A stretch of DNA of 64,000 nucleotides from Candidatus Omnitrophota bacterium. Its GTDB lineage: Bacteria; Omnitrophota; Gorgyraeia; Gygaellales; JBFMHM01. The notes under the pieces were generated by a model, which saw only the letters and a list, made by a program, of their open reading frames with translations, was not told the origin of the DNA and did not search any database. The stretch covers positions 83,463 through 147,462 of the forward strand of contig JBFMHM010000003.1 in the NCBI GenBank assembly GCA_040753015.1, written 5' to 3'. This document shows positions 1 to 64,000 of the stretch, piece after piece. Made by a program: the position numbers and the translations under genes. Numbering within the stretch: the stretch's first letter is position 1; every line of letters begins with the position of its first letter.

Positions 1-109
1 ATACTCCTATGGCCATGCTTGACTAAATATTTAGATAAATCAAGCACGCCTGTTTCAACACCTCCTATATTTAACTCTGGTACAACTTGTAATATATTCA
101 TAATTTTGA

Positions 110-2077
110 TTAAAATAATCTAGATATTGCTTCTTTTAAAACAGGCCCATTATCTAATACATTAATCTTTGACCTTTGGTAAAATATCGATTTAATTGTC
201 TTTCCTATATCTTGCGGATTAACAAAATTAACATAATTTTCTTTAACTAGGGATTCTAAAAATAACTCGTGCTTTGTCCTTTTAGTCATGTTTAGCCTTC
301 GGCAATCAAAAACAATTACATATTTTCCCGAAGATGCTGCCTCAGAAATCATAGATATCGAATCACTAGATACAACTATTATATCGCATAATCCAAGCAT
401 ACCACCCAAGGCTTCAGGAATATTATTTTCACAAGCAATAATCAATAATTTACAATTATCTTCATTCTCAAATTCATTTTTAATTATCGTATCTATATTC
501 TTGGGCGTCCTTCTTGAAGTAGTAATAAAAATTTGCGCGCTTAACTCCTTGCTGACAGCTTTAATCTGGCTAACTAAATCTCTTATAATACACTCTTCTA
601 ATATTAAATCTTTCGTGTTGCCGCCCAACAAAATACCAATTTTAAATAACCCTCTGTCTTTATATCCAATCCTGCTGGCTAACATATCTTTCTGATTTTT
701 TAAATAATCTTTATCAATTAAATTTAATGCTCCTTGGGTAATAAAAATATTCTTATCTTGCTTTGGCCTGTCATGGCCGGGGATAATTGCGACATTAAAC
801 CTTTTATTAAAAATACCTGCACTCATCACTACTACTGAACGCGCATAATTTTCTTTAGTAATTATTAAATTAACTGCATGAGTACTCGCGCCGCAAGAAA
901 CAACGATATCACAAAAATTATTTGTTAATTCTAGGAAACAATTATTTTCTAATGTAAATTCGGTTAGTTTCATACAAGTAAAAATTTTACCAAAAATAAA
1001 AGTATATACGTTAAGTAAAAATTTTCTAAAATTGCTTCTAAATTTAACTGTAACAACTTTAATATTTAAATTAAACCCCTTACTTCTTTCATTAAATATG
1101 TTTTTAAATTCTTTCAAAAATGACTCTAATTGATGTAAATGCCCAGCTTTTCCATCGGTTAAAACTAAGATATTTTTATCTTGTGAGTATTTCCAACGTT
1201 TATGAAACCAGAAATATTCAGCCGGATGCTTTTTTACATATCCTTCCAAAATTTCATTTAATTTTTCAAGATTATAAAATACTGTTTCCTCCTGGGTATC
1301 TTTTTTCTCTAAGAAATAAGGCTTTAACATAGTTAGCTTTTGATAAGGCCCATTTTTACGAGCAATATATCCAGCAACTATTGGTGCATTAAATTTTAAA
1401 GCGAAACGTACCACGCCTGTCGGTGTTGGCGTAAGACGGCCAAAAAATTTAATAAACTTATCTTCTGTCCGGCCGCCCTGATCAATAACTAAACCAAACG
1501 CCTTATTCGATTTTAAAATTGACACTGCCTCACGCGAACCCATGCCTTTATAAACAACAAAACATTTTTTTTCACGACGAAGACTATCTAAATAATCACT
1601 AGCCATTTTAAATTTCTGTGGACGGGCTAAAATATAAAAATCAAAATTGCCTTTTTGAGGAATACCAATATGTAAGACTTCCCAGCTGCCAAAATGTGAA
1701 CCCATTAATACAACGCCTTTATCCTGATTTAAAAAATCCCTCACATAATCTAAACCCTCATCTTCTATATATTTATCAAGATAATTTTTGTCTATACGAG
1801 GCAGCATCAAGGCTTCGATAAAATTCATCCCCCAATTCAAATAAGTTTGCTTAAGTATCGTTTTAAGTTCCCTAGGGCTATATTCACAAGATAAGGCAAG
1901 TCGAATATTGCGATAGGCAGTTTTTTTTCTGTCTGTATTAAAAATAAATCCAAGCATCGCAACAGCCCTACCAATACCAAGAGATATTTTTAAAGGTAGA
2001 GAGCTAAAGAACCCACTTAATGCTCTAACCCAAATATACAGTAAATATTCTGCTAAATAATTTTGCTTCATCTTCAA
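110..2077 (-). CDS. Lipid A biosynthesis acyltransferase (LpxL/HtrB-like lysophospholipid acyltransferase domain) fused to a C-terminal ELM1/DUF1022-like domain
   Basis: N-terminal ~300 aa carry the LPLAT signature HFGSWE and typical LpxL length. C-terminal ~350 aa (LVLTDGKAGHLHQ...) resemble the ELM1/DUF1022 family that is often found beside lpxK/waaA. Lies directly next to lpxK and waaA. Confidence 0.6.
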   Translation of the reverse strand: MKMKQNYLAEYLLYIWVRALSGFFSSLPLKISLGIGRAVAMLGFIFNTDRKKTAYRNIRLALSCEYSPRELKTILKQTYLNWGMNFIEALMLPRIDKNYLDKYIEDEGLDYVRDFLNQDKGVVLMGSHFGSWEVLHIGIPQKGNFDFYILARPQKFKMASDYLDSLRREKKCFVVYKGMGSREAVSILKSNKAFGLVIDQGGRTEDKFIKFFGRLTPTPTGVVRFALKFNAPIVAGYIARKNGPYQKLTMLKPYFLEKKDTQEETVFYNLEKLNEILEGYVKKHPAEYFWFHKRWKYSQDKNILVLTDGKAGHLHQLESFLKEFKNIFNERSKGFNLNIKVVTVKFRSNFRKFLLNVYTFIFGKIFTCMKLTEFTLENNCFLELTNNFCDIVVSCGASTHAVNLIITKENYARSVVVMSAGIFNKRFNVAIIPGHDRPKQDKNIFITQGALNLIDKDYLKNQKDMLASRIGYKDRGLFKIGILLGGNTKDLILEECIIRDLVSQIKAVSKELSAQIFITTSRRTPKNIDTIIKNEFENEDNCKLLIIACENNIPEALGGMLGLCDIIVVSSDSISMISEAASSGKYVIVFDCRRLNMTKRTKHELFLESLVKENYVNFVNPQDIGKTIKSIFYQRSKINVLDNGPVLKEAISRLF

Positions 2078-3110
2078 TTTTTATCCTTAAAGGTAAAATA
2101 TAAATTTTAATTTGCGCATTATCAAATATTGATTTAAATTGTTCTAACCTAACCCAATCTTTTTCTGTAGTAAATATTATTTTATTATTCCTCATATTGC
2201 AAGATGCAACTATTTTATCTATATCGGCTTTCCTAAAAGAATAATGATCATAAAAATTAAATTCTAATATAATATCAAACCCGGAATTTAATAATATATT
2301 TTTAAAACTAAGGGGCGAGGCTATACTCGTAATAGTGCAAATCTTATTTTCTCTTATGATAGGCAAAATCAATTCATATGCAGCCTCAAAAATTAGCGCT
2401 TTTTTATTAAACTTATAAATAATTTTTTTTATATTATCAATATTTTCTTTTTTTATTAAATTTGATTTAGAAATAATTATAATATCTGCTCTAGCTATAG
2501 AGCTTAACGGCTCTCTTAATATACCTCTAGGTATAACCATAAAATTTCCAAAAGGATTAAGTGCATCAATAGCCAATATATTTAAATCTTTTCTAATTGA
2601 AAATTGCTGAAACCCATCATCTAATATAATTGTATCTACATTAAATTTATTCTTAGCGATTTCAGCACCTTTTTTTCTATCGCTATTAACTATAACCGGA
2701 ATATCAAGTTTTTGTTTTAATAAATATGGCTCATCCCCCATTATTTTATAATCTATTTTTGATTCTTGATTTTTTCCGCCTAAGGCGGATCTGCCTTTGG
2801 CAGAGATTTTTGATTTTCTTTTATATCCCCTTGTTAAAATAGCAGGCCTGCGGCCCTGATTAATCAGATAGCGTGCAATAAACTCGACGATCGGAGTTTT
2901 GCCTGTACCGCCCCAAGTAATATTACCCACACTTATAACTTTAAAAGGCAAAGTATATGTTTTAAAAATCTTCAATCTAAAACATAAAAGAACGATTCTT
3001 AACAATTCCGAATAAACCAAAGAAAGGCAAAAAAGATAAAATTTTATTAAACTTACAAAAATGCCTTTTTTATTATCAGTAATTATGGAATATAAATAAT
3101 CTTTCATCAT
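2025..3110 (-). CDS. lpxK: Tetraacyldisaccharide 4'-kinase
   Basis: P-loop GNITWGGTGKTP is characteristic of LpxK; ~360 aa; in a lipid A cluster. Contains a short in-frame GC-rich palindromic insert (SAKGRSALGGK). Confidence 0.8.
   Translation of the reverse strand: MMKDYLYSIITDNKKGIFVSLIKFYLFCLSLVYSELLRIVLLCFRLKIFKTYTLPFKVISVGNITWGGTGKTPIVEFIARYLINQGRRPAILTRGYKRKSKISAKGRSALGGKNQESKIDYKIMGDEPYLLKQKLDIPVIVNSDRKKGAEIAKNKFNVDTIILDDGFQQFSIRKDLNILAIDALNPFGNFMVIPRGILREPLSSIARADIIIISKSNLIKKENIDNIKKIIYKFNKKALIFEAAYELILPIIRENKICTITSIASPLSFKNILLNSGFDIILEFNFYDHYSFRKADIDKIVASCNMRNNKIIFTTEKDWVRLEQFKSIFDNAQIKIYILPLRIKIEDEAKLFSRIFTVYLG
2777..2807. repeat. GC-rich double-hairpin element, copy A (CCGCC-TAA-GGCGG then TCTGCC-TTT-GGCAGA), in frame inside lpxK
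   Basis: Seen directly. Encodes SAKGRSALGGK within LpxK. Flanked by TTGATTTT on both sides, a possible 8-bp target duplication. Confidence 0.6.
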
Positions 3111-3112
3111 TA

Positions 3113-4345
3113 CTACTGTTTAATGAATCCTTTAATTAACTCCAAATTAGCCTGGCTTGCGCCTCGATTATTTTTTAATAACTCTTTTGCCCTAATCCCT
3201 AGTTTTAATCTTTCATCAGTATCTTTGATTAATCTTCTTACTGCAAAATATAGCTCACTATAATCTCCCACAACAATTAAAGCATTGTTAGCTTTAAACA
3301 ATTCTACGATATCACGAAAATTGAAATAATGCCGGCCGATAATTATTGATTTCCCAAAAAATGCTGGTTCTAAAATATTTTGCCCCCCTCTTTTAACAAG
3401 ACTCGCACCAATATATACAATATCAGAAATTGAGTAAATAAGCGGCAAAATACCCAATACGTTAACTAAAAATACGCCGTTCCCAGAAATATCGTCTAAG
3501 GTTTTTACCTCTTTAACATAAAGTTTGAATTTAATAGAAATTAATCTCTTCAATTGGGCATTCCTTTCAATATGCCTAGGCGCAATTAATAAACGAAGAT
3601 TCGGAAATTCTTCTGCTAATTTCATAAAACAAGATAGTATACCAGATTCCTCCCCAAGATGGGTACTGCCACAAGTAAGCAGAATTTCATTATCAGCAAG
3701 CCTTCTCCTAATATTAGGATCTTTTTGCTGTATATCAAATTTCATATTCCCTATAACCTTAACTTTAGATATTTCTACTCCTAAAGAAATAAGCCTTGCC
3801 GCATCAGCTTGGGTTTGCATGGAAAACAAATGGATTCTATCCAGAATATTTTTAAATAAAAATTTACAAAAATGATACTTGTTATATGACCTATCTGAAA
3901 TTCTGCCGTTTATTATAACTATCGGAACTTTTCTTTTGTCTAATTGAATGATAAAATTTGGCCAAAATTCTGTCTCGACAATAATAACAAGCTTCGGATT
4001 TATCAATCTAATAAATCTAGACACAATAAAACTTAAATCAAATGGTAAATAAAATATATAATCAATACCTGGCAACCTTTCTGCTAACCTATTGCCTGTC
4101 GGAGTAACCGTCGAGATTACTAAAGAAAAATTGGGAAACTCATTTTTTAATCTCGGTATAAATTCTCTTAAACAATTCACCTCGCCAACGCTTACTGCAT
4201 GCAACCATATTGTTTTTTGGTTTTGTTTTCTTAACCCCAGGCCTAGCCGCTTTAAAAAATGCCTGCCGATTTTTTTCTTTAAAAAAGATAAAGACAAATA
4301 AAACACAAAACCAATTATAAAAATTAAATCATAAATTATAAGCAT
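3113..4345 (-). CDS. waaA: 3-deoxy-D-manno-octulosonic acid (Kdo) transferase
   Basis: N-terminal IWLHAVSVGEV motif of WaaA/KdtA; ~410 aa; sits between lpxK and the xerC-like gene. Confidence 0.8.
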   Translation of the reverse strand: MLIIYDLIFIIGFVFYLSLSFLKKKIGRHFLKRLGLGLRKQNQKTIWLHAVSVGEVNCLREFIPRLKNEFPNFSLVISTVTPTGNRLAERLPGIDYIFYLPFDLSFIVSRFIRLINPKLVIIVETEFWPNFIIQLDKRKVPIVIINGRISDRSYNKYHFCKFLFKNILDRIHLFSMQTQADAARLISLGVEISKVKVIGNMKFDIQQKDPNIRRRLADNEILLTCGSTHLGEESGILSCFMKLAEEFPNLRLLIAPRHIERNAQLKRLISIKFKLYVKEVKTLDDISGNGVFLVNVLGILPLIYSISDIVYIGASLVKRGGQNILEPAFFGKSIIIGRHYFNFRDIVELFKANNALIVVGDYSELYFAVRRLIKDTDERLKLGIRAKELLKNNRGASQANLELIKGFIKQ

Positions 4346-4346
4346 A

Positions 4347-5207
4347 TTATGCTCTCGGGTGAGCTTTTTCGTAAATCTTCTTCAATCTATCAGTGGTCAG
4401 GTGAGTATAAATTTGAGTTGTCGACAAATTGCTGTGCCCCAGTAATTCCTGGACTGAACGTAAATCTGCCCCTCTATTCAATAAATGTGTTGCAAAAGAA
4501 TGCCTTATGCTATGAGGAGAAAGCCCATTCTTTAAAGAAACCTTGTGAATATATTTTACAACAATACCTCTTATCCCGCGCAAGCTAATCCGCCGGCCAT
4601 TTTTATTTAAAAATACTGCCTGATTAGTATTATTTCTTCTATCTAAATATTTTTTAATTGCAAAGGTTGCCTTATCGCCAATTGGGACAAGCCTTTCTTT
4701 TTTGCCTTTACCCCTGACTTTTATCACAGACCCGATAAAATCAATATCTCTGTTATCCAAACCTGCAACTTCAGATATACGCATTCCTGTAGAATAAAAT
4801 GTTTCAAGTATTGCCCTATCACGCATAACTAAGATATCATTACCTTCGGGTGCTTGGACTAATCTTGTTGCTTCATCCTCGGTTAAAAACTGCGGTAGGT
4901 GTTTTTCTGATTTAGGGCTTAAGATACTCATTGCCGGATTATTTTTTAATATTCCGTCCTTAGTTAAAAATTTAAAGAAACTTCTAAGACATGACAACTT
5001 TCTTGAAATCGTGCGCTGTAATAAATTTTTGCTTTTAAGCAAGGCGAGGAACCTACGTATTGCTAAATAATCTATTTTCTGTATATCAATTTCCCCAAGA
5101 AAATTTTTAAATTCTTCAAGATCAATCTTATAATTTAAAAGCGTGTGTGCTGATGCACCCTTTTCTATTTCTAAATAGCGAATAAATTTTTCTATATACC
5201 TATCCAT
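4347..5207 (-). CDS. Tyrosine recombinase XerC/XerD family
   Basis: C-terminal catalytic region HSFATHLL...GHSNLSTTQIYTH with the R..H..R..Y arrangement; ~286 aa. Confidence 0.75.
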   Translation of the reverse strand: MDRYIEKFIRYLEIEKGASAHTLLNYKIDLEEFKNFLGEIDIQKIDYLAIRRFLALLKSKNLLQRTISRKLSCLRSFFKFLTKDGILKNNPAMSILSPKSEKHLPQFLTEDEATRLVQAPEGNDILVMRDRAILETFYSTGMRISEVAGLDNRDIDFIGSVIKVRGKGKKERLVPIGDKATFAIKKYLDRRNNTNQAVFLNKNGRRISLRGIRGIVVKYIHKVSLKNGLSPHSIRHSFATHLLNRGADLRSVQELLGHSNLSTTQIYTHLTTDRLKKIYEKAHPRA

Positions 5208-7182
5208 TATCTTTCAGTTGTTCTGGTAGGTTATTAGCTATATAATTACATTTAGGAAAATTACTGCAACCATAGAATACACCTCTGCGCGACCTACGCT
5301 CAACAAGCTCACCACCACATCCTTCATTAGGACATTTAACGCCCGTAGTAATACTTTTTGAGAACTTACATTTTGGAAAATCTGGGCAGCTTAAGAACCT
5401 GCCGCGCCTGCCCCATTTAACAATTAAATTTTTTCCACAATCAGGGCAAATTTCATTTGTCTGGACTACTTCTTTTTCAATCCCTTTATAGGCAGCATCA
5501 AGCGTATCCTTAAAAGGCGCGTAGAAATCACGAATCAATTTTACCCAATCAAGCTTACCTTCTTCAACCTCATCAAGATCATCCTCCATATGCGCCGTAA
5601 ATTTTACATCCATAATTTTTGGAAAATTCTCTACCAATAAATCAGATACCTTTATGCCGAGGTCTGTTGGTTGTAAATATCCTTTTAAACGGTTAACATA
5701 TTGCCTAAAAGTTAAAGTTTGAATAATTGGGGCATAAGTGCTAGGACGGCCAATACCATCTTCTTCTAATTTTTTGACTAGCGAGCCTTCGGAGAATCTA
5801 GCTGGTGGCTTTGTAAAATGCTGACTTGGTGTTAATTGCACTAAATTCAATTTTTCTTTTTTCGTTAATTCTGGTAATTTGTTCTTTGTTTCATCTTCTT
5901 CAATATCATAAGCAGCGGTAAAACCTTTAAACTTTATTTGCGATGCGCTTGCCTTAAACAAATATTTACCGGCAATAATTTCAATTGAATATAGTGAATA
6001 TACTGCGGGCTTCATTTGTGAAGCAATAAATCTCTTATAAATAAGTTCATATAGCTTAAATTGATCTTTATCTAAAATTTTCTCTAATTCTTCTAACGAT
6101 AAATCAAGCGCTGTTGGACGAATTGCCTCGTGCGCTTCTTGCGCTGACTTCTTTGCCCGATATATATTTGGTGATTCGGGCAAATATTCTTTGCCATATG
6201 TTTGGGAGATAAAATTTCTCACTGATGCAAGCGCTTGATCATTTACACGAGGAGAATCTGTTCTCATATAAGTAATCAAACCAAAAGCTCCCCTGCCTTC
6301 AATTTCAATGCCCTCATAAAGCTCTTGAGCCATCTTCATCGTTTTTGCCGCACTAAACCTTAGTTTATTGAAGGCATCTTGTTGCATAGTGCTTGTGATA
6401 AACGGCGCATAAGGGTTACGCTTCTTTTCACTTGCCACAACATCACTAACAACAAATTCTTGTTTTTTGATATCTTCAACTACTTCATCTGTAATTTGTT
6501 TACTATCAATCTCTACTTTTTTATTTTCGATCTTTTCCAATCTTGCTATAAAAGTTTTGCCTTTTTCATTTTTACCTTTACGCGTTTCTAATTCTGCTTC
6601 GATTTGCCAATATTCTTGTGACTTAAACGCTAATATCTCTTTTTCTCTTTCAACGATTAATCTTAAAGCAACTGATTGCACTCGCCCTGCACTTAAACCT
6701 CTGACTACTTTTTTCCATAAAAGCGGGCTTAAGAAATAACCCACAATTCTATCTAAGACACGGCGAGCTGTTTGTGCATTAACCATATCTGGATTTAATT
6801 TAAGCGGGTGTGCAATTGCTTCTTTAAAGGCATCTTTTGTAACCTCGTGAAAAATAAGCCTGAAGAATCTTTTTGACTTTCCGTCAAGATTTTGCATTAT
6901 ATGCCAACTAATTGCCTCACCTTCCCTATCAGGATCAGTTGCCAGATAAATAATATCATTATTTTTTACCTGTTTCTTAATCTCGGAAAAAATTTTTTTC
7001 TTTAAAGTGATTATCTTATATTCTGGCTTAAAATTATCTTCTAGATCAACACCCAAACTTGATTTTGGTAAATCGAATACATGGCCGCCTGAAGCAATAA
7101 TCTTATAATCCTTACCTAAAAATTTACCGATTGTTTTTGCCTTTGTTGGAGACTCAACTATAATCAATAATTTTTCGCTCAT
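5200..7182 (-). CDS. topA: DNA topoisomerase I
   Basis: TOPRIM N-terminus LLIIVESPTKAKTIGKFLG, ~660 aa, C-terminal Cys-rich zinc-ribbon repeats (CPDCG..., CPNEGCGG...). Confidence 0.85.
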   Translation of the reverse strand: MSEKLLIIVESPTKAKTIGKFLGKDYKIIASGGHVFDLPKSSLGVDLEDNFKPEYKIITLKKKIFSEIKKQVKNNDIIYLATDPDREGEAISWHIMQNLDGKSKRFFRLIFHEVTKDAFKEAIAHPLKLNPDMVNAQTARRVLDRIVGYFLSPLLWKKVVRGLSAGRVQSVALRLIVEREKEILAFKSQEYWQIEAELETRKGKNEKGKTFIARLEKIENKKVEIDSKQITDEVVEDIKKQEFVVSDVVASEKKRNPYAPFITSTMQQDAFNKLRFSAAKTMKMAQELYEGIEIEGRGAFGLITYMRTDSPRVNDQALASVRNFISQTYGKEYLPESPNIYRAKKSAQEAHEAIRPTALDLSLEELEKILDKDQFKLYELIYKRFIASQMKPAVYSLYSIEIIAGKYLFKASASQIKFKGFTAAYDIEEDETKNKLPELTKKEKLNLVQLTPSQHFTKPPARFSEGSLVKKLEEDGIGRPSTYAPIIQTLTFRQYVNRLKGYLQPTDLGIKVSDLLVENFPKIMDVKFTAHMEDDLDEVEEGKLDWVKLIRDFYAPFKDTLDAAYKGIEKEVVQTNEICPDCGKNLIVKWGRRGRFLSCPDFPKCKFSKSITTGVKCPNEGCGGELVERRSRRGVFYGCSNFPKCNYIANNLPEQLKDNG

Positions 7183-7898
7183 TTTCCCTCACAAATCAGT
7201 GTTTTATTTTTTATAAAAGGCGCAATCTCTTCTAATATGTCATTAACCGACGTGGTTAATTTTGCACCATCTTTTATCAACTCATTTGTACCAAAAGAAT
7301 TATCTGAATCTAATTTTCCCGGCAGACTAAACACTTCTCTACCCTGTTCAAGAGCACATCGCGCACTAATTAAAGCACCGCTATTTTTTGCTGCTTCCAC
7401 AACAACTACTCCCAACGAAAGCCCAGTGACAATACGATTTCGTTTAGGGAAATTCTCCCGGCGCGGCCCCATATCTAAAGGATACTCTGAAATTACTGCA
7501 CCGTTTTGAGAAATTTTTTCTACTAAGCCTTTATTTTCTGGCGGATAAACACTTAAAAGCCCGCTGCCTAAAACGGCAATCGTCCTGCCATTGGCTTTTA
7601 AAGCGCCTAAATGTGCTTTTGTATCTATTCCACGCGCAAGACCAGACACAACTGTTATTCCAAGATTTGCTAAATCAAACCCAAATTTTTCTGCCTGTAT
7701 TAGACCATAACTTGATGCAAGGCGCGAACCAACAATTGCAATTGATAAATTATCTTCTTCTCTTAACTCGCCCTTAACGTAAAGAGCTTTTGGTGGATCA
7801 AAAATTTTTTTTAAAATTTCCGGATAACCTGCATCTGAAATTGAAATAATCTTTATTTTGTGTTTTGCCGCTAATTCCAGTTCTTTTTTATCAATCAT
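7179..7898 (-). CDS. dprA: DNA processing protein DprA/Smf (short form)
   Basis: Rossmann-like DprA core motifs VVSGLARGIDTKAH and GTNELI; overlaps topA by 4 nt. Lacks an N-terminal SAM domain. Confidence 0.7.
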   Translation of the reverse strand: MIDKKELELAAKHKIKIISISDAGYPEILKKIFDPPKALYVKGELREEDNLSIAIVGSRLASSYGLIQAEKFGFDLANLGITVVSGLARGIDTKAHLGALKANGRTIAVLGSGLLSVYPPENKGLVEKISQNGAVISEYPLDMGPRRENFPKRNRIVTGLSLGVVVVEAAKNSGALISARCALEQGREVFSLPGKLDSDNSFGTNELIKDGAKLTTSVNDILEEIAPFIKNKTLICEGK

Positions 7899-8401
7899 TA
7901 AACTTTAAATAATTGAAGTATCTTGCCAGTTATATCTTCGACGGATAAACCTGTTGTATCAACAGCGTGATCGGCTAATTCGTAATATGGCTTGCGGATA
8001 TGCAGCAATTCTTTAATCTTTTCGAGAGGATTTGGCACTTTCAAAAGCGGACGGCTTTTGTCATCTTTAATTCTCTCGTAAATTTCTTCTGCTGGCGCAT
8101 TTAGGCAAATTACAATACCACTTTTTTTTAAGGTTTGGACATTTTCTTTATCTAAAAGTACCCCGCCGCCGCAAGAAACGACTAAATTATTTTTTTCTGA
8201 TATCTCTAAAACTAGCTGTTTTTCAATTTTTCTAAAAAAAGTTTCTCCGCCTTTTTCAAATATTTCATTGATCGAACAGCCTTCTTTTTTAACAATTTCT
8301 TCATCTAAATCTAAATATGGCCTGCTTAATTTGTGGCTCAGCATTTTAGCAACAGCCGTCTTACCCGTCCCCATAAAACCAACTAAATAGATATTCTTCA
8401 C
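7898..8401 (-). CDS. aroK: Shikimate kinase
   Basis: Walker A GFMGTGKT at the N-terminus; ~167 aa, typical AroK size and motifs. Confidence 0.8.
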   Translation of the reverse strand: MKNIYLVGFMGTGKTAVAKMLSHKLSRPYLDLDEEIVKKEGCSINEIFEKGGETFFRKIEKQLVLEISEKNNLVVSCGGGVLLDKENVQTLKKSGIVICLNAPAEEIYERIKDDKSRPLLKVPNPLEKIKELLHIRKPYYELADHAVDTTGLSVEDITGKILQLFKV

Positions 8402-8419
8402 GACTTCAATCGCTTATCT

Positions 8420-9436
8420 CTATATTTTATTTACAATTATTGAACAAGACTGACTATAAGCATCAGCATACTTAAGCGTAATCTCATAATTTCCAATAAC
8501 CTTTTTATCTGGCTGGCCACTAACACTTTTCATGTGTATTTCTTTTTGATCACCATTATAATTTATAACAAAATGCGCATCGCTAAAATCACCGGTATCG
8601 GAATGCGCCGTTAATGCCTTAAGAAATCGAATAGACATATTCGTTCCGGCAATTGACACTTTTTCTCCATAATTCATTTCAATAGGAATACCGAGGGCTC
8701 TTTTGACGTTAATAAGTTTAAATGACCTCATAAATCTTAAGGTCGCGTGCTTATCATCTCCCTCATCTTTAGGCACAACCGCTAAGACTCGATACAATCT
8801 GTCTTCGTGCAGTAATAATCTGATTCGCATAATATATTCGCCATGGGAAAATTTTGCTTCTCTGGCACTACAATCATTAATCACGATATCCTTATTATAC
8901 AGCAATTTATCTTCGCCGGAAGCCTCAAAAGATTTTATAATCGCATCATAAGTTTTAATTATACCAGCGCCCTCCGAAACAATATTATAACTGACAACGT
9001 AATAATTCTTATCGTTATTCAAACTAACCGAATTCTTATAAATAGTAAGGCTTCCCCATTCTAAAAACGGTTGGTTAACCACTTCTTTCTTGGGTTCCGC
9101 TGGAAAATCTATGCTATAATTAAACTCTTCAAAATCATATTTTTTCCAAATGAATTTTTCTTCAGCCAACGCAGATGCGCAGAGAAAAAACTTTAGAATC
9201 CCGAATATAACCAAAACAAAGCCCAAAAATTTTAATAATTTTCTCCATTTATTATGCCATACTCTCCTTTTATCTTCATTTCTTTTAAAATAAGCAATTT
9301 TATTGAATCCGAGTAAAATCGCAAAAACACCTATACCTATAGCGATACTTGAAACAGATAAACAACCAATAAAATCACGCATCATCGAATTAACGAGTGA
9401 ATTAATCGCTATCCCTAAACTATCTGCGAATCTCAT
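8420..9436 (-). CDS. Hypothetical membrane-anchored protein
   Basis: Long ORF with two predicted TM segments near the N-terminus; no recognisable domain. Confidence 0.4.
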   Translation of the reverse strand: MRFADSLGIAINSLVNSMMRDFIGCLSVSSIAIGIGVFAILLGFNKIAYFKRNEDKRRVWHNKWRKLLKFLGFVLVIFGILKFFLCASALAEEKFIWKKYDFEEFNYSIDFPAEPKKEVVNQPFLEWGSLTIYKNSVSLNNDKNYYVVSYNIVSEGAGIIKTYDAIIKSFEASGEDKLLYNKDIVINDCSAREAKFSHGEYIMRIRLLLHEDRLYRVLAVVPKDEGDDKHATLRFMRSFKLINVKRALGIPIEMNYGEKVSIAGTNMSIRFLKALTAHSDTGDFSDAHFVINYNGDQKEIHMKSVSGQPDKKVIGNYEITLKYADAYSQSCSIIVNKI

Positions 9437-9492
9437 TTTCTTAACCTCCTGCGATTTACGGCCTTCGCCTATCTCGATTATTTACCGCCTAA

Positions 9493-10095
9493 TCAAATAT
9501 CAATTAATTGCAGCTCAATAAAATCTTTATTAGCGCCATATCCGCTTCGATAACTTATCAGCCCTTTATCCTTCTCCCATGTAAACGATTCATAATATCC
9601 CGTAGAAACTTGATTATTGTATGAGCGATATTCTCGTTTGTGCCCATTTATTTCTAGACAAGAATGAAATCCGGGTTCATTTTTGCTTAAAGTATCTTTT
9701 ATCTCCTTATCTTGACAAACAATTAAACTATAATTTGGCGCTTCTCCACCTGCTTTCAACCTATCGAGATTTTTTTCAGTCGGCTCTATTTTATATATTT
9801 TATCTGGTTGCACGTAAAAATAGCCCAACCTCAAACGTTCCTCTGGGATGCCTTCAATACGGTCAAGTTTCAATTCATATAATTTACCATATTTAAGTTT
9901 AGCCGCTTCATTAATGTTTAATTTTACATCTTTTTCAACAATACAATCAAATAAAAATTTCCCCTTATAATTCAAATTTGAAATATTGTTTTTTAAAAAA
10001 AATGGATTCCCTGTAATTTCTGCATTAGCAATATTTGTTGAAGCGCAATGGATTAACAGTATAAAATAAAAAATAAAGCAAACAATTTTTTTCAT
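9493..10095 (-). CDS. Hypothetical secreted protein
   Basis: N-terminal signal-peptide-like segment MKKIVCFIFYFILLIHCAS; no recognised domain. Confidence 0.4.
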   Translation of the reverse strand: MKKIVCFIFYFILLIHCASTNIANAEITGNPFFLKNNISNLNYKGKFLFDCIVEKDVKLNINEAAKLKYGKLYELKLDRIEGIPEERLRLGYFYVQPDKIYKIEPTEKNLDRLKAGGEAPNYSLIVCQDKEIKDTLSKNEPGFHSCLEINGHKREYRSYNNQVSTGYYESFTWEKDKGLISYRSGYGANKDFIELQLIDI

Positions 10096-10188
10096 TAATT
10101 ACGTCCCCGTGGTCATAACTCCAAACATATGTTTTTCGCCATAACTTAAGCAATTCTAACATAATAGGCATAAGGAATCAAACAAAAA

Positions 10189-10223
10189 GCCGCCAGTAAT
10201 ACAGTGTTCCAATGCTAGCGGCT
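10189..10223 (-). terminator. Putative rho-independent terminator downstream of the CARDB protein gene
   Basis: Imperfect GC stem (GCCGCCAG / CTAGCGGC) flanked by an A-run on one side and a T-run on the other; on the minus strand the hairpin is followed by TTTTTGTTTG. Confidence 0.35.
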
Positions 10224-10247
10224 TTTTTGCTAATAATATATAAATAA

Positions 10248-11126
10248 TTATTTTTTATTACCCTTCTTCTTTAGATTATTATTTTGAAACAATTTTTTTG
10301 GCGGAAGAGGCGCAACAACACTAACCTGTTTCACGCTTTCCCATACTCCCTCACAATCTGTCTTAGGAATAGGATGGCCCATTTCATCATAAATTTCATG
10401 TATAATCCCCCGTACGGCATACGAAGCACCAAGTTGTTCAAATTGATAAGGTGTTCTAAGCTGTAATTCTCCTGTCTGCCCTGGCCTTATATTATTAATC
10501 ATGCCGCGCTCAAGAGAAATTCCTCCAACAGAGATCTCTGCTAAAACACTCACATTGATATCGCTTTCGTTAACAACCTTAAAATCTATCGCATATGATT
10601 GGCCAAAAACAGGCCTATCCGTTGATGCCGACTGATAATTCTTTCTGATATTCACATCCCCGGCTCTAATTTGGCAACGTTCAAAGCTCCTAACAATGAC
10701 GAATTGTCGCATTCTATTATTTGACTTATTATCTTCGTTTAGATGATTATTTGGATCTAAAACTATTTCTACTTCGTGTTTGCCTATCTCTCCAAAACCC
10801 CGAGATAAATTAAAACGCAGTTCTTTTTTTTCGTTCGAAGGTATACCACCCCTCAACATCTTAGACTCTACAAGTCTTCCATTATCATATAATGTAATAG
10901 GCGGCTCTGCCCACTGAGCATCAGCACCATTATTTTTAACTTCTATAACAACATCTACCGGAACCCCAATTTTACAATATTTCAAACTCTCTCCAGCCCC
11001 ATTTTCAACCACTACCTTTACCGACATAACACTCAAGTCATTATTAACCGCACTTACATCGCAACACCAAAACAAAGAAACAACTAACAAGACCAAAAAA
11101 AATGTAGCTCTACGCATATCCATCAC
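10248..11126 (-). CDS. Secreted CARDB-domain protein
   Basis: Signal peptide. CARDB-like pattern VKNNGADAQ...LYDNGRLV...HEVEIVLDPNNHLNEDNKSNN. Confidence 0.45.
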   Translation of the reverse strand: MMDMRRATFFLVLLVVSLFWCCDVSAVNNDLSVMSVKVVVENGAGESLKYCKIGVPVDVVIEVKNNGADAQWAEPPITLYDNGRLVESKMLRGGIPSNEKKELRFNLSRGFGEIGKHEVEIVLDPNNHLNEDNKSNNRMRQFVIVRSFERCQIRAGDVNIRKNYQSASTDRPVFGQSYAIDFKVVNESDINVSVLAEISVGGISLERGMINNIRPGQTGELQLRTPYQFEQLGASYAVRGIIHEIYDEMGHPIPKTDCEGVWESVKQVSVVAPLPPKKLFQNNNLKKKGNKK

Positions 11127-11193
11127 TCCTCCTTTTCTATAATAGGTTTTAATAAATTTTTTTATCTTTACTATCTAACATCGATAATAATCT

Positions 11194-12279
11194 TTAGAAG
11201 AATAGATCTAAATAACATTTTTTATAATCCAAATAATTATTTTTTATCTTTTTTAAAGAATCACGGCCGAATTTATCTAATACCGCTTTTGATAATTCAA
11301 ATGCGAGCATTGCCTCGGCAATCACGCCAGCAGCATATACTGCACAAGTATCAGTACGTTGAATAGTAGCAAGTTTTGCTTTTTTCGTTTTGATATCAAC
11401 TGAAGCAAGAGGTTTTCCTAATGTTGTAATTGGTTTCATGCAACAACGAATAATTAAATTTTCGCCATTCGTCATCCCGCCTTCGAAACCACCTGCATTG
11501 TTAGTATTCCGATAGTAGCCTCTTTGTTTAGAATGAAAAATTGCATCGTGAGATCTTGAACCCGTCTCTTTTGCATAGCCAAACCCAAGCCCAAACTCAA
11601 CTCCCTTAATCCCAGGTATTGACATAAAACTTGCGGCGATACAAGCGTCGAGCTTACGGTCATATTGCACATATGAACCTAAACCACAAGGAACATTTCT
11701 TGCTTCTACTTCGAAAATTCCGCCTAAGGTATCTTTAAGCTTAATAGCGGCCTCTATCTTTTTTTTCATAACTTCTTCAACGGTTGCCCCGCCGATCTCA
11801 ATAACTTTACTCGTAATTGAGATTTTAAACTCGCCTAGAAATGTTTTGCATATTGCACCAACTCCAACTCTAGCCGCGGTCTCTCTTGCTGAAGCACGTT
11901 CAAGCACAGCACGAATATCAGAAAATCCATATTTTAAAATACCCGCTAAATCTGCATGCCCTGGCCGAGGATTTGTAATAGTAGGCAAACTATCAATACT
12001 AAAATCCTTATTTTTTATTAAAAGTGCGATCGGGCTAGCGATTGTAATGCCATGGTATAATCCTGATAAAATTTCAATTTTGTCATTTTCAATCCCCATA
12101 CGTGGCCCACGGCCAAAACCAGTTTGCCGGCGCGTAAGCTCTTTATCAATAAAATCCTTATTAATTTTTAATCCAGCGGGTATACCCTCTAAAATTGCAA
12201 TTAATGATTTACCGTGGGATTCACCAGCAGTCAAAAACCTAAGCATACCTACCTCTTTTCTTCTTCTTTGTTCTAGCAA
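11194..12279 (-). CDS. aroC: Chorismate synthase
   Basis: N-terminal LRFLTAGESHGKSL signature of chorismate synthase; ~360 aa. Confidence 0.85.
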   Translation of the reverse strand: MLEQRRRKEVGMLRFLTAGESHGKSLIAILEGIPAGLKINKDFIDKELTRRQTGFGRGPRMGIENDKIEILSGLYHGITIASPIALLIKNKDFSIDSLPTITNPRPGHADLAGILKYGFSDIRAVLERASARETAARVGVGAICKTFLGEFKISITSKVIEIGGATVEEVMKKKIEAAIKLKDTLGGIFEVEARNVPCGLGSYVQYDRKLDACIAASFMSIPGIKGVEFGLGFGYAKETGSRSHDAIFHSKQRGYYRNTNNAGGFEGGMTNGENLIIRCCMKPITTLGKPLASVDIKTKKAKLATIQRTDTCAVYAAGVIAEAMLAFELSKAVLDKFGRDSLKKIKNNYLDYKKCYLDLFF

Positions 12280-12946
12280 ACACTTTTGGCTTAGAAACTT
12301 TATTATAAAATTCCCTGATAATAGTTAAAACTTCCTTAGGATCATCTACAATATTAAAAAGGTTCAAATCATGCCTATCAATACAACATTCTTTGACCAT
12401 TATATCTTCTAACCAATTCTTTAAACCATTCCAATAATTACTACCAACTAAAATAACAGGAAATTTATTAATTCTTTCTGTCTGAATTAAGGTTAACGCT
12501 TCAAATAGTTCATCTAGAGTCCCAAAACCGCCTGGTAAGATTATAAATGCCTTTGCATATTTAACAAACATTACTTTACGACAGAAAAAATAACGAAAAT
12601 CTAGTAATGTTTTAACAAAGGAGTTCGCTTTCTGTTCATGAGGAATTTGAATATTTAAACCTATGGACTTGCCATTCGCGCGAACAGCGCCTTTATTCGC
12701 CGCTTCCATAATTCCTGGGCCACCGCCGGTAATAACCGCATAACCCTCTTTTGATAAAAGATAGGATATACTTTCTGCCATCTGATAATATTTATTCCCT
12801 GGGCGGGTTCTCGCAGAACCAAATATTGATACAGCTTCGCCAACTCTTGACAATGTTTCAAAACCATCAACAAACTCTGACATTATCCTAAATACGCGCC
12901 AAGGATCTTCTGTAGTAAAATCTTCATTTTTCATCGCATTTTCCAT
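12239..12946 (-). CDS. LOG family protein (cytokinin riboside 5'-monophosphate phosphoribohydrolase-like, TIGR00730)
   Basis: GGGPGIMEAANKGA and PGGFGTLDELFE motifs typical of LOG/lysine-decarboxylase-like Rossmann proteins. Confidence 0.7.
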   Translation of the reverse strand: MENAMKNEDFTTEDPWRVFRIMSEFVDGFETLSRVGEAVSIFGSARTRPGNKYYQMAESISYLLSKEGYAVITGGGPGIMEAANKGAVRANGKSIGLNIQIPHEQKANSFVKTLLDFRYFFCRKVMFVKYAKAFIILPGGFGTLDELFEALTLIQTERINKFPVILVGSNYWNGLKNWLEDIMVKECCIDRHDLNLFNIVDDPKEVLTIIREFYNKVSKPKVFARTKKKKRGRYA

Positions 12947-14241
12947 TTCACACCTATAACCTTTTTAAATATTTCATCTACATTTCTTAAATAATAATCT
13001 AAATTAAAGCAATTTTCTATTTCCTGTTTAGAGATATATTTCATTATTTGCCTATCTTTCAAAAGTTCATTTTTAAAATCTAATGATTCATGCCAACTTT
13101 TTAATGCAATCCTTTGGACTAAATCATAAGCTTTAGGCCGGATCATGCCATTATTCATAAGCGTAACCAAAACTTTTTGCGAAAAAATCAGGCCATGCGT
13201 TTTATTAAGATTAACCAACATATTATTTGGGTAAACAATTAAACCATTTATCACATAGATAAATTTATTAAGCATGTAATCTAAAAGAATAGTTGCATCA
13301 GGAAAACTTACCCTTTCAACTGACGAATGGCTAATATCGCGCTCGTGCCAAAGGTTAATATTTTCTAAAGATGCCTGGGCATAACCTCGCATAAGACGAC
13401 TCATCCCGCATATTCTTTCGCAAATTACAGGATTGCGTTTATGCGGCATTGCCGATGATCCTTTTTGGCCACGGCTAAACGGTTCTTCAACTTCCAAAAC
13501 CTCAGTTCTCTGCAGATGACGAATCTCAAACGCACATCTTTCTAAGCTTGAGGCAATCAATGCAAGCGTATTCAAAAAATTTGCGTGAACATCGCGAAGA
13601 ATTATTTGAGTAGAAATTTTTGCCGGGCGTAATCCTAACTTTTTACAGACATAATCTTCAACTAAAGGCGAAATATTAGAAAATGTACCCACTGCACCGG
13701 ATATTTTACCTACGGAAACTTCATCTCTTATTTTTTTTAGTCTTCCTAAACTGCGAAGTAATTCATCATACATCAAAAGCAGCTTCAACCCAAATGTAGT
13801 TGGTTCAGCATGTATGCCATGAGTACGGCCAATACAAACCATATCTTTATATAAACAAGCTTTTTTCTTTATGATTACAAGAAGTTTCTCTAAATCATTA
13901 ATTAAAATACCGCTGGATTTTTTTAATTGAATACTTAATGCTGTATCAAGAATATCTGAAGAGGTAACTCCTTTATGAATATATTTGGCAAGCGGGCCTA
14001 AGCTTTCTGAAATATTTAATACAAAAGCAACAACATCATGATTAGTTTTGTCTTCAATTTTTCTAATTTTCTCTACATTAATCTTAGCAAGCTTACGAAT
14101 TTTTTCTGCTGCGCTTTTAGAAACTTCGCCAAGCTTGCTTTGAGCCTCAACAATACAAAGCTCAACTTCAAGCATAATCTTAAATCTGGACTCATCTGTC
14201 CAAATTTTGGACATTTCTGGTAAACTATAACGCTCAATCAT
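12931..14241 (-). CDS. purB: Adenylosuccinate lyase
   Basis: N-terminal MIERYSLPEMSKIW and fumarate-lyase family signature; ~436 aa. Confidence 0.85.
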   Translation of the reverse strand: MIERYSLPEMSKIWTDESRFKIMLEVELCIVEAQSKLGEVSKSAAEKIRKLAKINVEKIRKIEDKTNHDVVAFVLNISESLGPLAKYIHKGVTSSDILDTALSIQLKKSSGILINDLEKLLVIIKKKACLYKDMVCIGRTHGIHAEPTTFGLKLLLMYDELLRSLGRLKKIRDEVSVGKISGAVGTFSNISPLVEDYVCKKLGLRPAKISTQIILRDVHANFLNTLALIASSLERCAFEIRHLQRTEVLEVEEPFSRGQKGSSAMPHKRNPVICERICGMSRLMRGYAQASLENINLWHERDISHSSVERVSFPDATILLDYMLNKFIYVINGLIVYPNNMLVNLNKTHGLIFSQKVLVTLMNNGMIRPKAYDLVQRIALKSWHESLDFKNELLKDRQIMKYISKQEIENCFNLDYYLRNVDEIFKKVIGVKWKMR

Positions 14242-14270
14242 ATTTTAATCATAGCAAAAATAGCCAGCCC

Positions 14271-14306
14271 GGTCAACAAAAAACCCCGATTTTTTAGTCG
14301 GGGTTT
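14271..14306 (-). terminator. Rho-independent terminator following tRNA-fMet
   Basis: Perfect 9-bp stem AAACCCCGA/TCGGGGTTT immediately 3' of the tRNA on the minus strand, followed by TTTTGTTGAC. Confidence 0.45.
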
Positions 14307-14309
14307 ATA

Positions 14310-14386
14310 TGGTTGCGGGGGACAGATTTGAACTGTCGGCCTCAAGGTTATGAGCCTTGCGAGCTACCAGACTGCTCCACCCCGCG
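14310..14386 (-). tRNA. Initiator tRNA-fMet (anticodon CAT), CCA encoded
   Basis: The reverse complement reads CGCGGGGTGGAGCAGTCTGGTAGCTCGCAAGGCTCATAACCTTGAGG.CGACAGTTCAAATCTGTCCCCCGCAACCA. This is near-identical in its ends and arms to E. coli tRNA-fMet, and the 1:72 C/A mismatch is typical of initiators. Confidence 0.8.
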
Positions 14387-14439
14387 ATTAATCTAAAATA
14401 ACGATTTAATTATTATAGCCTAAAAAACTACTTTTGCAA

Positions 14440-16004
<1,565 letters not shown>

Positions 16005-16058
16005 TTATAAAATGAATTTGTTACAATAAAAAATTATTATACACGCAATAACATTTAA

Positions 16059-16074
16059 GTCAAATATATTTGAC
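16059..16074. promoter_or_regulatory. Perfect 16-bp palindrome GTCAAATATATTTGAC in the divergent eno/ftsH promoter region
   Basis: Seen directly; centred ~20 bp upstream of the ftsH-like start at 16089. Confidence 0.3.
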
Positions 16075-16088
16075 GCGGGCTTATTTTT

Positions 16089-17789
16089 ATGTTATTCTTC
16101 TCTATTATGACATGGAAGAAGTTCAAATTTCATTTTAAGCAAAACTGGGCAAAAGTAGCGCTAACAATTGGCTTAACTATATTGCTAATAAGCCTTATTA
16201 TTCTTATTGCAAAAGGTATGCGTTCTTGGAACGAAACCGAACCTTATGTGCGCGAAGCCCAGCTTGCCATGATACCCATACAGCTCTACCTACAATTAGT
16301 TATGGCCCTTATCTTTGGCATCGTATACACTTATATGTGGTATTGGCTGATGTTTAAACGCGGAGCTCAAAGCTTTACGCAAGCTGCAAAAAAATCTATT
16401 GCCGGAGCAAGTATCGGAATTAAATGGACTGATGTTATTGGTATGGATGAAGCAAAACAAGAAGCCCTAGAAGTTGTAAAATTAATTACTGACCGCGCAC
16501 AACTACAAAGAATTGGAGGCAAAATTTTAAAGGGCATTCTAATGATGGGGCCTCCCGGATGCGGAAAAACTTATCTTGCAAAAGCAATTGCAACCGAAGC
16601 AAAAATGCCATTTATTTCAATGTCCGGATCTGAATTTGTTGAAATGTTTGTAGGTGTAGGCGCAGGCCGCATCAGAAGTTTATTCAAGAAAGCCCGCCAA
16701 CTTGCTGAACTTGAAGGCGGTTGTATTATTTTTATCGATGAAATTGATGCCGTAGGAGCCCAACGCGCGGCTGATAGAGGTTTTGGCGGGCAAAGTGAAA
16801 CTAATACCACGTTGAATCAGTTGTTAGTGGAAATGGACGGCCTAAAAGAAAAAGATTTAAATATTGTCATCATCGGAGCAACAAACATGCCCGAGTATTT
16901 CCTTGATGCAGCGCTTCTTCGCCCAGGAAGGTTTGACAGAAAAATTTATGTTGATAAACCCAGCCTCGAGGATAGAGAAAAATTATTCGCTTATTATCTT
17001 AAGAATGTAAAATATGACGAAACAGATGTTAAAATTGACCGCCTAGCAAAAATATCTGTAGGAAACAGCCCTGCTGATATCGCAAACATCATCAGAGAAG
17101 CTGCGCTAATTGCTGTACGCAACAGTAAACCAGCAATAACAATGAAAGACATAGATGATGCGCGTGAACGAATTGCCCTTGGCATAAAACGCCGAATAAA
17201 AATAAGCGATAAACAAAAATTACAGACCGCCTATCATGAGGCAGGCCATGCTATAGTAACATATCTTTTAGTACCGACAAAAGATGTGTTTAAAATTACA
17301 ATTACGCCGCGTGGGCACACCGGAGGCGTTACTTGGGTGCCTGAAAAAGAAGAAATTTTAATCGAGGATCAAACGCAACTTCTAAACGATATTAGAATAT
17401 CTCTTGGCTCGTATGCAGCAGAAAAAATTAAGCTCGGGTTTACCACATCCGGTGTGGGAAGCGATTTTGCAAATGCCCTTTATACCGCGCATAATATGGT
17501 TTGGCGTATGGGTATGGGCAAATCTGGAATAATCGGTGATTTCCATGCCCTTGATTTTTATCGGCGTGTTGGCGGACAACCGCTAATGTCTGAGGAAATC
17601 AAAGCACAACTTGACAAAGACACGCAAGATATCATGCAAACATGCCTTAAAGAAGTATCTAGCCTCCTCAAACAAGAAGAACCTCTTCTAGACAGGCTTG
17701 CTAAAGAATTAATTACAAAAGAAGAACTCAATTATGATGAAATTGAAACTATCTTTAAGGAGTTTGGCAAAACTAGGCCTGCTGCTTAA
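16089..17789 (+). CDS. ATP-dependent zinc metalloprotease FtsH-like (AAA+ and peptidase M41), short N-terminal region
   Basis: Walker A GPPGCGKT, SRH region, and zinc site HEAGHA. Two N-terminal TMs with only a short intervening loop. Confidence 0.75.
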   Translation: MLFFSIMTWKKFKFHFKQNWAKVALTIGLTILLISLIILIAKGMRSWNETEPYVREAQLAMIPIQLYLQLVMALIFGIVYTYMWYWLMFKRGAQSFTQAAKKSIAGASIGIKWTDVIGMDEAKQEALEVVKLITDRAQLQRIGGKILKGILMMGPPGCGKTYLAKAIATEAKMPFISMSGSEFVEMFVGVGAGRIRSLFKKARQLAELEGGCIIFIDEIDAVGAQRAADRGFGGQSETNTTLNQLLVEMDGLKEKDLNIVIIGATNMPEYFLDAALLRPGRFDRKIYVDKPSLEDREKLFAYYLKNVKYDETDVKIDRLAKISVGNSPADIANIIREAALIAVRNSKPAITMKDIDDARERIALGIKRRIKISDKQKLQTAYHEAGHAIVTYLLVPTKDVFKITITPRGHTGGVTWVPEKEEILIEDQTQLLNDIRISLGSYAAEKIKLGFTTSGVGSDFANALYTAHNMVWRMGMGKSGIIGDFHALDFYRRVGGQPLMSEEIKAQLDKDTQDIMQTCLKEVSSLLKQEEPLLDRLAKELITKEELNYDEIETIFKEFGKTRPAA

Positions 17790-18630
17790 TCTTTTTTTTA
17801 TCCCCATATTTTTTCTCGGTTGCACAAACAATAAAAATATACCGCAATCAAAGACAGGCATTGACAAAATTATCGTAGATACCTGCAAACAAAAATATAA
17901 TATCGATGTTACAACGAGAATTTCTGGGCAAACGCTTTGGATTTATTTACCACTGGAAGATATCATAGAAAAGGCGCAAAAAGAGGAAAAATTTACCGAA
18001 CGATATTCCGCGGAAAAAATTGACACTGATTTTGCCGAAGAAACAATAAAAATAGATTATTTGATTAGAGATGTCCCGGAGACAGAAAAAACCCACCAGG
18101 TAAGCTACACAAAAGATGCTAAAGATAAAATTAATAGAGTTTGGAAAGTAATTCATAGCGCAATTTTCGATATCAAACACAGCTTTAATGAAGGAATGCA
18201 ATTTTTTTGTTTTGTAATTGCCGATATAAAAAATGGCTTTGAGGTAAAACAAGTTGCTTATGTGCCGGACTTAAAAAAAATATCTTACGGAATTATCTTA
18301 GGTAATGAATTTCAGCATCGTACCGTAACAGAGGACCTTAATATATCATTTGATATTACGGGCGATAAAACCGGAAAACACTTAGAATACCATGATATAA
18401 CCTTAAATGAATTCTTAAGCGGCCAAATTAAACAACGGATAAAACAAAAATTCCAACGCCCAGAAGTTGATAGAAATATTGATATTGACCAAGAGATAAT
18501 AAAAACAACAATTTACGTTTTAAAAGTTTATGACTTCAAAGATTTTTCAGAGGTTGAATTCAATAATTTACTCACCAATAAAAACTCTACCCTTGGCAAG
18601 ACACTTATTTGGAAGGATTTAGTTAGATAA
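17734..18630 (+). CDS. Hypothetical lipoprotein
   Basis: Lipobox-like FFLGC after a hydrophobic N-terminus. The 5' end overlaps ftsH by 56 nt, so the true start may be further downstream. Confidence 0.4.
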   Translation: MMKLKLSLRSLAKLGLLLNLFFIPIFFLGCTNNKNIPQSKTGIDKIIVDTCKQKYNIDVTTRISGQTLWIYLPLEDIIEKAQKEEKFTERYSAEKIDTDFAEETIKIDYLIRDVPETEKTHQVSYTKDAKDKINRVWKVIHSAIFDIKHSFNEGMQFFCFVIADIKNGFEVKQVAYVPDLKKISYGIILGNEFQHRTVTEDLNISFDITGDKTGKHLEYHDITLNEFLSGQIKQRIKQKFQRPEVDRNIDIDQEIIKTTIYVLKVYDFKDFSEVEFNNLLTNKNSTLGKTLIWKDLVR

Positions 18631-18648
18631 AATCTATTGAAAAAATAA

Positions 18649-19455
18649 TCAAAATTTGGGTTTAATGCTATATTTCTCTATAAGCAGCGGAATTGTTTGT
18701 TTGGCATTTACGATCAAATCTGCTTCGGTTTCTTCGAATAAAAATGGCCTAAGCGTTTCAGCTTGTTTTTTTAATTCATCATTAGAAAAATCCTCTATTC
18801 TTTTTATAATGCTATCTAAGGGGTTGGATTTAATCCCTAATGCCCTCAAAACATCAATATTAATTGGATACTTATTGGAAAGCATAAACATAATATCATA
18901 AATATGCCTTGCGCGATTTTTCTTATTTAAAGCATCTATTTTATCCGCAAATAACGCTCCTTTTTCCGTGCATATACAAGGATATAGCTCACCAAAGGCG
19001 GATATAAGTTGGGTGTCTGGCTTTATTTCCCATTTAGGATTATTGGTTTCTACTTTAATAATAATACCTGATTTTTGTGAATATTTAGATATAACATTAT
19101 ATGATTTTTCAATATCAGGAAAAATTAATTTTGAAACATAAATATTATCCCAATGGCCAAATTCCAGCGCTAATTTTATTCCAACGCGTTCTAATTCTAT
19201 TTTTATTTTTTTTAAAATACCCTCGAATAAAACTCTATCCATATTGCTTGCATTAAAATCCAAATCCTCAGAAAATCTCTTTAGATTATGCACCAGTCTT
19301 AAATAAGTTCCGCCGGTGAAAAAAAGCGATTTGGTTTGTTTGTATAATTCCTTTAATACTAGAACCTGTAAATACTCCCTCAAAATTCCTCTAACTTTAC
19401 TAGTAGGCATTTGTCTTACCTTGGCTTGCTCTATTAAAGAATCATAGGTTAGCAT
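18649..19455 (-). CDS. Nucleotidyltransferase AbiEii/AbiGii toxin family (DUF1814) of a type IV toxin-antitoxin system
   Basis: Hallmark motif GGTYLRLVHNLKRFSEDLDF; ~268 aa; overlaps the upstream AbiEi-like gene by 14 nt. Confidence 0.7.
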   Translation of the reverse strand: MLTYDSLIEQAKVRQMPTSKVRGILREYLQVLVLKELYKQTKSLFFTGGTYLRLVHNLKRFSEDLDFNASNMDRVLFEGILKKIKIELERVGIKLALEFGHWDNIYVSKLIFPDIEKSYNVISKYSQKSGIIIKVETNNPKWEIKPDTQLISAFGELYPCICTEKGALFADKIDALNKKNRARHIYDIMFMLSNKYPINIDVLRALGIKSNPLDSIIKRIEDFSNDELKKQAETLRPFLFEETEADLIVNAKQTIPLLIEKYSIKPKF

Positions 19456-20053
19456 AAATCAACTCCTTTAGGTTAAGCTTATAAATTTGCGCGTATTTAT
19501 CCAATTTTTTCTTCTTGAGATTGGAAATAATATCTCTATCAAGCCTCTCTTCTTCAAAATTAAATTTTTTATTGCGATAAGTTTTAAAATATAAATAATC
19601 CACTAATGCTTTTTCCGGTTCAGCAATAAAAATATCAAAGTTTCCCTGTTTTTCTACATAATAACCGCAAAATGCCTCTGGCTTAACTGTACGATAGGTA
19701 AAAAGGCCGTGTTTATTTTTAAATTTACGCGTAGATTTTGTAGTAACAGAAGTTACACTCATAGCAACTTCGGAAATAATACTATAATTAGATAGAGCTG
19801 TCTCTAGAGACACATAAGATGGCGCATACAATCTATTTGCAATATAAAAATCCGGAATATTGAAATCTCTGGGGTAGCTTAATTCGTAACACTCTTTCTT
19901 TAAAGCAGTTAACCAGCCCTTCTCTTTCCATCTAGAAATCATTTTCTTAAGATTGATTTTATTTTCTTTGGGAAAAAATGCTAAAGTATCTTTAAAAGAA
20001 AAAAGGTAATATTTATTTTGCTCCAATTTTCCGTATAAATCATGGAATTTCAT
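19442..20053 (-). CDS. AbiEi-like antitoxin / transcriptional regulator (COG5340 family)
   Basis: YVSLETALSNYSIISE and IAEPEKALVDYLY motifs typical of AbiEi; directly upstream of, and overlapping, the AbiEii gene. Confidence 0.55.
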   Translation of the reverse strand: MKFHDLYGKLEQNKYYLFSFKDTLAFFPKENKINLKKMISRWKEKGWLTALKKECYELSYPRDFNIPDFYIANRLYAPSYVSLETALSNYSIISEVAMSVTSVTTKSTRKFKNKHGLFTYRTVKPEAFCGYYVEKQGNFDIFIAEPEKALVDYLYFKTYRNKKFNFEEERLDRDIISNLKKKKLDKYAQIYKLNLKELIYANL

Positions 20054-20133
20054 TAAGTATACCTTTCTGTCTACCTACGGAAATAAGTATATAATACAAA
20101 TTTCCTTCTGTCAAGTTTATTTTCAAAAAAGTT

Positions 20134-23100
20134 TTACCCAACAATTGTAATCTGTATTTGCGACAAGTCAATACCGCCGGTTGTAACAGGCGCGGTTTTT
20201 GCGCCTTGTCCTTTAGACGATACAGATTGTGCTTTGGCTAATACTTCCATTTCTTCTAAAGTTGTATTTGGATCGCTCGCCTTAGCCGCAGCAAGGTCAT
20301 CGATAAGCGGCTTAAACACTAGCTCTAATATTTCTTTATAATCACCGGCAATATGCAGGCCTTCTAAGTTAACGCGTATTCCAGCTTTAATTTCATTTAA
20401 AGCGGCAATAAGTAAATCAAATGATTGCTCATCATAATATTTATCGCTAGTTAATATTCTAATTACTTGCTTTGCCCGCTCAGTAATAGGGGCATCTAAT
20501 AAATCCGAGCCATTTAATTTAGCGATAAGTTCTTGTTTTAAAGCGGGCGATAAAACCGCTGCGCTAAATTGGTGCTCGGTTAATTTAGGAGCTTTAGCGT
20601 TAGCGCGAATACGATCAATTGTTCTTTGTAATTCTAAAAGTGCAGCTGGGTCTATTTTAACAATAGCCGTCCTTATAACTGATTCCATATCATATGAATC
20701 ACCAAGAGCTTTAAAATATGGTAACTGTTTAATCAAGAATTCAACTGTAGCTGGATCAGCGATCCGACCAAGCGCATTAATAATGGCTTTCCACTCTTGA
20801 ATTTTATCATCATACGAGGTCTCTGCCGCATGTTTTCCCATAACATCTTGATATGCCTTGATAAGCGCTTCTACTATTACCGGATTTCTTTCTCGTCCAA
20901 ACAGACGAATTATAGCCATCCTTTTATTTACATCATTGCTTACTTGAAGGTCCCTAATAACGCGCGAAACGCGTATTGGCACGCCTAACGCTTCAAGAAA
21001 AGGAAATAAAATTTTATCACAATAAGCTTGGTCGGTCTTAGGCAATCGATTGATTAAATCTTTGCGCCAGTTTGCCCATTGCTCAATTTCCGGATTAAAA
21101 CAACATCTTACATATTCTAAAAAAGCTTTGGTAAAAACACTCTGCGTATCTTCATATAAGGGGCGGGTAAGATCACCGGATTTTAATCTTACATATATTG
21201 CTTGTTCAAAATCTTTAATTATTAGATCTATCACAACCTTATTGCCAGCCTGCGATAAAGCAACAATAATAGCTTCTAAATCTTTGTCTTTCTGTAAAAG
21301 CCGTTTTAATTTCGTATATTGCTTTTCAGTAAAGCTTTCCTGATGAGTATTTGCTATTTGTATAAGGCTTGCTAATACTTCGGGTTTATTTTCATCTTGC
21401 GGTAATTGTTGCCTACGAGTTGGGGCTTGCGCATATTCTACGCGCCCAAGTAATACACTGACCGCCTCTTCTGTACCAATCTTACCCAACTCTGTAATAG
21501 CATCTTTGCGTGTTTGGTCTGGGTCGGTTCTCATTGCAATAAGCACACGAAAGTCTGCTTTTAGTTTAGGCCAATTATAATCAGTAGTTTCAATGATTTG
21601 AGCACATCTTTTAACTGCTTGCTCTCTTTGGCCTTTAGTCAAATCTTCAGCAAGTAATACACCGGTTAGCTGGAATTCAAGCTCTGTATTATAACGGCTA
21701 TCTCTTTTGCAAAGTTCAGTGTGTATTGCAACCATTGTATCTATTGCTTCAATTGCCGGGCCAAGAAGAATACGCTCTGCTAATCTGCGTGAGCCTTGAT
21801 GACATAGCTGTTGATTATTAACCATAGCATCAAGTGTCTCTACTGCTTTATCTTGATCAATTTTAGTTAAAAGTAATGACAAGAATTCAATACATTGAAC
21901 CTCATCGGATAACTTATAACTAACTATAGCTAATCTAGGCTGGTTTTGGCCTAGCGTATTTATAAAAATAGCTATTACCTGAGGTTCTTGTACGGCTATA
22001 AGCTCTACCATAAGATCAAAGGCAACAACGCCTTTAGCTTTAGCAAAGCCTGATAATGCTTTAACAACATCTGCTGGCAAGCGGCCAAGTATACATATAT
22101 CCGAGACTCTTCTTAGTTCTCTTGCGTATACTTGCTGCGGTGAGTCACTATCTGTTGTTCTTGCTGTAGCTGCAACACTGGCTTGTTGTTTTAATTTTTG
22201 CAACTTATCATAACTTCTACTAAGTTCAGTTTGTATTGCTTCTATGTCATCGATACTCTTTTGAAAGCTTATAGTTTCTGTTTGGCCTTTAGTTACAGTT
22301 CCTTGCTGCCTTATTGCATCTACTAAAGCAATAAGACTATTTACAGTAGTAAGCCCGGCAATTTTATCTTCGGTTTCAAGATGAGTTCTGATAGCAGCAA
22401 TATATGGTTTATATATTCTTGTTTCCATCATATGGGCAAGCACATAACAAGATAATGGTAAATTAATAAGGACTTCTTCAGTAAGTGTTCCTTTATATTG
22501 AGCAAAGCAAAGCCTAGCTCTTGCAGAGTCTAAAAAGCTTAGCCAAGTTATTAGGCTTACCACATCATCAGAAGTCCTGGCAAAACTACCCATAAATACT
22601 AAAGTTGCTGTTTCTGTATCTAAGTAAGTGAGTAATTCTAATACAGCTGGTTGTATATCTGGCTGCCTTGTAAGATTAACTAACATTCTAACGGCTTGTT
22701 CTTTATTACAATTAGTGCTTATAAGCAGTGCTATTTGACTAAACGCTTCTTGTCTTTGGGAGTTAGTAAGACAAGTTGCTTCTTGAAGCAATGTTCTTAG
22801 CCTTTGAGCAAGCGGTAGGCTTGTAACAGGCCAGGCCTTGTTTCTTGGAGAGAACATATCCATAACTCGCTTAGCTATACCTAATTCTTGCGGCTTTTCT
22901 TCATCTTCTGATACTTGAGCTTCTGGAATAGCTAAAGCAGTTATTGTTGTTCTTGCTTCAACAACATAATCTTCAAATAAAATACCAGCTGCTTGTAATT
23001 GTAATTCTGACCGTCTTTCATCTGTTATTGCCTCTGTAACAACAGCTAATCCTGGCGTAGATAGTTCAACATTAGTTACAAATATTGGCCTGTTGGCAAT

Positions 23101-26100
23101 ATACCTTAAGTTCCATCCTAACCTATTTATGAAGTAGCCTGCTCTTTGAGCTTTAGTGCCGTTATCTGCAGTTTGCGTATCACTAACCTGCTCTAACGTT
23201 AGATTATCCCTTAAAGATACGAAGAAATCATCTTGAATATTGCCATTAGTAATAGTCTCATTAACAACATCAACCAAGTATTCAAATACTAATCTTAGTT
23301 CTTGTAAAGAAGAGCTTGTTAGATTATTAATAACGCCTCTTGATAACAAGGCTGTTTCGCTATCTATGTAAGCTAAGGCAGTTTCAAGTATTAGCCTTTG
23401 CTCTTGACTGCCAGCTTGAGCATGCCTAATCATGCGCCTAAAATCAAGTAAGGTATATGCTAAATGCCTGCGCCTCTGCTCTGAATAAGCTAGGCCTTTA
23501 GATAAGTCTAAGTCTTGAAGCATGGGGCTTATACCGCTAGTTGCAGCTGCAGCTAAGACTGGGAGGGTTTGTGGAGAAGCAGCAGGGATTTCTGCTGTTC
23601 TTACCACACCAGACTTTTGGCTTTGAGTGGTTTGTTTTAGAGTTAACAAGCCTTTTCTGGTTTTTTCGTATTCTACGGTTACTTCTATACCTAGGATATC
23701 TTTTAAGGCTTGGGCTAAGTCTGTTGAGTCAGAGGTTTGAAGTAGTGTTAGAAAGTTTATTTCTTTACCTGTTTTTTCTCTTAATTGTTTATCTATTTCG
23801 TTGATGACTTTTTGAAGGGCTTCATTAGGCGCTGCACCTCCTCTTCCAAATTCAATGCCTAGTAAGTCGCAAAGGTCTTCTTCTAATTGCTTGAGTTTAG
23901 CTTTTTTGGTTTTCTTTTCTGAATAAAGCTGGTTTAAGTTAATTCCTGCGTCCTTTACTATTTGCTCAAGGCTAATGCCTTTTTCTTCTAAGTAATCTAT
24001 TACCACATGGCCTGTCTCATGGCCTTGAATGAAGTTAAGTACTTGCTCTAATGTAGGTATATTGTTATTAAAGTATTGCCTGAAATCTTTTAAATGCTTT
24101 TTTAATAGGTTACGGTTTACAATGTATATTGTACGAATATACTTAGTTATTCCTTCTACTACCTTCATTACCCTTGTAAATAGGCCGTGTATACGGTTAC
24201 GTAACATTAATGTTCTGTAAAGAAGGCGAAAACCAATTTCATATTGCTCAACAATGTCTTCTATTTTTTCTTCGCCACAGCATCTTAATGTTACGCCGTT
24301 TACTGTAATTTCGCTAGCTAATCCAGTTCTTTTGCGAGCACTATGAAGCCTTGCCGCAATAGCAGGTATTTCTGAATTTAAACTAGCATCTTCGATATGA
24401 ATATTACCATAGGTTATAGTAGTTTTTAATCTCCAAATTATTATACCTCTAGAGCCACTGGCATCACGTTGAAAGCCAACCTGCTCTATCATCATTTCTA
24501 ATGTATCCAAAATATAAACAAGATTTTCGCGGCTGATACCAGGACATAAATTCTCAACTTTTTCCTTAAGTATTTCATATATTCTGGATATACCACCACG
24601 AACACCAATCATAACGTTATCTCCAAAAACAAGAGATAATACTTTTTTTGCAAATTGCACTGATTCAGACAAAGAACCAGAAACTATTGAAGAATCTCTT
24701 TTAGCCCATATAGAATGCCCTTTAGTAACAGAACTATCACCTATATATTCTAATCGGCTCTCCACAATAGCAATTATTCTATCAACCATATTCGTATCCA
24801 TATTAGGATAATATTGCAATATGGTATTCCTAATACTTTGAAATAAATCAATTTTATCTCCAGGCCATTCTATCATCATAGTTCGATGCGATCGCCCTTG
24901 AGTCGGATCTGTTAGCTGTGAATTAGTAAAAAGGCTGGCCAGTATTTGTTCTGCTAAAAGGCGGCATTTTTCTTCCATCTCCATAGCTGACAATACAGCT
25001 GTTTTTGAAATTCCACCTTCTTTTAAAACGGCTTCATTAATTATTCGAAGTTCACTGGGCATTTTTGTAGTATCTACCTTTACATCAGCAAGCCCTATAG
25101 CTGTTAATCGTTCTTCTAATGTAGAGGCATCTGTGGTAAGAAATGTGGTTAGGCTTTGTTTCAATTGTCCTTTTAGAATGCTATCGAGCTTTTCAAGCTC
25201 ATCTTCTAAGTCTTTTGGTATGGCTATTTGCCCTAAGGCAAAGGCTAAACCAAATATATCTGCAAGCCGTTCTTCTTCAGTTTCAGATATTTCAGTTAAA
25301 AGATTACCTTGTAATTTTAGATTATCAATAAGTGCATGAAAGGTTTCGTGGCCATCTAAAAACCTAAGTGCTTGTTCTAATGTAGGAACAAAACCAAATA
25401 TTGGCTCAAAATCAGATAAGTGTTCTTGCACGCTCTGTTTATTTACATAAATAACTTTGCCATCTAATGTACGAACATATAAACCATGAATTAATGCTCT
25501 TTGTTCTTCAAATTGTTTTGTTTCTGGATTCCAAGTTAAAACACCTTTACAATTCGTTTTTTGTATTTTAAAGGCTTTTACCACATCACCAGGAGCAACA
25601 ATTTCTGAAAGAGGCATTGTAACATTAACTCCCCCACTAACATAGCTTCTTCTAATATTAGCCTTTAGCTCTTCATTGTAGTTAGTTTTAGAGAGGTGGT
25701 ATTCTCCTTGTTTTACTGAGTCTAGGTATGCAGCAAAGATTTGTTGTGGGGTTACAGGTTCTTTTGAGATAAGACCGTTTAGGTTGTTGGTGTTAATGAT
25801 TGATGAAAAGGCGTTCTTCAGTTCGTCCGTTCGCTGGTTCGTCAGTTCTTCTAACTTTTCGCTTTGACTTTTCCCGCCTGAGGCGGGTCCGCCTTTGGCG
25901 GATACGTTTTCTTTGTACCACTTAGCTAGTATTATTGCATTGTAAATTTGTCTTAGTGACTCATAGCTAGGGTCATGGTTTACTTTATAGGTTAGGTTAG
26001 GTAGTATTAGTTCTTTTAGTTGAGCTTCACAGTAGGATTGTAACTCTTGGTTGTTATCAAACTCCCCCTTTATCCCCCTCTTTGGTAAAGAGGGGGTCTG

Positions 26101-26772
26101 GGGGAGTTGTAGATACTCACTTTCCAGTAACACTTTCAGTGTTGATTTGGTTATTACACAGCTACCTTTTCCGTCTTCGTATACTTCTGCTTTGTCTGGG
26201 ACTATCCAGACACGGAAGGTTGTGGGAATACTAAGGGTTCGTCTGTTCTTCAGTTCGCCAGTTCGTCGGTTAGATAATTGTTTTGCCTTGGCAAATACAC
26301 GTTCCCAATAGGTAGTTGCTCCTGTAGATAATCCGGGAAATAGGCTAAAGGCTGTGTCTTTCTTAAGCTTTAGGTCTAGGAGTAGTAGATGCTTACCCAT
26401 GTCTGTGTAGGATAGATTAGTTCCTGTGAGCCTGTTAGGTTGGTTTGGGTTAAGGTTAACCCAGAATTCAGAGTCGTCTATTGTTAGAGCTGTTAGAAAG
26501 TAGTTTATGTTGGTCTGTAGGTTGTTACGTTGGTCTAGGGAAAGAATGGTGCCTTTGGGGATGTTTAGGTTGAATTGGATACCTGTAGAGACGCACTGCA
26601 GTGCGTCTCTACCATTTAAATCAATGCCCAATAATGTTGGGTTTAATTGCCCTGATGATATTTGGGTTATGTTTTGAAAACCATAACATAAGTGGTTAAA
26701 ACAAAAAATCCCTGCTAATAATAAGATAAATATACGTTTCATAGTTAAATTCATGATTAAATCAAAAATCAA
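20134..26772 (-). CDS. Giant secreted multidomain protein (2212 aa): signal peptide, two tandem zincin-like HExxH modules, long HEAT/PBS-lyase-like C-terminal region
   Basis: Single uninterrupted ORF with a hydrophobic N-terminus. Two HExxH sites, GHETFHA at aa 474-480 (nt ~25330-25350) and GHETGHV at aa 917-923 (nt ~24001-24021). Each is preceded by the same PTLEQ(A/V)L.F..GHE context and followed by E-rich ...EERLADIFG / ...EEDLCDLLG segments resembling thermolysin NEAISDIFG. The C-terminal ~1200 aa are helical repeats such as NPVIVEALIKAY...ALGRIADPATVEFLIKQL. Confidence 0.7.
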   Translation of the reverse strand: MIFDLIMNLTMKRIFILLLAGIFCFNHLCYGFQNITQISSGQLNPTLLGIDLNGRDALQCVSTGIQFNLNIPKGTILSLDQRNNLQTNINYFLTALTIDDSEFWVNLNPNQPNRLTGTNLSYTDMGKHLLLLDLKLKKDTAFSLFPGLSTGATTYWERVFAKAKQLSNRRTGELKNRRTLSIPTTFRVWIVPDKAEVYEDGKGSCVITKSTLKVLLESEYLQLPQTPSLPKRGIKGEFDNNQELQSYCEAQLKELILPNLTYKVNHDPSYESLRQIYNAIILAKWYKENVSAKGGPASGGKSQSEKLEELTNQRTDELKNAFSSIINTNNLNGLISKEPVTPQQIFAAYLDSVKQGEYHLSKTNYNEELKANIRRSYVSGGVNVTMPLSEIVAPGDVVKAFKIQKTNCKGVLTWNPETKQFEEQRALIHGLYVRTLDGKVIYVNKQSVQEHLSDFEPIFGFVPTLEQALRFLDGHETFHALIDNLKLQGNLLTEISETEEERLADIFGLAFALGQIAIPKDLEDELEKLDSILKGQLKQSLTTFLTTDASTLEERLTAIGLADVKVDTTKMPSELRIINEAVLKEGGISKTAVLSAMEMEEKCRLLAEQILASLFTNSQLTDPTQGRSHRTMMIEWPGDKIDLFQSIRNTILQYYPNMDTNMVDRIIAIVESRLEYIGDSSVTKGHSIWAKRDSSIVSGSLSESVQFAKKVLSLVFGDNVMIGVRGGISRIYEILKEKVENLCPGISRENLVYILDTLEMMIEQVGFQRDASGSRGIIIWRLKTTITYGNIHIEDASLNSEIPAIAARLHSARKRTGLASEITVNGVTLRCCGEEKIEDIVEQYEIGFRLLYRTLMLRNRIHGLFTRVMKVVEGITKYIRTIYIVNRNLLKKHLKDFRQYFNNNIPTLEQVLNFIQGHETGHVVIDYLEEKGISLEQIVKDAGINLNQLYSEKKTKKAKLKQLEEDLCDLLGIEFGRGGAAPNEALQKVINEIDKQLREKTGKEINFLTLLQTSDSTDLAQALKDILGIEVTVEYEKTRKGLLTLKQTTQSQKSGVVRTAEIPAASPQTLPVLAAAATSGISPMLQDLDLSKGLAYSEQRRRHLAYTLLDFRRMIRHAQAGSQEQRLILETALAYIDSETALLSRGVINNLTSSSLQELRLVFEYLVDVVNETITNGNIQDDFFVSLRDNLTLEQVSDTQTADNGTKAQRAGYFINRLGWNLRYIANRPIFVTNVELSTPGLAVVTEAITDERRSELQLQAAGILFEDYVVEARTTITALAIPEAQVSEDEEKPQELGIAKRVMDMFSPRNKAWPVTSLPLAQRLRTLLQEATCLTNSQRQEAFSQIALLISTNCNKEQAVRMLVNLTRQPDIQPAVLELLTYLDTETATLVFMGSFARTSDDVVSLITWLSFLDSARARLCFAQYKGTLTEEVLINLPLSCYVLAHMMETRIYKPYIAAIRTHLETEDKIAGLTTVNSLIALVDAIRQQGTVTKGQTETISFQKSIDDIEAIQTELSRSYDKLQKLKQQASVAATARTTDSDSPQQVYARELRRVSDICILGRLPADVVKALSGFAKAKGVVAFDLMVELIAVQEPQVIAIFINTLGQNQPRLAIVSYKLSDEVQCIEFLSLLLTKIDQDKAVETLDAMVNNQQLCHQGSRRLAERILLGPAIEAIDTMVAIHTELCKRDSRYNTELEFQLTGVLLAEDLTKGQREQAVKRCAQIIETTDYNWPKLKADFRVLIAMRTDPDQTRKDAITELGKIGTEEAVSVLLGRVEYAQAPTRRQQLPQDENKPEVLASLIQIANTHQESFTEKQYTKLKRLLQKDKDLEAIIVALSQAGNKVVIDLIIKDFEQAIYVRLKSGDLTRPLYEDTQSVFTKAFLEYVRCCFNPEIEQWANWRKDLINRLPKTDQAYCDKILFPFLEALGVPIRVSRVIRDLQVSNDVNKRMAIIRLFGRERNPVIVEALIKAYQDVMGKHAAETSYDDKIQEWKAIINALGRIADPATVEFLIKQLPYFKALGDSYDMESVIRTAIVKIDPAALLELQRTIDRIRANAKAPKLTEHQFSAAVLSPALKQELIAKLNGSDLLDAPITERAKQVIRILTSDKYYDEQSFDLLIAALNEIKAGIRVNLEGLHIAGDYKEILELVFKPLIDDLAAAKASDPNTTLEEMEVLAKAQSVSSKGQGAKTAPVTTGGIDLSQIQITIVG
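25873..25902. repeat. GC-rich double-hairpin element, copy B (CCCGCC-TGA-GGCGGG then TCCGCC-TTT-GGCGGA), in frame inside the giant gene
   Basis: Seen directly. Encodes SAKGGPASGGKS at aa 291-302 of the giant protein. Same orientation and reading frame as copy A. Confidence 0.6.
26077..26099. repeat. Nested GC-rich hairpin CCCCCTCTTT-GGTA-AAGAGGGGG (outer ACTCCCCC...GGGGGAGT) in frame in the giant gene
   Basis: Seen directly; encodes PSLPKRGIKG; strongly GC-rich against a ~30% GC background. Confidence 0.5.
26585..26612. repeat. Perfect 28-bp palindrome GTAGAGACGCACTGCAGTGCGTCTCTAC in frame in the giant gene
   Basis: Seen directly; encodes GRDALQCVST near the signal peptide. Confidence 0.5.
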
Positions 26773-26885
26773 AATGCAAAAATCAAAATTACAAATTAAA
26801 ATTCAAAATTAGATTCAAATACCCTAAAATCTTTAATTTTTGATATGTCATTTTGATATTTGATTTTTAATATTTGATATATTCT
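26758..26885. promoter_or_regulatory. AT-rich iterated motif block upstream of the giant gene (AAAATCAAAAT repeats facing TTTGATAT/TTTGATTTT repeats)
   Basis: Seen directly: at least 5 AAATCAAAA-type units at 26758-26820 and at least 4 TTTGAT(A/T)T units at 26838-26880, reverse complements of each other. Lies in the ~365-bp region 5' of the giant ORF. Confidence 0.3.
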
Positions 26886-26954
26886 TATAGTATAAGTATG
26901 CACTATAGATAGGCTAATTTCAAGGGTTTTGGGGCGAAAAATGTAAGCGGTTAC

Positions 26955-26990
26955 AAATCAGGTATACCTCTTGGTGATTATACCTGATTT
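26955..26990. other. Perfect 12-bp inverted repeat AAATCAGGTATA ...12 nt... TATACCTGATTT (stem-loop)
   Basis: Seen directly, in the intergenic region between the leuA-3' duplicate and the giant gene; no flanking T-run. Confidence 0.3.
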
Positions 26991-27060
26991 GATCCCGAGT
27001 CATACGAGGGAACTATCATATAACCACTTTAAAATACTAGACTTAAGAATTACGCAGTAT

Positions 27061-27127
27061 ATTTATTTATTGCGTTTAGGTAGGCTTTAATTGAGGCTTC
27101 AATTACATCTGTTGAACTGCCGCGGCC
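27061..27127. repeat. Direct-repeat copy (~67 bp, ~90% identical) of the leuA 3'-terminal coding segment 28187..28253
   Basis: 27061-27115 is identical to 28187-28241 (55/55), then ~10/14 more bases match. This copy lies 10 bp beyond the yhcG-like stop, so the ~1.06-kb yhcG segment is bracketed by the repeats. Confidence 0.7.
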
Positions 27128-27137
27128 AATTTTAAGT

Positions 27138-28145
27138 TTATTTCACAATATTTAATTTTTTCGCCCAGTCTTTCGATGAGGGCAAATATTTTTTTAGCGT
27201 CTTTGGCAACGACTTATTTAAAGAATATGTCGAAACACCTATCGGTTTTTTAACATCCTTAAGGGCATATTCAACAACTGTACGGCTCTTACTTTTACAA
27301 ATAATAATTCCAATGGCCGGATTTTCTTCTTCAAGTTTATCCCGATCATTAAGCGCAGAAAGATAAAACTGCATCTTCCCAGCATACTCAGGTTTAAAAT
27401 CGCCGATCTTAAGCTCAATTGCAACTAAACATCTCAATTTTCTATGATACAAAAGAATATCCACGAAATATTCGCGGCCGTCAATCTCTATCCTATGTTG
27501 ATTGGTGATAAAACAAAAGTTTCCGCCTAATTCCAGCAGAAACCGCCTAACATTTACCATGAGTGCCCGCTCCAACTCATTCTCCAAATGCTCATCACCC
27601 AATTCCAAAAAATCAAATGTGTACTCATCCTTAACAGCGAGTTTTGCTTGATTTCGAATATTAACGGGCACTGTTTTGTCAAAGCTAGTCTGATTAAGAA
27701 GCGTTTTATCGTAAGACTGATTCTCGATTTGATGAATAAGAACATCTTTCGTCCACCCGAACTTCTTAGTCATGTTGATATAGAAAACGCGCGCTTCTTC
27801 TTTCTTGCACTGGCTCATAATAACCAGATGTTTCGCCCAACTAATTTCTCCAACCAATGGTTGGAGAATTAAGCTCCCTTGATATTCTCCATAAAACTGC
27901 CTCATATACCAAAGATTCTGCGACGAAAAACCCTTGATTCCCGGAAATTCCTTTTGTAAATCTTGAGCTAATGTTTCAACAATCGCCTTACCCCACCCAA
28001 ACTCTTTTTGCTTCTCAATAATCCTTCTCCCAATATCCCAATAAAGCGCAATAAGTTCTTTATTAACAACTTTTAATGCTTCATATTGCGAAGAGCGAAC
28101 TCGTTCTTTAATATCCTCAAGAAAAAACTTATAATCACTATTCAA
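27138..28145 (-). CDS. YhcG/DUF1016 family PD-(D/E)xK nuclease
   Basis: N-terminus (...YEALKVVNKELIALYWDIGRRIIEKQKEFGWGKAIVETLAQDLQKEFPGIKGFSSQNLWYMRQFY...) matches the conserved YhcG-N/DUF1016 pattern. The C-terminal region has a PD-(D/E)xK-like core (IGIIICK...). Confidence 0.65.
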   Translation of the reverse strand: MNSDYKFFLEDIKERVRSSQYEALKVVNKELIALYWDIGRRIIEKQKEFGWGKAIVETLAQDLQKEFPGIKGFSSQNLWYMRQFYGEYQGSLILQPLVGEISWAKHLVIMSQCKKEEARVFYINMTKKFGWTKDVLIHQIENQSYDKTLLNQTSFDKTVPVNIRNQAKLAVKDEYTFDFLELGDEHLENELERALMVNVRRFLLELGGNFCFITNQHRIEIDGREYFVDILLYHRKLRCLVAIELKIGDFKPEYAGKMQFYLSALNDRDKLEEENPAIGIIICKSKSRTVVEYALKDVKKPIGVSTYSLNKSLPKTLKKYLPSSKDWAKKLNIVK

Positions 28146-28175
28146 TTTTAGCTTCGTAATGTCCTCGCTTTTATG

Positions 28176-29681
28176 TTAAACGACTAATTTATTTATTGCG
28201 TTTAGGTAGGCTTTAATTGAGGCTTCAATTACATCTGTTGACGAGCCACGGCCAAAGATTTCTTTATTTTTTATAGTTAGTTTTAGCGTTACTTCCCCTT
28301 GAGCGTCTTTACCGTGAGTTACCGCAGAAATTTTATAGTCAGAAAGTTTTGGTGTTAATTTAGTAATTTTATCAATTGTTCTAAAACAGGCATCAACCGG
28401 ACCATCCCCCGAAGACTCTGCACAAACATTCTTTCCTTCAAATTTTAAAATAATTGCGCTTTTTGGTTTGATCTTATTACCTGAAGTTATTTCAAAACTT
28501 TGCAATTTATAGATTTCTTTAACTTTTTTTATTTCTTCATCTAAAATAATCAATAAATCATCATCAAAAATTTCTTTTTTCTTATCGGCAAGATCTTTAA
28601 ATTTTATAAAAGCCTCATCAATTTGTTTTTGGCTTAATTTAAATCCTAATTTTTCAAGGCGGCTAGTAAAGGCATGACGGCCAGAGTGTTTTCCAAGCAC
28701 AATTCCTTCAATAATAAAACCGACATCTTCAGGGTTAATTATTTCATATGTTGATGCCTCTTTTAATACACCGTCCTGGTGAATTCCTGACTCATGACGA
28801 AAAGCATTTCCACCAACAATTGCTTTATTCCGCGGAACCTCAAAACCCGTAAGTTTACTAACCAAGCGAGAAGTCTTGCAAATTTCTTTTGTATTGATCG
28901 TTGTATATAAATTTTTGAATATGTTTTTCTTTACCCACATCGCCATAACTATTTCTTCTAAGCTTGCGTTTCCTGCGCGCTCACCAATACCATTAATAGT
29001 ACATTCCACTTGGCGCGCCCCATTTAAAACTGCACTCAAACTATTTGCACTAGCAAGTCCTAAGTCATTATGACAATGCACAGAAATAACTACCCTATCA
29101 ATATTAGGCACATTATTTTTTATATCACGAATAAGTTCGCCAAAACCCTGCGGCTCAGTAAAACCAACGGTATCGGGAATATTTATCGTTTTTGCACCAA
29201 CATCAATTACAGCTTCTACGACTTTATACAAAAATTCTTTTTCTGTCCTTGCCGCATCTTCTGGAGAAAATTCAATATCGTTAATATATTTTTTCGCATA
29301 TTTTACACTCTCAACTGCCAGGCGCAAAATTTCATCTTTAGCCTTATTAAGCTTGAATTTTCTATGAATTGGGGATGTTGCTAAAAATACATGTATACGA
29401 GGACGCTTTGCTTTTTTAACAGCCTGATATGCCGCGTCTATATCTTTACGGGTTGCACGCGCTAAGCCGCACACGCCGCATTTTTTTATTTTCAAAGCAA
29501 CAGTCTCAACCGCCTTAAAATCTCCTGGGCTTGCAATAGGAAAACCTGCTTCAATAATATTAACCCCTAAGCGCTCTAACTGTAAAGCAACTTCAAGCTT
29601 TTCTTGAGGGTTTAATGCTGCGCCCGGCGCCTGTTCTCCATCACGCAGAGTCGTATCAAAAATAACTACTTTTTCATCCAT
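28176..29681 (-). CDS. leuA: 2-isopropylmalate synthase
   Basis: N-terminal [11 protein letters not shown] and HxH motifs (HCHNDLGLA); ~500 aa with the LeuA dimerisation/regulatory C-terminus. Confidence 0.85.
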
Positions 29682-30655
29682 GGCATCATATCACGCAGCT
29701 TACGGCCAGTCTCTTCTATCTTATGGCTATCGCCTTCAGTAATCAAACGGTTAAAGTTTGGACGGCCCGCTTCATTTTCTTTAATCCATTCCTTAGCAAA
29801 TTTGCCTTTTTGAATTTCTTTTAATATTTTCTTCATTTCTTTGCGCGTTTTATCTGTGATAATACGTGGACCGCGGGTCAAATCCCCATAACAAGCAGTA
29901 TTTGAAACACGCCTGCGCATTCCAGAGATACCATATTCTTGAATTAAATCCGTTATAAGTTTTAATTCATGTAAAACTTCAAAATAAGCAATCTCTGGTT
30001 GATAACCTGCTTCAATAAGTGTATCAAAACCAGCCTTGATTAATTCTGAAACACCACCGCAAAGAACTGCTTGCTCACCAAATAAATCTGTTTCGGTTTC
30101 TTCCTTAAAATTAGTTTCAATTACGCCAGCCTTTGTTGCACCAAGTGCTTTTGCATAGCTAAGAGCAATCTTTAAAGCATTGCCAGTTGCATCCTGATAA
30201 ATGGCAACTAATGATGGCACACCCTTTCCTTCTTCGTACATACGGCGCACTAAAGCTCCTGGGCCTTTGGGTGCAACCATAAACACATCTACATTTTTTG
30301 GCGGGCGAATTTGTTTAAAATGAATATTAAATCCATGAGAAAAACAAAGTGCTTTACCTTTTTTTAGATTTGGTTTAATTGCATCATTGTAAACTTTTGC
30401 CTGCACATGGTCTTGAGTTAAGATTTGAATGATATCAGCTTGTTTTGCCGCCTCTTCTGCTGAGACCGGCGCAAAACCATCGCGTATTGCGCTTTCAAAA
30501 TTTGGGGTTCCTTTTATTTCAGAAACAATAACATTAATTCCAGAATCTCTTAAACACAAACTTTGGCCTCTACCTTGAATACCGTAGCCAATAATTGCAA
30601 CTTTTTTATTTTTTAAAATATTTAGATCTGCGTCTTTATCATAATAAATCTTCAT
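29666..30655 (-). CDS. ilvC: Ketol-acid reductoisomerase
   Basis: [21 protein letters not shown] Rossmann motif and KARI fold; ~329 aa. Confidence 0.9.
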
Positions 30656-30706
30656 TATGCCTCCTCGTTATTTTTTTATTAACTACCTAATCTTTCTAGA
30701 ATCATC

Positions 30707-31264
30707 TTATGAATGGAATCCGATTATTCTTCTTTCTTTATCTGACGACGGTTCCAATAATTGTTTAATAGCCTGAAAAACTATTACAAACTGCTTATCG
30801 TACTTTCTCTCCATTTCTTCAATCTTACGTTTAAGACTCACATTAGTTAAAAGCATGCGTCTTAATTGCGCAAAGGCACGCATAATTTGAATATTAACCA
30901 TAATTGCGCGCTCGCTATTCAGTACACTTGAAAGCATCGCTACGCCTTCCTGTGTAAAAACATAGGGAAAATATCTTCTTCCTCCTCGCTTTGAGGTCGC
31001 ATTTTGCGACCTCAAAAAATCCGCTTCTTCTTCTGTAAGTTGGAACATAAAATCTTCTGGAAATCTCTTTTTATTCCTTGCTACCTGCTCATTAAGCCGT
31101 TTTGTCCTTACTTCATAAAGTACAGCTAAATCACTATCTAACATTACCCTTTTACCGCGAATAATTAAAATCTTTGTGGCTATCGCTTCCGTCGGAACTA
31201 AATTAGACATACCTATTTCCCCATCGATTTTTATTGTTCGTGGCCTGGTCCACTCATGACACAT
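30707..31264 (-). CDS. ORF6N-domain (KilA-N-like) protein
   Basis: IRGKRVMLDSDLAVLYEVRTKRLNEQVARNKKRFPEDFMFQLTEEE...RGGRRYFPYVFTQEGVAMLSSVLNSERA is a textbook ORF6N domain. The real start is probably the internal Met at ~31210. Confidence 0.65.
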   Translation of the reverse strand: MCHEWTRPRTIKIDGEIGMSNLVPTEAIATKILIIRGKRVMLDSDLAVLYEVRTKRLNEQVARNKKRFPEDFMFQLTEEEADFLRSQNATSKRGGRRYFPYVFTQEGVAMLSSVLNSERAIMVNIQIMRAFAQLRRMLLTNVSLKRKIEEMERKYDKQFVIVFQAIKQLLEPSSDKERRIIGFHS

Positions 31265-31731
31265 TCTTTACAATTAATGGCTTCTTGAAGGACATTTGTT
31301 ACTTCCTTACTGTTAATCATATATTTTCTTTTTCCTCCGGAATCCATTTTCAAATTAGTTGTTTGACCATTTTCTGATTTAATAGGCATAGTATCTCTAT
31401 ATTCTTGAACCATGGCTTTTACAAATTCTGGCGATAATTTGCATTCCATCTTACCACCACCTGGTAATTCTTGAATATAATGGCACCTATCTCCTTCCTT
31501 GCCAATTATCTCTCTTGTAAGCGTCTGCCCGCTGAAAGGATCCATAGTTTTACATTTAAAAGGCTCACCTTTTTCTAATTTATCTGGAAATTCTTTACAA
31601 TATTCTCCCGAAAGAAGCTTCATTTGTTCTTCACTTATAGATATTCCTTCTTGAGCTTCTGCAAAATAGAAACAAACAAGAAAAAGCAATATCACTATAT
31701 TTAAACAAATTATTTTTTTAAACATCTTCAT
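31231..31731 (-). CDS. Hypothetical secreted Cys-containing protein
   Basis: Signal peptide; 6 Cys including a C-terminal CKEC pair; no recognisable domain. Confidence 0.4.
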   Translation of the reverse strand: MKMFKKIICLNIVILLFLVCFYFAEAQEGISISEEQMKLLSGEYCKEFPDKLEKGEPFKCKTMDPFSGQTLTREIIGKEGDRCHYIQELPGGGKMECKLSPEFVKAMVQEYRDTMPIKSENGQTTNLKMDSGGKRKYMINSKEVTNVLQEAINCKECVMSGPGHEQ

Positions 31732-31746
31732 TCTCTTCCCCTTCCA

Positions 31747-32208
31747 TTAAGATTCCATCGCAATTTTGCCAGTTTTAACCAGCTCTATAACCTTAAAGTC
31801 GCCTATATCATTCATAAAATTTTTTATCTGATTTTCATCACCCATAATCTCAATTACAAAATAATCTTTTTTTGCCTCAATAATTTTTGCCGGGTATTTT
31901 ATAACAATATCTTTAATTTTATCTTTCGCTTCAATTTTAATTAATATTAGCTCGCGGGCAATATAATCTTTTCTTGTAAAATCCGTCACACTAATAACAT
32001 CAATTAATTTATTAAGCTGTTTTTTGATCTGTTCTAAAACTTTTTCATCTTCAGCATTAACCACAATTGTCATATAAGAAACTGCTTCGTCTTGAGTTTC
32101 GGAAACCGCTAACGATGAAATATTATAGCCGCGAGCGCTAAAAAGCCCAGCCACTCTAGCCAAAACGCCAAATTTATTTTCAACTAATACAGATATTGTG
32201 TGTTTCAT
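31747..32208 (-). CDS. ilvN: Acetolactate synthase small (regulatory) subunit
   Basis: ACT-domain N-terminus ISVLVENKFGVLARVAGLFSARGYNI; immediately downstream of ilvB. Confidence 0.8.
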   Translation of the reverse strand: MKHTISVLVENKFGVLARVAGLFSARGYNISSLAVSETQDEAVSYMTIVVNAEDEKVLEQIKKQLNKLIDVISVTDFTRKDYIARELILIKIEAKDKIKDIVIKYPAKIIEAKKDYFVIEIMGDENQIKNFMNDIGDFKVIELVKTGKIAMES

Positions 32209-32209
32209 T

Positions 32210-33883
32210 TTACGCTAATCCGCTAATCATTTTATTTATCGGCTCTCCTGCAGGTACCATTGGATAAACGTTTTCTTCTCTTTCAACACGGAAATCAATC
32301 ATTACCGGTTTATCCTTAATAGATAATGCTTTCTTGATTGCTTGTTTTACATCGGATTTTCTTGTAATTTTCATGCCGATTGCGCCAAAACTTTGTGCAA
32401 GCTTAACAAAATCCGGATTACACAATGGTGTCTGAGAATACCTTTTTTTATAAAAAAGCTCCTGCCATTGCCTAACCATACCTAAATAACAATTATTTAA
32501 AATTGCAATCTTTATTGGTAATTTATTAACAACTGCTGTCATCATCTCTTGAATATTCATCTGTATTGAGCCATCTCCGGCGATATTAAAGACGGTTTTT
32601 TTAGGACATCCTAATTGGGCACCAATTGCTGCAGGCATTCCATAACCCATCGTGCCCAAACCACCACTAGAAATAAATGTACGTGGTTTTGTATATTTAT
32701 ACCACTGAGCTGCCCACATTTGATGCTGGCCAACTTCAGTACAAATTATAGCATCACCATGAGTTTGGCGGTTAATTTCTTCGATGATAAATTGTGGTTT
32801 TATCCCATCAGTTTTTCTATATTTTAAGGGATGACGAGCCTTCCATTCACTAATAGTTTTTAGCCACTCTCTTGTATCGGGTTTTTTTGTTATGAATTCT
32901 ACTAATTCTCTTAAAACATTTTTTGCATCGCCAACTACAGGTATATCAACACGAATATTCTTGCTAATTGATGTAGGGTCAATATCAATATGAATTATTT
33001 TTGCATAAGGCGCAAATGTATCAGTGCGGCCTGTAACACGATCGTCGAAACGTGCACCAATCGCAATAATACAATCTGCCTCCATTATCGCATGATTTGC
33101 ATAAGCTGTACCATGCATACCTAACATCTTTAGAGAAAGCGGGTGTGTTTCATCAAAACCACCAAGCCCCATAAGCGTAGTCGTAACTGGGCTTTGAATT
33201 TTCTCTGCAAGTATTTTTAACTCTTTCTCCGCTTGCGATATAATAATCCCGCCGCCTGCATAAATTATAGGCTTTTTGGCTTTTTCAATTAATTTAGCCG
33301 CTTTTTTAATCTGCCCGGGATGGCCAAAATAATTCGGATTATAGCTTCTAATCGTTATTTTCTCTGGCCAGATAAATTCAGCTTCTTTAATTTGCACATC
33401 CGAGGGAATATCGACAAGCACAGGCCCAGGGCGCCCTGTCGAAGCAATATAAAATGCCTCACGAATAACTTGGGCTAGATCTTCGGTTCTTTTAACTAAA
33501 AAATTATGTTTAGTAATTGGCCGGGTAATACCTGTTAAATCTGCTTCTTGAAAAGCGTCATTACCAATTAAATTAGTTTTAACTTGGCCAGTAAATGCCA
33601 CCATAGGTATTGAATCCATATAGGCAGTTGCAATACCAGTAATAAGGTTAGTTGCGCCGGGCCCGCTAGTTGCAAGGCACACGCCAACTTTTCCAGTTGC
33701 CCGAGCATAACCATCAGCTGCGTGCGCTGCGCCTTGCTCATGACGCGTTAAAATAAATTTTAATTTGGCATCATAAAGTTTATCAAAAATAGGCAAAACC
33801 TGACCGCCAGGGTAGCCAAAAATTATTTCAACTCCCTCACGCTTTAAACACTCAATAAATATCTGTGCACCCGATAATTTCAT
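32210..33883 (-). CDS. ilvB: Acetolactate synthase large subunit
   Basis: ThDP-binding motifs ([11 protein letters not shown]), ~557 aa. Confidence 0.85.
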
Positions 33884-33938
33884 ATCTTATATTTTCCCAA
33901 TAACTACTTTTTATTTTTCTTTAAATAAATGAAAAAAA

Positions 33939-34787
33939 TTATTTGATTTTTAATAATTTATTATTCTGCGAATGCGCAAGATAATTCTGTTTACTAATTA
34001 CGCTCTTGCCAGTTTTATGCTCGAGTTCAATACGCGCATTTTTAGCGATCTTTCCGCCTTTTACAGCAGGAACTTTATTTTCTTCTAATCCATCAGCACC
34101 AATCGTTTCTGCAATTTGCCGAGTTGAAAGTTCAGCAAGAGCAGTAAAGATAAGCTCTGCTTCAGTCATATGATCGCGTAAATTTTCAGTTTTCAATTTT
34201 TTTAATTGTTTATGCTGTTTTATGGATAAATCACTCCATTCTTGATGAATAATATTAGTTAATATGGCATATTCATCCTGTTCTTTTACATCGTGATTTT
34301 TCCAATAATCAGTTAATTTATTTCTTGTTTCCTGGCCCATCATCCTTTGCTGAATCCACTTTTCGCTTCGCCCTAATTTTTGCCAATATTCCCGCGCACG
34401 ATTTAATGATTTTTCTGGATCGGAAATTTCTTGTATTCGTTCATGCCCAACTTTGGCAAGCCATAACTTAATAGGTTCGGCTTTTGGACTAGGCACAGAC
34501 TGAATTACGCGAAACAGGGTTTGAATATCTGCCAAATCCGTAAAACGCATTTTTCCATCTTCGGCCTTTAATTTCAAACGGTGACATTTTGTCACCGCTT
34601 CACTGCCCTCTTTACGAAGCCGCTGCGAAAGCTTATTCCAATATTTTCTCGCAGTTTGATAATCAAGTTGACCTGTTAAAACTTGAACAATATCAACCAC
34701 GGAAAAATACCATTTTTCTTGTTTCTCATCCCAAATTCTTCTAATTTTTCTGCCTTGAAAAATAGCAACTTTATTATCTTTTTTCAT
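33939..34787 (-). CDS. DinD-like DNA-damage-inducible protein with N-terminal Bro-N domain
   Basis: The N-terminus (IRRIWDEKQEKWYFSVVDIVQVL) has a Bro-N pattern. The C-terminal KQHKQLKKLKTENLRDHMTEAELIFTALAELSTRQ closely parallels the E. coli DinD conserved block. Start is 1 nt after the ilvD stop. Confidence 0.6.
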   Translation of the reverse strand: MKKDNKVAIFQGRKIRRIWDEKQEKWYFSVVDIVQVLTGQLDYQTARKYWNKLSQRLRKEGSEAVTKCHRLKLKAEDGKMRFTDLADIQTLFRVIQSVPSPKAEPIKLWLAKVGHERIQEISDPEKSLNRAREYWQKLGRSEKWIQQRMMGQETRNKLTDYWKNHDVKEQDEYAILTNIIHQEWSDLSIKQHKQLKKLKTENLRDHMTEAELIFTALAELSTRQIAETIGADGLEENKVPAVKGGKIAKNARIELEHKTGKSVISKQNYLAHSQNNKLLKIK

Positions 34788-34788
34788 A

Positions 34789-36441
34789 TTAAGCTAACAC
34801 TGCGCCTTTATCTGCAGAGCTTACTAATTTGGAATACCTAGTTAAATAACCTTTCTTAATCTTTGGCTCAATTGGTTTCCAATTTTCAAATCTTTTTTTG
34901 ATTTCTAAATCGCTTAGCTTAACTTCTATTTTTCGTTTTGGAATATTAATACTTATTATATCGCCATCTCTTAAAATTGCAATTGGCCCACCCGCGCTTG
35001 CCTCGGGAGAAACATGCCCGATACAAGGGCCTTTTGTACCACCGGAAAATCTACCGTCGGTAATAAGAGCAACAGAATCGGCTAAACCCATGCCAACAAT
35101 TGCCGCGGTTGGCGCAAGCATCTCACGCATACCTGGCCCGCCGCTTGGGCCTTCATAGCGGATTACAACTATATCACCGCTTTTAATCTTACCGCCTAAT
35201 ATTGCTTTCATTGCTTCTTCTTCTTGATTAAATACAGCCGCACGGCCGGTAAACTTCATCATTTTTGAGTTTACCGCAGCCTGTTTTACCACTGCTCCAT
35301 TTGGCGCAAGATTACCAAACAACACCGCAAGGCCGCCTTGTTTATGATATGCTTGCCCGAGAGACCTGATTACATCTTCGTCAAAAATTTTTGCCTCATC
35401 AGCAATTTCAAAAACTCTTTTACCAGATAAAGTTAATGTATTATTTAACATTGTCTTTAAGCGCTTTAATACCGCAGGAATTCCTCCGGAATATTCTAGA
35501 TCTTCCATAAAATGCGGGCCTGCTGGTTCTAAATTAGTAATATGTGGAGTATTTTTGCTAATATCATCAAAAGTTTTTAACTTTAAATTAACACCTGCCT
35601 CATTGGCAATTGCCATCAAATGCAAAACGGTGTTGCTAGAACCACCAAGCGCCATATCAACTACAATTGCATTATTTAAAGACTGCTCGTTGATTATATC
35701 TAATGGTTTAATATTTCTTTTGACTAATTCAACAATGCGTTCACCGCTGCCTAAAGCAATGCGCCGTTTTTTTGCAGAAATTGCAAGCGCTGTTGCGCAA
35801 CCCGGTAAAGACATACCTAAAGTTTCTGTAAGGCAAGCCATCGTATTTGCTGTGTATAAACCCTGACAAGAACCAGCACCTGGGCAGGCCTCTAACTCAA
35901 TACAAGATAATTCTTGTTCGCTGATTTCGCCTTTTTTTGCTCTGCCTAATGCCTCATAAGTATCGTGAACAAAAGCAAGTTTCTTTTTATCATAGCGGCC
36001 AGACAACATCGGCCCAGCAGTTAGAATTATTGCTGGGATATTTAACCGCGTAACACCCATAAGCATACCTGGAGTAATTTTATCACAATTAGTTAAACAA
36101 ATAATACCGTCTAACTGATGAGCGTTACAGACTGTTTCAATAGTATCGGCAACAATTTCGCGCAGTGCTAAGGGATAGCACATGCCTAAATGCCCCATAG
36201 CAATTCCATCGCAAATTCCCGGAACACCAAAGAAAAACGGTACTCCTCCACCATAACAAATTCCCCGCTCAATAAAACGCTCTAAATCACGCATGCCAAT
36301 ATGGCCGGGAATAAGGTCGGTAAAAGATGTAGCCACACCAATAAACGGCCTATCTAAATCTCTCTTGGATAATCCTGTTGCATGTAAAAGTGCACGGTGT
36401 GGAACACGCTCCAAACCCTTTTTAATTATATCTGAACGCAT
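34789..36441 (-). CDS. ilvD: Dihydroxy-acid dehydratase
   Basis: Full-length ILVD/EDD family with the Fe-S ligand Cys pattern (CPGAGSC), ~550 aa. Confidence 0.9.
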
Positions 36442-36457
36442 TAATTATCACCTTTCG

Positions 36458-37459
36458 TTATACCAACTCAAACTGTGATTGAGATATCTCTTGTTTATTT
36501 TCTTTTCTATAAAAAAGACTCGATTCTTTTTCTTCGTCAATTTCCTTTAACCTTCTATCTGCTATCTTCACATATTCACTATTTGCATCTATCCCAATAT
36601 ATTTCTTCCCTAATATTTTAGCCGCAACAGCCGTAGTCCCACTCCCAACAAAAGGATCTAAAATTATAGCATCCCTAGAGAAACTAGAAATCTTTATTAA
36701 ATATTCGCAAATGGCTAATGGTTTTACAGTCTTATGCGTATTATAACCCCCTTTTTCTTTTTTCGTCGGTTTTGGCAAAAGAAAAGTTTTATCTATAAGT
36801 TCATTGATGCCCTGTACCGTAAAAACATTTGCTGGATACATATTGTTACCAATTTTAACCCTAGTATTTAATAACCCTACTTGGTGCTCCAGGATATTAT
36901 TCAAATATGTCTTATCTACGGGTTTTTGAGCCAATGCTATAGGTTCGAAGCAAGATTTAATCTGTGGAGTCTTCCAACCACTCAATCTTTCTTTAATTTT
37001 ATTTCTTGTCTTAATATCTGTATCCATTTTTTCTATTAAATGATCAAGGCCCATTGCTTTTGCTTGATTCTGCGTATAAAGCCACATAAAAGCATCTCTT
37101 ATTTCAAACCCAGCGTCATCGATAGCCGATGCCATCCTATGATAAAGCCGCGGGCTAGAAAAAGAAAAGAAGAAACCCCCTGGCTTTAAAATTCTAAAAA
37201 TCTCTTTTGAAATTTCAAGATACCAAATATAGAATCTCTTGCCTTGCTCTCTATCAAATTTCATTCCCGCAGGTAAAGATTTTATAGTATATTGATTGCT
37301 GTCATCGGAAACCTGCTCATAACTCCAGTTATTATCCAACTTATCTAAAAAATATGGGGGATCGGTCAAAACAACATCAATAGAATCTGTTTCTAGTTTT
37401 AGTAATATTTCTATTGCATCGGCGCAAATGATCCTATTAATAAAATCTCTATTCTTCAT
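36458..37459 (-). CDS. DNA methyltransferase (N6-adenine/N4-cytosine, beta-class, DPPY motif)
   Basis: Motif IV VVLTDPPYF near the N-terminus and motif I DPFVGSGTTAVAA near the C-terminus, the circular permutation typical of beta-class amino-MTases. Confidence 0.75.
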   Translation of the reverse strand: MKNRDFINRIICADAIEILLKLETDSIDVVLTDPPYFLDKLDNNWSYEQVSDDSNQYTIKSLPAGMKFDREQGKRFYIWYLEISKEIFRILKPGGFFFSFSSPRLYHRMASAIDDAGFEIRDAFMWLYTQNQAKAMGLDHLIEKMDTDIKTRNKIKERLSGWKTPQIKSCFEPIALAQKPVDKTYLNNILEHQVGLLNTRVKIGNNMYPANVFTVQGINELIDKTFLLPKPTKKEKGGYNTHKTVKPLAICEYLIKISSFSRDAIILDPFVGSGTTAVAAKILGKKYIGIDANSEYVKIADRRLKEIDEEKESSLFYRKENKQEISQSQFELV

Positions 37460-37460
37460 T

Positions 37461-38200
37461 CTAAGTTATTTCGCTTGGATTCTGCCCTTTAAATTCATTA
37501 TACAGTATTCTATAAACTTTTTTACGAATATCTAAATCACAAGTTTTTATAACTTGTGGATTTGCTAACCTTATAACACGACCTTTGTTATCGTAAACCC
37601 ATCTATTCCTATCACCCCTATTGCATTTTTGACACTGCGGAATAATATTGCCAATAACTAAAGGCTTATTAGGTTCATATGCGCCTTTTGTAGAATAGTT
37701 TTCGTTGCCGGCCAATGAAAATGCGGCTTACTTTCTTGCGAACCACAAGTTGCACACCTAAGATTATATTTTTCTTTTATCTTCTTCCAATTCCCTGTAT
37801 CATTTATCCTATGGCCTCTTTTAAAAGAAGGATATGGTTCCTCCAAAGTATATAATTGATACGCGCCACGCTCTATGTTTAAAACAATGTTATCTCTTCC
37901 GCCAGAAACTATCCACCACCCACTTTGTGCACCTAAATGCCTTGCTTGTTGAACATCGTTCGTATTCGGATAATAACTTCTCACAAACTTAGTTAATTCT
38001 TCTTTACTTACTTTCCTTGTATTTGGATAATCATACGCCAAATAAACCAAGACAAGAGCATCTTTAGTGAAATTATTATTCTTATCATAGAGTTTAGGTA
38101 ATTTTACTCCAAATTTCCTTAAATATTTTTCATGAAACTCTTGTAGAGTTTTATAAATGCTCGCGATTGACTTTTTATTTAAAATTAGACTATCCAGCAT
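37461..38200 (-). pseudogene. Putative restriction endonuclease (Cys/His-rich, HNH-like) split by a frameshift into 180-aa and 84-aa ORFs
   Basis: Two ORFs in different frames overlap at 37658-37715. The upstream part ends ...RCATCGSQESKPHFHW...; the downstream part contains ...IIPQCQKCNRGDRNRW. Together this is a CxxC...H.H...CxxC arrangement directly upstream of the MTase. The 84-aa ORF needs a TTG start. Confidence 0.4.
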
Positions 38201-38221
38201 ATGATTATAGATATTCTATCC

Positions 38222-39565
38222 CTAATCTGCTCCCTCAGCATCTCTTTCCACTACTTCAGCCGGCCCCTTTCTCAATCTTGATATAACCCGCTTTACCTTA
38301 ATATATTTACTAACCAAATCTTTAGTATTAATCACATTTAATTTTTTAAAAAGAAAATCAAATTTTTCTTCAACTTCCCCAGCAATCTTATCACGTATCG
38401 CGCTATCTAAATTCATGATTTCTTTTTTAAACTGGCCAAAAGCTTTTTTACGTGTAGAATAATAAAATTGCTCGTCAGTTTGATCAGGTTTTCTTTCGCT
38501 ACTGCACGCCTCTTTTAGCCAAGCATAAATTTTATTCTTTAAATCAACTGGGAAATTAGGGCTGTCGAAAACCATATTCTGAAACTGGGTTGCCAAATGC
38601 ACCTCTAGTGTTCCAACTTCAGGAAATTTGCCAAATGCATCATCAGGCAAAGTTGAGGCGCCATGCTGCACAGCGCCACCTAAACCAAATTCTTCTCTTG
38701 AAATTTTAGAAAGTGTTTTTAAGGTATCGAAATCAAGTTTAACTTGAGCGATTGTCCCATCTGGTAACACTACGCCGCCATGAGATGTACCAGTTTGTAC
38801 GCTAATTTTTGAAATTCCAATACGCCCTTTTCTTAATCTTTCTTTATACCCATTCATAAATGCGCGCAGCTCTTCTGGTGTTGAGTTTGCCTTACCAACT
38901 TCACCAATCTCACCACCCACAGATACAGTTATACCTTTTGGTTCAATCTGACGGATAAATTGAGTAAGTTTTGCGCAAACTTCAAAATTTAACTCTTGCT
39001 CTTTTTCAATAGAACCCTTAGTTAAATCGACGAGTGTTGACGAATCAATATCAATATTATAGAATCCTGCATCAATAGCTTCTTGAATTAATTTTTTTAA
39101 CCCCTCGAGCTCATTCTCTGAATTTTCTTTATATTTTTTTGGATTAACCTGAGTATGGTCTGCCTGAATAAATACCGGGCCAGAATATTCTTCTCGCACA
39201 GCTGCACCTAAAATTACTGATACATACTCTAAAGGGCTCTGATCAGTATAACCCATCTCCGATTTTGCAATTTCAAAAATGAACGTACCGGAGTTATTGC
39301 GTTTAGCAACACGAAATATTGCCCTTGCTAAATCATAAGTTAGGCCTCTAAGGTTAATTGCTGGTACCGTAAATCCGCTAAATTCACCTCGGCCTGCGGC
39401 CATATATAAATCATTTATGGATGATGAATATACCCCCTGCTTATAGGCGATATCTTTAATTTTTTTACCAAGCCTTTCCTTTAACACAATATCACTAGAT
39501 GTAACTAAACTTATAACTAATTTATCCATATCTAACTTTGGCCTGCCTCTTACCATCTCTTTCAT
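38222..39565 (-). CDS. Class II ketose/fructose-bisphosphate aldolase (long form)
   Basis: ~447 aa with class II aldolase-like metal-binding His motifs (QADHTQV, SVQTGTSHGG, GGAVQHGAST); next to pfkA. Confidence 0.5.
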   Translation of the reverse strand: MKEMVRGRPKLDMDKLVISLVTSSDIVLKERLGKKIKDIAYKQGVYSSSINDLYMAAGRGEFSGFTVPAINLRGLTYDLARAIFRVAKRNNSGTFIFEIAKSEMGYTDQSPLEYVSVILGAAVREEYSGPVFIQADHTQVNPKKYKENSENELEGLKKLIQEAIDAGFYNIDIDSSTLVDLTKGSIEKEQELNFEVCAKLTQFIRQIEPKGITVSVGGEIGEVGKANSTPEELRAFMNGYKERLRKGRIGISKISVQTGTSHGGVVLPDGTIAQVKLDFDTLKTLSKISREEFGLGGAVQHGASTLPDDAFGKFPEVGTLEVHLATQFQNMVFDSPNFPVDLKNKIYAWLKEACSSERKPDQTDEQFYYSTRKKAFGQFKKEIMNLDSAIRDKIAGEVEEKFDFLFKKLNVINTKDLVSKYIKVKRVISRLRKGPAEVVERDAEGAD

Positions 39566-39569
39566 CTCC

Positions 39570-40544
39570 TTATCTTAATGTATCTAATAAACTATGATAC
39601 CTTGCTAATTTTATTTTTTTCTTTTTTATTGCGGTTTTAAAATCAACAAATATAATTTTTCCATCTTTTGTGCCAACTACTTTATTAAATTCACCTTGGC
39701 ATAAGCAATTTATTGCTGCATGGCTTAAAATTAAAGCTATCGTCCTGCTTAACGCCGTAGGCCTACCGCCGCGTTGAATGTGACCTAAAACAATCGCACG
39801 AGTCTCAAGGCCTGTAATATCATTAATTTTTTTCGCTATATCTTGTGCCTTTGCCGCACCCTCTGCTGTAATTATAATCCAGCTTATCTTTCCTCTAATA
39901 TTGCCTTCAACGATATTATCACAAATTTTATCAATATCAACTTTATGTTCTGGAATTATAGCATCTTCGCAGCCACCGGCTAAAGCGACTTCAAGCGCAA
40001 TAAAACCACAATCCCTACCCATAACCTCGACAACAAAAACCCTTTCCATAGAAGTTGCTGTATCCCGTATATTATCAATTGCCATAAGAGCAGTATTAAC
40101 AGCCGTGTCTGAACCAATCGTAATATCAATACCATTAACATCATTATCAATAGATGCAGGAATGCCAATAGAAGGAACTTTAAAATTTTTATAGAAAGAA
40201 TGTGCGGCTGTAAAACTACCATTTCCCCCAATAACCACTAAAGCATCAATAGAATGTTTTTTTATAACTTCGTACGCTCTTTTTTGACCATCTTTTGTGT
40301 GAAACTCTTTAGAACGAGCGGTCTTTAATATCGTGCCACCTTGATTAATAATCCCTGAAACAGAACGATGATTAAAGAATTTTAGATCCTCATTCATCAA
40401 CCCTGCCCAACCACGAAATACCCCCATTACTTCTATCTTACTAGATAAAGCACATCTAACAACTCCACGGATAGCCGCATTCATTCCTGGAGCATCCCCG
40501 CCAGTAGTTAGTACTGCAATACGTTTTATTTTTGATTTTTGCAT
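39570..40544 (-). CDS. pfkA: ATP-dependent 6-phosphofructokinase
   Basis: GGDAPGMNAA, VIGGNGS and VMGRDCGFIAL signatures. Confidence 0.85.
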   Translation of the reverse strand: MQKSKIKRIAVLTTGGDAPGMNAAIRGVVRCALSSKIEVMGVFRGWAGLMNEDLKFFNHRSVSGIINQGGTILKTARSKEFHTKDGQKRAYEVIKKHSIDALVVIGGNGSFTAAHSFYKNFKVPSIGIPASIDNDVNGIDITIGSDTAVNTALMAIDNIRDTATSMERVFVVEVMGRDCGFIALEVALAGGCEDAIIPEHKVDIDKICDNIVEGNIRGKISWIIITAEGAAKAQDIAKKINDITGLETRAIVLGHIQRGGRPTALSRTIALILSHAAINCLCQGEFNKVVGTKDGKIIFVDFKTAIKKKKIKLARYHSLLDTLR

Positions 40545-40560
40545 TTTGATTATTGATTTT

Positions 40561-41817
40561 CTATGTTCCCATTTCCCAGCTAGCCAAATATTTTTTTTGT
40601 TCGGCTGTTAAAACATCAATAGAAATACCTAGTGCTTTTAATTTAAGGCTTGCGATTTCTTCATCGATATCTTTTGGCACAGCATAAACCTTCTTTTCCA
40701 GTTTTTTATGATTTTTGGCAATAAATTCCGCTGACTTTGCCTGATTGGCAAATGACATATCCATAACACTAGCAGGATGCCCCTCGGCTGAAGCCAAATT
40801 TATTAACCTTCCTTCGCCAAGCAAATAAATTTTTCTTCCATCGGCTAGAATATATTCATCAACAAAATCACGTATTTGCCTTTTAGCTTTAGCTATTTTT
40901 TCAAGTGCTGGTATATCAATCTCAACATTAAAATGGCCTGAATTAGCTAATATTGCGCCATTTTTCATTACTTTAAAATGCTCTTCTCTAATTACATTAA
41001 TATCACCGGTTACCGTAACAAAAATATCACCAACTTTTGCTGCTTGTTTAAATGGCATTACTTCATAGCCATCCATATTTGCTTCAAGTGCTTTTAACGG
41101 GTCTATTTCGCAAACAATAACCTTGGCACCCATCCCTTTTGCGCGCATCGCAAGGCCTCTGCCACACCAACCATATCCAACTACAACAAAAGTTGACCCA
41201 CTCATTAAAATATTGGTTGCACGAAGTATACCATCAATTGTCGACTGTCCCGTGCCATAACGATTATCGAAAAAATGTTTTGTCTGGGCATCATTTACAG
41301 CGATAATTGGATAAGCTAGTTGTTTTTTTACCTCGAGCGCACGCAACCTTATCACGCCTGTAGTTGTTTCTTCTGTTCCACCAACAAGATGATTTAGTAA
41401 ATTTTTTCTCTCTTTATGCACAGTAGATACCAAATCTGCCCCATCATCCATAGTAATACAAGGTTTTATATCTAAGGCTGCATTTATATGATCATAATAA
41501 GTTTTATTATCTTCACCTTTAATTGCAAATACACTCATATCATAATCTTTCACTAAGGATGCGGCTACATCGTCTTGAGTTGACAACGGGTTTGATGCAC
41601 AAATGGTTAAATCTGCACCGCCTGCCTTTAAAGTTAAAGCAAGCACAGCGGTTTCTGTGGTAACATGCAAACAGCAAGCAACTTTATAACCATCTAGCGG
41701 CTTGCTCTTTTGAAACTGCTTACGAATCAAATTTAAAACCGGCATATTATTTGATGCCCATTCAATTCGCAATTTTCCCTTATTTGCTAACGATAGGTCT
41801 TTTATGTCGTAATTCAT
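40561..41817 (-). CDS. ahcY: Adenosylhomocysteinase
   Basis: SAHH family, ~418 aa, NAD-binding region [18 protein letters not shown]. Confidence 0.85.
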
Positions 41818-41818
41818 A

Positions 41819-42985
41819 TTATATCTTCCCTGCTTCTTTCTTTAAGGCAGCTGCCTTATCAGTTTTTTCCCAGCTAAATTCTTTTTCTTCCCTGCCAAAA
41901 TGCCCACCACAAGCAGTTTTTTGATAAATTGGCCTAAGCAAGTCTAATTCCTTGATTATGCCTTTCGGCGTTAAATCAAAATGTTTCCTGATTAATTTCT
42001 CAATTCTATCTTCAGGTAGCTTTGCTGTGCCAAATGTATCAACCATTACTGCCAAAGGATCAGCCCTGCCAATAACATATGCAAGCTGAATTAAGCATTT
42101 ATCAGCGAGCTTTGCTGCAACAATATTTTTTGCAACATAGCGGGCAACATATGCACCAGAACGGTCAACCTTTGTTGGGTCTTTACCAGAAAAAGCTCCA
42201 CCGCCATGAGGCACAACACCGCCATAAGTATCAACAACAATTTTTCTTCCGGTCATACCGGTATCTGACTGCGGCCCACCTACAACAAATTTTCCAGTTT
42301 CATTTACATAAAATTTTGTTTTTTTATCAATCCAATCGCCTAAAACCGGGCGGGCAATTACATCAACCAGCTCTTCACGCGCTTCTTTTGTAATTTTAAA
42401 ACCTGTGTTATCAAGAATTTTCTCTGTGTGTTGACAAGCTAAAACAACAGAATCAACTCTTGTTGGCTTGCCATCAACATACTCTACAGAAACCTGTGAT
42501 TTTCCGTCTGGACCAAGATACCTTAAAATCCCTTCTTTTCTAACTTTTGCCATTTTAATTATTAACTGATGCGCAAGGGTTATTGGAAGCGGCATTAAAT
42601 TATTTGTTTCATTGCAAGCAAACCCAAGCATTAACCCTTGATCACCTGCACCGCCAGTATCTACCCCTTGAGAAATATCTGAAGATTGTGTATGAATTGC
42701 ATTTATAATTGCAGCGGTCTCATAATTAAATCCATACACAGCATCAGTATAGCCAATATCTTTAATTACTTTTCGGCATAATTTATGCACATCAACAAAA
42801 CCTTTTGTTGTAATTTCACCACCAACAATCAATAAGCCCATCGTAACATATGTTTCGCAGGCAACACGGCCAAGTGGATCTTGTTTTAATATTTCATCTA
42901 AAACTGCATCTGAGACCTGATCGCACAATTTATCCGGATGCCCCTCTGCTACTGACTCTGATGTAATTAAACGCCTTTCTTTCAT
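41819..42985 (-). CDS. metK: S-adenosylmethionine synthetase
   Basis: [24 protein letters not shown]-terminus and GGGAFSGKD motif. Confidence 0.9.
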
Positions 42986-43728
42986 TTATTCCTCCCTATT
43001 AAAAAATTGTTGATTTCCTTATATGAATCAATATGTCCGATATCAAACCACTTTTTCTTAAAGATAAAACAGAAAACCTGATCTTCTTTATAAAGCCACT
43101 TAATAAAATTTCCTGATGCATCCCTAGAATGACCGCTTTCTGCAAATTCATTCAATAGACTCAACTTTTGTTTTGGAAAAAAATACAAACAGGTTGCTGC
43201 AAGAGTTGACTTAGGATTTTTTGGTTTCTCTTCAAAGTCAATAATTTTGTCTTTACTATCAACCTGCGCTATACCAAATCTATCTGCCATAACCTTATTT
43301 TTTATATCAAATGCACCAATAACCGGCTGCATTTTTTTTCTCTGGCAGAAATCTATAAACTTATTTAGAGGCTCTTCAAAGAAATTATCGCCACCCAAAA
43401 CTAGAATATCTTCATTAATTCGTGCTTTATCAATAACAAATAAAATATCCCCAACTGCACCAAGCCTATCTTCTGGCGAAGTTGTCCCATCATTAATTAT
43501 ATCAATTTTTTTACAAGCGCGATAAGATGCCTTCCAAGAACTAAAATCTTTAAAAAATTTATCATTAGTAATAATGATTATTTTATCAAGTTTTTTTGTT
43601 TTTTCGACTTTTTTAATTAAATAATTAATTAAAGGCTGACCGCCTACAGAAAGCAACGGCTTTGCAGTATCTTTTGTTAATGGATAAAGCCTTGTGCCAT
43701 AACCAGCTGCCAAAATTATCGCAATCAT
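42982..43728 (-). CDS. Sugar-phosphate nucleotidyltransferase (mannose-1-phosphate guanylyltransferase-like)
   Basis: NTP-transferase N-terminus [23 protein letters not shown]; adjacent to a PGI/PMI gene. Confidence 0.55.
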
Positions 43729-44786
43729 TCTTTAGCTAATTCGTTTTTTAAAAAATCAATACGCTTGACAGGGGTTGGATCAATCTTGTTTAAAATTGCA
43801 AGATACAATGATATAAAATCGCCAATATATATTAAGGAACAAATTCTTGAAAGAAGCGACTCACCTTCTGAATTTATTTCAATTACTTTATGCGCCTCAT
43901 AAGACAAAATTCTTTTTGTGATTTCTATTCTTTTTAATACTCTTTCGTGCATAGATGAATCCCTTAGAATCAAAACTACAAAATTTTTTATAATTTTCTT
44001 AGGATTTTCCCAGCCAACAATTTCATTATGATTCATCTCTGGTATTAGCGCACTAGAAGAAAGACTTTTAGCATTCTCGGCAAGCTGACCACGAAAACGT
44101 GTAACCACTGCATCAAAATGTTCGTTCGCTGAATAAATCACAGTAAAACGGCCAACCATATCTAAGGCAATTCTTTTTGCCAAGTTATCCCTATTTTTTA
44201 CTTCAGGTGATAATTCCTTTTTTAAATTTTCCAGAACAGTTATTGTTTGATCCAAATCTAATTTTTTATCGCTAGTTAACCCTAAAGCAACAAACACCCC
44301 TAAAAGCGTAAAAAAAGTTAAAGGGAATGCTCCCCTTGGCGGATAACCAGGCTTAACCGAAATAAATGAAAAACCATCATTAAGCGCATATTCTTTCAAT
44401 TTACCACCCGAAGCAATAACAATAATATTTTTAGTTTTCTGTTTAGCTATATTATAAGTACTAATTGTCTCTTCAGTATTCCCTGAATAACTAATAATAA
44501 AAACTAATGTTTCGCTATCCACAAATTTTGGAATCGTATAATCACGATCTACAACCATTGGCAGGCTAATTTTATCTAGTAAAAAAGACCTAATCAAATC
44601 TGCTCCCTGCGCTGAACCCCCAAGCCCGCAAAAAATTATATTTTTTATACTATGAATTGAAATATCATTCTTAAATTTCAACCCATTTTCATACCCTTCT
44701 TTACAGAGCCCTGGAAAATCAAGAATAATCCCAAGCATATTACTTTTATCTAATTTTTTTATTGTGGATAAATTTAATTTAATCAT
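43725..44786 (-). CDS. Bifunctional phosphoglucose/phosphomannose isomerase (SIS domain, PGI/PMI family)
   Basis: ~353 aa, SIS motif FCGLGGSAQGADLI; size and arrangement match the bifunctional PGI/PMI family. Confidence 0.5.
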   Translation of the reverse strand: MIKLNLSTIKKLDKSNMLGIILDFPGLCKEGYENGLKFKNDISIHSIKNIIFCGLGGSAQGADLIRSFLLDKISLPMVVDRDYTIPKFVDSETLVFIISYSGNTEETISTYNIAKQKTKNIIVIASGGKLKEYALNDGFSFISVKPGYPPRGAFPLTFFTLLGVFVALGLTSDKKLDLDQTITVLENLKKELSPEVKNRDNLAKRIALDMVGRFTVIYSANEHFDAVVTRFRGQLAENAKSLSSSALIPEMNHNEIVGWENPKKIIKNFVVLILRDSSMHERVLKRIEITKRILSYEAHKVIEINSEGESLLSRICSLIYIGDFISLYLAILNKIDPTPVKRIDFLKNELAKE

Positions 44787-46515
44787 TTTTTAATAATTCA
44801 TTTAATTTACGCCTGCAAAATTCTTCGACTTCTTTGCCGCTTGAAAATTCCATTGCTTGTTCTACAATACTTTTAGCTTCATCAATAGTTATACTTCTAA
44901 TTATTTCTTTTATTTCAGGAATCAAAGCTGAAGGGATACTAAATTCATCGAGCCCAAGGCCTAAAAGCAAAAAACTATATGCCGGTTCCGCTGCCATCTC
45001 GCCACACATCCCAACTTTGATATTAGCGGTATGCCCTGCTTGAATTATATTTTTTATCATCCTCAACATTGCTGGATGCGCGGGTTCATAAAGATAGGCG
45101 ACTTTTTCATTAGTACGATCAACGGCTAAAGAATATTGTATAAGATCATTTGTCCCGATACTAAAAAAATCCGCCTCTTTAGCTAAAATATCAGCTGTTA
45201 ATGCTGCTGAAGGAACCTCGATCATTACTCCCACTTCTATATCCTTATTAAAAGAAATATTTTTAGACTTAAGTTCTTTTTTAACTTCATCTAATAAAAT
45301 GTTAGCCTGCCTAAGTTCTTCGATCCCTGAAATCATAGGATACATAAGCTTCAAATTACCAAAACTAGAAGCGCGTAAAATAGCGCGGAGTTGTGTTTTA
45401 AAAATATCCGGGCGGGCTAAACAAAAACGGATTGCTCTCCAACCTAAAAATGGAGACATATCAACAGGTACTTTCAATTGGGAAATGAATTTATCCCCGC
45501 CTAAATCTAGCGTTCTGATAATTACAGGATATGGCCTCATGCTTTGCGCAACGTATTTATACGCTTCAAAATGCTCTTCTTCAGTCGGCAAACCATCCCT
45601 ATTCATATAGAAAAATTCTGTTCTATATAAACCAATTCCTTCTGCACCGTGATCACGAATTGTAGGAATCTCATCCGGTAATTCAATATTTGCAACAATA
45701 TTGACTTTCTTAGAATCTTTCGTTACCGCAGGAAGCTTTCTTAAACTTAAATATTTTTTGCTTAAAAAATCTAATTTTTTTTCTTCTTTTTTATAGCTGG
45801 AAATTGTTTTTTCATCAGGATTTATAACAACAACGCCGGTTACCCCATCTACAATTAGAATATCACCATTTTTTATTTCTGAAGTTGCCTTCTCTAGCCC
45901 AACAACAGCAGGTATTTCTAAAGATTTAGCCATAATTGCAGTATGGGATGTCTTTGTTCCAATATCCGTCACAAATGCACTAACATTTCTTTTGTGCATT
46001 GCAGCTGTATCTGACGGAGAAAGATCATGCGCAACTAAAATGACTTCTTCTTTTATCTCATCTAAGTTAAGTTTTTTCTCGCCTAATAAATTACGCAATA
46101 CTCTTTTTCCAATATCCTTAATATCACTCACTCGCTCCTTAAGATATTCATCTTCAATCTTAGAAAATACCTGAACATATTTCTGTAAAACTAAAGAAAA
46201 AATATAGGCAATATGGCGTTGCTCTTTTTTAAGGCGGGTAATCACTTCTTCGATAAGAGTCCTATCCTCCAAAACAAGCAAATGTGCATCAAAAATACGT
46301 GCGCTATCTGTACCCATATCTTTTGCAATTTTATTTTGCAGGTCTATAATTTCTTGGCGCGTTTTAATTAGCGCTTCTTCGAAAAGTTGAATTTGACTTG
46401 GTATATCTTGTTTCCTAATCTTATCCTGCGGTAGGAGTAATTCTTCTTTGCCTAAAAGAAATGCCTTACCAATATGTATACCGCTGGCAGCTGCAATACC
46501 TTTTATTTTCTTCAC
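44779..46515 (-). CDS. ptsI: Phosphoenolpyruvate-protein phosphotransferase (PTS Enzyme I)
   Basis: PEP-utilising enzyme His-domain (GTKTSHTAIMAKSLEIPAVVG) and TIM-barrel C-terminus; ~578 aa. Confidence 0.85.
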   Translation of the reverse strand: MKKIKGIAAASGIHIGKAFLLGKEELLLPQDKIRKQDIPSQIQLFEEALIKTRQEIIDLQNKIAKDMGTDSARIFDAHLLVLEDRTLIEEVITRLKKEQRHIAYIFSLVLQKYVQVFSKIEDEYLKERVSDIKDIGKRVLRNLLGEKKLNLDEIKEEVILVAHDLSPSDTAAMHKRNVSAFVTDIGTKTSHTAIMAKSLEIPAVVGLEKATSEIKNGDILIVDGVTGVVVINPDEKTISSYKKEEKKLDFLSKKYLSLRKLPAVTKDSKKVNIVANIELPDEIPTIRDHGAEGIGLYRTEFFYMNRDGLPTEEEHFEAYKYVAQSMRPYPVIIRTLDLGGDKFISQLKVPVDMSPFLGWRAIRFCLARPDIFKTQLRAILRASSFGNLKLMYPMISGIEELRQANILLDEVKKELKSKNISFNKDIEVGVMIEVPSAALTADILAKEADFFSIGTNDLIQYSLAVDRTNEKVAYLYEPAHPAMLRMIKNIIQAGHTANIKVGMCGEMAAEPAYSFLLLGLGLDEFSIPSALIPEIKEIIRSITIDEAKSIVEQAMEFSSGKEVEEFCRRKLNELLKND

Positions 46516-46784
46516 AATGCTTCCTCTTTAGTCACAAGTTCTTCCAACTCATTAATAGCACCCTCTGCATCACTACCCTGGGCAATAATAAGTATCTCGT
46601 GGCCTGATTCAACAGCAAGCATAAGAATACCCATAATTGACTTACCGTTAACCTTTTGATCGCCTTTTTCAACAATAATATTCGAATCATATTTATTTGC
46701 AATCTGGACGAATAACGCCGCAGGCCGCGCATGAAGCCCAAGTTTATTTTTTACAGTAACCTTTTTCTTTATAACTGGTGACAT
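46512..46784 (-). CDS. ptsH: Phosphocarrier protein HPr
   Basis: 90 aa, active-site GLHARPAA. Confidence 0.8.
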   Translation of the reverse strand: MSPVIKKKVTVKNKLGLHARPAALFVQIANKYDSNIIVEKGDQKVNGKSIMGILMLAVESGHEILIIAQGSDAEGAINELEELVTKEEAL

Positions 46785-48008
46785 TTAAGCCTTCTCTTCG
46801 ATCAGACTAATTATAATTCTTGCTAATTTTTTTGTATCATGACGAATAAAATCTTTGGTCGAAATAATATCATCGCTAATAAATTTATAACCTAAAGATT
46901 TAATTTTATTTATATCGGCCTCTACAGGAAAAGAATTATCCTTACTATATTTATCTAATAATTCTTTTGATATTAATTTTGTATTTAGAATACAATATCC
47001 AATTATTTTTGGATGACTATGCTCAATAATAGCTCTAATATGGTCTGATGCCTTATAATTTGCAGTCTCTCCAGCCTGAGTCATTGCATTACAAACATAA
47101 ATTTTTAATGCTTTCGATTCAATAATTGCTTGGCTAATATTCTTAACTAATAAATTAGGAATTATGCTTGTATATAGGCTTCCCGGCCCAAGTACAATTG
47201 CTTCTGCTTCCATTATCGCACGTAATGTTTCAGGAGGCGCGACAGGATTACTAGGCTTTAAACTTACTCTCTTAATAGGAGAATCCTTAAAACGAAAGTT
47301 ACTTTCCCCTTCTAGAAAAGAACCATCATAATACTCGGCAACTAAAGTAATTTTTTCTAAAGTTGACGGAATAACCTGACCCCTAATCGCTAGTACCTGA
47401 CTAGATTCCTTAATCGCCTTTTCAAAATCCCCAGTAACCTTTGTCATTGCTGTTAAAAATAAATTCCCAAAGCTGTGCCCCGAAAGCGCAGAGTCAGATT
47501 CAAAACGAAATTGAAATAAATCCTGCATCAATGATTCTCTATCAGCCAAAGCAACTAAGCAATTACGGATATCACCCGGAGGAAGAACATCGAATTCTTT
47601 TCTTAAACGCCCAGAAGAACCGCCGTCATCAGCCACAGTAACAATTGCAGTTATGTTTGAAGTATATTGTTTTAAACCATGCAGCATAGTTGAAAGGCCC
47701 GTTCCTCCACCAATTACAACAATCCTCGGACCGCGTTCTAAATGCCTTTTTTGATAAACAATATCTACTAAGTTATCTTTATGCGGCACAAACACTGTGA
47801 CAATTGACACAAAGGCTTTGCGCCCAGAAATAATTATCAAAAAACAGCCGAAAAGCAATGTAGCTATATTAATAAAAGAATTATTAAAATACTTGTATTC
47901 GGTAATTTGATTTACGATTGCGCCAACTACAATCAAAATACCTAAACCGGCTAACCCAATCCAACGTTTAACCCCCATACCAGGGTATAACCATTTCAGT
48001 ATACGCAT
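46785..48008 (-). CDS. YvcK/UPF0052 family gluconeogenesis-factor-like protein (CofD-like), N-terminal membrane segment
   Basis: GGGTGLSTMLHG P-loop-like motif and LPPGDIRNCLVALAD signature of the YvcK/CofD family. Confidence 0.65.
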   Translation of the reverse strand: MRILKWLYPGMGVKRWIGLAGLGILIVVGAIVNQITEYKYFNNSFINIATLLFGCFLIIISGRKAFVSIVTVFVPHKDNLVDIVYQKRHLERGPRIVVIGGGTGLSTMLHGLKQYTSNITAIVTVADDGGSSGRLRKEFDVLPPGDIRNCLVALADRESLMQDLFQFRFESDSALSGHSFGNLFLTAMTKVTGDFEKAIKESSQVLAIRGQVIPSTLEKITLVAEYYDGSFLEGESNFRFKDSPIKRVSLKPSNPVAPPETLRAIMEAEAIVLGPGSLYTSIIPNLLVKNISQAIIESKALKIYVCNAMTQAGETANYKASDHIRAIIEHSHPKIIGYCILNTKLISKELLDKYSKDNSFPVEADINKIKSLGYKFISDDIISTKDFIRHDTKKLARIIISLIEEKA

Positions 48009-48011
48009 ATA

Positions 48012-48482
48012 CTAAATCTTTTTTTCGTCTTCGGCGGATATAATCTTTAAAGCGGTTTTTACATCTTTTATTTGACGAAGGCTTTCGCGAAAATATTTAT
48101 CTTTTAAAAGCCTTGAAATCCTTGCGAGCGCTTTTAAATGTGGGCCAGCGCTTTCCTGAGGAGCAAGCAATAGAAAAAATATATAGGCAGGTTCTCCATC
48201 TAAAGAATCAAAATCTACGCCTTTTTGAGAAACGCCAAAAGCACCAATAAGTTTTTCAACACAATCCGCTTTAGCATGCGGTATAGCAACGCCTTGGCCG
48301 ATTGCAGTAGAACCAAGCTTCTCTCTATTCATTAGAAGCTCGGTAATCTTTACACGATATTTTTTATCAATTTCTCCGCTATTGATTAAAAGATCTACCA
48401 GTTCTTTAATTACTTCTTCTTTTTTTATACCTTTTATATCAACGCTTATTGCTTTTTTAGACAGAAAATCCATTATTTGCAT
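48012..48482 (-). CDS. ptsN: PTS EIIA-Ntr (PtsN)-like regulatory protein
   Basis: EIIA(Fru/Ntr) fold motif GVAIPHAK; ~156 aa; clustered with HPr and EI without any permease. Confidence 0.65.
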   Translation of the reverse strand: MQIMDFLSKKAISVDIKGIKKEEVIKELVDLLINSGEIDKKYRVKITELLMNREKLGSTAIGQGVAIPHAKADCVEKLIGAFGVSQKGVDFDSLDGEPAYIFFLLLAPQESAGPHLKALARISRLLKDKYFRESLRQIKDVKTALKIISAEDEKKI

Positions 48483-48504
48483 ACAAACTCCTCCTAAATA
48501 TAAG

Positions 48505-48577
48505 AGCGGGAGACGGGATTTGAACCCGCGACATCGACCTTGGCAAGGTCGCGCTCTACCAACTGAGCCACTCCCGC
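48505..48577 (-). tRNA. tRNA-Gly (anticodon GCC); CCA not encoded
   Basis: The reverse complement is GCGGGAGTGGCTCAGTTGGTAGAGCGCGACCTTGCCAAGGTCGATGTCGCGGGTTCAAATCCCGTCTCCCGCT, a canonical cloverleaf with anticodon loop TTGCCAA. Confidence 0.8.
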
Positions 48578-48667
48578 ATTAAAACAGATTAAAGAATTAA
48601 AATCTAAGAACTAAGAAAAAAACAATAGGTCTTATTTCTTAAATCTTAGCTCTTAGTTCTGGTTTAC

Positions 48668-48749
48668 TGGGCGGAAGAGGATTTGAACCTCCAAGGGTTA
48701 CCCCAGTAGCTCCTAAGGCTACCGCGTATGCCAATTCCGCCATCCGCCC
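48668..48749 (-). tRNA. tRNA-Leu (anticodon TAG), long variable arm; CCA not encoded
   Basis: The reverse complement is GGGCGGATGGCGGAATTGGCATACGCGGTAGCCTTAGGAGCTACTGGGGTAACCCTTGGAGGTTCAAATCCTCTTCCGCCCA. D-arm GGCGGAATTGG resembles bacterial tRNA-Leu; anticodon loop CTTAGGA. Confidence 0.75.
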
Positions 48750-48873
48750 CAATAAGGCAGATTAAAGATCAAAGAATTAAGAATTAAGAAAAACTAAAAA
48801 ATCACACTCAAAAATAAATTTTTGGTTTTGTTCTTTCTTAATTCTTACCTCTTACCTCTTAATTCTGATTTAA

Positions 48874-48946
48874 TGAGCCGCCCGCGATTCGAACGCGGCA
48901 CACCCACATTAAAAGTGTGGTGCTCTACCAAATGAGCTAGCGGCCC
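48874..48946 (-). tRNA. tRNA-Lys (anticodon TTT); CCA not encoded
   Basis: The reverse complement is GGGCCGCTAGCTCATTTGGTAGAGCACCACACTTTTAATGTGGGTGTGCCGCGTTCGAATCGCGGGCGGCTCA; anticodon loop CTTTTAA. Confidence 0.8.
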
Positions 48947-49006
48947 AAAATAACTAAATTTACATATTCTCACCTAAGCTAACTACTACACTAGACTAAC
49001 CAAATG

Positions 49007-49036
49007 TCCGCCAAAGGCGGATCAGCCTCTGGCTGA
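49007..49036. repeat. GC-rich double-hairpin element, copy C (TCCGCC-AAA-GGCGGA then TCAGCC-TCT-GGCTGA), intergenic between tRNA-Lys and frr, opposite orientation
   Basis: Seen directly. The flanking 12-mer AGCTAGCGGCCC (49037-49048) repeats the 5' end of tRNA-Lys (48935-48946). Confidence 0.55.
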
Positions 49037-49065
49037 AGCTAGCGGCCCGAAATATTTTAAAATAG

Positions 49066-49644
49066 CTATTGAATTAATTCTTTCTCTTTTTCTTTTAGAA
49101 TTAAATCAATTTTTTCTATATATCTATCGGTAATTTTCTGAATTTGCTCTTGTGATTTGAAACGATCATCTTCAGAAATAACTTTATCATTTTCTAATTT
49201 TTTAATCGCCTCATTAGCATCGCGACGAATTGTACGTAATGAAATCCTTCCTTCTTCTGCCATCTCCTTAACCATTTTTGCTAATTCTTGGCGCCTTTCT
49301 TTAGAAAGTTGAGGAAAACTTAAACGAATAATCTTGCCATCATTATTAGGAGTAACTCCTAAATTAGATTCAAGCATAACTTTCTCAATCTCCCCAATTG
49401 CTGAAGCATCCCAAGGTTGAATTACAAGTAGTGCTGCATCAGGCATAGAAATAGCAGCAAGCTGTTTCAAAAGTGTTGGGGTGCCGTAATAATTTATCCG
49501 CATGCCTTCAACTAGAGCAGGGTTTGCCCGGCCGGTTCTCACTTCTAAAAACTCTCTTTTAACTGATTCGATAACCTTATCCATCTTTACTTGAGTCTCG
49601 GTAACAATATCTTTTACTGTCATTTCATCACCTCTAATTAACAA
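49066..49644 (-). CDS. frr: Ribosome recycling factor
   Basis: ~185-aa RRF fold; conserved N-terminal block [52 protein letters not shown]. Confidence 0.85.
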
Positions 49645-50353
49645 CTGTCCCTAGCTTTTGGCCCATTATTACTTTTTTAATATTTCCTTCGACCTTTAAA
49701 TTAAAAACGATTATTGGAAGCTTATTATCCATACAAAGGCTAACAGCTGTTGCATCCATAACCTTAAGGCCCTTCTTTAATACATCTATATATTTTAGCG
49801 ACTTCAATAACTTTGCATCTTTATTACAAACTGGATCACTAGAATAAACACCATCTACTTTAGTCGCTTTCAATATCACATCAGCATTTATTTCCATCGC
49901 ACGAAGCGCTGCCGTTGTATCAGTTGTAAAATAAGGGTTACCGGTACCTGCAACAAATATAACAATGCGCCCTTTCTCGAGATGCCTTATTGCCCTCCTT
50001 CTAATATAGGGTTCGGCAATCCTATTCATATCGATTGCGGTTAAAACGCGTGTAGGCATATTCATTTTCTCAAAGACATTCTGCAAAGCAAGCCCATTTA
50101 TCACAGTTGCAAGCATACCCATATAGTCTGCAACTGCCCTGTCCATGCCAAATTTTAAAGATTTATCCTGGCCCCTGAATATATTACCACCGCCTAATAC
50201 TACAGCAATTTCAACCCCTAATTCTTTTACTTCTCTAACCTGACGAGCGATTGTTTCTAAAATATCTGGATCAATACCATGGCGCTCTTTACCTTGCAGA
50301 GCCTCACCGCTTACCTTTAAGACAACCCGCTTATATTTTGGTTTTTTTATCAT
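49634..50353 (-). CDS. pyrH: UMP kinase
   Basis: Amino-acid-kinase fold motifs [12 protein letters not shown] and [11 protein letters not shown]. Confidence 0.9.
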
Positions 50354-50889
50354 TATTCGCCAAGTTTAAACCTAGTAAATCTCTTGATAATGATGTTCTC
50401 TCCGAATTTAGCTATTAACGAATTACGGTAATCTTCTATTGTTAAAGATGGGTCCTTAATAAAAGGCTGGCGAAGTAAACAATTTTCTTTAATAAATAGC
50501 TCTTTGTCCTGTCCGGATAATTCTGATAGCTTATCTCCCGGAATATCTATATCAGATATGTACTTAGGATTAGTTGCCGCAATTTGCATTGCAACATCTC
50601 TAGAAAATTTGCAAAACTCTTCATTCCGCGCAACAAAATCCGTCTGAGAATTAACTTCAACTAAAACTCCAATCTTATTTCCTAAATGAATATAAGCCTC
50701 AATTCTGCCATCCGAAGCTTCCTTATTACTCTTTTTTGCTACAACCTCAAGGCCTTTCTTCCGTAAAAATTCTTTTGCTTTCTTTATATCTCCCTGACAG
50801 GATTCCAGCGCCTTCTTACAATCAGAAAACCCTGCAGAGGTATCTTCCCTTAATTGTTTTATTAAATCAGCTAATTCCATTCTTACCAC
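50353..50889 (-). CDS. tsf: Elongation factor Ts (short form)
   Basis: N-terminal UBA-like [38 protein letters not shown]; downstream of rpsB. Confidence 0.75.
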
Positions 50890-50894
50890 CTTTA

Positions 50895-51761
50895 TTATTT
50901 TTTAGACTCTTTAGCGGTTGTTTTTGCTTTTAATTTAACCTTTGTTCTTTTTTGCGGCTCTTCTTTTGAAGTTTTCTCCAAGACCTCTTCTACAACCTCA
51001 TTAACAATCTTTTCTTCATCTTTTGCCTTTAAAATAACGCCTTCAGACTCTTTTTTAGACTCAGCAAGATAAGAAAGAAAATCTTTTCTACCTTCAAGAA
51101 TACTATCGCTAATTAATGATGTGATTAATTTAATCGATTTTATAGCATCGTCATTGCCAGGAATAGGATAATTAACATCCTCGGGGTTACAATTTGTATC
51201 AATTAAAGCAACTATTGGTATATCTAAACGCTTCGCTTCTTTAATAGCTGTTTGTTCTTTTTTAGGATCAACGACAAAGATACATCCCGGTAAATTAGTC
51301 ATTTCCCTTATACCCCAAAGACTTTTTTTAAGACGAGAAAGCTCTTTTTCGATGCCTGCTTCTTCTTTCTTAGTAAATTTTTCAATTTCACCGCTTTCTT
51401 GCATCTCTTGTATTTCTTTTAATCTTTTAGTTCTTTTCTTTATAGTTTGAAAATTAGTCAGTAAACCACCTAGCCATCTCTCATTAACATAATACATGCC
51501 ACAACGCTCAGCTTCTTCTTTAATTATACTCTGGGCCTGTTTTTTAGTACCCACAAACATTATCATTTCACCTTTTTTTGCCATTTCTTTTAAGAAATCA
51601 CGCGCTTTGTTCAAGCAATCAACAGTTTTTTCCAAATCAATGATATAAACACCCATACGTTCACCAAAAATAAACTGTTTCATCTTTGGATTCCAACGTT
51701 TGGATTGATGGCCAAAATGTACACCTGCTTCTAAAAGTTGTTTAATAAGCTCGTTAACCAA
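50895..51761 (-). CDS. rpsB: 30S ribosomal protein S2 with a Lys/Glu-rich C-terminal extension
   Basis: LLEAGVHFGHQSKRWNPKM N-terminus. Appears to use a TTG start (51759-51761) preceded by AGGAGGG. Confidence 0.85.
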   Translation of the reverse strand: MVNELIKQLLEAGVHFGHQSKRWNPKMKQFIFGERMGVYIIDLEKTVDCLNKARDFLKEMAKKGEMIMFVGTKKQAQSIIKEEAERCGMYYVNERWLGGLLTNFQTIKKRTKRLKEIQEMQESGEIEKFTKKEEAGIEKELSRLKKSLWGIREMTNLPGCIFVVDPKKEQTAIKEAKRLDIPIVALIDTNCNPEDVNYPIPGNDDAIKSIKLITSLISDSILEGRKDFLSYLAESKKESEGVILKAKDEEKIVNEVVEEVLEKTSKEEPQKRTKVKLKAKTTAKESKK

Positions 51762-51778
51762 TTTTTATTCCCTCCTTA

Positions 51779-51872
51779 TAACCACAAAGATGCTAAATCA
51801 GTTAAACCGCTAAAAATTTAAACTAATAAATGGATTTTTCGCTTCTTGTGGTTTTTTTGCGCTTTAGCGGTT
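51779..51872 (-). promoter_or_regulatory. Candidate structured rpsB leader (interleaved inverted repeats able to form a pseudoknot)
   Basis: On the mRNA strand the order is AACCGCUAAA, AAACCACAAG, UUUAGCGGUU, CUUUGUGGUU, then SD and start. The two helices cross, so they form a pseudoknot or are mutually exclusive. Confidence 0.35.
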
Positions 51873-51935
51873 GCAATCCCATCACAGAATATTTTTAGAG
51901 TATATCATAAATTAATTTTCTTGCAAATATTTTTT

Positions 51936-53720
51936 CTATAGGCTCTGCATTTCGTATAGCCTGCTATAAAGACCTTGTTTCTGGATTAATTGTTGATGAT
52001 TACCGCGCTCAATAATTATCCCTCGCTCAAGCACAATAATCTGATCAGCGCTTACAACTGTAGAGAGCCTATGCGCAATGACAAATACGGTGCGCCCTTT
52101 CATTAAGATTGAGAGTGCCTCTTGAACAAGCCTTTCAGACTCACTGTCAAGCTGAGATGTTGCCTCGTCAAGAATTAAAATCGGCGGGTCCTTTAAAATT
52201 GCCCTTGCAATGGCAATACGCTGCCTCTCTCCTCCGGAAAGCTTAACCCCCCTATCACCAATAACTGTATCCAAACCCTGTGGTAAATTTTGAATAAAAT
52301 CATAGGCATTCGCCTTTTTTGCTGCCTCAATTATTTTTATTTCATCAATCTCAGGGTGGCCGTAAGAAATATTACCTTTAACTGAATCGTTGAAAAGTAT
52401 AGTTTCTTGAGTAACTATACCAATCTGCCTTCGCAAGGACTCTATCTTTACATCCTTTATGTCAATGTTATCAATAATAATCCTGCCTTTATAAGGATCA
52501 TAAAACCTTGGTATTAGATCAACAAGGGTGGATTTGCCAGCGCCTGACGGACCGACAATCGCAAGCACCTTCCCTACCCCAATATTAAAATTAATCTCCT
52601 TCAGGATATTTTCATCTTCATATTTAAACCAAACATTTTCAAACCTAATCTCATTATTTGGAATAGGTAAATTAACAGCACTGCCTGTATCCTTTATCTT
52701 TACATCTGCTTCCAGAACTTCAAAAATCCTAGTTCCAGCAGCAATCGCTCTTTGATTTATTGAATGCACATTAGCTAATTTCCTAAATGGCTTAATTAAC
52801 TGAAAAACAGAGGTCAGAAAAAAAGCAAATACACCAAAAGATAACTTATCCTGAATCACATCGCGCCCGGCAAAATAAAAAATGATTATGGCAAAGAATA
52901 CGCCAATAATTTCAGTAAGAGGCCCCAAGGCAAGCGTACGTTTAATTAATTTCATCATAATTTTGTAAAATTCTTTATTTTGCGTTTTAAACTTGGCGAC
53001 TTCATATTTTTCCATACAAAATGCTTTAACAATACGTGCTCCCGACACAGTCTCAAATAGAAGCGAATTGATATCAGCCATTTTTTCTTGCAACTGACGT
53101 GATACTTTCTTCAACAATCTGCCTATTTTAAACATTGGCCAAGCCATTAAACCCATCATTATTATTAAAAAAATCGCAAGCTTAAAATACATAAAAAAAA
53201 TAAGAAAAGTAAAAAGAATAATCTGGCAGATTTGATATATCAAATCTTTTACTCCATAGCTTACAGCATTTTCAACCTGCATTACATCATTAGTAATCCT
53301 TGAAACAATCTCACCGGTCCTTCTTGAAGTATAATATTCTAAAGATAGGTCTTGCAACTTAAAATATATATCGTTACGAATATCCTTTACTACACGTTGG
53401 CCGATATTAGACATAAAATAATCTTGAAAAAAATTAAAAAACCCTTTTAAGATAAAAAGCGCAGGAATCAAAAAAACTAGAATTCTTAAAAAATTATCTG
53501 GCTGTATTGAATTAATGTAACTAATCAAATTTTGGATAAATGGCGGTAGTTTTTCTGCAAAAATAATGCTTTTTTTAGTCATTATTTTGTCAGTAACCGG
53601 CACAATCATGCTTAATGTTATACCATCAAAGATTGTTGAAAATACTGTACAAATAAAAGCAAGGCCAAGTATGCCCGAATGTGGTTTTAAAAATTTCAGT
53701 AAACGAAAATAATCTTTCAT
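51936..53720 (-). CDS. ABC transporter permease/ATP-binding protein, MsbA-like lipid A exporter
   Basis: Six-TM N-terminal domain plus C-terminal ABC with Walker A GPSGAGKST, signature LSGGERQR and Walker B ILILDEATS. Adjacent to lpxB. Confidence 0.75.
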   Translation of the reverse strand: MKDYFRLLKFLKPHSGILGLAFICTVFSTIFDGITLSMIVPVTDKIMTKKSIIFAEKLPPFIQNLISYINSIQPDNFLRILVFLIPALFILKGFFNFFQDYFMSNIGQRVVKDIRNDIYFKLQDLSLEYYTSRRTGEIVSRITNDVMQVENAVSYGVKDLIYQICQIILFTFLIFFMYFKLAIFLIIMMGLMAWPMFKIGRLLKKVSRQLQEKMADINSLLFETVSGARIVKAFCMEKYEVAKFKTQNKEFYKIMMKLIKRTLALGPLTEIIGVFFAIIIFYFAGRDVIQDKLSFGVFAFFLTSVFQLIKPFRKLANVHSINQRAIAAGTRIFEVLEADVKIKDTGSAVNLPIPNNEIRFENVWFKYEDENILKEINFNIGVGKVLAIVGPSGAGKSTLVDLIPRFYDPYKGRIIIDNIDIKDVKIESLRRQIGIVTQETILFNDSVKGNISYGHPEIDEIKIIEAAKKANAYDFIQNLPQGLDTVIGDRGVKLSGGERQRIAIARAILKDPPILILDEATSQLDSESERLVQEALSILMKGRTVFVIAHRLSTVVSADQIIVLERGIIIERGNHQQLIQKQGLYSRLYEMQSL

Positions 53721-53744
53721 AATTCTAACATTATATCAGAGCCG

Positions 53745-54701
53745 TTGACTTTGGGCAAGGGATTTGCTAGTATAAATAATGTGAAAATTAAAGTCGCAGT
53801 TATAGGCATAGGTTATTTAGGTACGCGCCACGCCCAGATTTATTCTAAAATCCCTGGTGCAGAATTATCTTTTATATGCGATATTAATATAGAAAAAGCT
53901 GCAAATCTTGCAAAAGAACTAAATACGAAAGCAACATCTGATTTTAAGGAAATCATTAAGAATAAGGTAGATGCAGTAAGCGTGGTTGTTCCAACAAACC
54001 TACACTATAAAATTACGCAAGAACTGCTTCAAAATAAAATACACTGCCTAGTAGAAAAACCAATTACTCCCTGCCTAAAAGAAGCTCAAAAACTAATAAA
54101 TCTTGCTAAAAAAAATAATCTTATTTTAAGTGTTGGGCATGTTGAACGCTATAATAGCGCATTTGTTGCTGTTAAAAAAATTATAAAAGACCCGTGTTTC
54201 ATAGAATGCCATCGGCTAGCTCCTTTCTCTGGCAGATCCCTAGATATAAGCGTAATTCTTGATTTGATGATACATGATATTGATATAGCTTTGGGATTAA
54301 TAAAAAGCAGCGTTAAGAGTATTGATGCTATAGGAGTAAAAGTCTTAACAAACCATGAAGACATTGCAAATGCCAGAATTAAATTCAATAATGGATGTAT
54401 CTGTAATTTAACTGCAAGCCGCATTTCAGACGAAGTAATGCGTAAAATACGTATTTTTGAAAACGATACATATATATCTCTGGATTATGTAAAACAAGAA
54501 GCGTCTTATTACCATAAAGAAAACGGCCAGATTAAAAAAGAAAATCTACCTATAGAAAAAGAACCGCCGCTGGAAAGAGAATTAAAAGATTTCTTAAGCT
54601 GCATAACTGAGCAAAGAAACCCTCTCGTCTCTGGCGTCGAGGCGCGGCTTGCCCTTAAAACTGCTTTTGAAATAGAAAATAAAATTCGTAATGCAAAATA
54701 A
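53745..54701 (+). CDS. Gfo/Idh/MocA family NAD(P)-dependent oxidoreductase
   Basis: N-terminal Rossmann VAVIGIGYLGTRHA, EKP motif (VEKPIT) and C-terminal Gfo/Idh/MocA fold; 3' end overlaps lpxB by 11 nt. Confidence 0.7.
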   Translation: MTLGKGFASINNVKIKVAVIGIGYLGTRHAQIYSKIPGAELSFICDINIEKAANLAKELNTKATSDFKEIIKNKVDAVSVVVPTNLHYKITQELLQNKIHCLVEKPITPCLKEAQKLINLAKKNNLILSVGHVERYNSAFVAVKKIIKDPCFIECHRLAPFSGRSLDISVILDLMIHDIDIALGLIKSSVKSIDAIGVKVLTNHEDIANARIKFNNGCICNLTASRISDEVMRKIRIFENDTYISLDYVKQEASYYHKENGQIKKENLPIEKEPPLERELKDFLSCITEQRNPLVSGVEARLALKTAFEIENKIRNAK

Positions 54702-55806
54702 AAAAGTTTTTATTGTTGCTGGGGAGTTGTCTTCAGATACCTATGCTGCAAATCTTGTTAAAAGCATTAAATTAATAAATCCTGCTATTGATTTTTATGG
54801 CCTCGGCGGCAAAAAAATGTCTGACGTAGGCGTAAAAATATATCATAATCTTGTTGACTTAGCTGTCGTTGGTTTTTTTGAAGTACTAAAAAATTATCCA
54901 AAATTTAAAGCAATATTTAATGACACACTATCTATAATTGATATCTTAAAACCCGACTGTATTATTTTAATCGATTACCCTGGTTTTAACCTAAGACTTG
55001 CGAAAGAGATTAAAAAACGGAAGATAAAGATAATTTACTATATTTCTCCACAGGTTTGGGCATGGGGCAAGGGCCGCATAAAACTTATCAAAAAATACGT
55101 AGATAAAATACTAGTCATTTTTAAATTTGAAGAAGATTTTTATAAGAAATACGGTATCGATGCAACTTTCGTAGGCCATCCTCTGCTTGAATTTTTACCT
55201 AAATACATAAAACAGTCTTCTGAAAATAAAATTGCCGTTTTGCCTGGGTCGCGTATAAAAGAAATTAATTTTAATTTGCCAATCATGCTTAAAAGTATAA
55301 GATTGATCAAAGAACAACTCCCTCTCTACAAGTTTGTCTTAATTAAAACACCAACAGTAGCGCAAACTGAATTTGATAAATTTTTAAATAGGTTGGATAC
55401 TAATATTGAAATTGTAGAAAAAAATCATTACGAAGAATTCTCAAAGTGCAGTTTTGCCATCGTTGCGTCAGGCACAGCAACTGTAGAAACTGCAATCTTA
55501 GAAATACCGTTTGTTATTGTATATAGAATTAGTAATCTAACAGCATTTTTTTTAAAACACATGATTAAAATACCCTATATTGGCATGGTGAATATTTTAG
55601 CTGGCAAAAAAATTATTGAAGAATTCCTACAAGAAAAAGCAATCCCAGAAAAAATTGCCGACTATACAATTAATATATTAAATAATCCTGTAGAAATTAT
55701 AAAAATAAAATATGCCCTTAAGAATATTAAGGGCATATTACAATATTCACCTAATACATCCGCATCAGAAACTGCGGCAAAAATTATCCTTCAACAAATA
55801 AGCTAA
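54691..55806 (+). CDS. lpxB: Lipid-A-disaccharide synthase
   Basis: N-terminal KVFIVAGELSSDTYAANL and GT-B fold (GT19), ~371 aa. Confidence 0.8.
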   Translation: MQNKKVFIVAGELSSDTYAANLVKSIKLINPAIDFYGLGGKKMSDVGVKIYHNLVDLAVVGFFEVLKNYPKFKAIFNDTLSIIDILKPDCIILIDYPGFNLRLAKEIKKRKIKIIYYISPQVWAWGKGRIKLIKKYVDKILVIFKFEEDFYKKYGIDATFVGHPLLEFLPKYIKQSSENKIAVLPGSRIKEINFNLPIMLKSIRLIKEQLPLYKFVLIKTPTVAQTEFDKFLNRLDTNIEIVEKNHYEEFSKCSFAIVASGTATVETAILEIPFVIVYRISNLTAFFLKHMIKIPYIGMVNILAGKKIIEEFLQEKAIPEKIADYTINILNNPVEIIKIKYALKNIKGILQYSPNTSASETAAKIILQQIS

Positions 55807-55807
55807 A

Positions 55808-56944
55808 TTATTTTATCTCAATATTACTTTTTGCAGAAAATTTGTTATTATCTTTATCTGATTCTGCCAATAAATTATCTCTATCTAAAAACACAGAGAG
55901 ATCACATCCGCCTTTATTCTTAAATTTATAACTAAATTCATAGGTCTTAGAACCGCCATTTGGCAAAATATCCTTTAAAGAAAAAGGGATTTTATCTCCG
56001 CAAATAGATACCTCTCCATCAAGCTTTTTTACAGCCATATTGCCTTGGTTTTTGACTTTTATACTTAATGTCGCGGTTATGCCATTTGTAATCTCTACAG
56101 TATCTTTATATTTTGACAACTCAATTGTTTTTTCAGGTAGTATAAGTTTTACGCTATCCAAACTTACATCTGTAAAATAAACTATAATTTCTTTTGTAAT
56201 AAAGCCATCATCTTTTCTTGTCTCTTTTAGCTCATTATCTGGGTCAACTATTGCTTCAATCACATGGCGCCCGCCTTGGTTAACTTCGAATCTATGATTG
56301 ACTTTAAAAACCTCTTTTTTATTTACATCTAAACTCTTAACTACTATATCTGAACCAATAGCCTTTCCATCAATTAATATTCTGTACTTAAATTCGCTGC
56401 TTGCGTCTTTGCCGTTATTGATTAATGTCAAATTAAATTCTCCGTCAACCGGCACGGTTAACTCTTTCTTATTATCTTTGGATATAAAATCAAATTTAAC
56501 AGGACGGATATTAACATTCCTGTTAACAATTAATTTTTTTTCGTTCGCGATAATTTCTTTCTTAAAAATGTCCGAATCTAATTTAACACGGCTAACATAT
56601 TCCCCCGGTTTATCAAATAAATAGTTAAAATCAAAAGCTCGCTGCCTGCCAGCACTTATGCCAACAACACCTTCAGAAACTTTTTTCCAATCTAGGCCAT
56701 TTTTTTCTTTTATTTCAATAATAAATTTTAAATTATTGATTGGATCTTTAGTATTATTTTTTATAGTTAATTTACCACTGGATTTTATATAAGTAAAAAT
56801 ATCCTTGAACCCATATGCAGGGATAAATTCCAAAGATTCTATTGTTATTGCATCTGATTTGTTATCTTGAGCCTGTGTAAAACCAATAAAACTGACGATA
56901 AATATAAAAATTAAAACAAATATAAACTTTCCTGTGCGCATCAT
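55808..56944 (-). CDS. Secreted protein with CARDB-like repeat domains
   Basis: Signal peptide; CARDB-like pattern TLINNGKDAS...IDGKAIGSDIVVKSL...GGRHVIEAIVDPDNELKETRKDDG. Confidence 0.4.
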   Translation of the reverse strand: MMRTGKFIFVLIFIFIVSFIGFTQAQDNKSDAITIESLEFIPAYGFKDIFTYIKSSGKLTIKNNTKDPINNLKFIIEIKEKNGLDWKKVSEGVVGISAGRQRAFDFNYLFDKPGEYVSRVKLDSDIFKKEIIANEKKLIVNRNVNIRPVKFDFISKDNKKELTVPVDGEFNLTLINNGKDASSEFKYRILIDGKAIGSDIVVKSLDVNKKEVFKVNHRFEVNQGGRHVIEAIVDPDNELKETRKDDGFITKEIIVYFTDVSLDSVKLILPEKTIELSKYKDTVEITNGITATLSIKVKNQGNMAVKKLDGEVSICGDKIPFSLKDILPNGGSKTYEFSYKFKNKGGCDLSVFLDRDNLLAESDKDNNKFSAKSNIEIK

Positions 56945-59152
56945 TTAATCTCCCTTCGTTAGATTTTTTGTTAACGAATCCCGCCAAGCATTATTAATTA
57001 CCTCTTTTGATAAATTAATAACTATTTTTGAATTAATTGAAACCTTAAAACTATTATTGCTCACTTTACCAATAATCTCAAGAGGTATTTCTGTTTTTCT
57101 TGCAATTTTTCTAATTTTTTCTATATTCTTCACATCACACGAAATAACTATCCTTGACTGCGACTCACCAAATAAAAGTGCATCAGGCCTTATTCTAGAA
57201 TAAAGTGAAATCTCGGCACCCAATAAACATTCTTTATTAGAAATACAGCTTTCAACAATTGCAATTGCAAGCCCGCCCTCAGAGCAATCATGAGCCGAAT
57301 TAACCAGGCCTTTTTCGATTAATTCTAGAACGGTTTTTTGCACACGTTTTTCCAAATCTAGATTAAGCCTTGGTACTCCTCCGGCGGTTTTTTTATGAAT
57401 AACCTTTAAGTATTCTGATGCGCCAAGCTCATCTAAAGTTTTTCCTAAAAGAATAACTGCATTATCTTTATTTTTAAAACCTTGAGTACAATGTTTATTT
57501 ATATCCTTAATTATGCCTATCATTCCAATGCCTGGCGTAGGATATATTGCACCCTTGGGTGATTCATTATAGAAAGATACATTGCCACTAACAACTGGGA
57601 TATTAAATGATTTACAAGCCTTAATAATTCCTTCAATGCAATTTTTAAAATGCCAATACCGATCGGGTTTTTCTGGATTACCAAAATTAAGGCAATCCGT
57701 AATCGCTGCTGGGTCTGCGCCAGAACAAACTAAATTACGAGCTGCTTCGGCAATTGCAATCTGCGCCCCTAATTTTGGGTTTAAAAAGCAATAGCGGCTA
57801 TTACAATCTGTAGTCGCAGAAATTGCTTTTTTGGTTCCTTTAATTCTTAATACTGCGGCATCACTCCCAGGCATAACAACTGTATTAGCTTGAACCATAT
57901 GATCATATTGTTCATAAACATACGCTTTATTGCAAATTGTAGGAGAAGATAATAACTCCAATAAAATTTGATTATAATCTTTAGGTATTTTTATTGCTTT
58001 ATAATTTAGTTTCTCTAATTTTTCTAAATACTTTGGCTTTTTATACGGCATATTATAAAGCGGAGCGTCTGCCAAATCCTTTGAAGGAACTTCACAAACA
58101 ATCTTGCCTTTATCGCGAATACGCACAATACCGTTATCGGTTACCTTTCCAATAACCGCGGCATTTAAATCCCACTTTGTAAAAATTTTCTCAATTTCTT
58201 TCTCTTTGCCAGCTTTAATACAAACGAGCATCCTTTCTTGAGACTCTGACATCATTACTTCCCAGGGCTCCATATTAGGCTCCCGCCGCGGAACTTTTTC
58301 TAATTCAACATCTATACCAACACCTCCGGCAAACGCCATTTCGCTGGTTGAACAAGTCAGGCCTGCCGCGCCCATATCTTTAATCCCAATAATATATCCT
58401 GTTTCAAGCGCTTCAAGGGTTGCCTCAATCAAGCATTTCTCCATAAAAGGATCTCCAATCTGTACTGTCGGGCGCTTCTCCTCTCCTTCCTTAAATTCAG
58501 CTGATGCTAAAACACTGCATCCGCCAATACCATCCCTGCCTGTAGTTGAACCAACATACATAATTGAGTTCCCTATTCCTTGCGCACGGGCACGTGCAAT
58601 TTTATCTTTTGAGCACACACCAATACACATTGCATTTACTAAACAATTTCCGGCATAGTTTTCATCAAAATAAACCTCACCACCCACGGTTGGCACACCA
58701 ACACAGTTACCGTAGTGCTGGATACCATCTATTACACCTTTTATAATGTAACGGTTTTGTGGATTGTCAGGCATACCAAAGCGAAGCGAATCAAGGCATG
58801 CAATTGGCCTGGCACCACTTGTAAAAATGTCACGGATTATTCCACCTACGCCAGTTGCAGCGCCTTGTTTTGGTTCAACTTGTGATGGATGATTATGCGA
58901 TTCCATCTTAAAAATAATTGCCAAATCATCAACAATAATCCCGCCGGCATCCTCACCAATTAAAGTCTTATACTTACCTTTTTTTGGAAGAAGCTTAAGA
59001 TAGCCACGTGAGCGCGGATAACCACAATGCTCAGACCATTCTACAGAAAACATTGCAAGCTCTGTAGGCGAAGGTTTCCTTCCAAGTAATTCTAAAATAT
59101 GCTTATATTCGCTATCACTTAAACCTAAACTTCGGTAAACTTCTTTTTTCAT
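56945..59152 (-). CDS. purL: Phosphoribosylformylglycinamidine synthase subunit PurL
   Basis: ~735-aa small-PurL with tandem AIRS domains; [14 protein letters not shown]-terminus. Confidence 0.9.
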
Positions 59153-59844
59153 CTTTTATTAAACGTTTCTAATATTGATTTAAAAATTAATAATCCATCT
59201 GTTGAGCCTAGCTCGCTTTCAGAACTTCTCTCTGGATGAGGCATCATACCTAATACATTGCCGGCCCTATTAATAATCCCTGCGATATTATCTAATGCGC
59301 CATTTGGATTCGCGTATTTATTTATCAATCCATCTCTATCGCAATATTGAAAAATAATTTGATTATTATTATGTAATTCGCTTAAACCACTCTCATCAAT
59401 ATAATAGTTGCCTTCATTATGAGCAATAGGAATATTTAAAATTTGATTTTTATAACACTGATTAGTAAAAGAAGTTTTATCATTTCGTACTTTAAGGTAA
59501 ACATGTTTGCAAATAAAGTGCAGCCCAACATTTCTTAACATTGCCCCAGGAAGAAGCCCTGCTTCAAGCAGAATTTGAAAACCATTACAAATCCCAATTA
59601 CAAACCTACCACGATTTGCAAAATTAATTACTTCTTTCATAATTGGCGCAAAACGAGCGATTGCGCCAGTCCTTAAATAATCTCCATAGCTAAAACCACC
59701 TGGAATAATTAAGCAATCAAAATTATTAAGGTGTGTTTCTTTATGCCACACATATTCAACGGGTTGCTGTAAAACATCCTTTACGACATAAAAACAATCT
59801 TGATCACAATTTGAACCGGGAAAAACAATAACACCGAATTTCAT
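59149..59844 (-). CDS. purQ: Phosphoribosylformylglycinamidine synthase glutaminase subunit PurQ
   Basis: Class I GATase with [15 protein letters not shown]-terminus and catalytic GICNGFQ. Confidence 0.85.
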
Positions 59845-60093
59845 TTAGATTTCCTTAATTTGGAAAGAATATTCCTCTATGATAGGATTGACTAATAATT
59901 TTTTGCACATTTCATTGACTTTATTTTCTGCATATTTTTTATCTTTTAGATTAAGCTGTAATCTAACAAGTTTACCCATACGCAAATCATTAATACCCTG
60001 ATAACCTAAGCTTTCAATAGCATGCTTCACGGTTAACCCTTGGGGATCCGCTACTGTTTTCTTTAAACTAATATAAATTTCAACTTCGAACAT
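59845..60093 (-). CDS. purS: PurS subunit
   Basis: 82 aa, VADPQG motif; first gene of the purSQL arrangement. Confidence 0.75.
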   Translation of the reverse strand: MFEVEIYISLKKTVADPQGLTVKHAIESLGYQGINDLRMGKLVRLQLNLKDKKYAENKVNEMCKKLLVNPIIEEYSFQIKEI

Positions 60094-60095
60094 TG

Positions 60096-61508
60096 CTACT
60101 CCTTCTCTAAAACATCTTTAGAAATTCTCTTGCACGGTTTAACTGGATAACATCCATCAAAACAAGCAGTACAAAAATTTTCTTTGGGCAAAGGCATTGC
60201 CTTAAGCATTCCTTCTTTGGACAAATATTTTAAGCTATCCACGCCGATAAAATCACGAATCCATTCCACACTATGGCTTGATGCAATTAATTCTTTCTTC
60301 GTTGGAAAATCTATACCAAAGAAACAAGGGAATTTTAAAGGTGGGCAAGTTACGCCCATATGAATTTCTTTTGCCCCTGCCTCTCTTAAAGCGCGCACCC
60401 TGCCTTTTGAAGTTGTCCCGCGAACAATAGAATCTTCAACAATGACGATTTTTTTATCTTTGATTACGTCTTTAATAGGGTTAAGCTTTACCTTTACCCT
60501 AAAATTTCTAATTGCTTGGCTAGGTTGAATAAATGTCCTGCCCACATAATGATTTCTGATCATACCCATCTCAAATGGCATTGAAGACTTTTGCGCAAAA
60601 CCAACTGAAGCATAAACACCAGAATCAGGTATCGGAGTAATAAGATCGGCATTAACCTTCGGGAATTCTTGGGCCAATTGTTCGCCAAGAGATTTTCTTG
60701 CCAGGTACACATTATGATTTCCAAAAATATTACTGTCTGGGCGAGCAAAATAAATGAATTCAAAAATACAAAATGAATTTTTCTTTGCCGCAAACGGCTT
60801 AAGAGAAATCAACCCTTCTTTGTTAATAAAAACAATTTCGCCCGGATCAATATCCCTTAGATAAGTAGCCCCGATTAAATCTAACGCACAAGTTTCGCTT
60901 GCTAACACATAGGCCCCATCAACCTGGCCCAAACAAAGCGGCTTAAAACCTCCAGGATCTCTTGCGCCAATTAAACAATTATCAATCATTAATACTAGAG
61001 AATACGAGCCTGATAATTGTTTTAAGGCACCAACCACGCGGTCTTTTATTTCTTTATCTTTTGCCTTTGCAATCAAATGCACGACGATTTCCGAATCCAT
61101 TGTTGTTTGAAAAATAGAACCTTCTTTTTCTAATATTTTATGAAGTTGCACTGTGTTAACAAGATTGCCGTTATGAGCAACAGCAATAGGGGCGTTTTTG
61201 AAATTTACTAAAAATGGCTGGATATTTTTTACGGTGCTTGAGCCGGTTGTAGAATAACGATTGTGGCCAATAGCTAAATGGCCTTTTAGGCTTTTAATGT
61301 TGGCTTCACTAAATACCTCGCGGACTAAGCCTTGTGCTTTACAAGAAAAGATTTTCTTACCATCATAGCTTACAATGCCAGCGCTTTCTTCGCCACGATG
61401 TTGAAGGGCGTATAGGCCAAGGTATGCAAGGCGTGATGCATCCTTATGGCCATAAATACCAAAGACGCCGCAGGCCTCACGAGGAAATCTATGCTCAATC
61501 TCCATCAA
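60096..61508 (-). CDS. purF: Amidophosphoribosyltransferase
   Basis: N-terminal catalytic Cys (ACGVFGIYG), PRTase motif, C-terminal Cys cluster for Fe-S. Confidence 0.9.
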   Translation of the reverse strand: MMEIEHRFPREACGVFGIYGHKDASRLAYLGLYALQHRGEESAGIVSYDGKKIFSCKAQGLVREVFSEANIKSLKGHLAIGHNRYSTTGSSTVKNIQPFLVNFKNAPIAVAHNGNLVNTVQLHKILEKEGSIFQTTMDSEIVVHLIAKAKDKEIKDRVVGALKQLSGSYSLVLMIDNCLIGARDPGGFKPLCLGQVDGAYVLASETCALDLIGATYLRDIDPGEIVFINKEGLISLKPFAAKKNSFCIFEFIYFARPDSNIFGNHNVYLARKSLGEQLAQEFPKVNADLITPIPDSGVYASVGFAQKSSMPFEMGMIRNHYVGRTFIQPSQAIRNFRVKVKLNPIKDVIKDKKIVIVEDSIVRGTTSKGRVRALREAGAKEIHMGVTCPPLKFPCFFGIDFPTKKELIASSHSVEWIRDFIGVDSLKYLSKEGMLKAMPLPKENFCTACFDGCYPVKPCKRISKDVLEKE

Positions 61509-61623
61509 AATATATTCCTCTCGCCAAACTCTAGCGAGTGTTATACATAAGTTTATTTAAAATTTGGTTCTCTGCTGGTAAGCACTAACAAATTAATTAT
61601 ACTATGAAATTATGTTTTGTAAA

Positions 61624-63687
61624 TCAATAATCATCGCGGTAGCGAAAATATTCTTTCATCATTTCAAATAGTTTTTCATTTCGGGAAGTAGGGACAGGCC
61701 CCTGTGCCTGTCCGTTATTATTCGGATGGACACGGGGGTCCGCCCCTACATTTAAATATGCACTTTCAGTTGTAACAAATTTATTTAAGATGTCTCCTTC
61801 ATCCAGAAAACGCGAAACTTGTGTGAATACCGAACCAGCGCCATCAAAATAACTGCGCGGGCTTCGGTCAATTTGCGGCTTAATTAAAAATAAATTTTCT
61901 TTGGCGCGCGTTGCAGCAACATACAAAAGCCTGCGCTCCTCTTCTATAGCATCACTATCCTCCAAAGATAAATAGCTAGGAAGATGCCCTTCAGCAACAT
62001 AAATTAAAAAAACTGTATGCCATTCAAGGCCTTTTGCAGAATGAATTGTTGAAAGCGTAAGCCGCCCATCGCCTTTATCTTTTACGGCAGATTCAACAAT
62101 ATTTCTCTCTGGCGGCTCAAGCGCCATATCGGTCAAAAATTCCTCTAAGTTGTCGTAGCGAATAGAAATTCTCTCTAAAGAATCAAGGTCATTCAAACGC
62201 TTATTAAAATCATCGTATTTTTCTTTTAAAAGCGGTGAATAATAATCTAAAAATAATTTGATAAGATCAGAAGGTATTTGTTTATTTACCTCGATTTTTT
62301 TTAATATACTGATAAGCTTTATTAAATCCTGAAATTTTGCAGTTAACTTAGGGTCTATATTTAGGCCTTTTTTAAAGCCAATTATTTCATTAATAATATT
62401 TTGTGCAGTCTTTGTGCCAATGCCTCGCATAAGTAAAAGCACCCTGTGCCAACTTACTGCATCAAAAATATTATGAGTAATCCTTAAATAAGAGATTATG
62501 TCTTTTATGTGGCTAGCCTCAACGAACTTTTGCCCGCCATATTTTGTAAAAGGGATATTTCTTGAGGCAAGCTCTACTTCTAAATCATTAGAATGCCAGC
62601 CTGAGCGAAAAAGCACAGCAATATTAGAAAGCTCAACACCTTCTTCTCTTAATTCTAGAATTTTGTCAGCGACAAATTTTGACTGCGCATTTTCATCTTC
62701 GGCGTCAATATAAACCGGGACATTGCCTTCTTTTTTCTTCGTATAAAGATTTTTCTCAAATTTTTCCTGTGAAAAATTAATTATCTGGTTAGTTAAATTA
62801 AGAATGGGCTGGGTAGAACGGTAATTTTCTTCTAATGTTATAATCTTTGCGCCTTTAAAAATTTTTGGAAAATCCATTATATTTTTGAAGTCTGCACCGC
62901 GAAATGAATAAATACTCTGTGAATCATCGCCTACAACCATTACATTTTGATGCTCACTCGCCAAAAGGCAGACAATATGCGCCTGCAATTTATTTGTATC
63001 TTGGTACTCATCAACCATAATGTATTTATATTTATTAGATAATCTAACTCGAATATCATTATGGTCATTCAATAAATCTTTTAAACAAACTAGAAGATCA
63101 TCATAATCTAAAAGCGATTTTAATTGTTTATACTGCCTGTATTCATCGCGGATTTTTTTTATTTCCTCAGTCCATTCAATAAATTGTGGATATTCATCAT
63201 ACAAAATAACTCCAATATCGCAGTTTTTATTTACGCTTTTTGAAATAACATCATGTATTGTGTTTTTTCGTGGAAAGCGTTTTTCTTTTTTATTAAAACC
63301 TAACTCGGTTCTAATTAAATTAATCGCATCTTCGCTATCCGATTGATCAAGAATTGTAAAATTATTATTCAGCTTTAAAACAGCGGCATATTTTCGCAAA
63401 ATCATATTGGCAAAAGAATGGAAGGTGCCACCGGATACCTTATTACAACGTTCATCTAAAAGAATAGCTGCGCGCCGAAGCATTTCATGGGCGGCTTTTC
63501 TTGTAAAGGTAAGCAGAAGGACTTCTTCTGGTTTAATCCCTTTTTCAACAAGGTGTGCAACTCGATAAACTAAAACGCGCGTCTTGCCGCTTCCAGCACC
63601 GGCAATTACTAAATGCGGCCCTTCAATTGATTCAACCGCCGCAAGCTGCGCAGCATTAAGCTCTTTTTTATAATCAATTCTCTGCAT
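61624..63687 (-). CDS. ATP-dependent DNA helicase, UvrD/PcrA/Rep family
   Basis: Walker A AGAGSGKTRVL and SF1 motifs (DEYQDTN, TIHSAKGLEW). Confidence 0.85.
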   Translation of the reverse strand: MQRIDYKKELNAAQLAAVESIEGPHLVIAGAGSGKTRVLVYRVAHLVEKGIKPEEVLLLTFTRKAAHEMLRRAAILLDERCNKVSGGTFHSFANMILRKYAAVLKLNNNFTILDQSDSEDAINLIRTELGFNKKEKRFPRKNTIHDVISKSVNKNCDIGVILYDEYPQFIEWTEEIKKIRDEYRQYKQLKSLLDYDDLLVCLKDLLNDHNDIRVRLSNKYKYIMVDEYQDTNKLQAHIVCLLASEHQNVMVVGDDSQSIYSFRGADFKNIMDFPKIFKGAKIITLEENYRSTQPILNLTNQIINFSQEKFEKNLYTKKKEGNVPVYIDAEDENAQSKFVADKILELREEGVELSNIAVLFRSGWHSNDLEVELASRNIPFTKYGGQKFVEASHIKDIISYLRITHNIFDAVSWHRVLLLMRGIGTKTAQNIINEIIGFKKGLNIDPKLTAKFQDLIKLISILKKIEVNKQIPSDLIKLFLDYYSPLLKEKYDDFNKRLNDLDSLERISIRYDNLEEFLTDMALEPPERNIVESAVKDKGDGRLTLSTIHSAKGLEWHTVFLIYVAEGHLPSYLSLEDSDAIEEERRLLYVAATRAKENLFLIKPQIDRSPRSYFDGAGSVFTQVSRFLDEGDILNKFVTTESAYLNVGADPRVHPNNNGQAQGPVPTSRNEKLFEMMKEYFRYRDDY

Positions 63688-63690
63688 GAA

Positions 63691-64000
63691 TTAAAATTTC
63701 ACCTCTGGCGCTGCTTTTGCTGCGCTTTCCGCCTTAAAGTATTCGGTTGCGCGCTTATAACCAAACATATTAGCTACAACATTACCCGGGAAGCGCCTTA
63801 CCATTAAATTATAACCCATAACCGCATCGTTATAGCGCATACGCTCAACGGCAATTCTATTTTCTGTCCCCGCTAATTCATCCATAAGCTTTAAAAATGT
63901 ATTATCGGCTTTTAAGTTTGGATAATTCTCGGCAACTAAAAGCAATCGAGATAGCGCCGCATCAATTTGGCCTGCTGCCTTTACCTTTTCATCGACTGTA
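63691..64000 (-). CDS. LemA family protein (partial; N-terminus beyond the window end)
   Basis: C-terminal LemA block RMRYNDAVMGYNLMVRRFPGNVVANMFGYKRATEYF; the reading frame runs off the window. Confidence 0.55.
   Translation of the reverse strand, partial: TVDEKVKAAGQIDAALSRLLLVAENYPNLKADNTFLKLMDELAGTENRIAVERMRYNDAVMGYNLMVRRFPGNVVANMFGYKRATEYFKAESAAKAAPEVKF

What the first reader, a model, noticed from the sequence alone, without database searches (positions are those of the whole stretch)
2777..2807. Family of GC-rich double-hairpin elements inserted in frame into coding genes (RPE-like), copy in lpxK
A ~30-bp element made of two adjacent GC hairpins occurs three times in this 64-kb window of ~30% GC. 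Copies lie at 2777-2807 (inside lpxK), 25873-25902 (inside the giant gene) and 49007-49036 (intergenic, inverted). The hairpin pattern is CCGCC-loop-GGCGG followed by TC(N)GCC-TTT-GGC(N)GA. The two intragenic copies share orientation and reading frame and add a Gly/Ala/Ser-rich peptide (SAKGRSALGGK / SAKGGPASGGKS) without breaking the ORF. This resembles Rickettsia palindromic elements, which colonise coding sequences. Copy A is flanked by TTGATTTT on both sides, a candidate target duplication.
Basis: seen in the sequence. Interest (0 to 1): 0.75.

Follow-up and report, generated by a model that had tools for sequence, protein, structure and literature searches.

The report
Tiny 30-base hairpin insertion element
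The three GC-rich double hairpins are copies of a 30-base insertion element that sits harmlessly inside genes, and it is not special to this genome: the same element turns up in essential genes, tRNA-like sequences and ribosomal RNA of bacteria from more than fifteen phyla, apparently undescribed.

Summary
The window holds exactly three copies of a 30-nt element: 2775-2804, 25873-25902 and 49007-49036. Each is two abutting 15-nt hairpins with a 6-bp GC stem and a 3-nt loop. A covariance model built only from other genomes' copies scores them at 46-54 bits; the next best site scores 9.

The RPE analogy holds in spirit, since this is palindromic DNA living in frame inside genes. It is not an RPE and not lineage-specific. 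One truncated scan of GTDB species genomes returned at least 120 loci in Patescibacteria, Omnitrophota, Ignavibacteriota, Planctomycetota, Bacteroidota, uncultured Gammaproteobacteria, Bdellovibrionota and others.

Elsewhere copies lie in rpoB, rpoC, gyrA, ftsH, leuS, murF, tsaD, pgk and tpi. One sits at the tip of 23S rRNA helix 98, and several lie in tRNA fragments.

Two filled-versus-empty comparisons show a precise 30-nt insertion without target duplication: the tRNA-Lys fragment in this window, and murF orthologues. The proposed TTGATTTT duplication is therefore not supported.

Stem positions left free by the search pattern are complementary in 95% of copies, with four pair types. The flanks prefer T at -2 and A at +2.

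No linked transposase was found, so the mobilising mechanism is unknown. I found no description in Rfam or in the searchable literature.

The parts
2775..2804 (-). Copy A of the 30-nt double-hairpin element, inside lpxK. Coding strand: TCTGCCAAAGGCAGA|TCCGCCTTAGGCGGA, encoding SAKGR-SALGG (LpxK residues 103-112).
   Evidence: (45.9 bits)
25873..25902 (-). Copy B, inside the 2212-aa ORF. Coding strand: TCCGCCAAAGGCGGA|CCCGCCTCAGGCGGG, encoding SAKGG-PASGG, in a variable linker after the conserved WYK motif.
   Evidence: 48.9 bits
49007..49036 (+). Copy C, intergenic between frr and tRNA-Lys. The canonical orientation (AAA loop, then TCT loop) is on the plus strand.
   Evidence: (53.5 bits)
48999..49054 (-). 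Duplicate 5' fragment of tRNA-Lys that hosts copy C: TATTTC-GGGCCGCTAGCT[element]CATTTGGT. This is the 'filled' site.
   Evidence: 26 nt match the intact gene with one mismatch once the 30 nt are removed
48873..48947 (-). Intact tRNA-Lys(UUU). This is the paralogous 'empty' site, GGGCCGCTAGCT|CATTTGGT. It fixes the element at exactly 30 nt with no target duplication, inserted after the third base of the D stem.
2025..3110 (-). Host gene lpxK (tetraacyldisaccharide 4'-kinase). The element sits in the variable loop between the RGYKR and MGDEP motifs.
20134..26772 (-). Host gene: a 2212-aa Omnitrophota-specific protein, with only a weak HEAT-repeat hit in Pfam.

Best explanation
The three sites are copies of a very small, non-autonomous, selfish insertion element of exactly 30 nt.

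Structure. The master form is TCCGCC-AAA-GGCGGA|TCCGCC-TCT-GGCGGA: two abutting 15-nt hairpins, each with a 6-bp GC stem and a 3-nt loop.

Insertion. It is inserted precisely, without target-site duplication, at sites with T at -2 and A at +2. Such sites often lie in loops of pre-existing hairpins (tRNA D, anticodon and T loops, an rRNA helix tip, terminator-like stems) or inside short tandem repeats.

Why genes survive it. Thirty nt is ten codons, so an insertion never shifts the frame. In phase 0 the element reads S-A-K-G-G-S-A-S-G-G, a flexible hydrophilic loop. Copies therefore persist in permissive surface loops of proteins, including essential ones, and are purged elsewhere.

Maintenance. 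Hairpin pairing is preserved through compensatory changes.

Distribution. The family is spread across many bacterial phyla, which implies horizontal spread, or a widely shared trans-acting machinery, or both.

Shown versus inferred. Shown here: it is an insertion, its boundaries, the absence of duplication, the structural constraint, the breadth of hosts and the selection on phase and orientation. Inferred: that it moves by a trans-acting enzyme acting on folded single-stranded DNA (HUH/RAYT-like or a recombinase), or alternatively spreads between orthologues by recombination through conserved flanks. In this window it has no demonstrable function beyond adding ten residues to LpxK and to the giant protein, and placing a hairpin pair just after frr.
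For: Real family. Pattern enrichment in the window. Model R1, built from foreign copies only, finds just the three sites.

Insertion with exact boundaries and no duplication.
- The tRNA-Lys fragment against the intact tRNA-Lys in the window.
- murF orthologues: CGGTTT|30 nt|ACAAATCGC in L119 against CGGTTT|ACAAATCGC in L134. The protein alignment shows a clean 10-aa gap in 13 of 16 sequences.
- 30 extra nt at the loop of 23S helix 98 in L041.
- LpxK and giant-protein homologues lack the segment.

Structure is constrained. Stem positions left as N in the search pattern are Watson-Crick paired in 127/134 and 128/134 copies, with CG, AU, GC and UA pairs. On alignment A3, 98.7% of cells are paired, 9 of 12 pairs show double changes and 0 of 500 shuffles reach this. 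Variants with compensated changes at other stem positions also exist.

A copied master sequence rather than de novo palindromes. The asymmetric loop combination AAA+TCT and its reverse complement make up 60 of 134 copies. Perfectly symmetric forms are under-represented: 34 observed against 54 expected.

Breadth. At least 120 loci from more than 15 phyla, including an isolate (Marivirga aurantiaca), a single-cell genome and a closed long-read chromosome. Only 7 loci in 2.9 million viral contigs. None in the plasmid, phage or E. coli collections.

Target preference. T at -2 in 80% of copies and A at +2 in 76%. This also holds where the flanks are tRNA sequence. Fifteen of about 137 copies lie in tRNA-like sequence.

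Behaviour typical of insertion elements. Other inserts are nested inside element loops. The same murF site is filled in three proteins that are not each other's closest relatives. Secondary copies occur about once per 34 kb in element-bearing loci, and once per 21 kb here.

Selection on coding copies. In open frames of at least 200 codons the phases are 24:11:6. In phase 0 the SAKGG-SASGG orientation beats its reverse complement 10:1, although the two orientations are about equally common overall. The hosts are housekeeping genes.
Against: - No mobilising gene was found. No protein family is shared by the neighbourhoods of 127 loci; the largest is seen in 7 loci.
- No filled/empty polymorphism between near-identical strains was obtained. 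The metagenome scan for copy B found nothing, so recent movement is not demonstrated. Copy B is shared with a related MAG at 87% local protein identity, so copies can be old and stable.
- Intergenic copies show no strand bias relative to gene direction (20/42) or GC skew (23/41). Classical lagging-strand ssDNA transposition would predict one.
- Flanking direct repeats are enriched: 23 copies with 7 nt or more, against 4-6 expected. Many copies also sit in 7-nt tandem arrays. A simple cut-and-paste model without duplication does not explain this.
- Partial tRNA duplicates carrying the element next to intact tRNAs recur and remain unexplained.
Confidence: 0.75

Rival explanations
1. A functional structured nucleic-acid motif, such as a binding site for a conserved protein, an RNA processing or stability signal, or a terminator. 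On this reading it was recruited repeatedly because it is useful, not because it is selfish.
For: Pairing is strongly conserved with compensatory changes. The A-rich loop is almost always 5' and the T-rich loop 3' on either strand. Copy C lies 30 nt after frr, and its distal hairpin is picked up as terminator-like. The dyad symmetry would suit a dimeric DNA-binding protein.
Against: There is no common genomic context. Copies lie inside unrelated housekeeping ORFs, in rRNA, in tRNA fragments and in intergenic DNA. Presence at orthologous sites is patchy. There is no Rfam family. Copies A and B lie mid-ORF, where a terminator would be harmful. The terminator-like call is within chance expectation (1 found, 1.3 expected).
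Confidence: 0.1
2. De novo local origin. Replication template switching or fold-back synthesis repeatedly creates and perfects small palindromes at AT-rich or repeat-rich sites, with no copying from a master element.
For: The architecture is a nested palindrome. Fifteen copies are perfect 30-nt palindromes. Copies are associated with tandem repeats and flanking direct repeats. Template switching is known to perfect quasi-palindromes in a single event (my own knowledge), which could mimic covariation.
Against: The same about 30-nt sequence, with the same asymmetric AAA/TCT loop pair, recurs in over 100 genomes of different phyla. The arms do not derive from the local flanks. Chance expectation for the pattern is about one hit in the whole collection (my own calculation, assuming uniform base composition).
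Confidence: 0.05
3. The element spreads passively as a hitchhiker. Once inside a conserved gene, it moves between lineages by horizontal transfer and homologous recombination through the conserved flanks, with no dedicated transposition mechanism.
For: The same murF site, with DNA flanks conserved between lineages, is filled in three proteins that are not nearest relatives. No transposase is linked. There is no target duplication.
Against: This does not explain first arrivals at hundreds of unrelated sites, including non-conserved intergenic DNA and lineage-specific proteins such as the giant ORF. It also does not explain the shared T(-2)/A(+2) flank preference or the nested inserts.
Confidence: 0.1
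4. Ordinary native coding sequence (a Gly/Ser-rich linker) or an assembly or sequencing artefact.
For: The peptides look like low-complexity linkers. Most hosts are metagenome-assembled genomes.
Against: The same nucleotide sequence also occurs outside genes and in RNA genes. Orthologues show clean 10-aa gaps. The element is present in assemblies from many pipelines, in a single-cell genome, in an isolate and in a closed long-read chromosome.
Confidence: 0.02

Closest known systems
Rickettsia palindromic elements (RPE; Ogata et al. 2000, recalled from my own knowledge)
   Same: Palindromic repeats without a transposase gene. They are inserted in frame into protein-coding genes, including essential ones, and into RNA genes, adding a tolerated peptide in surface regions.
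   Different: RPEs are roughly 100-150 bp and confined to Rickettsia and close relatives. This element is 30 nt, GC-rich, unrelated in layout (two tandem 15-nt hairpins) and found in more than 15 phyla.
REP / REPIN elements and their RAYT transposases (abstract of PMC3733652 seen; the rest from my own knowledge)
   Same: GC-rich palindromes of 20-40 nt that form hairpins, often occur as doublets, lack target duplication, and are thought to be mobilised in trans by an HUH tyrosine transposase acting on single-stranded DNA.
   Different: REPs are extragenic, species-specific, high in copy number and carry a GTAG or CGTC tag at one end. Here 35% of copies lie in ORFs of at least 150 codons. Tags are not enriched: 12 of 134 against 19 expected. 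The two hairpins are tandem rather than the arms of one long hairpin. No RAYT-like neighbour was seen.
Double-hairpin elements of Allomyces/chytrid mitochondria and the GC clusters of yeast mitochondrial DNA (my own knowledge: Paquin, Laforest and Lang 2000; yeast var1 GC clusters)
   Same: Short GC-rich elements in AT-rich genomes that fold into two hairpins. They are found in intergenic DNA, variable rRNA regions and in frame in protein genes. Their mechanism of movement is unknown.
   Different: These are organellar, lineage-restricted and unrelated in sequence. Some yeast GC clusters have short AT-rich target duplications, and none is seen here.
Small dispersed repeats (SDR) of heterocystous cyanobacteria (Elhai et al. 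2008, my own knowledge)
   Same: Very small (21-27 nt) palindromic mobile repeats, with nested insertions and copies inside genes and RNA genes.
   Different: They are restricted to one cyanobacterial clade and have different sequences. The element here crosses phylum boundaries.
PARCEL palindromic amphipathic repeat coding elements (abstract of PMC2996958)
   Same: Palindromic coding repeats that are horizontally distributed among distant microbes. Both strands encode similar peptides.
   Different: PARCELs are longer tandem intragenic repeats that encode structured amphipathic modules in surface proteins. They are not single 30-nt inserts in housekeeping genes.

Membership tests
Rickettsia palindromic elements | Length about 100-150 bp with family-specific consensus sequences (my own knowledge) | tested here: not met
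   The element is exactly 30 nt, as defined by filled/empty comparisons.
Rickettsia palindromic elements | Host range limited to Rickettsia/Rickettsiales | tested here: not met
   The source is an Omnitrophota MAG. Copies occur in more than 15 other phyla.
Rickettsia palindromic elements | In-frame residence in protein-coding genes without disruption | tested here: met
REP / REPIN-RAYT | GC-rich imperfect palindrome of 20-40 nt | tested here: met
REP / REPIN-RAYT | GTAG or CGTC tetranucleotide tag at one end (abstract of PMC3733652) | tested here: not met
   12 of 134 copies have such a tag within 8 nt of an end, against 19 expected at random sites.
REP / REPIN-RAYT | Extragenic location | tested here: not met
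   45 of 127 copies lie in open frames of at least 150 codons. Two of the three window copies are intragenic.
REP / REPIN-RAYT | A cognate RAYT (Y1 HUH transposase) gene in the genome, often flanked by the repeats | tested here: inconclusive
   No shared protein family in the 8-kb neighbourhoods of 127 loci. Whole genomes could not be examined.
MITE (miniature inverted-repeat transposable element) | Target-site duplication of fixed length flanking the element | tested here: not met
   No duplication at the tRNA-Lys or murF filled/empty pairs. The flanking direct repeats seen elsewhere vary in length and position.
MITE (miniature inverted-repeat transposable element) | Terminal inverted repeats derived from a parent IS element | tested here: inconclusive
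   The two halves are near inverted copies of each other. No longer element bounded by single hairpins was seen in 1 Mb of loci.
Mitochondrial double-hairpin elements / GC clusters | Short GC-rich two-hairpin insert in an AT-rich genome, found in intergenic DNA, rRNA and coding DNA | tested here: met
   This is similarity of form only; the organellar host and the sequence families are not shared.
Intrinsic transcription terminator | GC hairpin followed by a U tract at the end of a transcription unit | tested here: inconclusive
   Copy C's distal hairpin is called terminator-like, with tail CATTTGGTTA (1 found against 1.3 expected by chance). Copies A and B lie mid-ORF with A-rich tails.
Described RNA families (Rfam 15) | Match to a curated covariance model | tested here: not met
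   Only tRNAs were found at gathering threshold. Nothing meaningful was found around copy C at E up to 10.

The most novel reading that the evidence does not exclude
This may be the smallest mobile DNA known in bacteria: a 30-nt double hairpin that crosses phylum boundaries and inserts precisely, without duplication, into loops of folded DNA. It colonises essential genes (rpoB, rpoC, gyrA, ftsH, aminoacyl-tRNA synthetases), rRNA and tRNA sequences. It would be mobilised by a still unidentified, widely distributed enzyme or by a host replication or repair pathway, and it appears not yet to have been described.
Probability: 0.45. Interest if true: 0.88.

Novelty: new variant of a known kind. Interest (0 to 1): 0.78.

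Why it matters
- **Cross-phylum selfish DNA.** If it holds up, selfish palindromic DNA that lives inside coding sequences is not a curiosity of Rickettsia or of mitochondria. A single 30-nt family would be shared by CPR bacteria, Omnitrophota, Ignavibacteria, Planctomycetes, Bacteroidota and others.
- **A tractable mechanistic question.** What inserts an exact 30-mer without duplication at T-N|N-A sites, often in hairpin loops? The sequence is known, and at least one cultured host exists (Marivirga aurantiaca S37H4, L014).
- **Practical consequences.** The element adds 10-residue loops to core proteins and extra hairpins to rRNA and tRNA-like sequences of uncultivated bacteria. This affects alignment, phylogenetic markers, tRNA and rRNA annotation and structure prediction. 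It also marks permissive insertion sites in essential proteins.

Tried and rejected
- **Extending the window.** I tried to fetch more of the source contig to count copies genome-wide. The three window proteins are not on record in the gene-position index, and neither are the two closest giant-protein relatives.
- **Strain-level polymorphism at copy B.** A metagenome scan with a 0-30 nt gap pattern found nothing.
- **RNA-mediated origin of the tRNA fragments.** I considered this because the fragment edges seemed to coincide with mature tRNA ends. I rejected it because the duplicated stretch extends into the 5' or 3' flank of the gene: TATTTY in the window and at least 11 nt in L049.
- **Flank complementarity as a general rule** (the element always at the tip of a longer hairpin). 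This holds only for a minority: 4 copies with 8 bp or more against 0.2 expected, with the mean no different from controls.
- **Fixed-length target duplication.** Rejected.
- **A longer parent element bounded by single hairpins.** Most 'solo' 15-mers turned out to be doublets with a degenerate partner.
- **Linked transposase.** None found.
- **Strand bias of intergenic copies.** None found.
- **REP tags.** Absent.
- **ANTAR-type dual hairpin** (raised by a paper seen). From my own knowledge, ANTAR substrates have hexanucleotide loops; these loops are 3 nt, and no Rfam hit appeared.
- **TIGR arrays and CRISPR repeats.** The element has no variable spacers and occurs as single units.
- **Literature searches.** Searches for the sequence, the encoded peptides and descriptive terms found nothing relevant.
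Full report
**1. What is in the window**

The three reported sites exist, and each can be delimited to 30 nt:
- A: 2775-2804, TCCGCCTAAGGCGGA|TCTGCCTTTGGCAGA
- B: 25873-25902, CCCGCCTGAGGCGGG|TCCGCCTTTGGCGGA
- C: 49007-49036, TCCGCCAAAGGCGGA|TCAGCCTCTGGCTGA

Each is a tandem pair of 15-nt hairpins with a perfect 6-bp stem and a 3-nt loop. A degenerate pattern finds them against 0.05 matches expected from shuffles. Folding gives the two-hairpin structure for A and B, with z-scores of -4.6 and -3.8. Window GC is 35%, not about 30%.

A lies in lpxK (ORF 2025-3110, minus strand; Pfam LpxK) and reads SAKGR-SALGG. B lies in the 2212-aa ORF 20134-26772 (minus strand) and reads SAKGG-PASGG. C lies 30 nt downstream of frr in the tsf-pyrH-frr operon, and upstream of a tRNA-Lys/Leu/Gly cluster.

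The source is a Candidatus Omnitrophota MAG (100% match to P0001).

**2. Copy C gives the element's boundaries**

On the minus strand the sequence reads TATTTC-GGGCCGCTAGCT-[30 nt]-CATTTGGT. Fifty-nine nt further on, the intact tRNA-Lys begins TATTTT-GGGCCGCTAGCTCATTTGGT. With the 30 nt removed, 26 nt match with one mismatch.

The element is therefore an exact 30-nt insertion with no target-site duplication. Here it sits after the third base of the D stem, in a duplicated 5' fragment of the tRNA gene.

**3. The family is not specific to this genome**

One scan of one-genome-per-species GTDB contigs used the pattern CNGCCWNWGGCNGNTCNGCCWNWGGCNGA. For uniform base composition I calculate about one chance match in that collection.

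The record titles name the following hosts:
- many Patescibacteria/CPR lineages
- Omnitrophota, Ignavibacteriota, Planctomycetota
- Bacteroidota (Marivirga, Cytophagales, Saprospiraceae)
- uncultured Gammaproteobacteria
- Bdellovibrionota, Elusimicrobia, Zixibacteria, KSB1, Margulisbacteria, Lentisphaerae, Verrucomicrobiota
- a Leptospira and a Chlorobi MAG

Among the hosts are an isolate genome, a single-cell genome and a closed long-read chromosome, so this is not an assembly artefact.

The element is rare in viral contigs (7 loci). It is absent from the plasmid, phage and E. coli collections. Rfam has no such family. Seven literature searches, by sequence, by encoded peptide and by description, found nothing.

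A covariance model built only from foreign copies (A3, R1) finds exactly the three window sites at 46-54 bits. Nothing else scores above 9 bits.

**4. Structure and sequence**

The search pattern left three stem pairs unconstrained. They are nevertheless Watson-Crick paired in 124-128 of 134 copies, with CG, AU, GC and UA all present. On A3, 98.7% of cells pair, nine of twelve pairs show changes on both sides, and no shuffle or slid register comes near. An unbiased scan for any 2 x (6 bp/3 nt) hairpins in 1 Mb found further variants with compensated changes at other stem positions.

The two hairpins vary independently, so the conserved fold is the two hairpins, not one long one.

The 5' loop is A-N-A and the 3' loop T-N-T on whichever strand is read. 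The commonest form is asymmetric, AAA with TCT. Together with its reverse complement it accounts for 60 of 134 copies. Perfectly symmetric combinations are under-represented. This points to a copied master sequence, TCCGCCAAAGGCGGATCCGCCTCTGGCGGA, rather than to palindromes made afresh at each site. It also allows an orientation to be defined: A and B are canonical on the coding (minus) strand, C on the plus strand.

**5. Where copies sit**

Of 127 copies in the fetched loci, 45 lie in open frames of at least 150 codons. The host proteins include:
- RpoC, RpoB, LeuRS, Mfd, FtsH, GyrA, MurF
- TsaD (twice, at different places)
- PGK, TIM, DnaJ, TruB, a RecJ-like DHH protein and an S41 peptidase

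In frames of at least 200 codons the phases are 24:11:6. In phase 0 the orientation that encodes SAKGG-SASGG outnumbers its reverse complement (SARGG-SAFGG) 10:1, although the two orientations are about equally frequent overall. That is a signature of selection on the encoded peptide.

One copy sits at the loop of helix 98 of a 23S rRNA gene.

Fifteen of about 137 copies lie in tRNA-like sequence, in D, anticodon or T loops. In at least eight cases the host is a partial duplicate of the adjacent intact tRNA gene, as in this window.

Other inserts are nested in the element's own loops. The flanks show T at -2 (80%) and A at +2 (76%), also where the flanks are tRNA sequence.

**6. The two intragenic copies here**

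In LpxK the element lies between the RGYKR and MGDEP motifs. The nearest orthologues (61% and 58% identity) and the solved Aquifex enzyme lack it. The AlphaFold model has pLDDT below 50 for residues 99-116, around the element peptide 103-112.

This loop is hypervariable across 120 Omnitrophota LpxKs:
- 10 residues: a single unit
- 17 residues (the modal length): an internal direct repeat such as ITSYEL-RVTSYET
- 24 and 31 residues: the repeat plus one or two 21-nt hairpins of a different GC-rich family (CCTGCCTG-N5-CAGGCAGG, encoding PACRQAG or CLSGRQA-CLPGRQA)

The nearest relative, P0002, carries a degenerate element-like insert in another phase. The direct repeat around copy A is part of this two-unit loop and is not a target duplication.

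In the giant protein the element sits in a variable linker after a conserved WYK motif. A related MAG's protein (P0122, 87% local identity) has the identical SAKGGPASGG. A paralogue and all other homologues lack it. This copy is therefore old enough to be shared by two species.

**7. Independent proof of insertion and of site recurrence**

In MurF of CPR bacteria, 7 of 120 homologues carry the element, at three sites. At site 1, EAIKVLSRF|TNRRKVF, a clean 10-residue block is present in P0230, P0265 and P0270. It is absent from 13 others, including the closest relatives of P0230.

At the DNA level, L119 reads CGG TTT|30 nt|ACA AAT CGC, and its 70%-identical orthologue L134 reads CGG TTT|ACA AAT CGC. 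Again this is an exact 30-nt insertion with no duplication and no deletion. The three carriers are not each other's nearest relatives. Either the site is a hot spot, or the element moves between orthologues through the conserved flanks.

**8. Mechanism**

Shown: it is an insertion of fixed length with a defined master sequence, a structural constraint, a flank preference and a very broad host range.

Not shown: how it moves.
- No protein family recurs near it.
- Intergenic copies have no strand bias.
- No strain-level polymorphism was obtained.

The absence of duplication, the dependence on hairpins and the preference for loops of folded DNA fit enzymes that act on single-stranded hairpins, such as HUH/RAYT-like transposases or some recombinases. 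That link is an inference. Spread by homologous recombination between orthologues may contribute.

Two observations remain unexplained. Flanking direct repeats and 7-nt tandem arrays are enriched around copies. Element-bearing partial tRNA copies recur next to intact tRNA genes. The simplest reading of the latter is a target preference for tRNA-like hairpin loops, combined with purifying selection that leaves only insertions in non-functional fragments.

**9. Comparison and verdict**

In behaviour it resembles Rickettsia palindromic elements, REP/REPIN sequences, mitochondrial double-hairpin elements and GC clusters, and cyanobacterial small dispersed repeats. It fails the defining features of RPEs (size, host range), of REPs (extragenic location, GTAG/CGTC tag) and of MITEs (target duplication).

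I class it as a new variant of a known kind of selfish DNA. It is unusual for its size (30 nt), its cross-phylum distribution and its presence in core genes. The caveat is that only open-access literature and Rfam could be checked.

Noticed in passing
window 27061-27143 and 28187-28269: An 83-nt direct repeat (88% identity) brackets a YhcG/DUF1016 PD-(D/E)XK nuclease gene (27138-28145, minus strand). The second copy is the 3' end of leuA (28176-29681). This looks like a nuclease gene cassette inserted at the end of leuA, with the target duplicated.
   Followed up: partly
L128 (P0007), L129 (P0020), L130 (P0004): the LpxK loop between RGY and GDE: Other Omnitrophota LpxK genes carry a different GC-rich hairpin family at the same loop. 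It has a 21-nt unit, CCTGCCTG-N5-CAGGCAGG, present once or twice and encoding PCLAGRQ or CLSGRQA-CLPGRQA. P0004 instead has a 26-nt insert flanked by a perfect 14-nt direct repeat, GTCACCACGTCACC.
   Followed up: partly
P0001-P0120, LpxK loop: The modal 17-residue loop of Omnitrophota LpxK contains an internal direct repeat, for example ITSYEL/RVTSYET, ITDYRL/PITDYQN or NSKLKTQ/NSKLSY. Its two halves co-vary between orthologues. Ten-residue single-unit forms and a three-unit form also exist. The cause is unknown: recurrent 21-nt duplication, or constraints of a beta-hairpin.
   Followed up: no
L110, L049, L031, L078, L050, L055, L053: As in the window, the element sits in a partial duplicate of a tRNA gene lying 8-290 nt from the intact gene. 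The duplicate is a 5' fragment when upstream and a 3' fragment when downstream. In L049 the unit is tandemly repeated with a 104-nt period. In L053 it is a near-complete second tRNA-Val with a spoiled acceptor stem.
   Followed up: partly
L041 229-4663: The 23S rRNA gene of an uncultured gammaproteobacterium carries three group I introns as well as the 30-nt element at the tip of helix 98.
   Followed up: partly
L060 (uncultured Pseudomonadota), 3766-6883: Five copies or variants of the element lie within about 3 kb, one of them with a roughly 28-nt insert nested in its second loop. This density is unusually high.
   Followed up: no
window 26759-26878 and 40524-40559: A-rich heptamer-like repeats (AAAATCA/AAAATGC) lie just upstream of the giant ORF. 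They form inverted matches with each other and with a site 13.7 kb away (36 nt, 92% complementary) (I2, I5, I6). Similar heptamers flank copy A.
   Followed up: no
window 25813-25857, 26237-26289: A degenerate 45-nt direct repeat lies within the giant ORF close to copy B. It encodes ELKNRRT-like peptide repeats (D3).
   Followed up: no
window 18649-19455: An AbiEii-type nucleotidyltransferase toxin gene (type IV toxin-antitoxin) lies immediately downstream of the giant ORF, next to two ORFs without Pfam hits.
   Followed up: no
L014, L046, L096 (Marivirga / Cytophagales): A CCAGCC-type variant of the element has near-identical flanks (GCGTGGAAG|...|CATCTTTT) in an isolate and in a MAG of different species. 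This suggests an orthologous copy that has been stably inherited. No Rfam family covers it.
   Followed up: partly

Follow-up and report, generated by a model that had tools for sequence, protein, structure and literature searches.

The window analyzed here, a 64,000-nt stretch of an Omnitrophota contig, carries on its minus strand an open reading frame (ORF) of 2,212 codons counted from a TTG at 26772 (20134..26772). As first annotated, the ORF is real: AB1755_03975, a hypothetical MAG protein of Candidatus Omnitrophota at NCBI, matches its product from end to end with 100% identity. Translation likely starts at the ATG at 26742 (M11 in the TTG-based numbering used throughout), yielding the same 2,202-residue product as the NCBI entry instead of the 2,212 residues initially proposed. 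The features of the protein and its surroundings are given in Table 1. Scans of the giant protein against Pfam, NCBIfam, PADLOC and PHROGs returned weak HEAT matches and nothing else, and no toxin family was found by any of the four.

Table 1. Features of the giant gene, its product and the neighboring toxin-antitoxin pair (residues numbered from the TTG at 26772)
Feature	Residues	Nucleotides	Strand	Basis or remark
Giant protein CDS		20134..26742	-	2202 aa from the likely ATG start; stop codon 20134-20136
Signal-peptide-like N-terminus	11-31	26680..26742	-	Hydrophobicity; MKRIFILLLAGIFCFNHLCYG
Family-defining N-domain	~42-384	25621..26649	-	WVNLNP at aa 104-109; end YVSGGV at aa 377-382
HExxH module, copy 1	422-601	24970..25509	-	Duplication, motif, AF2, hhalign
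HExxH of copy 1	475-479	25336-25350	-	
EERLADIFG of copy 1	500-508	25249-25275	-	
Inter-module segment	602-853	24214..24969	-	Between the module copies
HExxH module, copy 2	854-1069	23566..24213	-	Duplication, motif
HExxH of copy 2	918-922	24007-24021	-	
EEDLCDLLG of copy 2	964-972	23857-23883	-	
Orphan cargo region	1070-2198	20179..23565	-	Helical, few HEAT-like repeats
HEAT_2 match	1744-1789	21406-21543	-	Pfam, sub-threshold
HEAT_PBS match	1996-2015	20728-20787	-	Pfam, sub-threshold
C-terminal GGID tail	2199-2212	20137..20178	-	Minimal version; GGIDLSQIQITIVG
AbiEi/AbiEii toxin-antitoxin pair		18649..20053	-	AbiEi 19442-20053, AbiEii 18649-19455; Pfam, PADLOC

Downstream of the giant gene, the AbiE pair of the initial annotation was confirmed by PADLOC (AbiEi, E = 1.4e-44; AbiEii, E = 1.9e-37) and Pfam (AbiEii, E = 8.9e-17), the two genes overlapping by 14 nt. 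Of the sigma-70-like sites in the region, the best (11/12 matches, 20114-20086) falls between the stop codon of the giant gene and abiEi; AbiE has a promoter-like site of its own and is probably a separate transcription unit and an independent neighbor. A functional partnership between AbiE and the giant protein was considered and rejected on account of this site and of the existence of other family members without AbiE. PADLOC also detected a YhcG-like PDC-S02 candidate nearby, and the surroundings of the giant gene are probably a defense-island-like stretch, flanked by the chromosomal housekeeping genes eno, purB, leuA and ilvC. No immunity-like gene was found adjoining the giant gene.

A shared frame around variable cargoes

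The giant protein belongs to a large Omnitrophota family set by its N-domain and a C-terminal GGID motif, of which at least 584 loci were found across species-representative genomes. Among 80 loci listed, most bore the label Omnitrophota, the rest being labelled 'uncultured Planctomycetales/Planctomycetia' plus two Deltaproteobacteria. The N-domain spans ~350 residues, follows the pattern WVNLxP ... LKKDT ... WIVP ... LKVxLExDY ... LRQxY ... Y[FV]SGG and yielded no fold match. In nearly all complete family members a GG[IV][DN] motif stands 14-135 residues before the C-terminus (paralog P0004 ends in GGIDLSQVQITIIG), and nearly all members share a signal-peptide-like N-terminus; all three elements are present in the giant protein. 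Its signal peptide, already claimed at the outset, was recovered upon manual reading of the N-terminus as a signal-peptide-like stretch that follows MKR and covers aa 14-28. No other 15-mer of the protein is strongly hydrophobic (Kyte-Doolittle value at aa 14, 2.29), and AF2 modeled this end as a helix leading into disorder. Judging from its N-terminus, the protein is presumably exported.

About nine N-domain paralogs are encoded in the source MAG; their N-domains are 44-87% identical, and the parts downstream differ or are mosaic. Across the family, cargoes are mostly enzymes rather than adhesion domains and comprise SNF2 helicase, methyltransferase, HTH arrays, RelA/SpoT, deaminase, JAB and HEAT scaffolds. 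Many are ordinary metabolic enzymes, with transketolase, enolase and phosphoglucomutase found behind an apparent export signal. In P0127, a distant relative from Streptomyces, the order is permuted, a signal peptide being followed by a polymorphic-toxin-type deaminase (XOO_2897-like) as the cargo, GGIDF, the N-domain and a TM anchor; even here GGID comes after the cargo, as it always does. Through the combination of this deaminase with the same N-domain, the frame is connected to architectures of secreted toxins and effectors. Next to two other relatives, P0017 and P0006, lay housekeeping genes or a further large ORF; neither a secretion system nor an immunity gene was among them. Absent from the initial annotation were both the family membership and the status of the HExxH unit as a mobile module within this family. 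A viral origin was considered as well and rejected, the N-domain occurring in only 4 of the 2.9 million viral contigs of IMG/VR and the giant protein having no PHROG match.

The cargo of the giant protein itself is an orphan. HEAT repeats had been ascribed to the entire C-terminal ~1,200 residues, an assignment that was not supported: the two Pfam matches, to HEAT_2 (27.3 bits for a cut-off of 27.7) and HEAT_PBS (16.4 bits for a cut-off of 20.9; E = 0.014), were both sub-threshold, the HEAT-like repeats amounted to ~300 residues, and self-BLAST of the cargo revealed no internal repeats. No match to PDB sequences was obtained with the cargo region, and its sole homologue among 5.8 billion proteins was that of paralog P0002 from the same MAG (63% identity), which yielded a strong HEAT match of 114 bits, above the Pfam threshold.

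The duplicated HExxH module

Both HExxH sites and the Glu-rich segments EERLADIFG and EEDLCDLLG were present where first reported. The duplication that had been noted along with them was also borne out (aa 425-596 against aa 858-1064, 29% identity, E = 1e-16), with a repeat unit of ~180-215 residues rather than the ~440 residues originally ascribed to it. The second His and the candidate third-ligand Glu are 22 residues apart in copy 1 (H479-E501), where D505 lies at +4 from E501, and 43 residues apart in copy 2, where an insertion of ~21 residues separates the two motif helices. Upon shuffling of the protein, HExxH occurred on average 0.02 times per shuffle and at least twice in 0.02% of 20,000 shuffles, and in none of these were two or more HExxH accompanied by the downstream ExxxD. 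Alignment of 31 module copies revealed E476 and H479 to be invariant (31/31) and H475 and E501 (30/31 each) and E500 (29/31) nearly so, followed by G474 (27/31), G508 (26/31), F507 (25/31), D473 and D505 (23/31 each) and D483 (20/31). The segment between the two copies gave no family match and no mapped homologue except the identical protein itself.

A search of 1.84e9 representatives with the module returned 38 matches, mostly in proteins with the same frame. One to three copies are found per protein, interspersed with other segments; of 44 copies, about 10 immediately precede the GGID tail and about 7 immediately follow the N-domain, and the cargoes found together with the module differ widely. 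By its sequence, the module is a rare, undescribed, zinc-protease-like unit, present in two copies in the giant protein.

AF2 modeled copy 1 with a pLDDT of 88.6 and a pTM of 0.84. In this prediction, an N-terminal helix (416-425) and a two-stranded beta-hairpin (428-443) lie upstream of the HExxH helix (465-487, DSSP), which is followed by a loop (488-496) and a helix bearing E500 and E501 (497-513), with two more strands far downstream (564-567 and 588-593). Since the midpoint between H479 and E501, residue 490, falls inside the predicted loop, the arrangement would fit a thermolysin-type helix hairpin. Residues ~520-600, more than half of the module, are predicted as a helical subdomain that has no counterpart in small zincins. 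In the best local alignment obtained with hhalign, H475, E476, H479, D483, E501 and D505 stood opposite H142, E143, H146, D150, E166 and D170 of thermolysin (42 columns, 29% identity, one-to-one P = 0.0026, probability 11%). Like thermolysin (MEROPS M4, clan MA(E)), the module thus displays HExxHAxxD followed ~20 residues later by ExxxDIFG, in register, and the likeness of HExxH...ExxxD to thermolysin pointed out in the initial annotation is real, being kept across the 31 module copies. In thermolysin and neprilysin, the Asp of this pattern orients the first His. Unlike thermolysin, the module is devoid of the M4 N-terminal beta-domain and C-terminal domain (His231/Tyr157 equivalents), and the two-lobed fold with its beta-rich N-terminal and helical C-terminal lobes is absent; it comprises ~180 residues inside a 2,202-residue chain, compared to 316 residues for thermolysin.

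None of the 31 copies matched Peptidase_M4 or Peptidase_M4_C of Pfam at E <= 10, faint Pfam matches to SprT-like (E = 0.01) and M78 (E = 0.03) being seen in one copy each. A PDB profile search with the module returned no peptidase and no match at all, and the top Foldseek match was a weak one to BlaR1, an M56 gluzincin (E = 0.65, probability 0.08); in none of the Pfam, PDB-profile and Foldseek searches was the module placed significantly among the zincins. Taking the predicted structure and the motif together, the module core (beta-hairpin, HExxH helix and ExxxD helix) would be a zinc site, that of a minimal metallopeptidase of the gluzincin type. It is also conceivable, but in our opinion unlikely, that the module is not a peptidase and that its HExxH/EE metal site supports another type of hydrolysis (for instance of cell-wall or lipid substrates) or a purely structural or regulatory role within a helical domain. 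Such a role would accommodate the large helical subdomain and the finding that no peptidase family was matched significantly in profile searches, but the full HExxHAxxD...ExxxDxFG pattern is, to our knowledge, specific to gluzincin peptidases and hhalign selected exactly that register, and the catalytic Glu of HExxH, retained in every one of the 31 copies, is not needed by a purely structural metal site. If the module is an active peptidase, it would establish a new gluzincin family without a Pfam, NCBIfam or PDB relative, bearing a thermolysin-type site on a much smaller scaffold.

Proposed role and comparison with known systems

In the reading that we favor, and in which we place about even confidence, the giant protein is an exported modular 'frame-and-cargo' protein whose module pair provides built-in proteolytic processing. 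The frame would consist of a Sec-type signal peptide, the ~350-residue N-domain and the C-terminal GGID tail, enclosing the two ~180-residue modules and a helical orphan cargo of ~1,100 residues that includes a few HEAT-like repeats; the modules would cleave in cis, or in trans on paralogs, thereby separating cargo from frame. The positions of the module copies relative to the frame follow the pattern expected of a peptidase acting at frame-cargo junctions. The toxin-type deaminase of P0127, the mosaic paralogs of the MAG and the defense-type neighbors of the gene also speak for this reading. Most likely, the modules would be built-in processing or releasing peptidases, a role like the one proposed for the zincin-like peptidase domains of polyvalent proteins and for peptidases that release polymorphic and PVC toxins. 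Points against processing are the lack of a zincin assignment by profile or fold, the prediction of only two strands before the HExxH helix, the absence from the giant protein of the KPM motif found after many module copies, and the lack of a recognizable toxin domain or immunity gene.

The zincin-like MPTase domains of polyvalent proteins, which have been proposed to carry out autoproteolytic processing (Iyer et al. 2017, PMC5512222), have a core made of an N-terminal helix and a three-stranded beta-sheet ahead of the HExxH helix (PMC5512222). In its predicted structure the module shares with them a small core of HExxH helix and Glu helix, which would follow a small beta-sheet, and the topology is alike, except that two strands are predicted in the module rather than three. 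MPTase domains occur in one to five copies scattered among unrelated domains of very large proteins, similar to what is seen here, and the SNF2 helicase, methyltransferase, HTH-array, RelA/SpoT, deaminase and JAB cargoes of the frame family overlap the repertoire of polyvalent proteins. In contrast, polyvalent proteins are encoded by phages or conjugative elements and delivered with DNA, whereas the frame family is chromosomal and Omnitrophota-wide and is further set apart by its signal peptide, conserved N-domain and GGID tail. A relationship of the module to any MPTase clade, by sequence or by fold, could not be demonstrated.

A second point of comparison is the PVC-metallopeptidase, the proposed releasing peptidase of toxins (Zhang et al. 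2012, PMC3482391), whose signature is HExxHxxQ-E compared to HExxHAxxD...EExLADIFG in the module. As in polymorphic toxins, a constant N-terminal part is combined with highly variable downstream domains from recombination and a relative of the frame carries an XOO_2897-like deaminase; as with PVC-type releasing peptidases, a candidate HExxH...E peptidase stands ahead of the variable part. Unlike polymorphic and PVC toxins, the giant protein has no PVC, T6SS, T7SS or Rhs markers and no recognizable toxin/immunity pair at its locus, and many cargoes of the family are ordinary metabolic enzymes. Within polymorphic toxin systems, some toxins are themselves HExxH peptidase domains (PMC3482391), and the modules could, with rather low probability, be an active metallopeptidase payload directed at host, prey or competitor proteins, the HEAT-like region then acting as a targeting scaffold. 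The signal-peptide-like N-terminus, the host-dependent or predatory lifestyle inferred for Omnitrophota (PMC10066038), and the conservation of the module motif are consistent with such a payload, the last no less so with processing. Up to three modules per protein are found, however, between segments or at frame junctions rather than in the C-terminal 'toxin' position, very different cargoes share the same module, and the giant gene adjoins no immunity-like gene.

Omnitrophota are known for giant ORFs of 10,000-147,000 residues with many TM helices (PMC10066038; bioRxiv 10.64898/2026.06.07.730766), which are thought to be tied to a host-dependent lifestyle (Seymour et al. 2023, PMC10066038). 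The giant protein resembles these in coming from the same phylum and in being very long and poorly annotated, with a signal peptide or TM helices, but differs from them in its size of 2,202 residues, its single N-terminal hydrophobic segment and its membership of a separate N-domain/GGID family. It is very unlikely that, as proposed for the giant ORFs (PMC10066038), it is essentially an adhesin or cell-surface coat protein made by an ultra-small episymbiont, its HExxH motifs being degenerate or incidental. Its signal-peptide-like N-terminus and an orphan helical cargo with HEAT-like, protein-binding repeats would suit a coat or adhesin; yet the giant ORFs, exceeding 20 kb and rich in TM helices and adhesin domains, are of a different class, the motif residues of the module are near-invariant rather than degenerate, and enzymes rather than adhesion domains dominate the cargoes of the family.

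Consistent with the initial annotation, in which the architecture was not recognized as a described family, no known family covers the module or the full protein. A literature search found neither the frame nor the HExxH module described, the frame family was not found described in the Omnitrophota literature consulted, and no mention of the N-domain/GGID frame was found in the accessible portions of PMC10066038 and bioRxiv 10.64898/2026.06.07.730766. The family context, with its at least 584 loci, about nine paralogs in one MAG, an N-domain without a fold match and cytoplasmic enzymes of central metabolism as cargoes behind an apparent export signal, weighs more than the module itself. Omnitrophota being thought of as host-dependent or predatory nanobacteria (PMC10066038), the frame family is a concrete candidate for their interaction machinery.

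Beyond built-in processing of one protein, the frame might belong to an Omnitrophota-wide 'frame-and-cargo' export or delivery system, with the HExxH module as its own gluzincin-type releasing peptidase, an extension that we consider doubtful. Almost any protein would then fit between an N-domain of novel fold and the GGID tail behind a signal peptide, cuts would be made at GG-hydrophobic junctions (between YVSGG and V, and between GG and ID), and polyprotein effectors, including whole metabolic enzymes, would be shipped to the cell surface or to partner cells. The possibility that the GGID tail is a partial duplicate of the N-domain was rejected (hhalign, two tail alignments, P = 0.27-0.35), the GG motif alone aligning between the two.

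Giant protein and duplicated module

Counted from the ATG at 26742 (M11 in the numbering used here, which starts from the TTG at 26772), the giant ORF encodes 2,202 amino acids and its product is 100% identical to AB1755_03975, a 'hypothetical protein' of the Candidatus Omnitrophota MAG. The flanking genes are ordinary chromosomal ones (purB, eno, leuA and ilvC). The sole strongly hydrophobic segment of the protein (aa 14-28) follows MKR and is compatible with a candidate Sec signal peptide. The two HExxH motifs were found exactly where the initial annotation had placed them, at aa 475-479 (nt 25336-25350) and aa 918-922 (nt 24007-24021), and the Glu-rich blocks that it reported downstream were likewise recovered, as EERLADIFG (aa 500-508) and EEDLCDLLG (aa 964-972). 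The pairing is not due to chance, since shuffled versions of the protein carried a mean of 0.02 HExxH each, reached two or more in 0.02% of 20,000 shuffles, and never combined them with a downstream ExxxD. Upon comparison with each other by BLAST, the two regions aligned over ~200 residues (E = 1e-16, 29% identity). Thus, the proposed duplication stands, but its unit, originally put at ~440 residues, shrinks to ~180-215 residues within the profile bounds of the two copies. Other copies of the module occur in the numbered homologues P0006 (three), P0009 (two), P0005 and P0003 (one each), and only 38 module-bearing proteins were retrieved when 1.84 billion representatives were searched with a profile. 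The module is rare and lineage-restricted.

The ~1,200 C-terminal residues had been read as a HEAT solenoid, which overstates the case because HEAT-type support is confined to two sub- or near-threshold spots, aa 1744-1789 (27.3 bits for a cut-off of 27.7) and aa 1996-2015 (E = 0.014), and because aa 1070-2198 yielded no relative in a PDB sequence search and no internal repeats detectable by BLAST. Among 5.8 billion proteins, this region had a single homologue, the paralog P0002 from the same MAG (63% identity), in which strong HEAT matches are found further along the chain.

Coordinates of the giant gene, its modules and neighbouring genes (nt positions in the window unless marked aa)
Feature	Position	Strand	Remark
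FtsH-like AAA+M41 protein	16089-17789	+	also matches PADLOC IetA
ORF of no assigned family	17734-18630	+	
Giant ORF	20134..26772	-	single uninterrupted reading frame
Module copy 1	aa 422-601		profile-delimited
Module copy 2	aa 854-1069		profile-delimited
YhcG/DUF1016 nuclease gene	27138-28145		upstream of giant gene; PADLOC candidate PDC-S02, E = 2e-142
leuA	28176-29681	-	

Relation of the module to thermolysin-type zincins

E476 and H479 were invariant over 31 module copies, in which H475 and E501 (30/31 each), E500 (29/31), G474 (27/31), G508 (26/31), F507 (25/31), D473 and D505 (23/31 each) and D483 (20/31) were also conserved. The gluzincin signature of thermolysin reads HELTHAVTD...NEAISDIFG, and the Asp at +4 from the third-ligand Glu has a known role in thermolysin and neprilysin. 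At the level of sequence motifs, the module consensus, DGHETxHALxD...EExLADIFG, is this signature, including the Asp four residues past the third-ligand Glu, in agreement with the thermolysin-like resemblance noted initially. In the best local alignment of the module profile with thermolysin, the sequence of which was checked against the PDB, H475, E476, H479, D483, E501 and D505 were paired with H142, E143, H146, D150, E166 and D170; the alignment (hhalign) spans 42 columns at 29% identity with a one-to-one P of 0.0026, yet an hhalign probability of 11%.

An AlphaFold2 model of the module built from the 31-copy alignment was confident (pLDDT 88.6, pTM 0.84). It opens with a short helix and continues through a beta-hairpin (aa 428-443), the HExxH helix (465-487), a 9-residue loop and the helix bearing E500 and E501 (497-513) to a helical subdomain that contains two further strands. 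Midway between H479 and E501 is residue 490, which the model places in the loop, the position that a thermolysin-type hairpin would require. The published minimal zincin-like MPTase core consists of an HExxH helix and a Glu helix together with a small sheet (PMC5512222); the predicted module agrees with it, except for having two strands ahead of the HExxH helix instead of three. The similarity searches did not favour the zincin assignment: a Foldseek search of the model against the PDB returned nothing significant, the top non-significant match being the M56 gluzincin BlaR1 (E = 0.65), and Pfam searches of the module copies gave only faint matches, in one copy each, with SprT-like at E = 0.01 and M78 at E = 0.03. 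Assignment of the module to family M4 was rejected. We consider it reasonably probable that the module represents a new minimal gluzincin-like domain; a domain that binds metal without being a peptidase appears an unlikely reading of the same motif.

Constant frame, variable cargo and proposed processing

More than 30 giant proteins (1,200-3,350 aa), when mapped onto the query, have in common aa ~40-385, an N-terminal domain (N-domain) that follows the signal-peptide-like segment; their middles consist of very different Pfam domains. P0017 combines transaldolase, aminotransferase, transketolase and enolase within a single chain of 3,196 aa, and cargo elsewhere includes phosphoglucomutase, adenylate kinase, HPr, RelA/SpoT, an SNF2 helicase with restriction and methylase domains, HTH arrays and histidine-kinase ATPase domains. 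Cytoplasmic central-metabolism enzymes stand behind a signal-peptide-like N-terminus in P0017 and other members, and the P0017 gene (locus L081) is surrounded by housekeeping genes. In nearly all complete members, a GG[IV][DN] motif lies 14-135 residues short of the C-terminus; the tail is shortest in the query and its paralog P0004 (GGIDLSQIQITIVG), and shorter members (570-850 aa) share this frame. At least 584 family loci were confirmed in species-representative genomes; among the matches listed (80 loci), several loci per genome were seen and most labels were Omnitrophota, the rest being 'uncultured Planctomycetales/Planctomycetia' and two Deltaproteobacteria. This MAG alone contains about nine N-domain genes, plus partial genes at contig ends, and its paralogs are mosaic, with N-domains 44-87% identical and modules and cargo common piecewise.

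P0127 (Streptomyces sp. V4I2, 717 aa) and P0122 are permuted, in the order signal peptide, enzyme, GGIDF, N-domain (ending YVSGG[VI]) and C-terminal TM anchor, the enzyme of P0127 being an XOO_2897-type polymorphic-toxin deaminase. P0127 shows that the frame is present outside Omnitrophota, and the order of parts in these relatives ties it to secreted toxin/effector architectures. GGID directly follows the cargo in both the usual and the permuted arrangement, an indication that the N-domain acts together with the GGID strand. That GGID tails are partial N-domain duplicates was tested and ruled out.

Out of about 44 module copies, ~10 lie 10-20 residues ahead of the GGID tail, ~7 just past the N-domain (among them copy 1 of the query, 37-40 residues after YVSGGV) and the remainder between cargo segments. 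TM-like segments come after some copies (P0006, aa ~598-625 and ~1296-1320) and Tat-signal-like segments with RRDFLK or RRSFFK after others (P0039, aa ~795-830; P0048, aa ~2843-2880), which would fit released downstream fragments bearing their own targeting signal. The twin-arginine-like segments read MPRRDFLKK... and MEINRRSFFKA..., and a conserved [KR]-[PA]-M often precedes TM-like and Tat-like segments. Module placement resembles that of the zincin-like peptidase of polyvalent proteins, present in one to five copies among other domains and proposed to act in autoproteolytic processing (PMC5512222), and that of the releasing peptidases known in PVC-type and polymorphic toxins (PMC3482391). 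Both GG junction motifs are followed by an aliphatic residue (V, I or L). Thermolysin-type enzymes prefer a hydrophobic P1', a preference that this residue would suit.

As the most likely mechanism, we propose that the signal peptide directs export of the giant protein, that the N-domain and GGID tail would form a constant frame, and that the two gluzincin-like modules would release the cargo by cutting their own chain or paralogous ones. In the query, this cargo is an orphan helical, HEAT-like region that is presumably protein-binding. It seems improbable that the modules are instead trans-acting effector peptidases, and more doubtful still that the giant protein is mainly an adhesin or coat. 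Zincin-like processing peptidases and modular secreted giant proteins are already known ideas. The view that the architecture is not a described family held, in that no Pfam or NCBIfam model covers the module and no literature description was found of the module, the N-domain fold, the GGID frame or its phylum-wide use with metabolic-enzyme cargo; there is a slim chance that the frame family marks a new delivery system.

Among P0011-P0034, family members have short, lineage-specific motifs that reappear from one domain boundary to the next and again right before the GGID tail: [AS]SSP[VI] in P0011-P0019, EESPDA[AV]V in P0021 and, in P0022-P0034 and P0089, D-x-A-M-[TSLV]. Their appearance is that of processing sites or polyprotein recombination joints; in the query, no motif of these kinds was evident. 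RRTGELKN and QRTDELKN are encoded, respectively, by a pair of near-identical, GC-rich 24-nt stretches, CGACGAACTGGCGAACTGAAGAAC (window 26245-26268, aa 169-176) and CAGCGAACGGACGAACTGAAGAAC (25813-25836, aa 313-320), where the N-domain model is of low confidence; paralogs have further copies as well as other repeats inserted in frame, VGAIPCLAGRQARNRPITDGRKHGFAPTD and SFDSAQDR being examples. The stretches resemble small repeat elements whose in-frame insertion is tolerated. The C-terminal part of paralog P0007 (AB1755_05820) harbors a JAB/MPN-like H-x-H...S-x-x-D motif (WWHIHPKTLSNYWVGKYSGLD) and, close to the C-terminus, a second HExxx motif, and thus other peptidase-type modules may occupy the family frame.

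Neighbouring genes

The AbiE pair reported downstream of the giant gene was confirmed as AbiEi and AbiEii, 81 nt away. The best promoter-like site of the region stands before this pair, which was treated as an independent neighbour. The 3' end of leuA is present twice as a perfect 55-bp direct repeat (window 27061-27115 and 28187-28241), one copy on either side of the YhcG/DUF1016 gene, and the downstream copy can still be read as a LeuA C-terminal remnant; the arrangement looks like a ~1.1-kb cassette inserted in the 3' end of leuA with target duplication. The stretch 16000-28000, which comprises the FtsH-like gene, the unassigned ORF, AbiEi/AbiEii, the giant gene and the YhcG-like gene, has a GC skew of about 0 to -0.08, as against about -0.2 elsewhere in the window, with most genes still on the minus strand. 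Given this distinct skew, the PDC-S02 match and the bracketing 55-bp duplication, the stretch may represent a small, variable island of defence type lying between eno and leuA. Guilt-by-association hints weakly at a conflict-related role of the giant protein.

What the first reader, a model, noticed from the sequence alone, without database searches (positions are those of the whole stretch)
25800..26650. The 5' third of the giant gene is a hotspot of in-frame palindromes and short direct repeats
Within the first ~330 codons there are five separate in-frame elements. (1) A perfect 28-bp palindrome at 26585-26612 encoding GRDALQCVST. (2) A nested hairpin at 26077-26099 encoding PSLPKRGIKG. (3) Double-hairpin copy B at 25873-25902. 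(4) An imperfect ~38-bp direct repeat at ~25815-25852 encoding QRTDELKN. (5) Its partner at ~26236-26273 encoding RRTGELKNRRT. All are GC-rich against the local background. This points to repeated colonisation of one surface-exposed N-terminal region, or to a mechanism generating sequence variation there.
Basis: seen in the sequence. Interest (0 to 1): 0.6.

Follow-up and report, generated by a model that had tools for sequence, protein, structure and literature searches.

The report
Tiny hairpin repeats colonising a gene
The first ~370 codons of a 2,200-codon gene in an uncultivated Omnitrophota bacterium carry five short in-frame insertions, three of which are tiny GC-rich hairpin repeats (REP-like selfish DNA) that also occur in many other bacterial phyla and have settled in loops the protein tolerates.

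Summary
All five elements exist at or within 3 nt of the stated positions. Four GC-rich perfect hairpins lie in the first 330 codons, none in the other 1,872, and synonymous shuffles give a mean of 0.02.

The five elements are the only insertions in a conserved ~370-aa N-terminal module when it is compared with 139 distant homologues. They show presence/absence differences among close relatives.

Three of them belong to widespread families:
- The 28-bp palindrome (GTAGAGACGC-N8-GCGTCTCTAC) occurs in more than 120 metagenome contigs and 86 viral stretches. It sits inside a RAYT-like tyrosine-transposase gene in 12 of 120 metagenome loci.
- The 30-nt double hairpin occurs in more than 120 genomes, mostly Patescibacteria and Omnitrophota. 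In long ORFs it is read as SAKGGSASGG or SARGGSAFGG in 53 of 66 cases.
- The nested C5/G5 hairpin recurs with the same outer arms in viral or prophage contigs.

The two 8-nt-period arrays were found only among the module's closer relatives (50–97% identity), at three different loops.

The best reading is repeated colonisation of permissive loops by REP-like mini-elements, a known kind of event. Nothing in the window supports a dedicated variation mechanism. Surface exposure was not tested.

The parts
20134..26772 (-). Giant ORF (2,212 codons from TTG). The likely start is the ATG at 26742 (MKRIFILLLAGIF..., signal-peptide-like), giving 2,202 aa.
   Evidence: The N-termini of homologues P0131 and P0001 align to the MKRIF start. 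The only Pfam hit is a weak HEAT_2 match.
25630..26742 (-). Conserved N-terminal module (aa 1-371, ending at ...RRSYVSGG). It is a member of a large uncharacterised family and is joined to an unrelated body.
   Evidence: The family has 6,928 representatives with E<=1e-3, fused to proteins of about 200-4,700 aa among the 150 listed. Identity to P0130 is 94% up to about aa 372 and low beyond, 63% over the whole 576-column alignment. Across the first 330 codons GC3 is 0.33-0.38 and GC3 skew is -0.33 to -0.63. The rest of the gene has GC3 0.20-0.31, and 12 of 13 comparison genes have GC3 0.20-0.30 with positive skew. There is no Pfam domain and no PDB fold match.
26585..26612 (.). Element 1: a 28-bp perfect palindrome with GTAG...CTAC feet, a member of the GTAGAGACGC-N8-GCGTCTCTAC family. 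It is read as (G)RDALQCVST, aa 44-53.
   Evidence: The family occurs in more than 120 metagenome contigs and 86 viral stretches. It is absent from P0132, which is 92% identical. Occupancy in 139 distant homologues is near zero across aa 47-54.
26237..26268 (-). Element 5: an array of four 8-nt units (GTTCNNNN on the + strand). It encodes RRTGELKNRRT, aa 159-169.
   Evidence: Occupancy is 0 at aa 155-162. The related peptide RT[DEG]EL[KT]N occurs at three different loops in P0130-P0134 and P0249. P0001 carries a GTAG...CTAC hairpin pair at this site instead.
26060..26109 (.). Element 2: a nested hairpin. The outer stem is AACTCCCCC/GGGGGAGTT and the inner hairpin is CCCCCTCTTT-GGT-AAAGAGGGGG (26074-26096). 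It encodes QLPQTPSLPKRGIKGEF, aa 212-228.
   Evidence: -19.2 kcal/mol, z = -5.1. The inner-stem pattern was found in 28 viral or prophage stretches. Most of them carry a GGGGGAGAT or GGGGGAGTT arm on one side, and L352 carries both arms. The same peptide is in P0135, which is only 45% identical. It is absent from P0001, P0131, P0133 and P0134.
25873..25902 (-). Element 3: a 30-nt double-hairpin element (DHE), two hairpins of form YCNGCC-NNN-GGCNGR. It encodes SAKGGPASGG, aa 281-290.
   Evidence: The family was found in more than 120 contigs of GTDB species representatives, where 0.14 chance hits are expected. Stem positions covary, and 53 of 66 copies in long ORFs are in one codon register. 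It is present in P0130 and P0249 and absent from P0002, P0131, P0133 and P0134.
25853..25872 (-). Spacer between the DHE and array 1 (aacttttcgctttgactttt; KSQSEK). It resembles the GACTTTT-type short repeats that flank DHE copies elsewhere.
   Evidence: The sequence is. Comparable flanks occur in L024, L047 and L057. It lies within the 25-residue stretch aa 285-309 that distant homologues lack.
25813..25852 (-). Element 4: an array of five 8-nt units. It encodes LEELTNQRTDELKN, aa 297-310.
   Evidence: Mean occupancy is 0.16. It does not fold. It is present in P0130 and P0249 only.
2775..2804 (-). A second DHE copy, in frame in lpxK (SAKGRSALGG). It sits in the variable loop between RGYKR and MGDEP.
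   Evidence: The closest LpxK homologue, P0011, has a different hairpin there (CCCGCCA-N7-TGGCGGG), and P0012 has none.
49007..49036 (+). A third DHE copy, intergenic, 60 nt from the 5' end of tRNA-Lys. The first 12 nt of the tRNA are duplicated beside it (49037-49048).
   Evidence: (D18, I12).

Best explanation
The 5' part of the gene encodes a conserved ~370-aa N-terminal module. At four inter-helix or inter-strand loops this module has accumulated five short DNA insertions.

Three of the insertions are members of families of very small (28-50 nt) GC-rich hairpin repeats:
- a GTAG/CTAC-footed 28-bp palindrome,
- a 30-nt double hairpin,
- a nested C5/G5 hairpin.
The other two are copies of an 8-nt-period array found only among the module's closer relatives.

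Shown here:
- They are insertions relative to the protein family.
- They differ among close relatives.
- The same sequences occur in unrelated genes, intergenic DNA and phage contigs in many phyla.
- Stem positions covary, so hairpin formation is maintained.
- Copies inside genes use only stop-free frames. For the double hairpin, the frame giving Ser/Ala/Gly/Lys predominates.
- The 28-bp family has no target-site duplication. It often sits at the tip of a larger hairpin. It is physically tied to a RAYT-like HUH tyrosine-transposase gene family.

Inferred:
- The elements spread as single-stranded hairpins, moved by HUH tyrosine transposases or a comparable enzyme.
- They land in many places and survive in coding DNA only where length, frame and position (a loop or linker) leave the protein functional.
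- The N-terminal module is a hotspot because it has several permissive loops.
- The module also has a history separate from the rest of the gene. Its codon composition differs, and there is a sharp homology boundary at about aa 371. It therefore carries its decorations with it when it recombines onto other protein bodies.
For: Insertion status: against 139 distant homologues, the only multi-residue stretches of low occupancy after about aa 60 in the query are 47-54, 155-162, 214-220 and 285-309. These are exactly the five elements. The AlphaFold2 model (pLDDT 68, pTM 0.68) places them in low-confidence loops at 42-62, 163-166, 216-227 and 283-308, between confident helices and strands.

Polymorphism among relatives:
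- The palindrome is present in P0130 (94% identical) and absent from P0132 (92%), as a clean 9-aa gap.
- The DHE and array 1 are in P0130 and P0249 but not in P0002 or P0131.
- The nested hairpin peptide is in P0130, P0132, P0002 and the distant P0135, but not in P0001, P0131, P0133 or P0134.
- P0001 and P0131 carry other hairpin-encoded inserts at the same loops.
- P0131 carries one 29-aa composite insert twice.

Families:
- DHE: more than 120 contigs against 0.14 expected. Pairs 1-15 and 3-13 covary (T-A 98 / C-G 24; C-G 85 / A-T 39). Codon-register bias is P = 6e-15.
- Palindrome: more than 120 metagenome and 86 viral stretches. The central 8 nt are fully self-complementary in 89 of 129 copies, with more than 50 different centres. 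There is no direct flank repeat. In 17% of copies the flanks extend the palindrome by at least 3 nt, against 1.6% by chance.
- Hosts are ordinary proteins such as CheA, CheB, a T9SS adhesin and an MmeI-like enzyme.

RAYT link:
- 12 of 120 palindrome-bearing metagenome loci, and none of the other loci, encode a ~185-aa protein. The 10 full-length ones all match NCBIfam NF047646, REP-associated tyrosine transposase.
- In those 10 the palindrome lies in frame after the HUH motif.
- 97 of the best 120 homologues carry the palindrome's peptide, in one of two frames.

Intragenic GTAG- and CGTC-tagged REPs, including several per ORF, are documented (PMC3733652).
Against: No RAYT-like gene or any other transposase that could act on hairpins is present in the 64-kb window. 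The rest of the genome could not be read.

The palindrome and the nested hairpin each occur only once in 64 kb, so high copy number in this genome is unproven.

No mobilising gene was found for the double hairpin or the nested hairpin.

The polymorphism rests on protein sequences of relatives whose DNA and genomic origin could not be retrieved. They may be paralogues rather than orthologues.

The two 8-nt arrays were not found outside this clade. They may arise by local duplication or gene conversion rather than transposition.

No transposition event was observed directly. Taxon labels of the MAGs are the submitters' own.
Confidence: 0.78

Rival explanations
1. The palindromes arose in place, by template switching or quasi-palindrome correction during replication of this gene. 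They would not be imported elements.
For: The palindromes are perfect, and their centres vary while staying self-complementary. Intrastrand templated repair would produce that pattern. In 17% of family members the flanks extend the palindrome. The 8-nt arrays look like local slippage products, and they were not found outside the clade.
Against: The same 20 outer bases of the 28-bp palindrome occur in more than 200 unrelated contexts. The same holds for 20 fixed and 3 two-fold degenerate bases of the double hairpin, and for the same nested arms. Chance expectation is below 1. Independent origin of identical sequences is not credible. Template switching may still maintain their symmetry.
Confidence: 0.07
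2. The elements are selected features of this gene. They would be mRNA or DNA structures that tune translation, pausing, secretion or expression of the giant protein, or peptide linkers selected for function.
For: Stem covariation shows that hairpin formation is maintained. The double hairpin has a strong frame bias toward a Gly/Ser/Ala-rich peptide. The nested hairpin peptide is conserved in a homologue only 45% identical. Di Nocera et al. consider that many REPs act as RNA elements (PMC3733652).
Against: The same elements sit in unrelated proteins, in intergenic DNA, beside tRNA genes and in phages, in both orientations and in several frames. Close relatives of this very module lack individual elements. 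Covariation is equally expected if the hairpin is needed for mobility.
Confidence: 0.08
3. The region is a programmed variation locus. This would be phase variation by slippage of the 8-nt repeats (unit length not a multiple of 3, in the 5' coding region), or a diversity-generating or recombination system using the palindromes.
For: Two 8-nt-period arrays lie in the 5' part of a gene for a probably secreted giant protein. The region differs among relatives. The gene sits next to mobile-type genes.
Against: The 8-nt units share little beyond the GTTC core, which is far from the near-perfect repeats that slip. All relatives keep the reading frame. The 47 ORFs of the window that were scanned contain no reverse transcriptase and no invertase; the only recombinase is one XerC/D-type integrase at 4347-5207. 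The repeat scan shows no template repeat. The variation seen is presence or absence of discrete elements, not targeted substitution.
Confidence: 0.04
4. The palindromes are artefacts of short-read metagenome assembly, such as fold-back chimeras.
For: The window comes from a MAG. One related contig, L001, does end in a fold-back artefact.
Against: All elements keep a 2,200-codon frame open. The same elements are found in hundreds of independent assemblies, including single-cell genomes and megabase-scale contigs. Copies recur at apparently orthologous positions in related genomes, L026/L111 and L069/L092. P0130 and P0249 carry identical peptides.
Confidence: 0.02

Closest known systems
REP/REPIN elements of the GTAG-tagged superfamily and their RAYT (REP-associated tyrosine transposase) genes, including intragenic REPs (Di Nocera et al. 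2013, PMC3733652; Bertels & Rainey 2011, PMC3116915)
   Same: They are short GC-rich stem-loops with a GTAG foot and compensatory stem variation. They occur as singletons or grouped, sometimes inside ORFs, and sometimes several per ORF in linkers or loops. They are associated with an HUH Y1 transposase family. Element 1 shares all of these features.
   Different: Element 1 is a perfect palindrome tagged at both ends (GTAG...CTAC). Its 10-nt arms are identical in contigs of 28-67% GC. In the loci examined the palindrome lies inside the RAYT-like ORF, with upstream copies in L186 and L223, rather than on both flanks. The matches to NF047646 are below the equivalog cut-off (42-65 bits against 80). 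Elements 2 and 3 have no GTAG or CGTC tag. Neither sequence family was found in that paper's supplements.
Rickettsia palindromic elements (RPE), cited in PMC3733652; the details are from my own knowledge of Ogata et al. 2000/2002
   Same: They are palindromic repeats inserted in frame into many unrelated protein genes. They are tolerated at surface positions and are polymorphic between species.
   Different: By my recollection RPE-1 is roughly 100-150 bp and restricted to Rickettsia. The elements here are 28-50 nt and shared across phyla.
Small dispersed repeats (SDR) of Nostoc and related cyanobacteria (Elhai et al. 2008, Genome Res 18:1484). The paper is not held in the library, so this is from memory.
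   Same: They are 21-27-nt hairpin-capable repeats with conserved arms and variable centres. They are often embedded in tandem heptamer repeats and have no known transposase. A subset of copies of both families here is likewise flanked by 6-9-nt tandem repeats.
   Different: Sequence relationship was not tested. SDRs were described as mainly cyanobacterial and mostly non-coding.
Double-hairpin elements and GC clusters of fungal mitochondria (my own knowledge; Paquin et al. 2000)
   Same: They consist of two adjacent short GC-rich hairpins in an AT-rich genome. They are mobile and occasionally lie inside coding or rRNA sequence.
   Different: They are organellar, the sequences are unrelated, and no homology is implied.
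DNA uptake sequences in coding regions (my own knowledge; Findlay & Redfield 2009)
   Same: A short DNA motif is found in genes mostly in particular reading frames and in poorly conserved protein segments. This reflects selection on the encoded peptide.
   Different: Uptake sequences are about 10-30 nt, occur about once per kb and are lineage-specific. The double hairpin here occurs about once per 21 kb, is shared across phyla and forms hairpins.

Membership tests
REP / REPIN (GTAG-tagged, RAYT-associated) | Short (20-40 bp) GC-rich palindrome able to form a stem-loop | tested here: met
   Element 1 folds at -13.4 kcal/mol (z = -6.2). The DHE folds at -13.9 and the nested hairpin at -19.2.
REP / REPIN (GTAG-tagged, RAYT-associated) | GTAG (or CGTC) tetranucleotide at the foot of the hairpin | tested here: met
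   This is met for element 1 only: GTAG at 26585-26588 and CTAC at 26609-26612. The DHE and the nested hairpin have no such tag, so they are not filed as GTAG or CGTC REPs.
REP / REPIN (GTAG-tagged, RAYT-associated) | Family members differ by compensatory stem changes | tested here: met
   In the palindrome family 89 of 129 centres are fully self-complementary, with more than 50 different sequences. The DHE pairs covary.
REP / REPIN (GTAG-tagged, RAYT-associated) | Many copies per genome (tens to thousands) | tested here: inconclusive
   Only 64 kb of this genome is available. It holds 1 copy of element 1, 1 of the nested hairpin and 3 of the DHE. Some other contigs hold 3-4 copies of the palindrome.
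REP / REPIN (GTAG-tagged, RAYT-associated) | A cognate RAYT gene physically linked to the repeats | tested here: inconclusive
   The palindrome family meets this elsewhere. 12 of 120 metagenome loci carry a RAYT-like gene. All 10 full-length ones match NF047646 at E 1e-10 to 1e-18, and each has the palindrome inside the ORF. No such gene was found in this window. Nothing comparable was found for the DHE.
REP / REPIN (GTAG-tagged, RAYT-associated) | Insertion without target-site duplication (HUH Y1 chemistry) | tested here: met
   Direct flank repeats of at least 3 nt occur in 5 of 129 palindrome copies, which is chance level. About 12% of DHE copies do have 9-20-nt direct flank repeats, and this remains unexplained.
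REP / REPIN (GTAG-tagged, RAYT-associated) | Predominantly extragenic location | tested here: not met
   All five elements here are intragenic. In the families, 57 of 132 palindrome copies and 66 of 128 DHE copies lie in ORFs of at least 150 aa. Intragenic REPs are nevertheless documented (PMC3733652).
Rickettsia palindromic elements (RPE) | In-frame insertion in functional protein genes | tested here: met
Rickettsia palindromic elements (RPE) | Element length of roughly 100-150 bp and Rickettsia-specific consensus sequences (my own knowledge) | tested here: not met
   The elements are 28-50 nt, and the host is Omnitrophota.
Cyanobacterial SDR | 21-27-nt repeat with conserved arms and variable centre, embedded in heptamer tandem repeats (from memory) | tested here: inconclusive
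   The architecture is similar. Flanking tandem repeats with an exact run of at least 9 nt occur in 9 of 95 palindrome copies and 4 of 108 DHE copies, against 1 and 0 in controls. Sequence identity to SDR1-8 could not be checked because the paper is not held.
Phase-variable contingency locus (simple sequence repeat) | Near-perfect tandem repeat, unit not a multiple of 3, within the 5' coding region | tested here: not met
   The period is 8, but the units are GTTCTTCA, GTTCGTCC, GTTCGCTG, GTTCGTCA and GTTCTTCT, which share little beyond the GTTC core.
Phase-variable contingency locus (simple sequence repeat) | Unit-number heterogeneity within populations | not testable with these tools
   No reads are available. 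Relatives all keep the frame.
Diversity-generating retroelement | Reverse transcriptase and a template repeat matching the variable region | tested here: not met
   None of the 47 ORFs of the window that were scanned is a reverse transcriptase. The repeat scan shows no long repeat of this region.
MITE | 70-300 bp, terminal inverted repeats of an IS, and a target-site duplication | tested here: not met
   The elements are 28-50 nt and are whole-length hairpins, and the palindrome family has no TSD.

The most novel reading that the evidence does not exclude
The three hairpin families may be members of a largely undescribed, pan-bacterial class of ~30-nt 'nano-elements'. These would move between phyla (Patescibacteria, Omnitrophota, Bacteroidota/Ignavibacteriota, Planctomycetota and phages). 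They would insert without target duplication, preferentially into the loops of existing hairpins, and routinely become translated loop segments of ordinary proteins. For the 28-bp palindrome, the driver would be a RAYT-like transposase family that keeps a copy of its own recognition hairpin inside its coding sequence, read in either of two frames. That arrangement was not found described in the literature I could search.
Probability: 0.35. Interest if true: 0.75.

Novelty: new member of a known kind. Interest (0 to 1): 0.5.

Why it matters
For this gene, the result removes the need for any special variation mechanism. The odd sequences are hitch-hiking repeats in loops of a reusable N-terminal module.

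More generally, identical ~30-nt hairpin elements are written into proteins of many uncultivated phyla. This has several consequences:
- They add 8-25-residue segments to proteins.
- They create spurious 'motifs' such as SAKGGSASGG, VETxxxASL and RDAxxxVST.
- They can mislead homology searches, domain boundaries and gene calling in MAGs.
- They provide natural markers of permissive insertion sites.

Sharing across phyla fits the reported gene exchange among groundwater Patescibacteria, Omnitrophota and Bacteroidota (PMC12455944). The link of one family to a RAYT-like gene that carries the palindrome internally makes the long-standing question of how REP-type elements spread directly testable in vitro.

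Tried and rejected
- Orthologue DNA. The search for related loci with the N-terminal protein found no relative in genome contigs or metagenome contigs. The look-up of encoding contigs found nothing for the window protein or for P0002, P0130, P0131, P0132 and P0135. Only L001 (P0001) gave DNA, and its 3' end is a fold-back artefact.
- Rfam. There were no matches apart from tRNAs, plus two meaningless sub-threshold hits.
- Literature by sequence or peptide string. Searches returned only primers or nothing. The Elhai 2008 paper is not held.
- Approximate matches to the palindrome half-site in L024, L062 and L077 were chance.
- The 8-nt array pattern gave one chance hit in viral contigs and nothing in 1.7 Mb of loci.
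- An IS200 TnpA query written from memory found only one unrelated IS200 in L061. The RAYT-like family was found later by neighbour clustering.
- GIY-YIG genes near the DHE were seen in 4 of 123 loci. I judged this not above my own rough expectation for small GIY-YIG genes in Patescibacteria genomes; that background was not measured.
- Phage contigs with palindrome copies 1,857 nt apart are simply related phages with intergenic copies around capsid genes, not a mobile unit.
- The fold search of the N-terminal module against the PDB gave nothing significant.
Full report
**Context**

The window is a bacterial chromosome segment of about 35% GC. It carries lipid A, shikimate, glycolysis, ilv/leu and ribosomal genes. 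Its LpxK is 100% identical to a protein of an NCBI Candidatus Omnitrophota MAG on a 169.5-kb contig.

The 'giant gene' is the minus-strand ORF 20134-26772. Its probable start is the ATG at 26742, which begins a signal-peptide-like MKRIFILLLAGIF.

**Observation check**

All five elements are present.
- The 28-bp perfect palindrome GTAGAGACGCACTGCAGTGCGTCTCTAC is at 26585-26612.
- The hairpin CCCCCTCTTT-GGT-AAAGAGGGGG is at 26074-26096, 3 nt from the stated position. It is nested in an outer stem, 26060-26068 paired with 26101-26109.
- The double hairpin is at 25873-25902.
- The two 'direct repeats' are arrays of an 8-nt unit GTTCNNNN, at 25813-25852 (5 units) and 26237-26268 (4 units).

As ssDNA, the three palindromic elements fold at -13 to -19 kcal/mol (z = -5.1 to -6.2). 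The arrays do not fold.

The clustering is significant. Four of the window's 12 GC-rich perfect hairpins fall in 851 nt (P = 2e-5). There are none in the remaining 1,872 codons. Synonymous-codon shuffles give a mean of 0.02. The elements are 50-77% GC, against 37% for the rest of the first 990 nt.

**What the region encodes**

Residues 1-371 form a conserved module.
- A full-library HMMER search found 6,928 representatives (E<=1e-3). They are fused to bodies of about 200-4,700 aa among the 150 listed.
- The module has no Pfam domain and no significant PDB fold match.
- P0130 is 94% identical over the module. Similarity becomes weak after about aa 372, and the whole 576-column alignment is 63% identical.
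- P0249 (97%) and P0002 (78%) also diverge there.
- After the elements are masked, the first 330 codons have GC3 0.33-0.38 and a strongly negative GC3 skew. The rest of the gene has GC3 0.20-0.31. Twelve of the 13 comparison genes have GC3 0.20-0.30, and all 13 have positive skew.

The module therefore has its own history and appears to be recombined onto different bodies.

**The elements are insertions in loops**

I aligned the module with 139 homologues of 45% identity or less.
- Query columns from about aa 60 onward are about 100% occupied.
- The exceptions are residues 155-162, 214-220 and 285-309, plus two single residues.
- Upstream, occupancy rises gradually but drops to zero at 47-52.
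- These stretches are exactly the palindrome, array 2, the nested hairpin, and the DHE-spacer-array 1 block.

An AlphaFold2 model (pLDDT 68, pTM 0.68) places them in low-confidence loops between confident helices and strands.

**Presence/absence among relatives**

| Element | Present in | Absent from |
|---|---|---|
| Palindrome peptide | window, P0130 | P0132 (92% identical; clean 9-aa gap) |
| DHE and array 1 | window, P0130, P0249 | P0002, P0131, P0133, P0134 |
| Nested-hairpin peptide | window, P0130, P0132, P0002, P0135 (45% identical) | P0001, P0131, P0133, P0134 |

- The array peptide RT[DEG]EL[KT]N appears at three different loops in different relatives.
- Relatives carry other hairpin-encoded inserts at the same loops. 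In P0001 these are GTAGGGGCGCCCCTTGTGGGTGCCC...GACCCTCCCCTAC at site 5 and TCCGCCA-N7-TGGCGGA at site 2.
- P0131 carries one 29-aa composite twice.
- None of about 140 more distant family members carries any of these peptides.

The caveat is that the relatives are known only as proteins.

**The double hairpin (DHE) family**

The window has three copies: the giant gene, lpxK (in frame, SAKGRSALGG), and beside tRNA-Lys.
- The pattern GCCNNNGGCNGRTCYGCCTTTGGCRGA hit at least 120 contigs of GTDB species representatives, where 0.14 are expected.
- By record title (counted by hand), 69 are Patescibacteria/CPR and 8 are Omnitrophota.
- The rest include Planctomycetota, Ignavibacteriota, Zixibacteria, Bacteroidota, Elusimicrobia, Bdellovibrionales and 'uncultured Gammaproteobacteria'.
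- Only 3 viral contigs matched.
- Positions the pattern left free covary: T-A 98 / C-G 24, and C-G 85 / A-T 39. TT and AA flank the element.
- In ORFs of at least 150 aa, 53 of 66 copies are in the codon register that reads SAKGGSASGG or SARGGSAFGG (P = 6e-15).
- In LpxK the element lies in the variable loop between RGYKR and MGDEP. The closest homologues have a different hairpin or nothing there, and other Omnitrophota have still other hairpin peptides.

**The 28-bp palindrome family**

- GTAGAGACGC-N8-GCGTCTCTAC hit at least 120 metagenome contigs of 28-67% GC and 86 viral stretches.
- The central 8 nt are fully self-complementary in 89 of 129 copies, with more than 50 different sequences.
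- Only the two stop-free frames are used in long ORFs: VETxxxASL in 34 and RDAxxxVST in 23.
- Hosts sampled are ordinary proteins. They include CheA, CheB, a T9SS adhesin, a histidine kinase, and an MmeI-like enzyme with four copies.
- There is no target duplication. 17% of copies sit at the centre of a longer palindrome, against 1.6% by chance. That fits insertion into hairpin loops and the nesting seen in the window.
- In the phage contigs examined the copies are intergenic.

**Link to a transposase**

I clustered the ORFs lying within 2.5 kb of palindrome copies. This found a ~185-aa protein in 12 of 120 metagenome loci, two of them partial, and in none of the other 2 Mb of loci or the window.
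- All ten full-length copies match NCBIfam NF047646, REP-associated tyrosine transposase. E-values are 1e-10 to 1e-18, below the equivalog cut-off. They also match Pfam Y1_Tnp weakly.
- In every one the palindrome lies inside the ORF, in frame, shortly after the HUH motif (median about 11 residues among the 120 homologues).
- The family has at least 2,511 members from several phyla. Some are named RayT by JGI.
- Of the best 120, 90 carry VETxxxASL and 7 carry RDAxxxVST. Most of the rest carry degenerate versions.
- The same DNA is read in two frames at one position in homologous proteins. This shows that the DNA palindrome is what is conserved, not a peptide motif.

This makes element 1 a REP-type element with a probable cognate RAYT.

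**Nested hairpin and arrays**

The inner-stem pattern of the nested hairpin occurs in 28 viral or prophage stretches. It usually has GGGGGAGAT or GGGGGAGTT arms, as in the window, and L352 has both arms. Similar C5TCT...AGAG5 hairpins occur in DHE-bearing loci.

The 8-nt arrays were not found elsewhere. Their origin is open: local duplication, gene conversion among loops, or the short tandem repeats that accompany a minority of hairpin copies.

**Comparison with what is known**

Di Nocera et al. 2013 (PMC3733652) describe GTAG- and CGTC-tagged REP superfamilies in 8 phyla. They report intragenic copies, several per ORF, probably in linkers or loops. Rickettsia RPEs are the classic in-frame case.

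The finding is therefore a new instance of a known kind. I did not find the following described:
- these particular families;
- their identical sequence across phyla;
- the doubly tagged perfect palindrome;
- its position inside the RAYT-like gene.

**Verdict**

- The colonisation reading is supported.
- Surface exposure is untested.
- A variation-generating mechanism is not supported.
- The mechanism of spread is inferred, with good support for element 1 only.

Noticed in passing
Loci L127, L132, L144, L145, L186, L188, L207, L221, L223, L225 (partial copies in L193 and L233): A RAYT-like (REP-associated tyrosine transposase) gene family carries the GTAGAGACGC...GCGTCTCTAC palindrome inside its own ORF, shortly after the HUH motif, read in either of two frames. 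97 of the best 120 homologues show the encoded peptide. L186 and L223 also have a copy just upstream of the gene.
   Followed up: partly
window 2775-2804: A double-hairpin copy is in frame in lpxK (SAKGRSALGG), in the variable loop between RGYKR and MGDEP. It is flanked by AATCAAAAAT-type direct repeats. Other Omnitrophota LpxK proteins carry different hairpin-encoded peptides (PCLSGRQACLPGRQA, PCLAGRQ) in the same loop.
   Followed up: partly
window 48873-49048: A double-hairpin copy (49007-49036) lies 60 nt from the 5' end of tRNA-Lys. It is followed by a 12-nt duplicate of the tRNA 5' end (49037-49048). L043 shows a similar 20-nt duplication of what looks like a tRNA gene end next to a copy.
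   Followed up: no
window 27061-27143 and 28187-28269: An 83-nt direct repeat (88% identical, with a 55-nt perfect core) is the 3' end of leuA duplicated on both sides of a YhcG/DUF1016 PDDEXK nuclease gene (27138-28145). This looks like a gene-cassette insertion with a long target duplication.
   Followed up: partly
window 18649-37459: The ilv-leu operon and its surroundings are interrupted by mobile-type genes. These are AbiEii toxin (18649-19455), the giant gene, the YhcG nuclease, an ORF6N-domain protein (30707-31264), a Bro-N protein (33939-34787) and a DNA methylase (36458-37459).
   Followed up: no
window 26759-26890 and 40524-40559: A/T-rich heptamer-type arrays (AAATCAA... then TTTGATA...) fill the region upstream of the giant gene. 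A 36-nt stretch is 92% identical in inverted orientation to the start of the pfk gene (MQKSKIK...). Similar short repeats flank hairpin elements in other genomes.
   Followed up: no
L001 2206-2319: The end of this ENA contig is the reverse complement of its own positions about 1906-2020. This is a fold-back assembly artefact, so the C-terminal 30 residues of P0001 are not real.
   Followed up: yes
P0131 (residues 172-200 and 343-371) and P0134 (about 320-345): A 29-aa composite insert, VGAIPCLAGRQARNRPITDGRKHGFAPTD, occurs twice in one protein. The peptide suggests a GTAG-type palindrome with another hairpin nested in its loop, but no DNA was available. A version without the nested part is in P0134 at a further loop.
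   Followed up: no
L136 171-1520: One MmeI-like restriction-modification gene (DUF7149 and DUF7814 domains) carries four in-frame copies of the 28-bp palindrome within 1.4 kb. This is a hotspot comparable to the one in the window.
   Followed up: partly
window 20134-20180 and P0249 C-terminus: The giant protein and P0249 share a C-terminal ending, GGIDLSQIQITIVG and GGIDLSGVEITVFG, despite unrelated middle parts. It may be a sorting signal that goes with the N-terminal module.
   Followed up: no
DHE copies in L024, L034, L043, L056, L080 and others: About 12% of double-hairpin copies have 9-20-nt direct repeats of flanking sequence on both sides, against 2 of 114 controls. This is unlike the palindrome family, which has none. 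The cause is unexplained: variable target duplication, or insertion into tandem repeats.
   Followed up: partly

Follow-up and report, generated by a model that had tools for sequence, protein, structure and literature searches.

Insertions of restriction(-modification) genes that duplicate a long piece of the target and bring no gene for mobility have been described (Nobusato et al. 2000, Gene 259:99; Furuta, Abe and Kobayashi 2010, PMC2853133), among them a solitary mcrA homologue in Burkholderia sp. 383 (PMC2993543). Such insertions have been known since 2000; their mechanism is unsolved and only a handful of cases has been described. Prophage e14 and phage 21 integrate into the 3′ end of icd and supply a replacement end with silent differences, and the displaced native icd end stays behind as a pseudo-copy; these elements are about 20 kb in size and have an integrase and a fixed attP. 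The free-standing homing endonuclease genes of T-even phages (seg, mob) are single nuclease open reading frames (ORFs) between conserved genes and move by intronless homing, with co-conversion of flanking alleles, a patchy distribution and no target duplication. We know of no proof that YhcG is a homing family. In PADLOC, YhcG and ORF6N are the candidate defence genes PDC-S02 and PDC-S05, 'embedded' in defence systems (bioRxiv 10.1101/2024.01.29.577857); that study predicts a defence function from the embedding and makes no mention of duplication, recombination, DUF1016 or PDDEXK.

Here we analyse a yhcG unit that is probably an instance of insertion accompanied by a long duplication of the target, a promoterless, approximately ORF-sized cassette at the 3′ end of leuA. 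It lies in a 64-kb stretch of DNA from a metagenome-assembled genome (the whole stretch is hereafter termed the window). All genes at the leuA–yhcG locus are on the minus strand, and its features are:

28176-29681, minus strand: leuA (2-isopropylmalate synthase), 501 aa, intact; HMGL-like 5e-95, HCS_D2, LeuA_dimer
28187-28269, minus strand: repeat copy A, within functional leuA, approximately codons 471-498 plus one base; core 28187-28241
28146-28172, minus strand: remnant, about 27 nt with a GAGGA ribosome-binding site, of the leader found before yhcG in related Omnitrophota
27138-28145, minus strand: yhcG, 335 aa; DUF1016_N 2e-45 and YhcG_C 5e-60; PADLOC candidate defence gene PDC-S02
27061-27143, minus strand: repeat copy B, displaced pseudo-3′ end of leuA; core 27061-27115; GRGS codons at 27116-27127
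27050-27060, minus strand: leuA tail of the alternative type (YTA, TAA stop), in the frame of copy B and as long as the LVV-stop tail

yhcG lies alone between two copies of the leuA end

A repeat search placed 27061-27143 and 28187-28269 in one direct-repeat family, 83 nt long at 88% identity and with 1126 nt of spacing. The pair scores E=2.6e-24 in blastn, and no other direct repeat in the window passes E<1e-3; none was found around ORF6N, orf166, Bro-N or the methylase gene. The repeat had originally been put at about 67 bp, which is too short, as the homology runs on past 67 nt, perhaps to 27143. Copy B sets in directly (3 nt) past the yhcG stop codon, and the 1,043 nt between the copies (27144-28186) contain the yhcG ORF together with some 30 nt of leader and the tail of leuA. 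ORF and Pfam listings bear out the original prediction that the nuclease gene is the sole gene between the copies, is co-oriented with leuA and is accompanied by no integrase: a second ORF with a family match was not found there, nor was a recombinase ORF between or beside the repeats. The repeat search returned no inverted repeats at the cassette ends.

YhcG is predicted to be a PD-(D/E)xK nuclease from its domains and conserved D...(D/E)xK residues. Both defining families, PF17761 and PF06250, match above gathering score and over their full length (DUF1016_N, 154.6 bits, positions 1-137 of 137; YhcG_C, 202.4 bits, positions 3-157 of 157), and among 32 homologues the catalytic residues D229 and K246 are invariant and E244 is conserved in at least 90%. 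An AF2 model based on 32 close homologues shows the alpha-beta-beta-beta-alpha-beta order, but its nuclease domain is poor (pLDDT <50), and it was used for the general fold class and nothing more; with this model, Foldseek gave only weak matches (MGME1, Cas4, Bax1 and XisH), none at E≤0.001. A sequence search found no solved structure for YhcG, and no biochemical study of it was found.

DNA similarity to the related loci L081 and L082 begins at 28172, 4 nt past the leuA stop. The 5′ junction cuts the leader at an A/T-rich stretch, and in alignments the relatives hold the full leader; the 3′ junction is at AAATAAA. Because the relatives' ATG is ACG here, the first possible yhcG start is the TTG at 28145. 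A promoter and terminator scan stayed at background level and detected no promoter of yhcG's own, Rfam gave no match in the window region or the leader-bearing loci, and yhcG has the orientation of the ilv-leu operon. An attC/integron reading of the Omnitrophota leader, which contains GTTAGAT, was dropped, with no partner box visible by eye in the displayed flanks; judged by eye, a -35/-10 promoter together with an operator-like inverted repeat is the better reading of the leader.

The two copies are different leuA alleles

Copies A and B share a core of 55 nt without a mismatch (27061-27115 and 28187-28241), which corresponds to leuA codons 481-498 plus one base. Mismatches number 0 of 55 in this core versus 10 of 28 beyond it (Fisher p=5e-6). 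In the adjoining GRGS codons (27116-27127), 8 of 12 nt agree, each of them at a G/C position (chance ~1e-6), and the differences are synonymous only (CGT/CGC, and a TCG/AGT serine switch). At the other end of the core, the final three codons and TAA stop of leuA (LVV-stop, 28176-28186) lie beyond the repeat, and copy B runs into the YTA-stop tail instead. The C terminus of LeuA homologues reads NKY(A/V)x or NKLVx..., so that both tail types occur in real LeuA proteins. The split in mismatches, the synonymous GRGS differences and the equal-length tails identify a junction of two diverged functional alleles, not uniform decay. The proposal that the leuA end was duplicated is right for the 55 identical nucleotides and wrong for the very last codons; that leuA was kept intact at the insertion through a second copy of its own 3′ end was correctly foreseen.

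None of 80 related leuA loci (53-67% identical in amino acids) carries yhcG, and on this ground yhcG is an insertion, as had been proposed. ORF6N and Bro-N are likewise absent from these loci, and ilvC is present in 56 and ilvN in 42. The window LeuA is 100% identical to an NCBI Candidatus Omnitrophota MAG protein, and exact-protein look-ups with the window YhcG and LeuA returned no record; the best LeuA relative is 70% identical in amino acids, the best metagenome locus reaches 67% and none reaches 90%. Because the organism has no close sequenced relative in the collections searched, no empty site was recovered. Neither the 86 yhcG loci nor the 80 leuA loci include a donor in which yhcG adjoins leuA. 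The nearest relatives of yhcG (76-85% identical in nucleotides, up to 89% in amino acids) stand in unrelated gene contexts, and target switching would therefore need another, non-homologous step.

Comparison with described insertions and elements

The insertions of Nobusato and Furuta share with the leuA locus a nuclease-type gene, direct repeats of target copies that exceed 30 bp and vary in length, the lack of a transposase or integrase in the insert, and repeat copies that are nearly but not fully identical. Measured against the features that Furuta 2010 required, the flanking repeats exceed 30 bp (83 nt, with the 55-nt core) and the insert is below 20 kb without integrase or transposase (1,043 nt, yhcG as the only gene); restriction and modification homologues are not both present in the insert, a departure that the literature admits for the solitary mcrA case. 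The scheme also looks for a related genome with a single repeat copy and no insert; the 80 leuA loci lack yhcG at 53-67% amino-acid identity. Unlike in those insertions, a lone YhcG/DUF1016 nuclease is found here without a methylase, the insertion targets a housekeeping gene at its coding 3′ end, and the copies show a two-allele signature (synonymous differences and alternative tails).

Like e14 and phage 21, the leuA insert occupies the 3′ end of a metabolic gene, would supply it with a new end that differs silently, and leaves a displaced pseudo-copy, but it is 1 kb long and lacks a recombinase, and repeats vary between loci; as an integrative element it would have neither a tyrosine or serine recombinase within it nor an att core shared by independent insertions. 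With seg and mob it has in common a single nuclease ORF wedged between genes and a patchy distribution, whereas a long target duplication is present here, against the duplication-free insertion that marks homing endonuclease genes, and no common target sequence is evident. Integron cassettes are similarly promoterless, ORF-sized, co-oriented and sometimes in tandem, with cross-domain spread; however, the unit has no IntI and no attC (an imperfect palindrome of ~57-141 bp at the cassette 3′ end), and its flanking repeats are copies of the target gene, not cassette-borne sites. Nor does it look like an insertion sequence or transposon: there are no terminal inverted repeats, and the duplication is 83 nt long and imperfect.

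Flanking repeats recur across the yhcG family

The suggestion that other yhcG copies might be flanked by duplications of their targets was borne out. Repeats of at least 40 bits flank yhcG at 16 of 74 loci, drawn from many phyla and archaea, versus 9 of 794 positions taken as controls (odds ratio 24, p=2e-12); about three quarters of yhcG loci show no repeat. About a dozen of the repeats reproduce the adjacent gene's end or start, mostly of a restriction-modification gene and once of pyrF; a few more have a different source, among them shared leader or promoter elements (L001, L017, L025). Repeat length ranges from ~20 to 165 nt, sequence and length differ at every locus, and at 20 or more loci the repeats are mutually unrelated and match the local target; the yhcG cassette has no conserved ends. 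The idea of site-specific attL/attR-like ends finds no support in this variation. Differences between the members of repeat pairs are biased to the third position of codons (23 of 39), and 19 of the 32 codons affected are synonymous.

Several loci (in the authors' numbering) extend the picture. In L067, yhcG follows pyrF with a 44-nt repeat; the true tail is DISRAIV-stop and that of the pseudo-copy EINGVIGK-stop, homologous to the true tail, diverged and open to a stop. Cassettes are promoterless and occur in co-oriented tandem arrays, and in L047/L049 (hsdR) and L007 (type III res) each tandem cassette follows a copy of one target start. L047 and L049 are 94-99% alike overall, too similar to reveal a transfer of the cassette by itself. 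In L007 the same target copies also enclose a Bro-N gene that lacks a nuclease domain, so that the nuclease need not drive insertion, though action in trans is conceivable. In L022 an hsdS repeat occurs along with a truncated integrase, and on IncHI plasmids a distant yhcG overlaps or sits behind a tyrosine integrase gene. The plasmid collection (IncHI, Ralstonia MolK2) provided no occupied/empty pair, and for the yhcG of Ralstonia MolK2 there was neither a repeat nor a record to compare it with. Only 10 yhcG matches came from viral contigs, none with flanking repeats, and looking for older, decayed duplications at the protein level yielded hardly anything beyond the nucleotide search. The same layout around many yhcG genes suggests that embedded yhcG genes spread without a recombinase of their own. 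The family supplies many natural instances of such insertions, in bacteria and archaea, in restriction operons and occasionally at housekeeping genes.

Possible origin of the insert

The two-allele look of the copies points to homologous recombination with a cassette-linked target fragment. The likeliest route, to which we give an even chance, is recombination between the resident leuA and such a leuA fragment. The cassette would arrive joined to a 3′ fragment of another leuA allele and cross over with the resident gene within the 55-bp stretch of perfect identity, either by a single crossover of a circle that had looped out with the cassette and one repeat copy, or by a one-ended, homology-anchored insertion whose other end joins at short A/T microhomology. 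The resulting order would be an intact leuA with a new LVV-stop tail, then yhcG, then the displaced and probably native leuA end (YTA-stop). Host homologous recombination would do the work for an element without its own recombinase, and yhcG would be transcribed by read-through from the ilv-leu operon. As the repeats permit loop-out, the unit could leave and re-enter orthologous targets. An empty site is predicted to read leuA ... core ... ATACTGCGTAA, and the junction that closes the circle is predicted to read yhcG stop - ACTTAAAATTGGCCGCGGCAGT - core - TAGTCGTTTAA - leader - yhcG start. The truncated-leader 5′ junction and the AAATAAA 3′ junction could, against this recombination route, be de novo microhomology joins, and the 55-nt identity of diverged alleles requires selection for such a stretch or later gene conversion.

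A de novo illegitimate insertion with an in-situ 83-bp target duplication and A/T microhomology at both ends, followed by an ordinary allelic replacement of the leuA body, through homologous recombination that ended in the repeat, is a rather improbable account. It would fit the truncated leader and the junctions, which lie at AAATAAA and at stretches like AAATAAAT. As homology is broken by the cassette, a tract from a yhcG-less donor would have to stop before it, placing an identical core beside a diverged left part. It leaves unexplained, however, the different, LeuA-like tail of exactly equal length in copy A and the homologous but diverged tails of L067, and requires two independent events at each of several loci. 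We also consider it unlikely that the nuclease itself drives mobility, by cutting the target (a homing-like double-strand break or wide staggered nicks) so that repair or fill-in duplicates it, with neighbouring Bro-N and ORF6N cassettes perhaps moved in trans. The predicted nuclease, with its conserved D229, E244 and K246, is the only enzyme in the repeat-bounded unit, repeats are enriched ~20-fold at yhcG, and YhcG keeps 60-87% amino-acid identity between phyla, archaea included, which is what a selfish gene would be expected to show; a representative of PDC-S02 failed in one test to protect against T4, T5 or T7, and Kobayashi's group has proposed DNA breakage as a common cause of such insertions. 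Yet the target sequences are unrelated and reveal no single recognition site, known homing leaves no duplication, the copies are allelic instead of identical, the nuclease-free Bro-N cassette has the same flanks, about three quarters of yhcG loci have no repeat, and the distant yhcG of IncHI plasmids is coupled to a tyrosine integrase instead. That YhcG itself drives a mobile element of ORF size that needs no recombinase, making breaks or widely staggered nicks at gene boundaries, is a quite doubtful proposition; if true, it would explain how 'embedded' defence-candidate genes enter bacterial and archaeal operons.

Site-specific recombination by a recombinase acting in trans, or a remnant of a larger integrase island, with the repeats as attL/attR or integron-like sites, seems very unlikely. 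The layout does resemble prophage integration into icd with an element-borne replacement 3′ end, and promoterless cassettes in co-oriented tandem, the integrase overlap on IncHI plasmids and the truncated integrase beside the hsdS repeat in L022 would suit it. But no recombinase lies in or next to the insert, the repeats vary by locus in sequence and length and equal the local target, inverted repeats are absent, and the window junction falls within the leader, not at a fixed cassette end; the 3 nt that separate copy B from the yhcG stop leave an attC no room. An assembly artefact (such as two strains fused into a chimera at a k-mer that both have) or chance similarity is barely credible: the genome is metagenome-assembled and several related contigs end at yhcG, but any assembler needs a molecule that holds the junction of the yhcG stop with a mid-gene leuA fragment, the same layout is present in more than a dozen independent assemblies, and E=2.6e-24 excludes chance.

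Embedding outside a defence system

Defence-embedded PDC-S02 and PDC-S05 genes belong to the same families as the genes found here and lie within type I and type III restriction operons; the host operon here, by contrast, is ilv-leu and not a defence system. This touches the 'guilt by embedding' logic by which defence genes are predicted. In this genome an operon for amino-acid biosynthesis houses yhcG, ORF6N and Bro-N, so embedding may reflect cassette movement as much as function.

Two copies of the leuA 3' region flank yhcG

The window derives from a Candidatus Omnitrophota metagenome-assembled genome, whose proteins its own match at 100%. A repeat search found one direct-repeat family around yhcG, a pair of 83-nt copies that are 88% identical and spaced 1126 nt apart. 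In a self-comparison of the whole 64-kb window, this pair scored E=2.6e-24 and no further direct repeats appeared at E<1e-3. The elements are arranged as follows.

28176-29681, minus: leuA, 501 aa (HMGL-like, HCS_D2, LeuA_dimer)
28187-28269: copy A of the repeat, inside leuA
28176-28186, minus: leuA tail, last three codons (LVV) and stop, outside the repeat
27138-28145, minus: yhcG, 335 aa, full-length DUF1016_N and YhcG_C PD-(D/E)xK domains
27061-27143: copy B, the displaced copy
27050-27060, minus: copy B tail, YTA and stop, in frame with copy B and of the same length as the LVV tail

The original prediction of a lone YhcG-type nuclease gene between the copies, on the leuA strand and unaccompanied by an integrase, is confirmed: both Pfam domains are full length, and no recombinase lies in or beside the insert. 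Its claim that the leuA end is repeated stands in part, in that the identical core is the initial 55 nt (leuA codons 481-498); it excludes the three final leuA codons and stop, and copy B has a different tail.

Differences between the copies are confined to the region beyond this core (10/28 positions, versus 0/55 within it; Fisher p=5e-6). Beside the core, copy B still encodes GRGS in the leuA frame, with differences (CGT/CGC and TCG/AGT) that are all synonymous. The eight matching positions of this stretch are all G or C in a genome of 35% G+C (chance ~1e-6). A three-base switch of serine codon family next to 55 unchanged bases is not how an in-situ duplicate decays. Many LeuA homologues have a terminal NKYAL, NKYVA or NKYAF, others run on as NKLVY... 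or NKLVC..., and both window tail types occur among real LeuA proteins. Copies A and B look like two leuA alleles. Pooled over repeat pairs with a defined frame, and with small counts, the third codon position holds 23 of the 39 differences (p=9e-4 versus random), and synonymous differences account for 19 of the 32 affected codons (p=4e-5).

yhcG is an insertion behind leuA

The presence of yhcG behind leuA is an insertion. None of 80 related metagenomic leuA loci (amino-acid identity 53-67%; 56 with ilvC and 42 with ilvN nearby) has yhcG within 4 kb or a second leuA 3' end of the window's kind. The closest LeuA among 5.8 billion proteins is only 70% identical, which leaves no isogenic empty site for comparison. 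Neither an empty site nor a donor for this cassette was found among the leuA loci and yhcG relatives compared.

Similarity of the cassette DNA to its closest relatives (76-85% nucleotide identity), which occupy unrelated contexts, covers 28172-27139, beginning 4 nt past the end of leuA and running as far as the stop codon of yhcG. These relatives carry a conserved leader of ~95-130 nt before yhcG, of which the window retains only the last ~27 nt. Their ATG start is ACG here, so the yhcG start is TTG at 28145. No promoter signal rose above background between leuA and yhcG, and yhcG is probably expressed through read-through transcription of the ilv-leu operon.

Target duplications across the yhcG family

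We surveyed yhcG in one genome per species (80 loci, 60-87% amino-acid identity; Omnitrophota, Elusimicrobia, Nitrospirota, Planctomycetota, Bacteroidota, Cyanobacteria, Desulfobacterota and several archaeal groups), comparing the 700-nt flanks on the two sides of each gene with one another. Flanking repeats of >=40 bits were present at 16/74 yhcG loci versus 9/794 control positions (odds ratio 24, p=2e-12), the controls being pseudo-genes at fixed steps elsewhere in the same loci, not matched 'embedded' genes. By inspection and Pfam annotation, about a dozen of the repeats duplicate the end or start of the adjacent gene, bearing out the expectation that other yhcG copies would be flanked by target duplications.

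Targets duplicated at other yhcG loci (L-numbers)
L076: hsdM 3' end and hsdS start
L047, L049: hsdR start
L052: hsdM 5' region, 165 nt, 81% identical
L007, L040: type III res start
L021: end of an Eco57I-like enzyme
L045: hsdM 3'-end segment
L067: pyrF 3' end; a housekeeping case, like the window

At L067 the real pyrF ends in ...KEMNKDISRAIV and stop, and the pseudo-copy behind yhcG in ...KEMNKEINGVIGK and stop, a diverged yet homologous tail that is open up to its stop codon. Cassettes also occur in tandem, with the same target start copied before each: two yhcG genes precede hsdR in L047 and L049, and in L007 yhcG and then a Bro-N gene precede res, with MKLHFD... in three copies. The displaced res starts of L007 (5930-5972 and 7009-7051) form 13-codon mini-ORFs, MKLHFDSNRQKFF and MKLHFDPNRQFRF, each closed by a stop and followed by a ribosome-binding site and then the cassette ORF, whose translation may be coupled to that of the captured start.

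Some repeats do not look like target duplications: in L001, L017 and L025 one leader or promoter element recurs ahead of several genes in a row, that of L022 may be an hsdS shufflon repeat, and that of L037 reflects whole paralogues on either side.

Mode of insertion

The attL/attR-like site-specific integration originally proposed is not supported: no recombinase lies at the insert, the repeats of different loci have no core in common, and the window 5' junction falls inside the leader and not at any constant cassette boundary. The insert has no terminal inverted repeats. An attC site would not fit either, as copy B begins 3 nt past the yhcG stop. A search of 2.9 million viral contigs returned only 10 yhcG relatives, none with flanking repeats. 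A distant yhcG (36% identical) on the E. coli IncHI plasmid NZ_CP031135.1 (L167, 4748-7008), also carried by many large enterobacterial plasmids, overlaps the end of a tyrosine integrase gene by 4 nt and is followed by radC.

What fits best is a cassette that keeps a fragment of the earlier target while moving and recombines homologously with the orthologous gene. It could enter as a looped-out circle through a single crossover, or by one-ended, homology-anchored insertion with the other end joined at microhomology; the 3' junction has AAATAAA and the 5' junction an A/T-rich stretch. Homologous entry would explain why the copies are allelic, why the target gene is intact, why repeat length varies and why tandem arrays occur. 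A move to a new kind of target is left unaccounted for, and such switches must be frequent, because close relatives sit in unrelated contexts. Less likely than homologous entry are a step driven by the predicted nuclease YhcG itself and, slightly behind it, illegitimate insertion de novo with a later allelic replacement of leuA; a trans-acting recombinase is less likely again. The structure model of YhcG is poor in the nuclease domain.

Among phenomena already described, the nearest is the 'insertion with long target duplication' seen for restriction-modification genes, with repeats >30 bp, no mobility gene and a mechanism not established (PMC2853133); a solitary mcrA homologue is among the cases (PMC2993543). 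We file the window feature there, the family-wide enrichment and allelic signature being new. YhcG and ORF6N, PADLOC candidates PDC-S02 and PDC-S05, have been described as 'embedded' in operons of defence systems, in a paper in which the words duplication, recombination, DUF1016 and PDDEXK do not occur (bioRxiv 10.1101/2024.01.29.577857). In one test, a PDC-S05 representative protected and a PDC-S02 representative gave no protection against T4, T5 and T7 (bioRxiv 10.1101/2024.09.26.614923). Our literature search found no published link of DUF1016/YhcG to flanking target duplications.

Neighbouring genes, leaders and arrays

Further genes of interest in the window are the following.

30707-31264, minus: ORF6N-domain gene (PDC-S05), between ilvN and ilvC
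31231-31731, minus: unannotated 166-aa ORF, between ilvN and ilvC
33939-34787, minus: Bro-N domain gene, between ilvD and ilvB, starting 1 nt past the ilvD stop
36458-37459: orphan N6_N4 DNA methylase, directly upstream of ilvD
18649-20053: AbiEii toxin gene and an overlapping upstream ORF without Pfam match, downstream of a 2212-aa ORF

The ORF6N gene and 166-aa ORF are absent from the 80 related leuA/ilvC loci, and no direct repeat flanks them (30707-31731). The Bro-N gene likewise lacks a flanking repeat, and its homologues adjoin yhcG in L007, L025 and L086. The ilv-leu operon thus holds three types of cassette that are companions of yhcG elsewhere. A 30-nt inverted repeat (97%; AAATCAAAAATCAAAATGCAAAAATCAAAAT; 26759-26788 and 40530-40559, 13.8 kb apart) encloses the entire yhcG-leuA-ilv-pfk block, with one copy at the start of the 2212-aa ORF and the other just upstream of the phosphofructokinase gene. 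Within the 5' part of the 2212-aa ORF, positions 26585-26612 form a perfect palindrome of 14+14 nt, GTAGAGACGCACTG/CAGTGCGTCTCTAC.

The Omnitrophota leader (~95-130 nt) precedes yhcG, Bro-N, ORF6N and an unannotated 481-aa ORF (L001 1727-1856, 3418-3497, 4416-4512; L085 2009-2095, 4883-5012; L081, L082, L086 4883-5012). Its promoter-like -35/-10 boxes are enclosed by a TTTCTTGCGT/ACGCAAGAAA inverted repeat, in which L081 shows, by eye, an apparent compensatory change from G:C to A:T; Rfam gave no match. Several genomes of DPANN archaea and Omnitrophota have yhcG as a unit of an array in which the same lineage-specific 35-80 nt element stands before every gene (L017 1396, 3053, 4962, 6371; L025 3726, 4677, 5907, 7005; L029 3193, 3644, 4873, 5905, 7040; also L005, L043). 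The archaeal element looks like a BRE/TATA promoter with a GGTGA ribosome-binding site, and no integrase was seen among the annotated ORFs of these cassette-like arrays. Contigs L081, L085, L002, L013 and L038 end at or within ~120 nt of the yhcG stop, or inside yhcG, a pattern to expect were the gene or its flanks repeated or strain-variable in those metagenomes.
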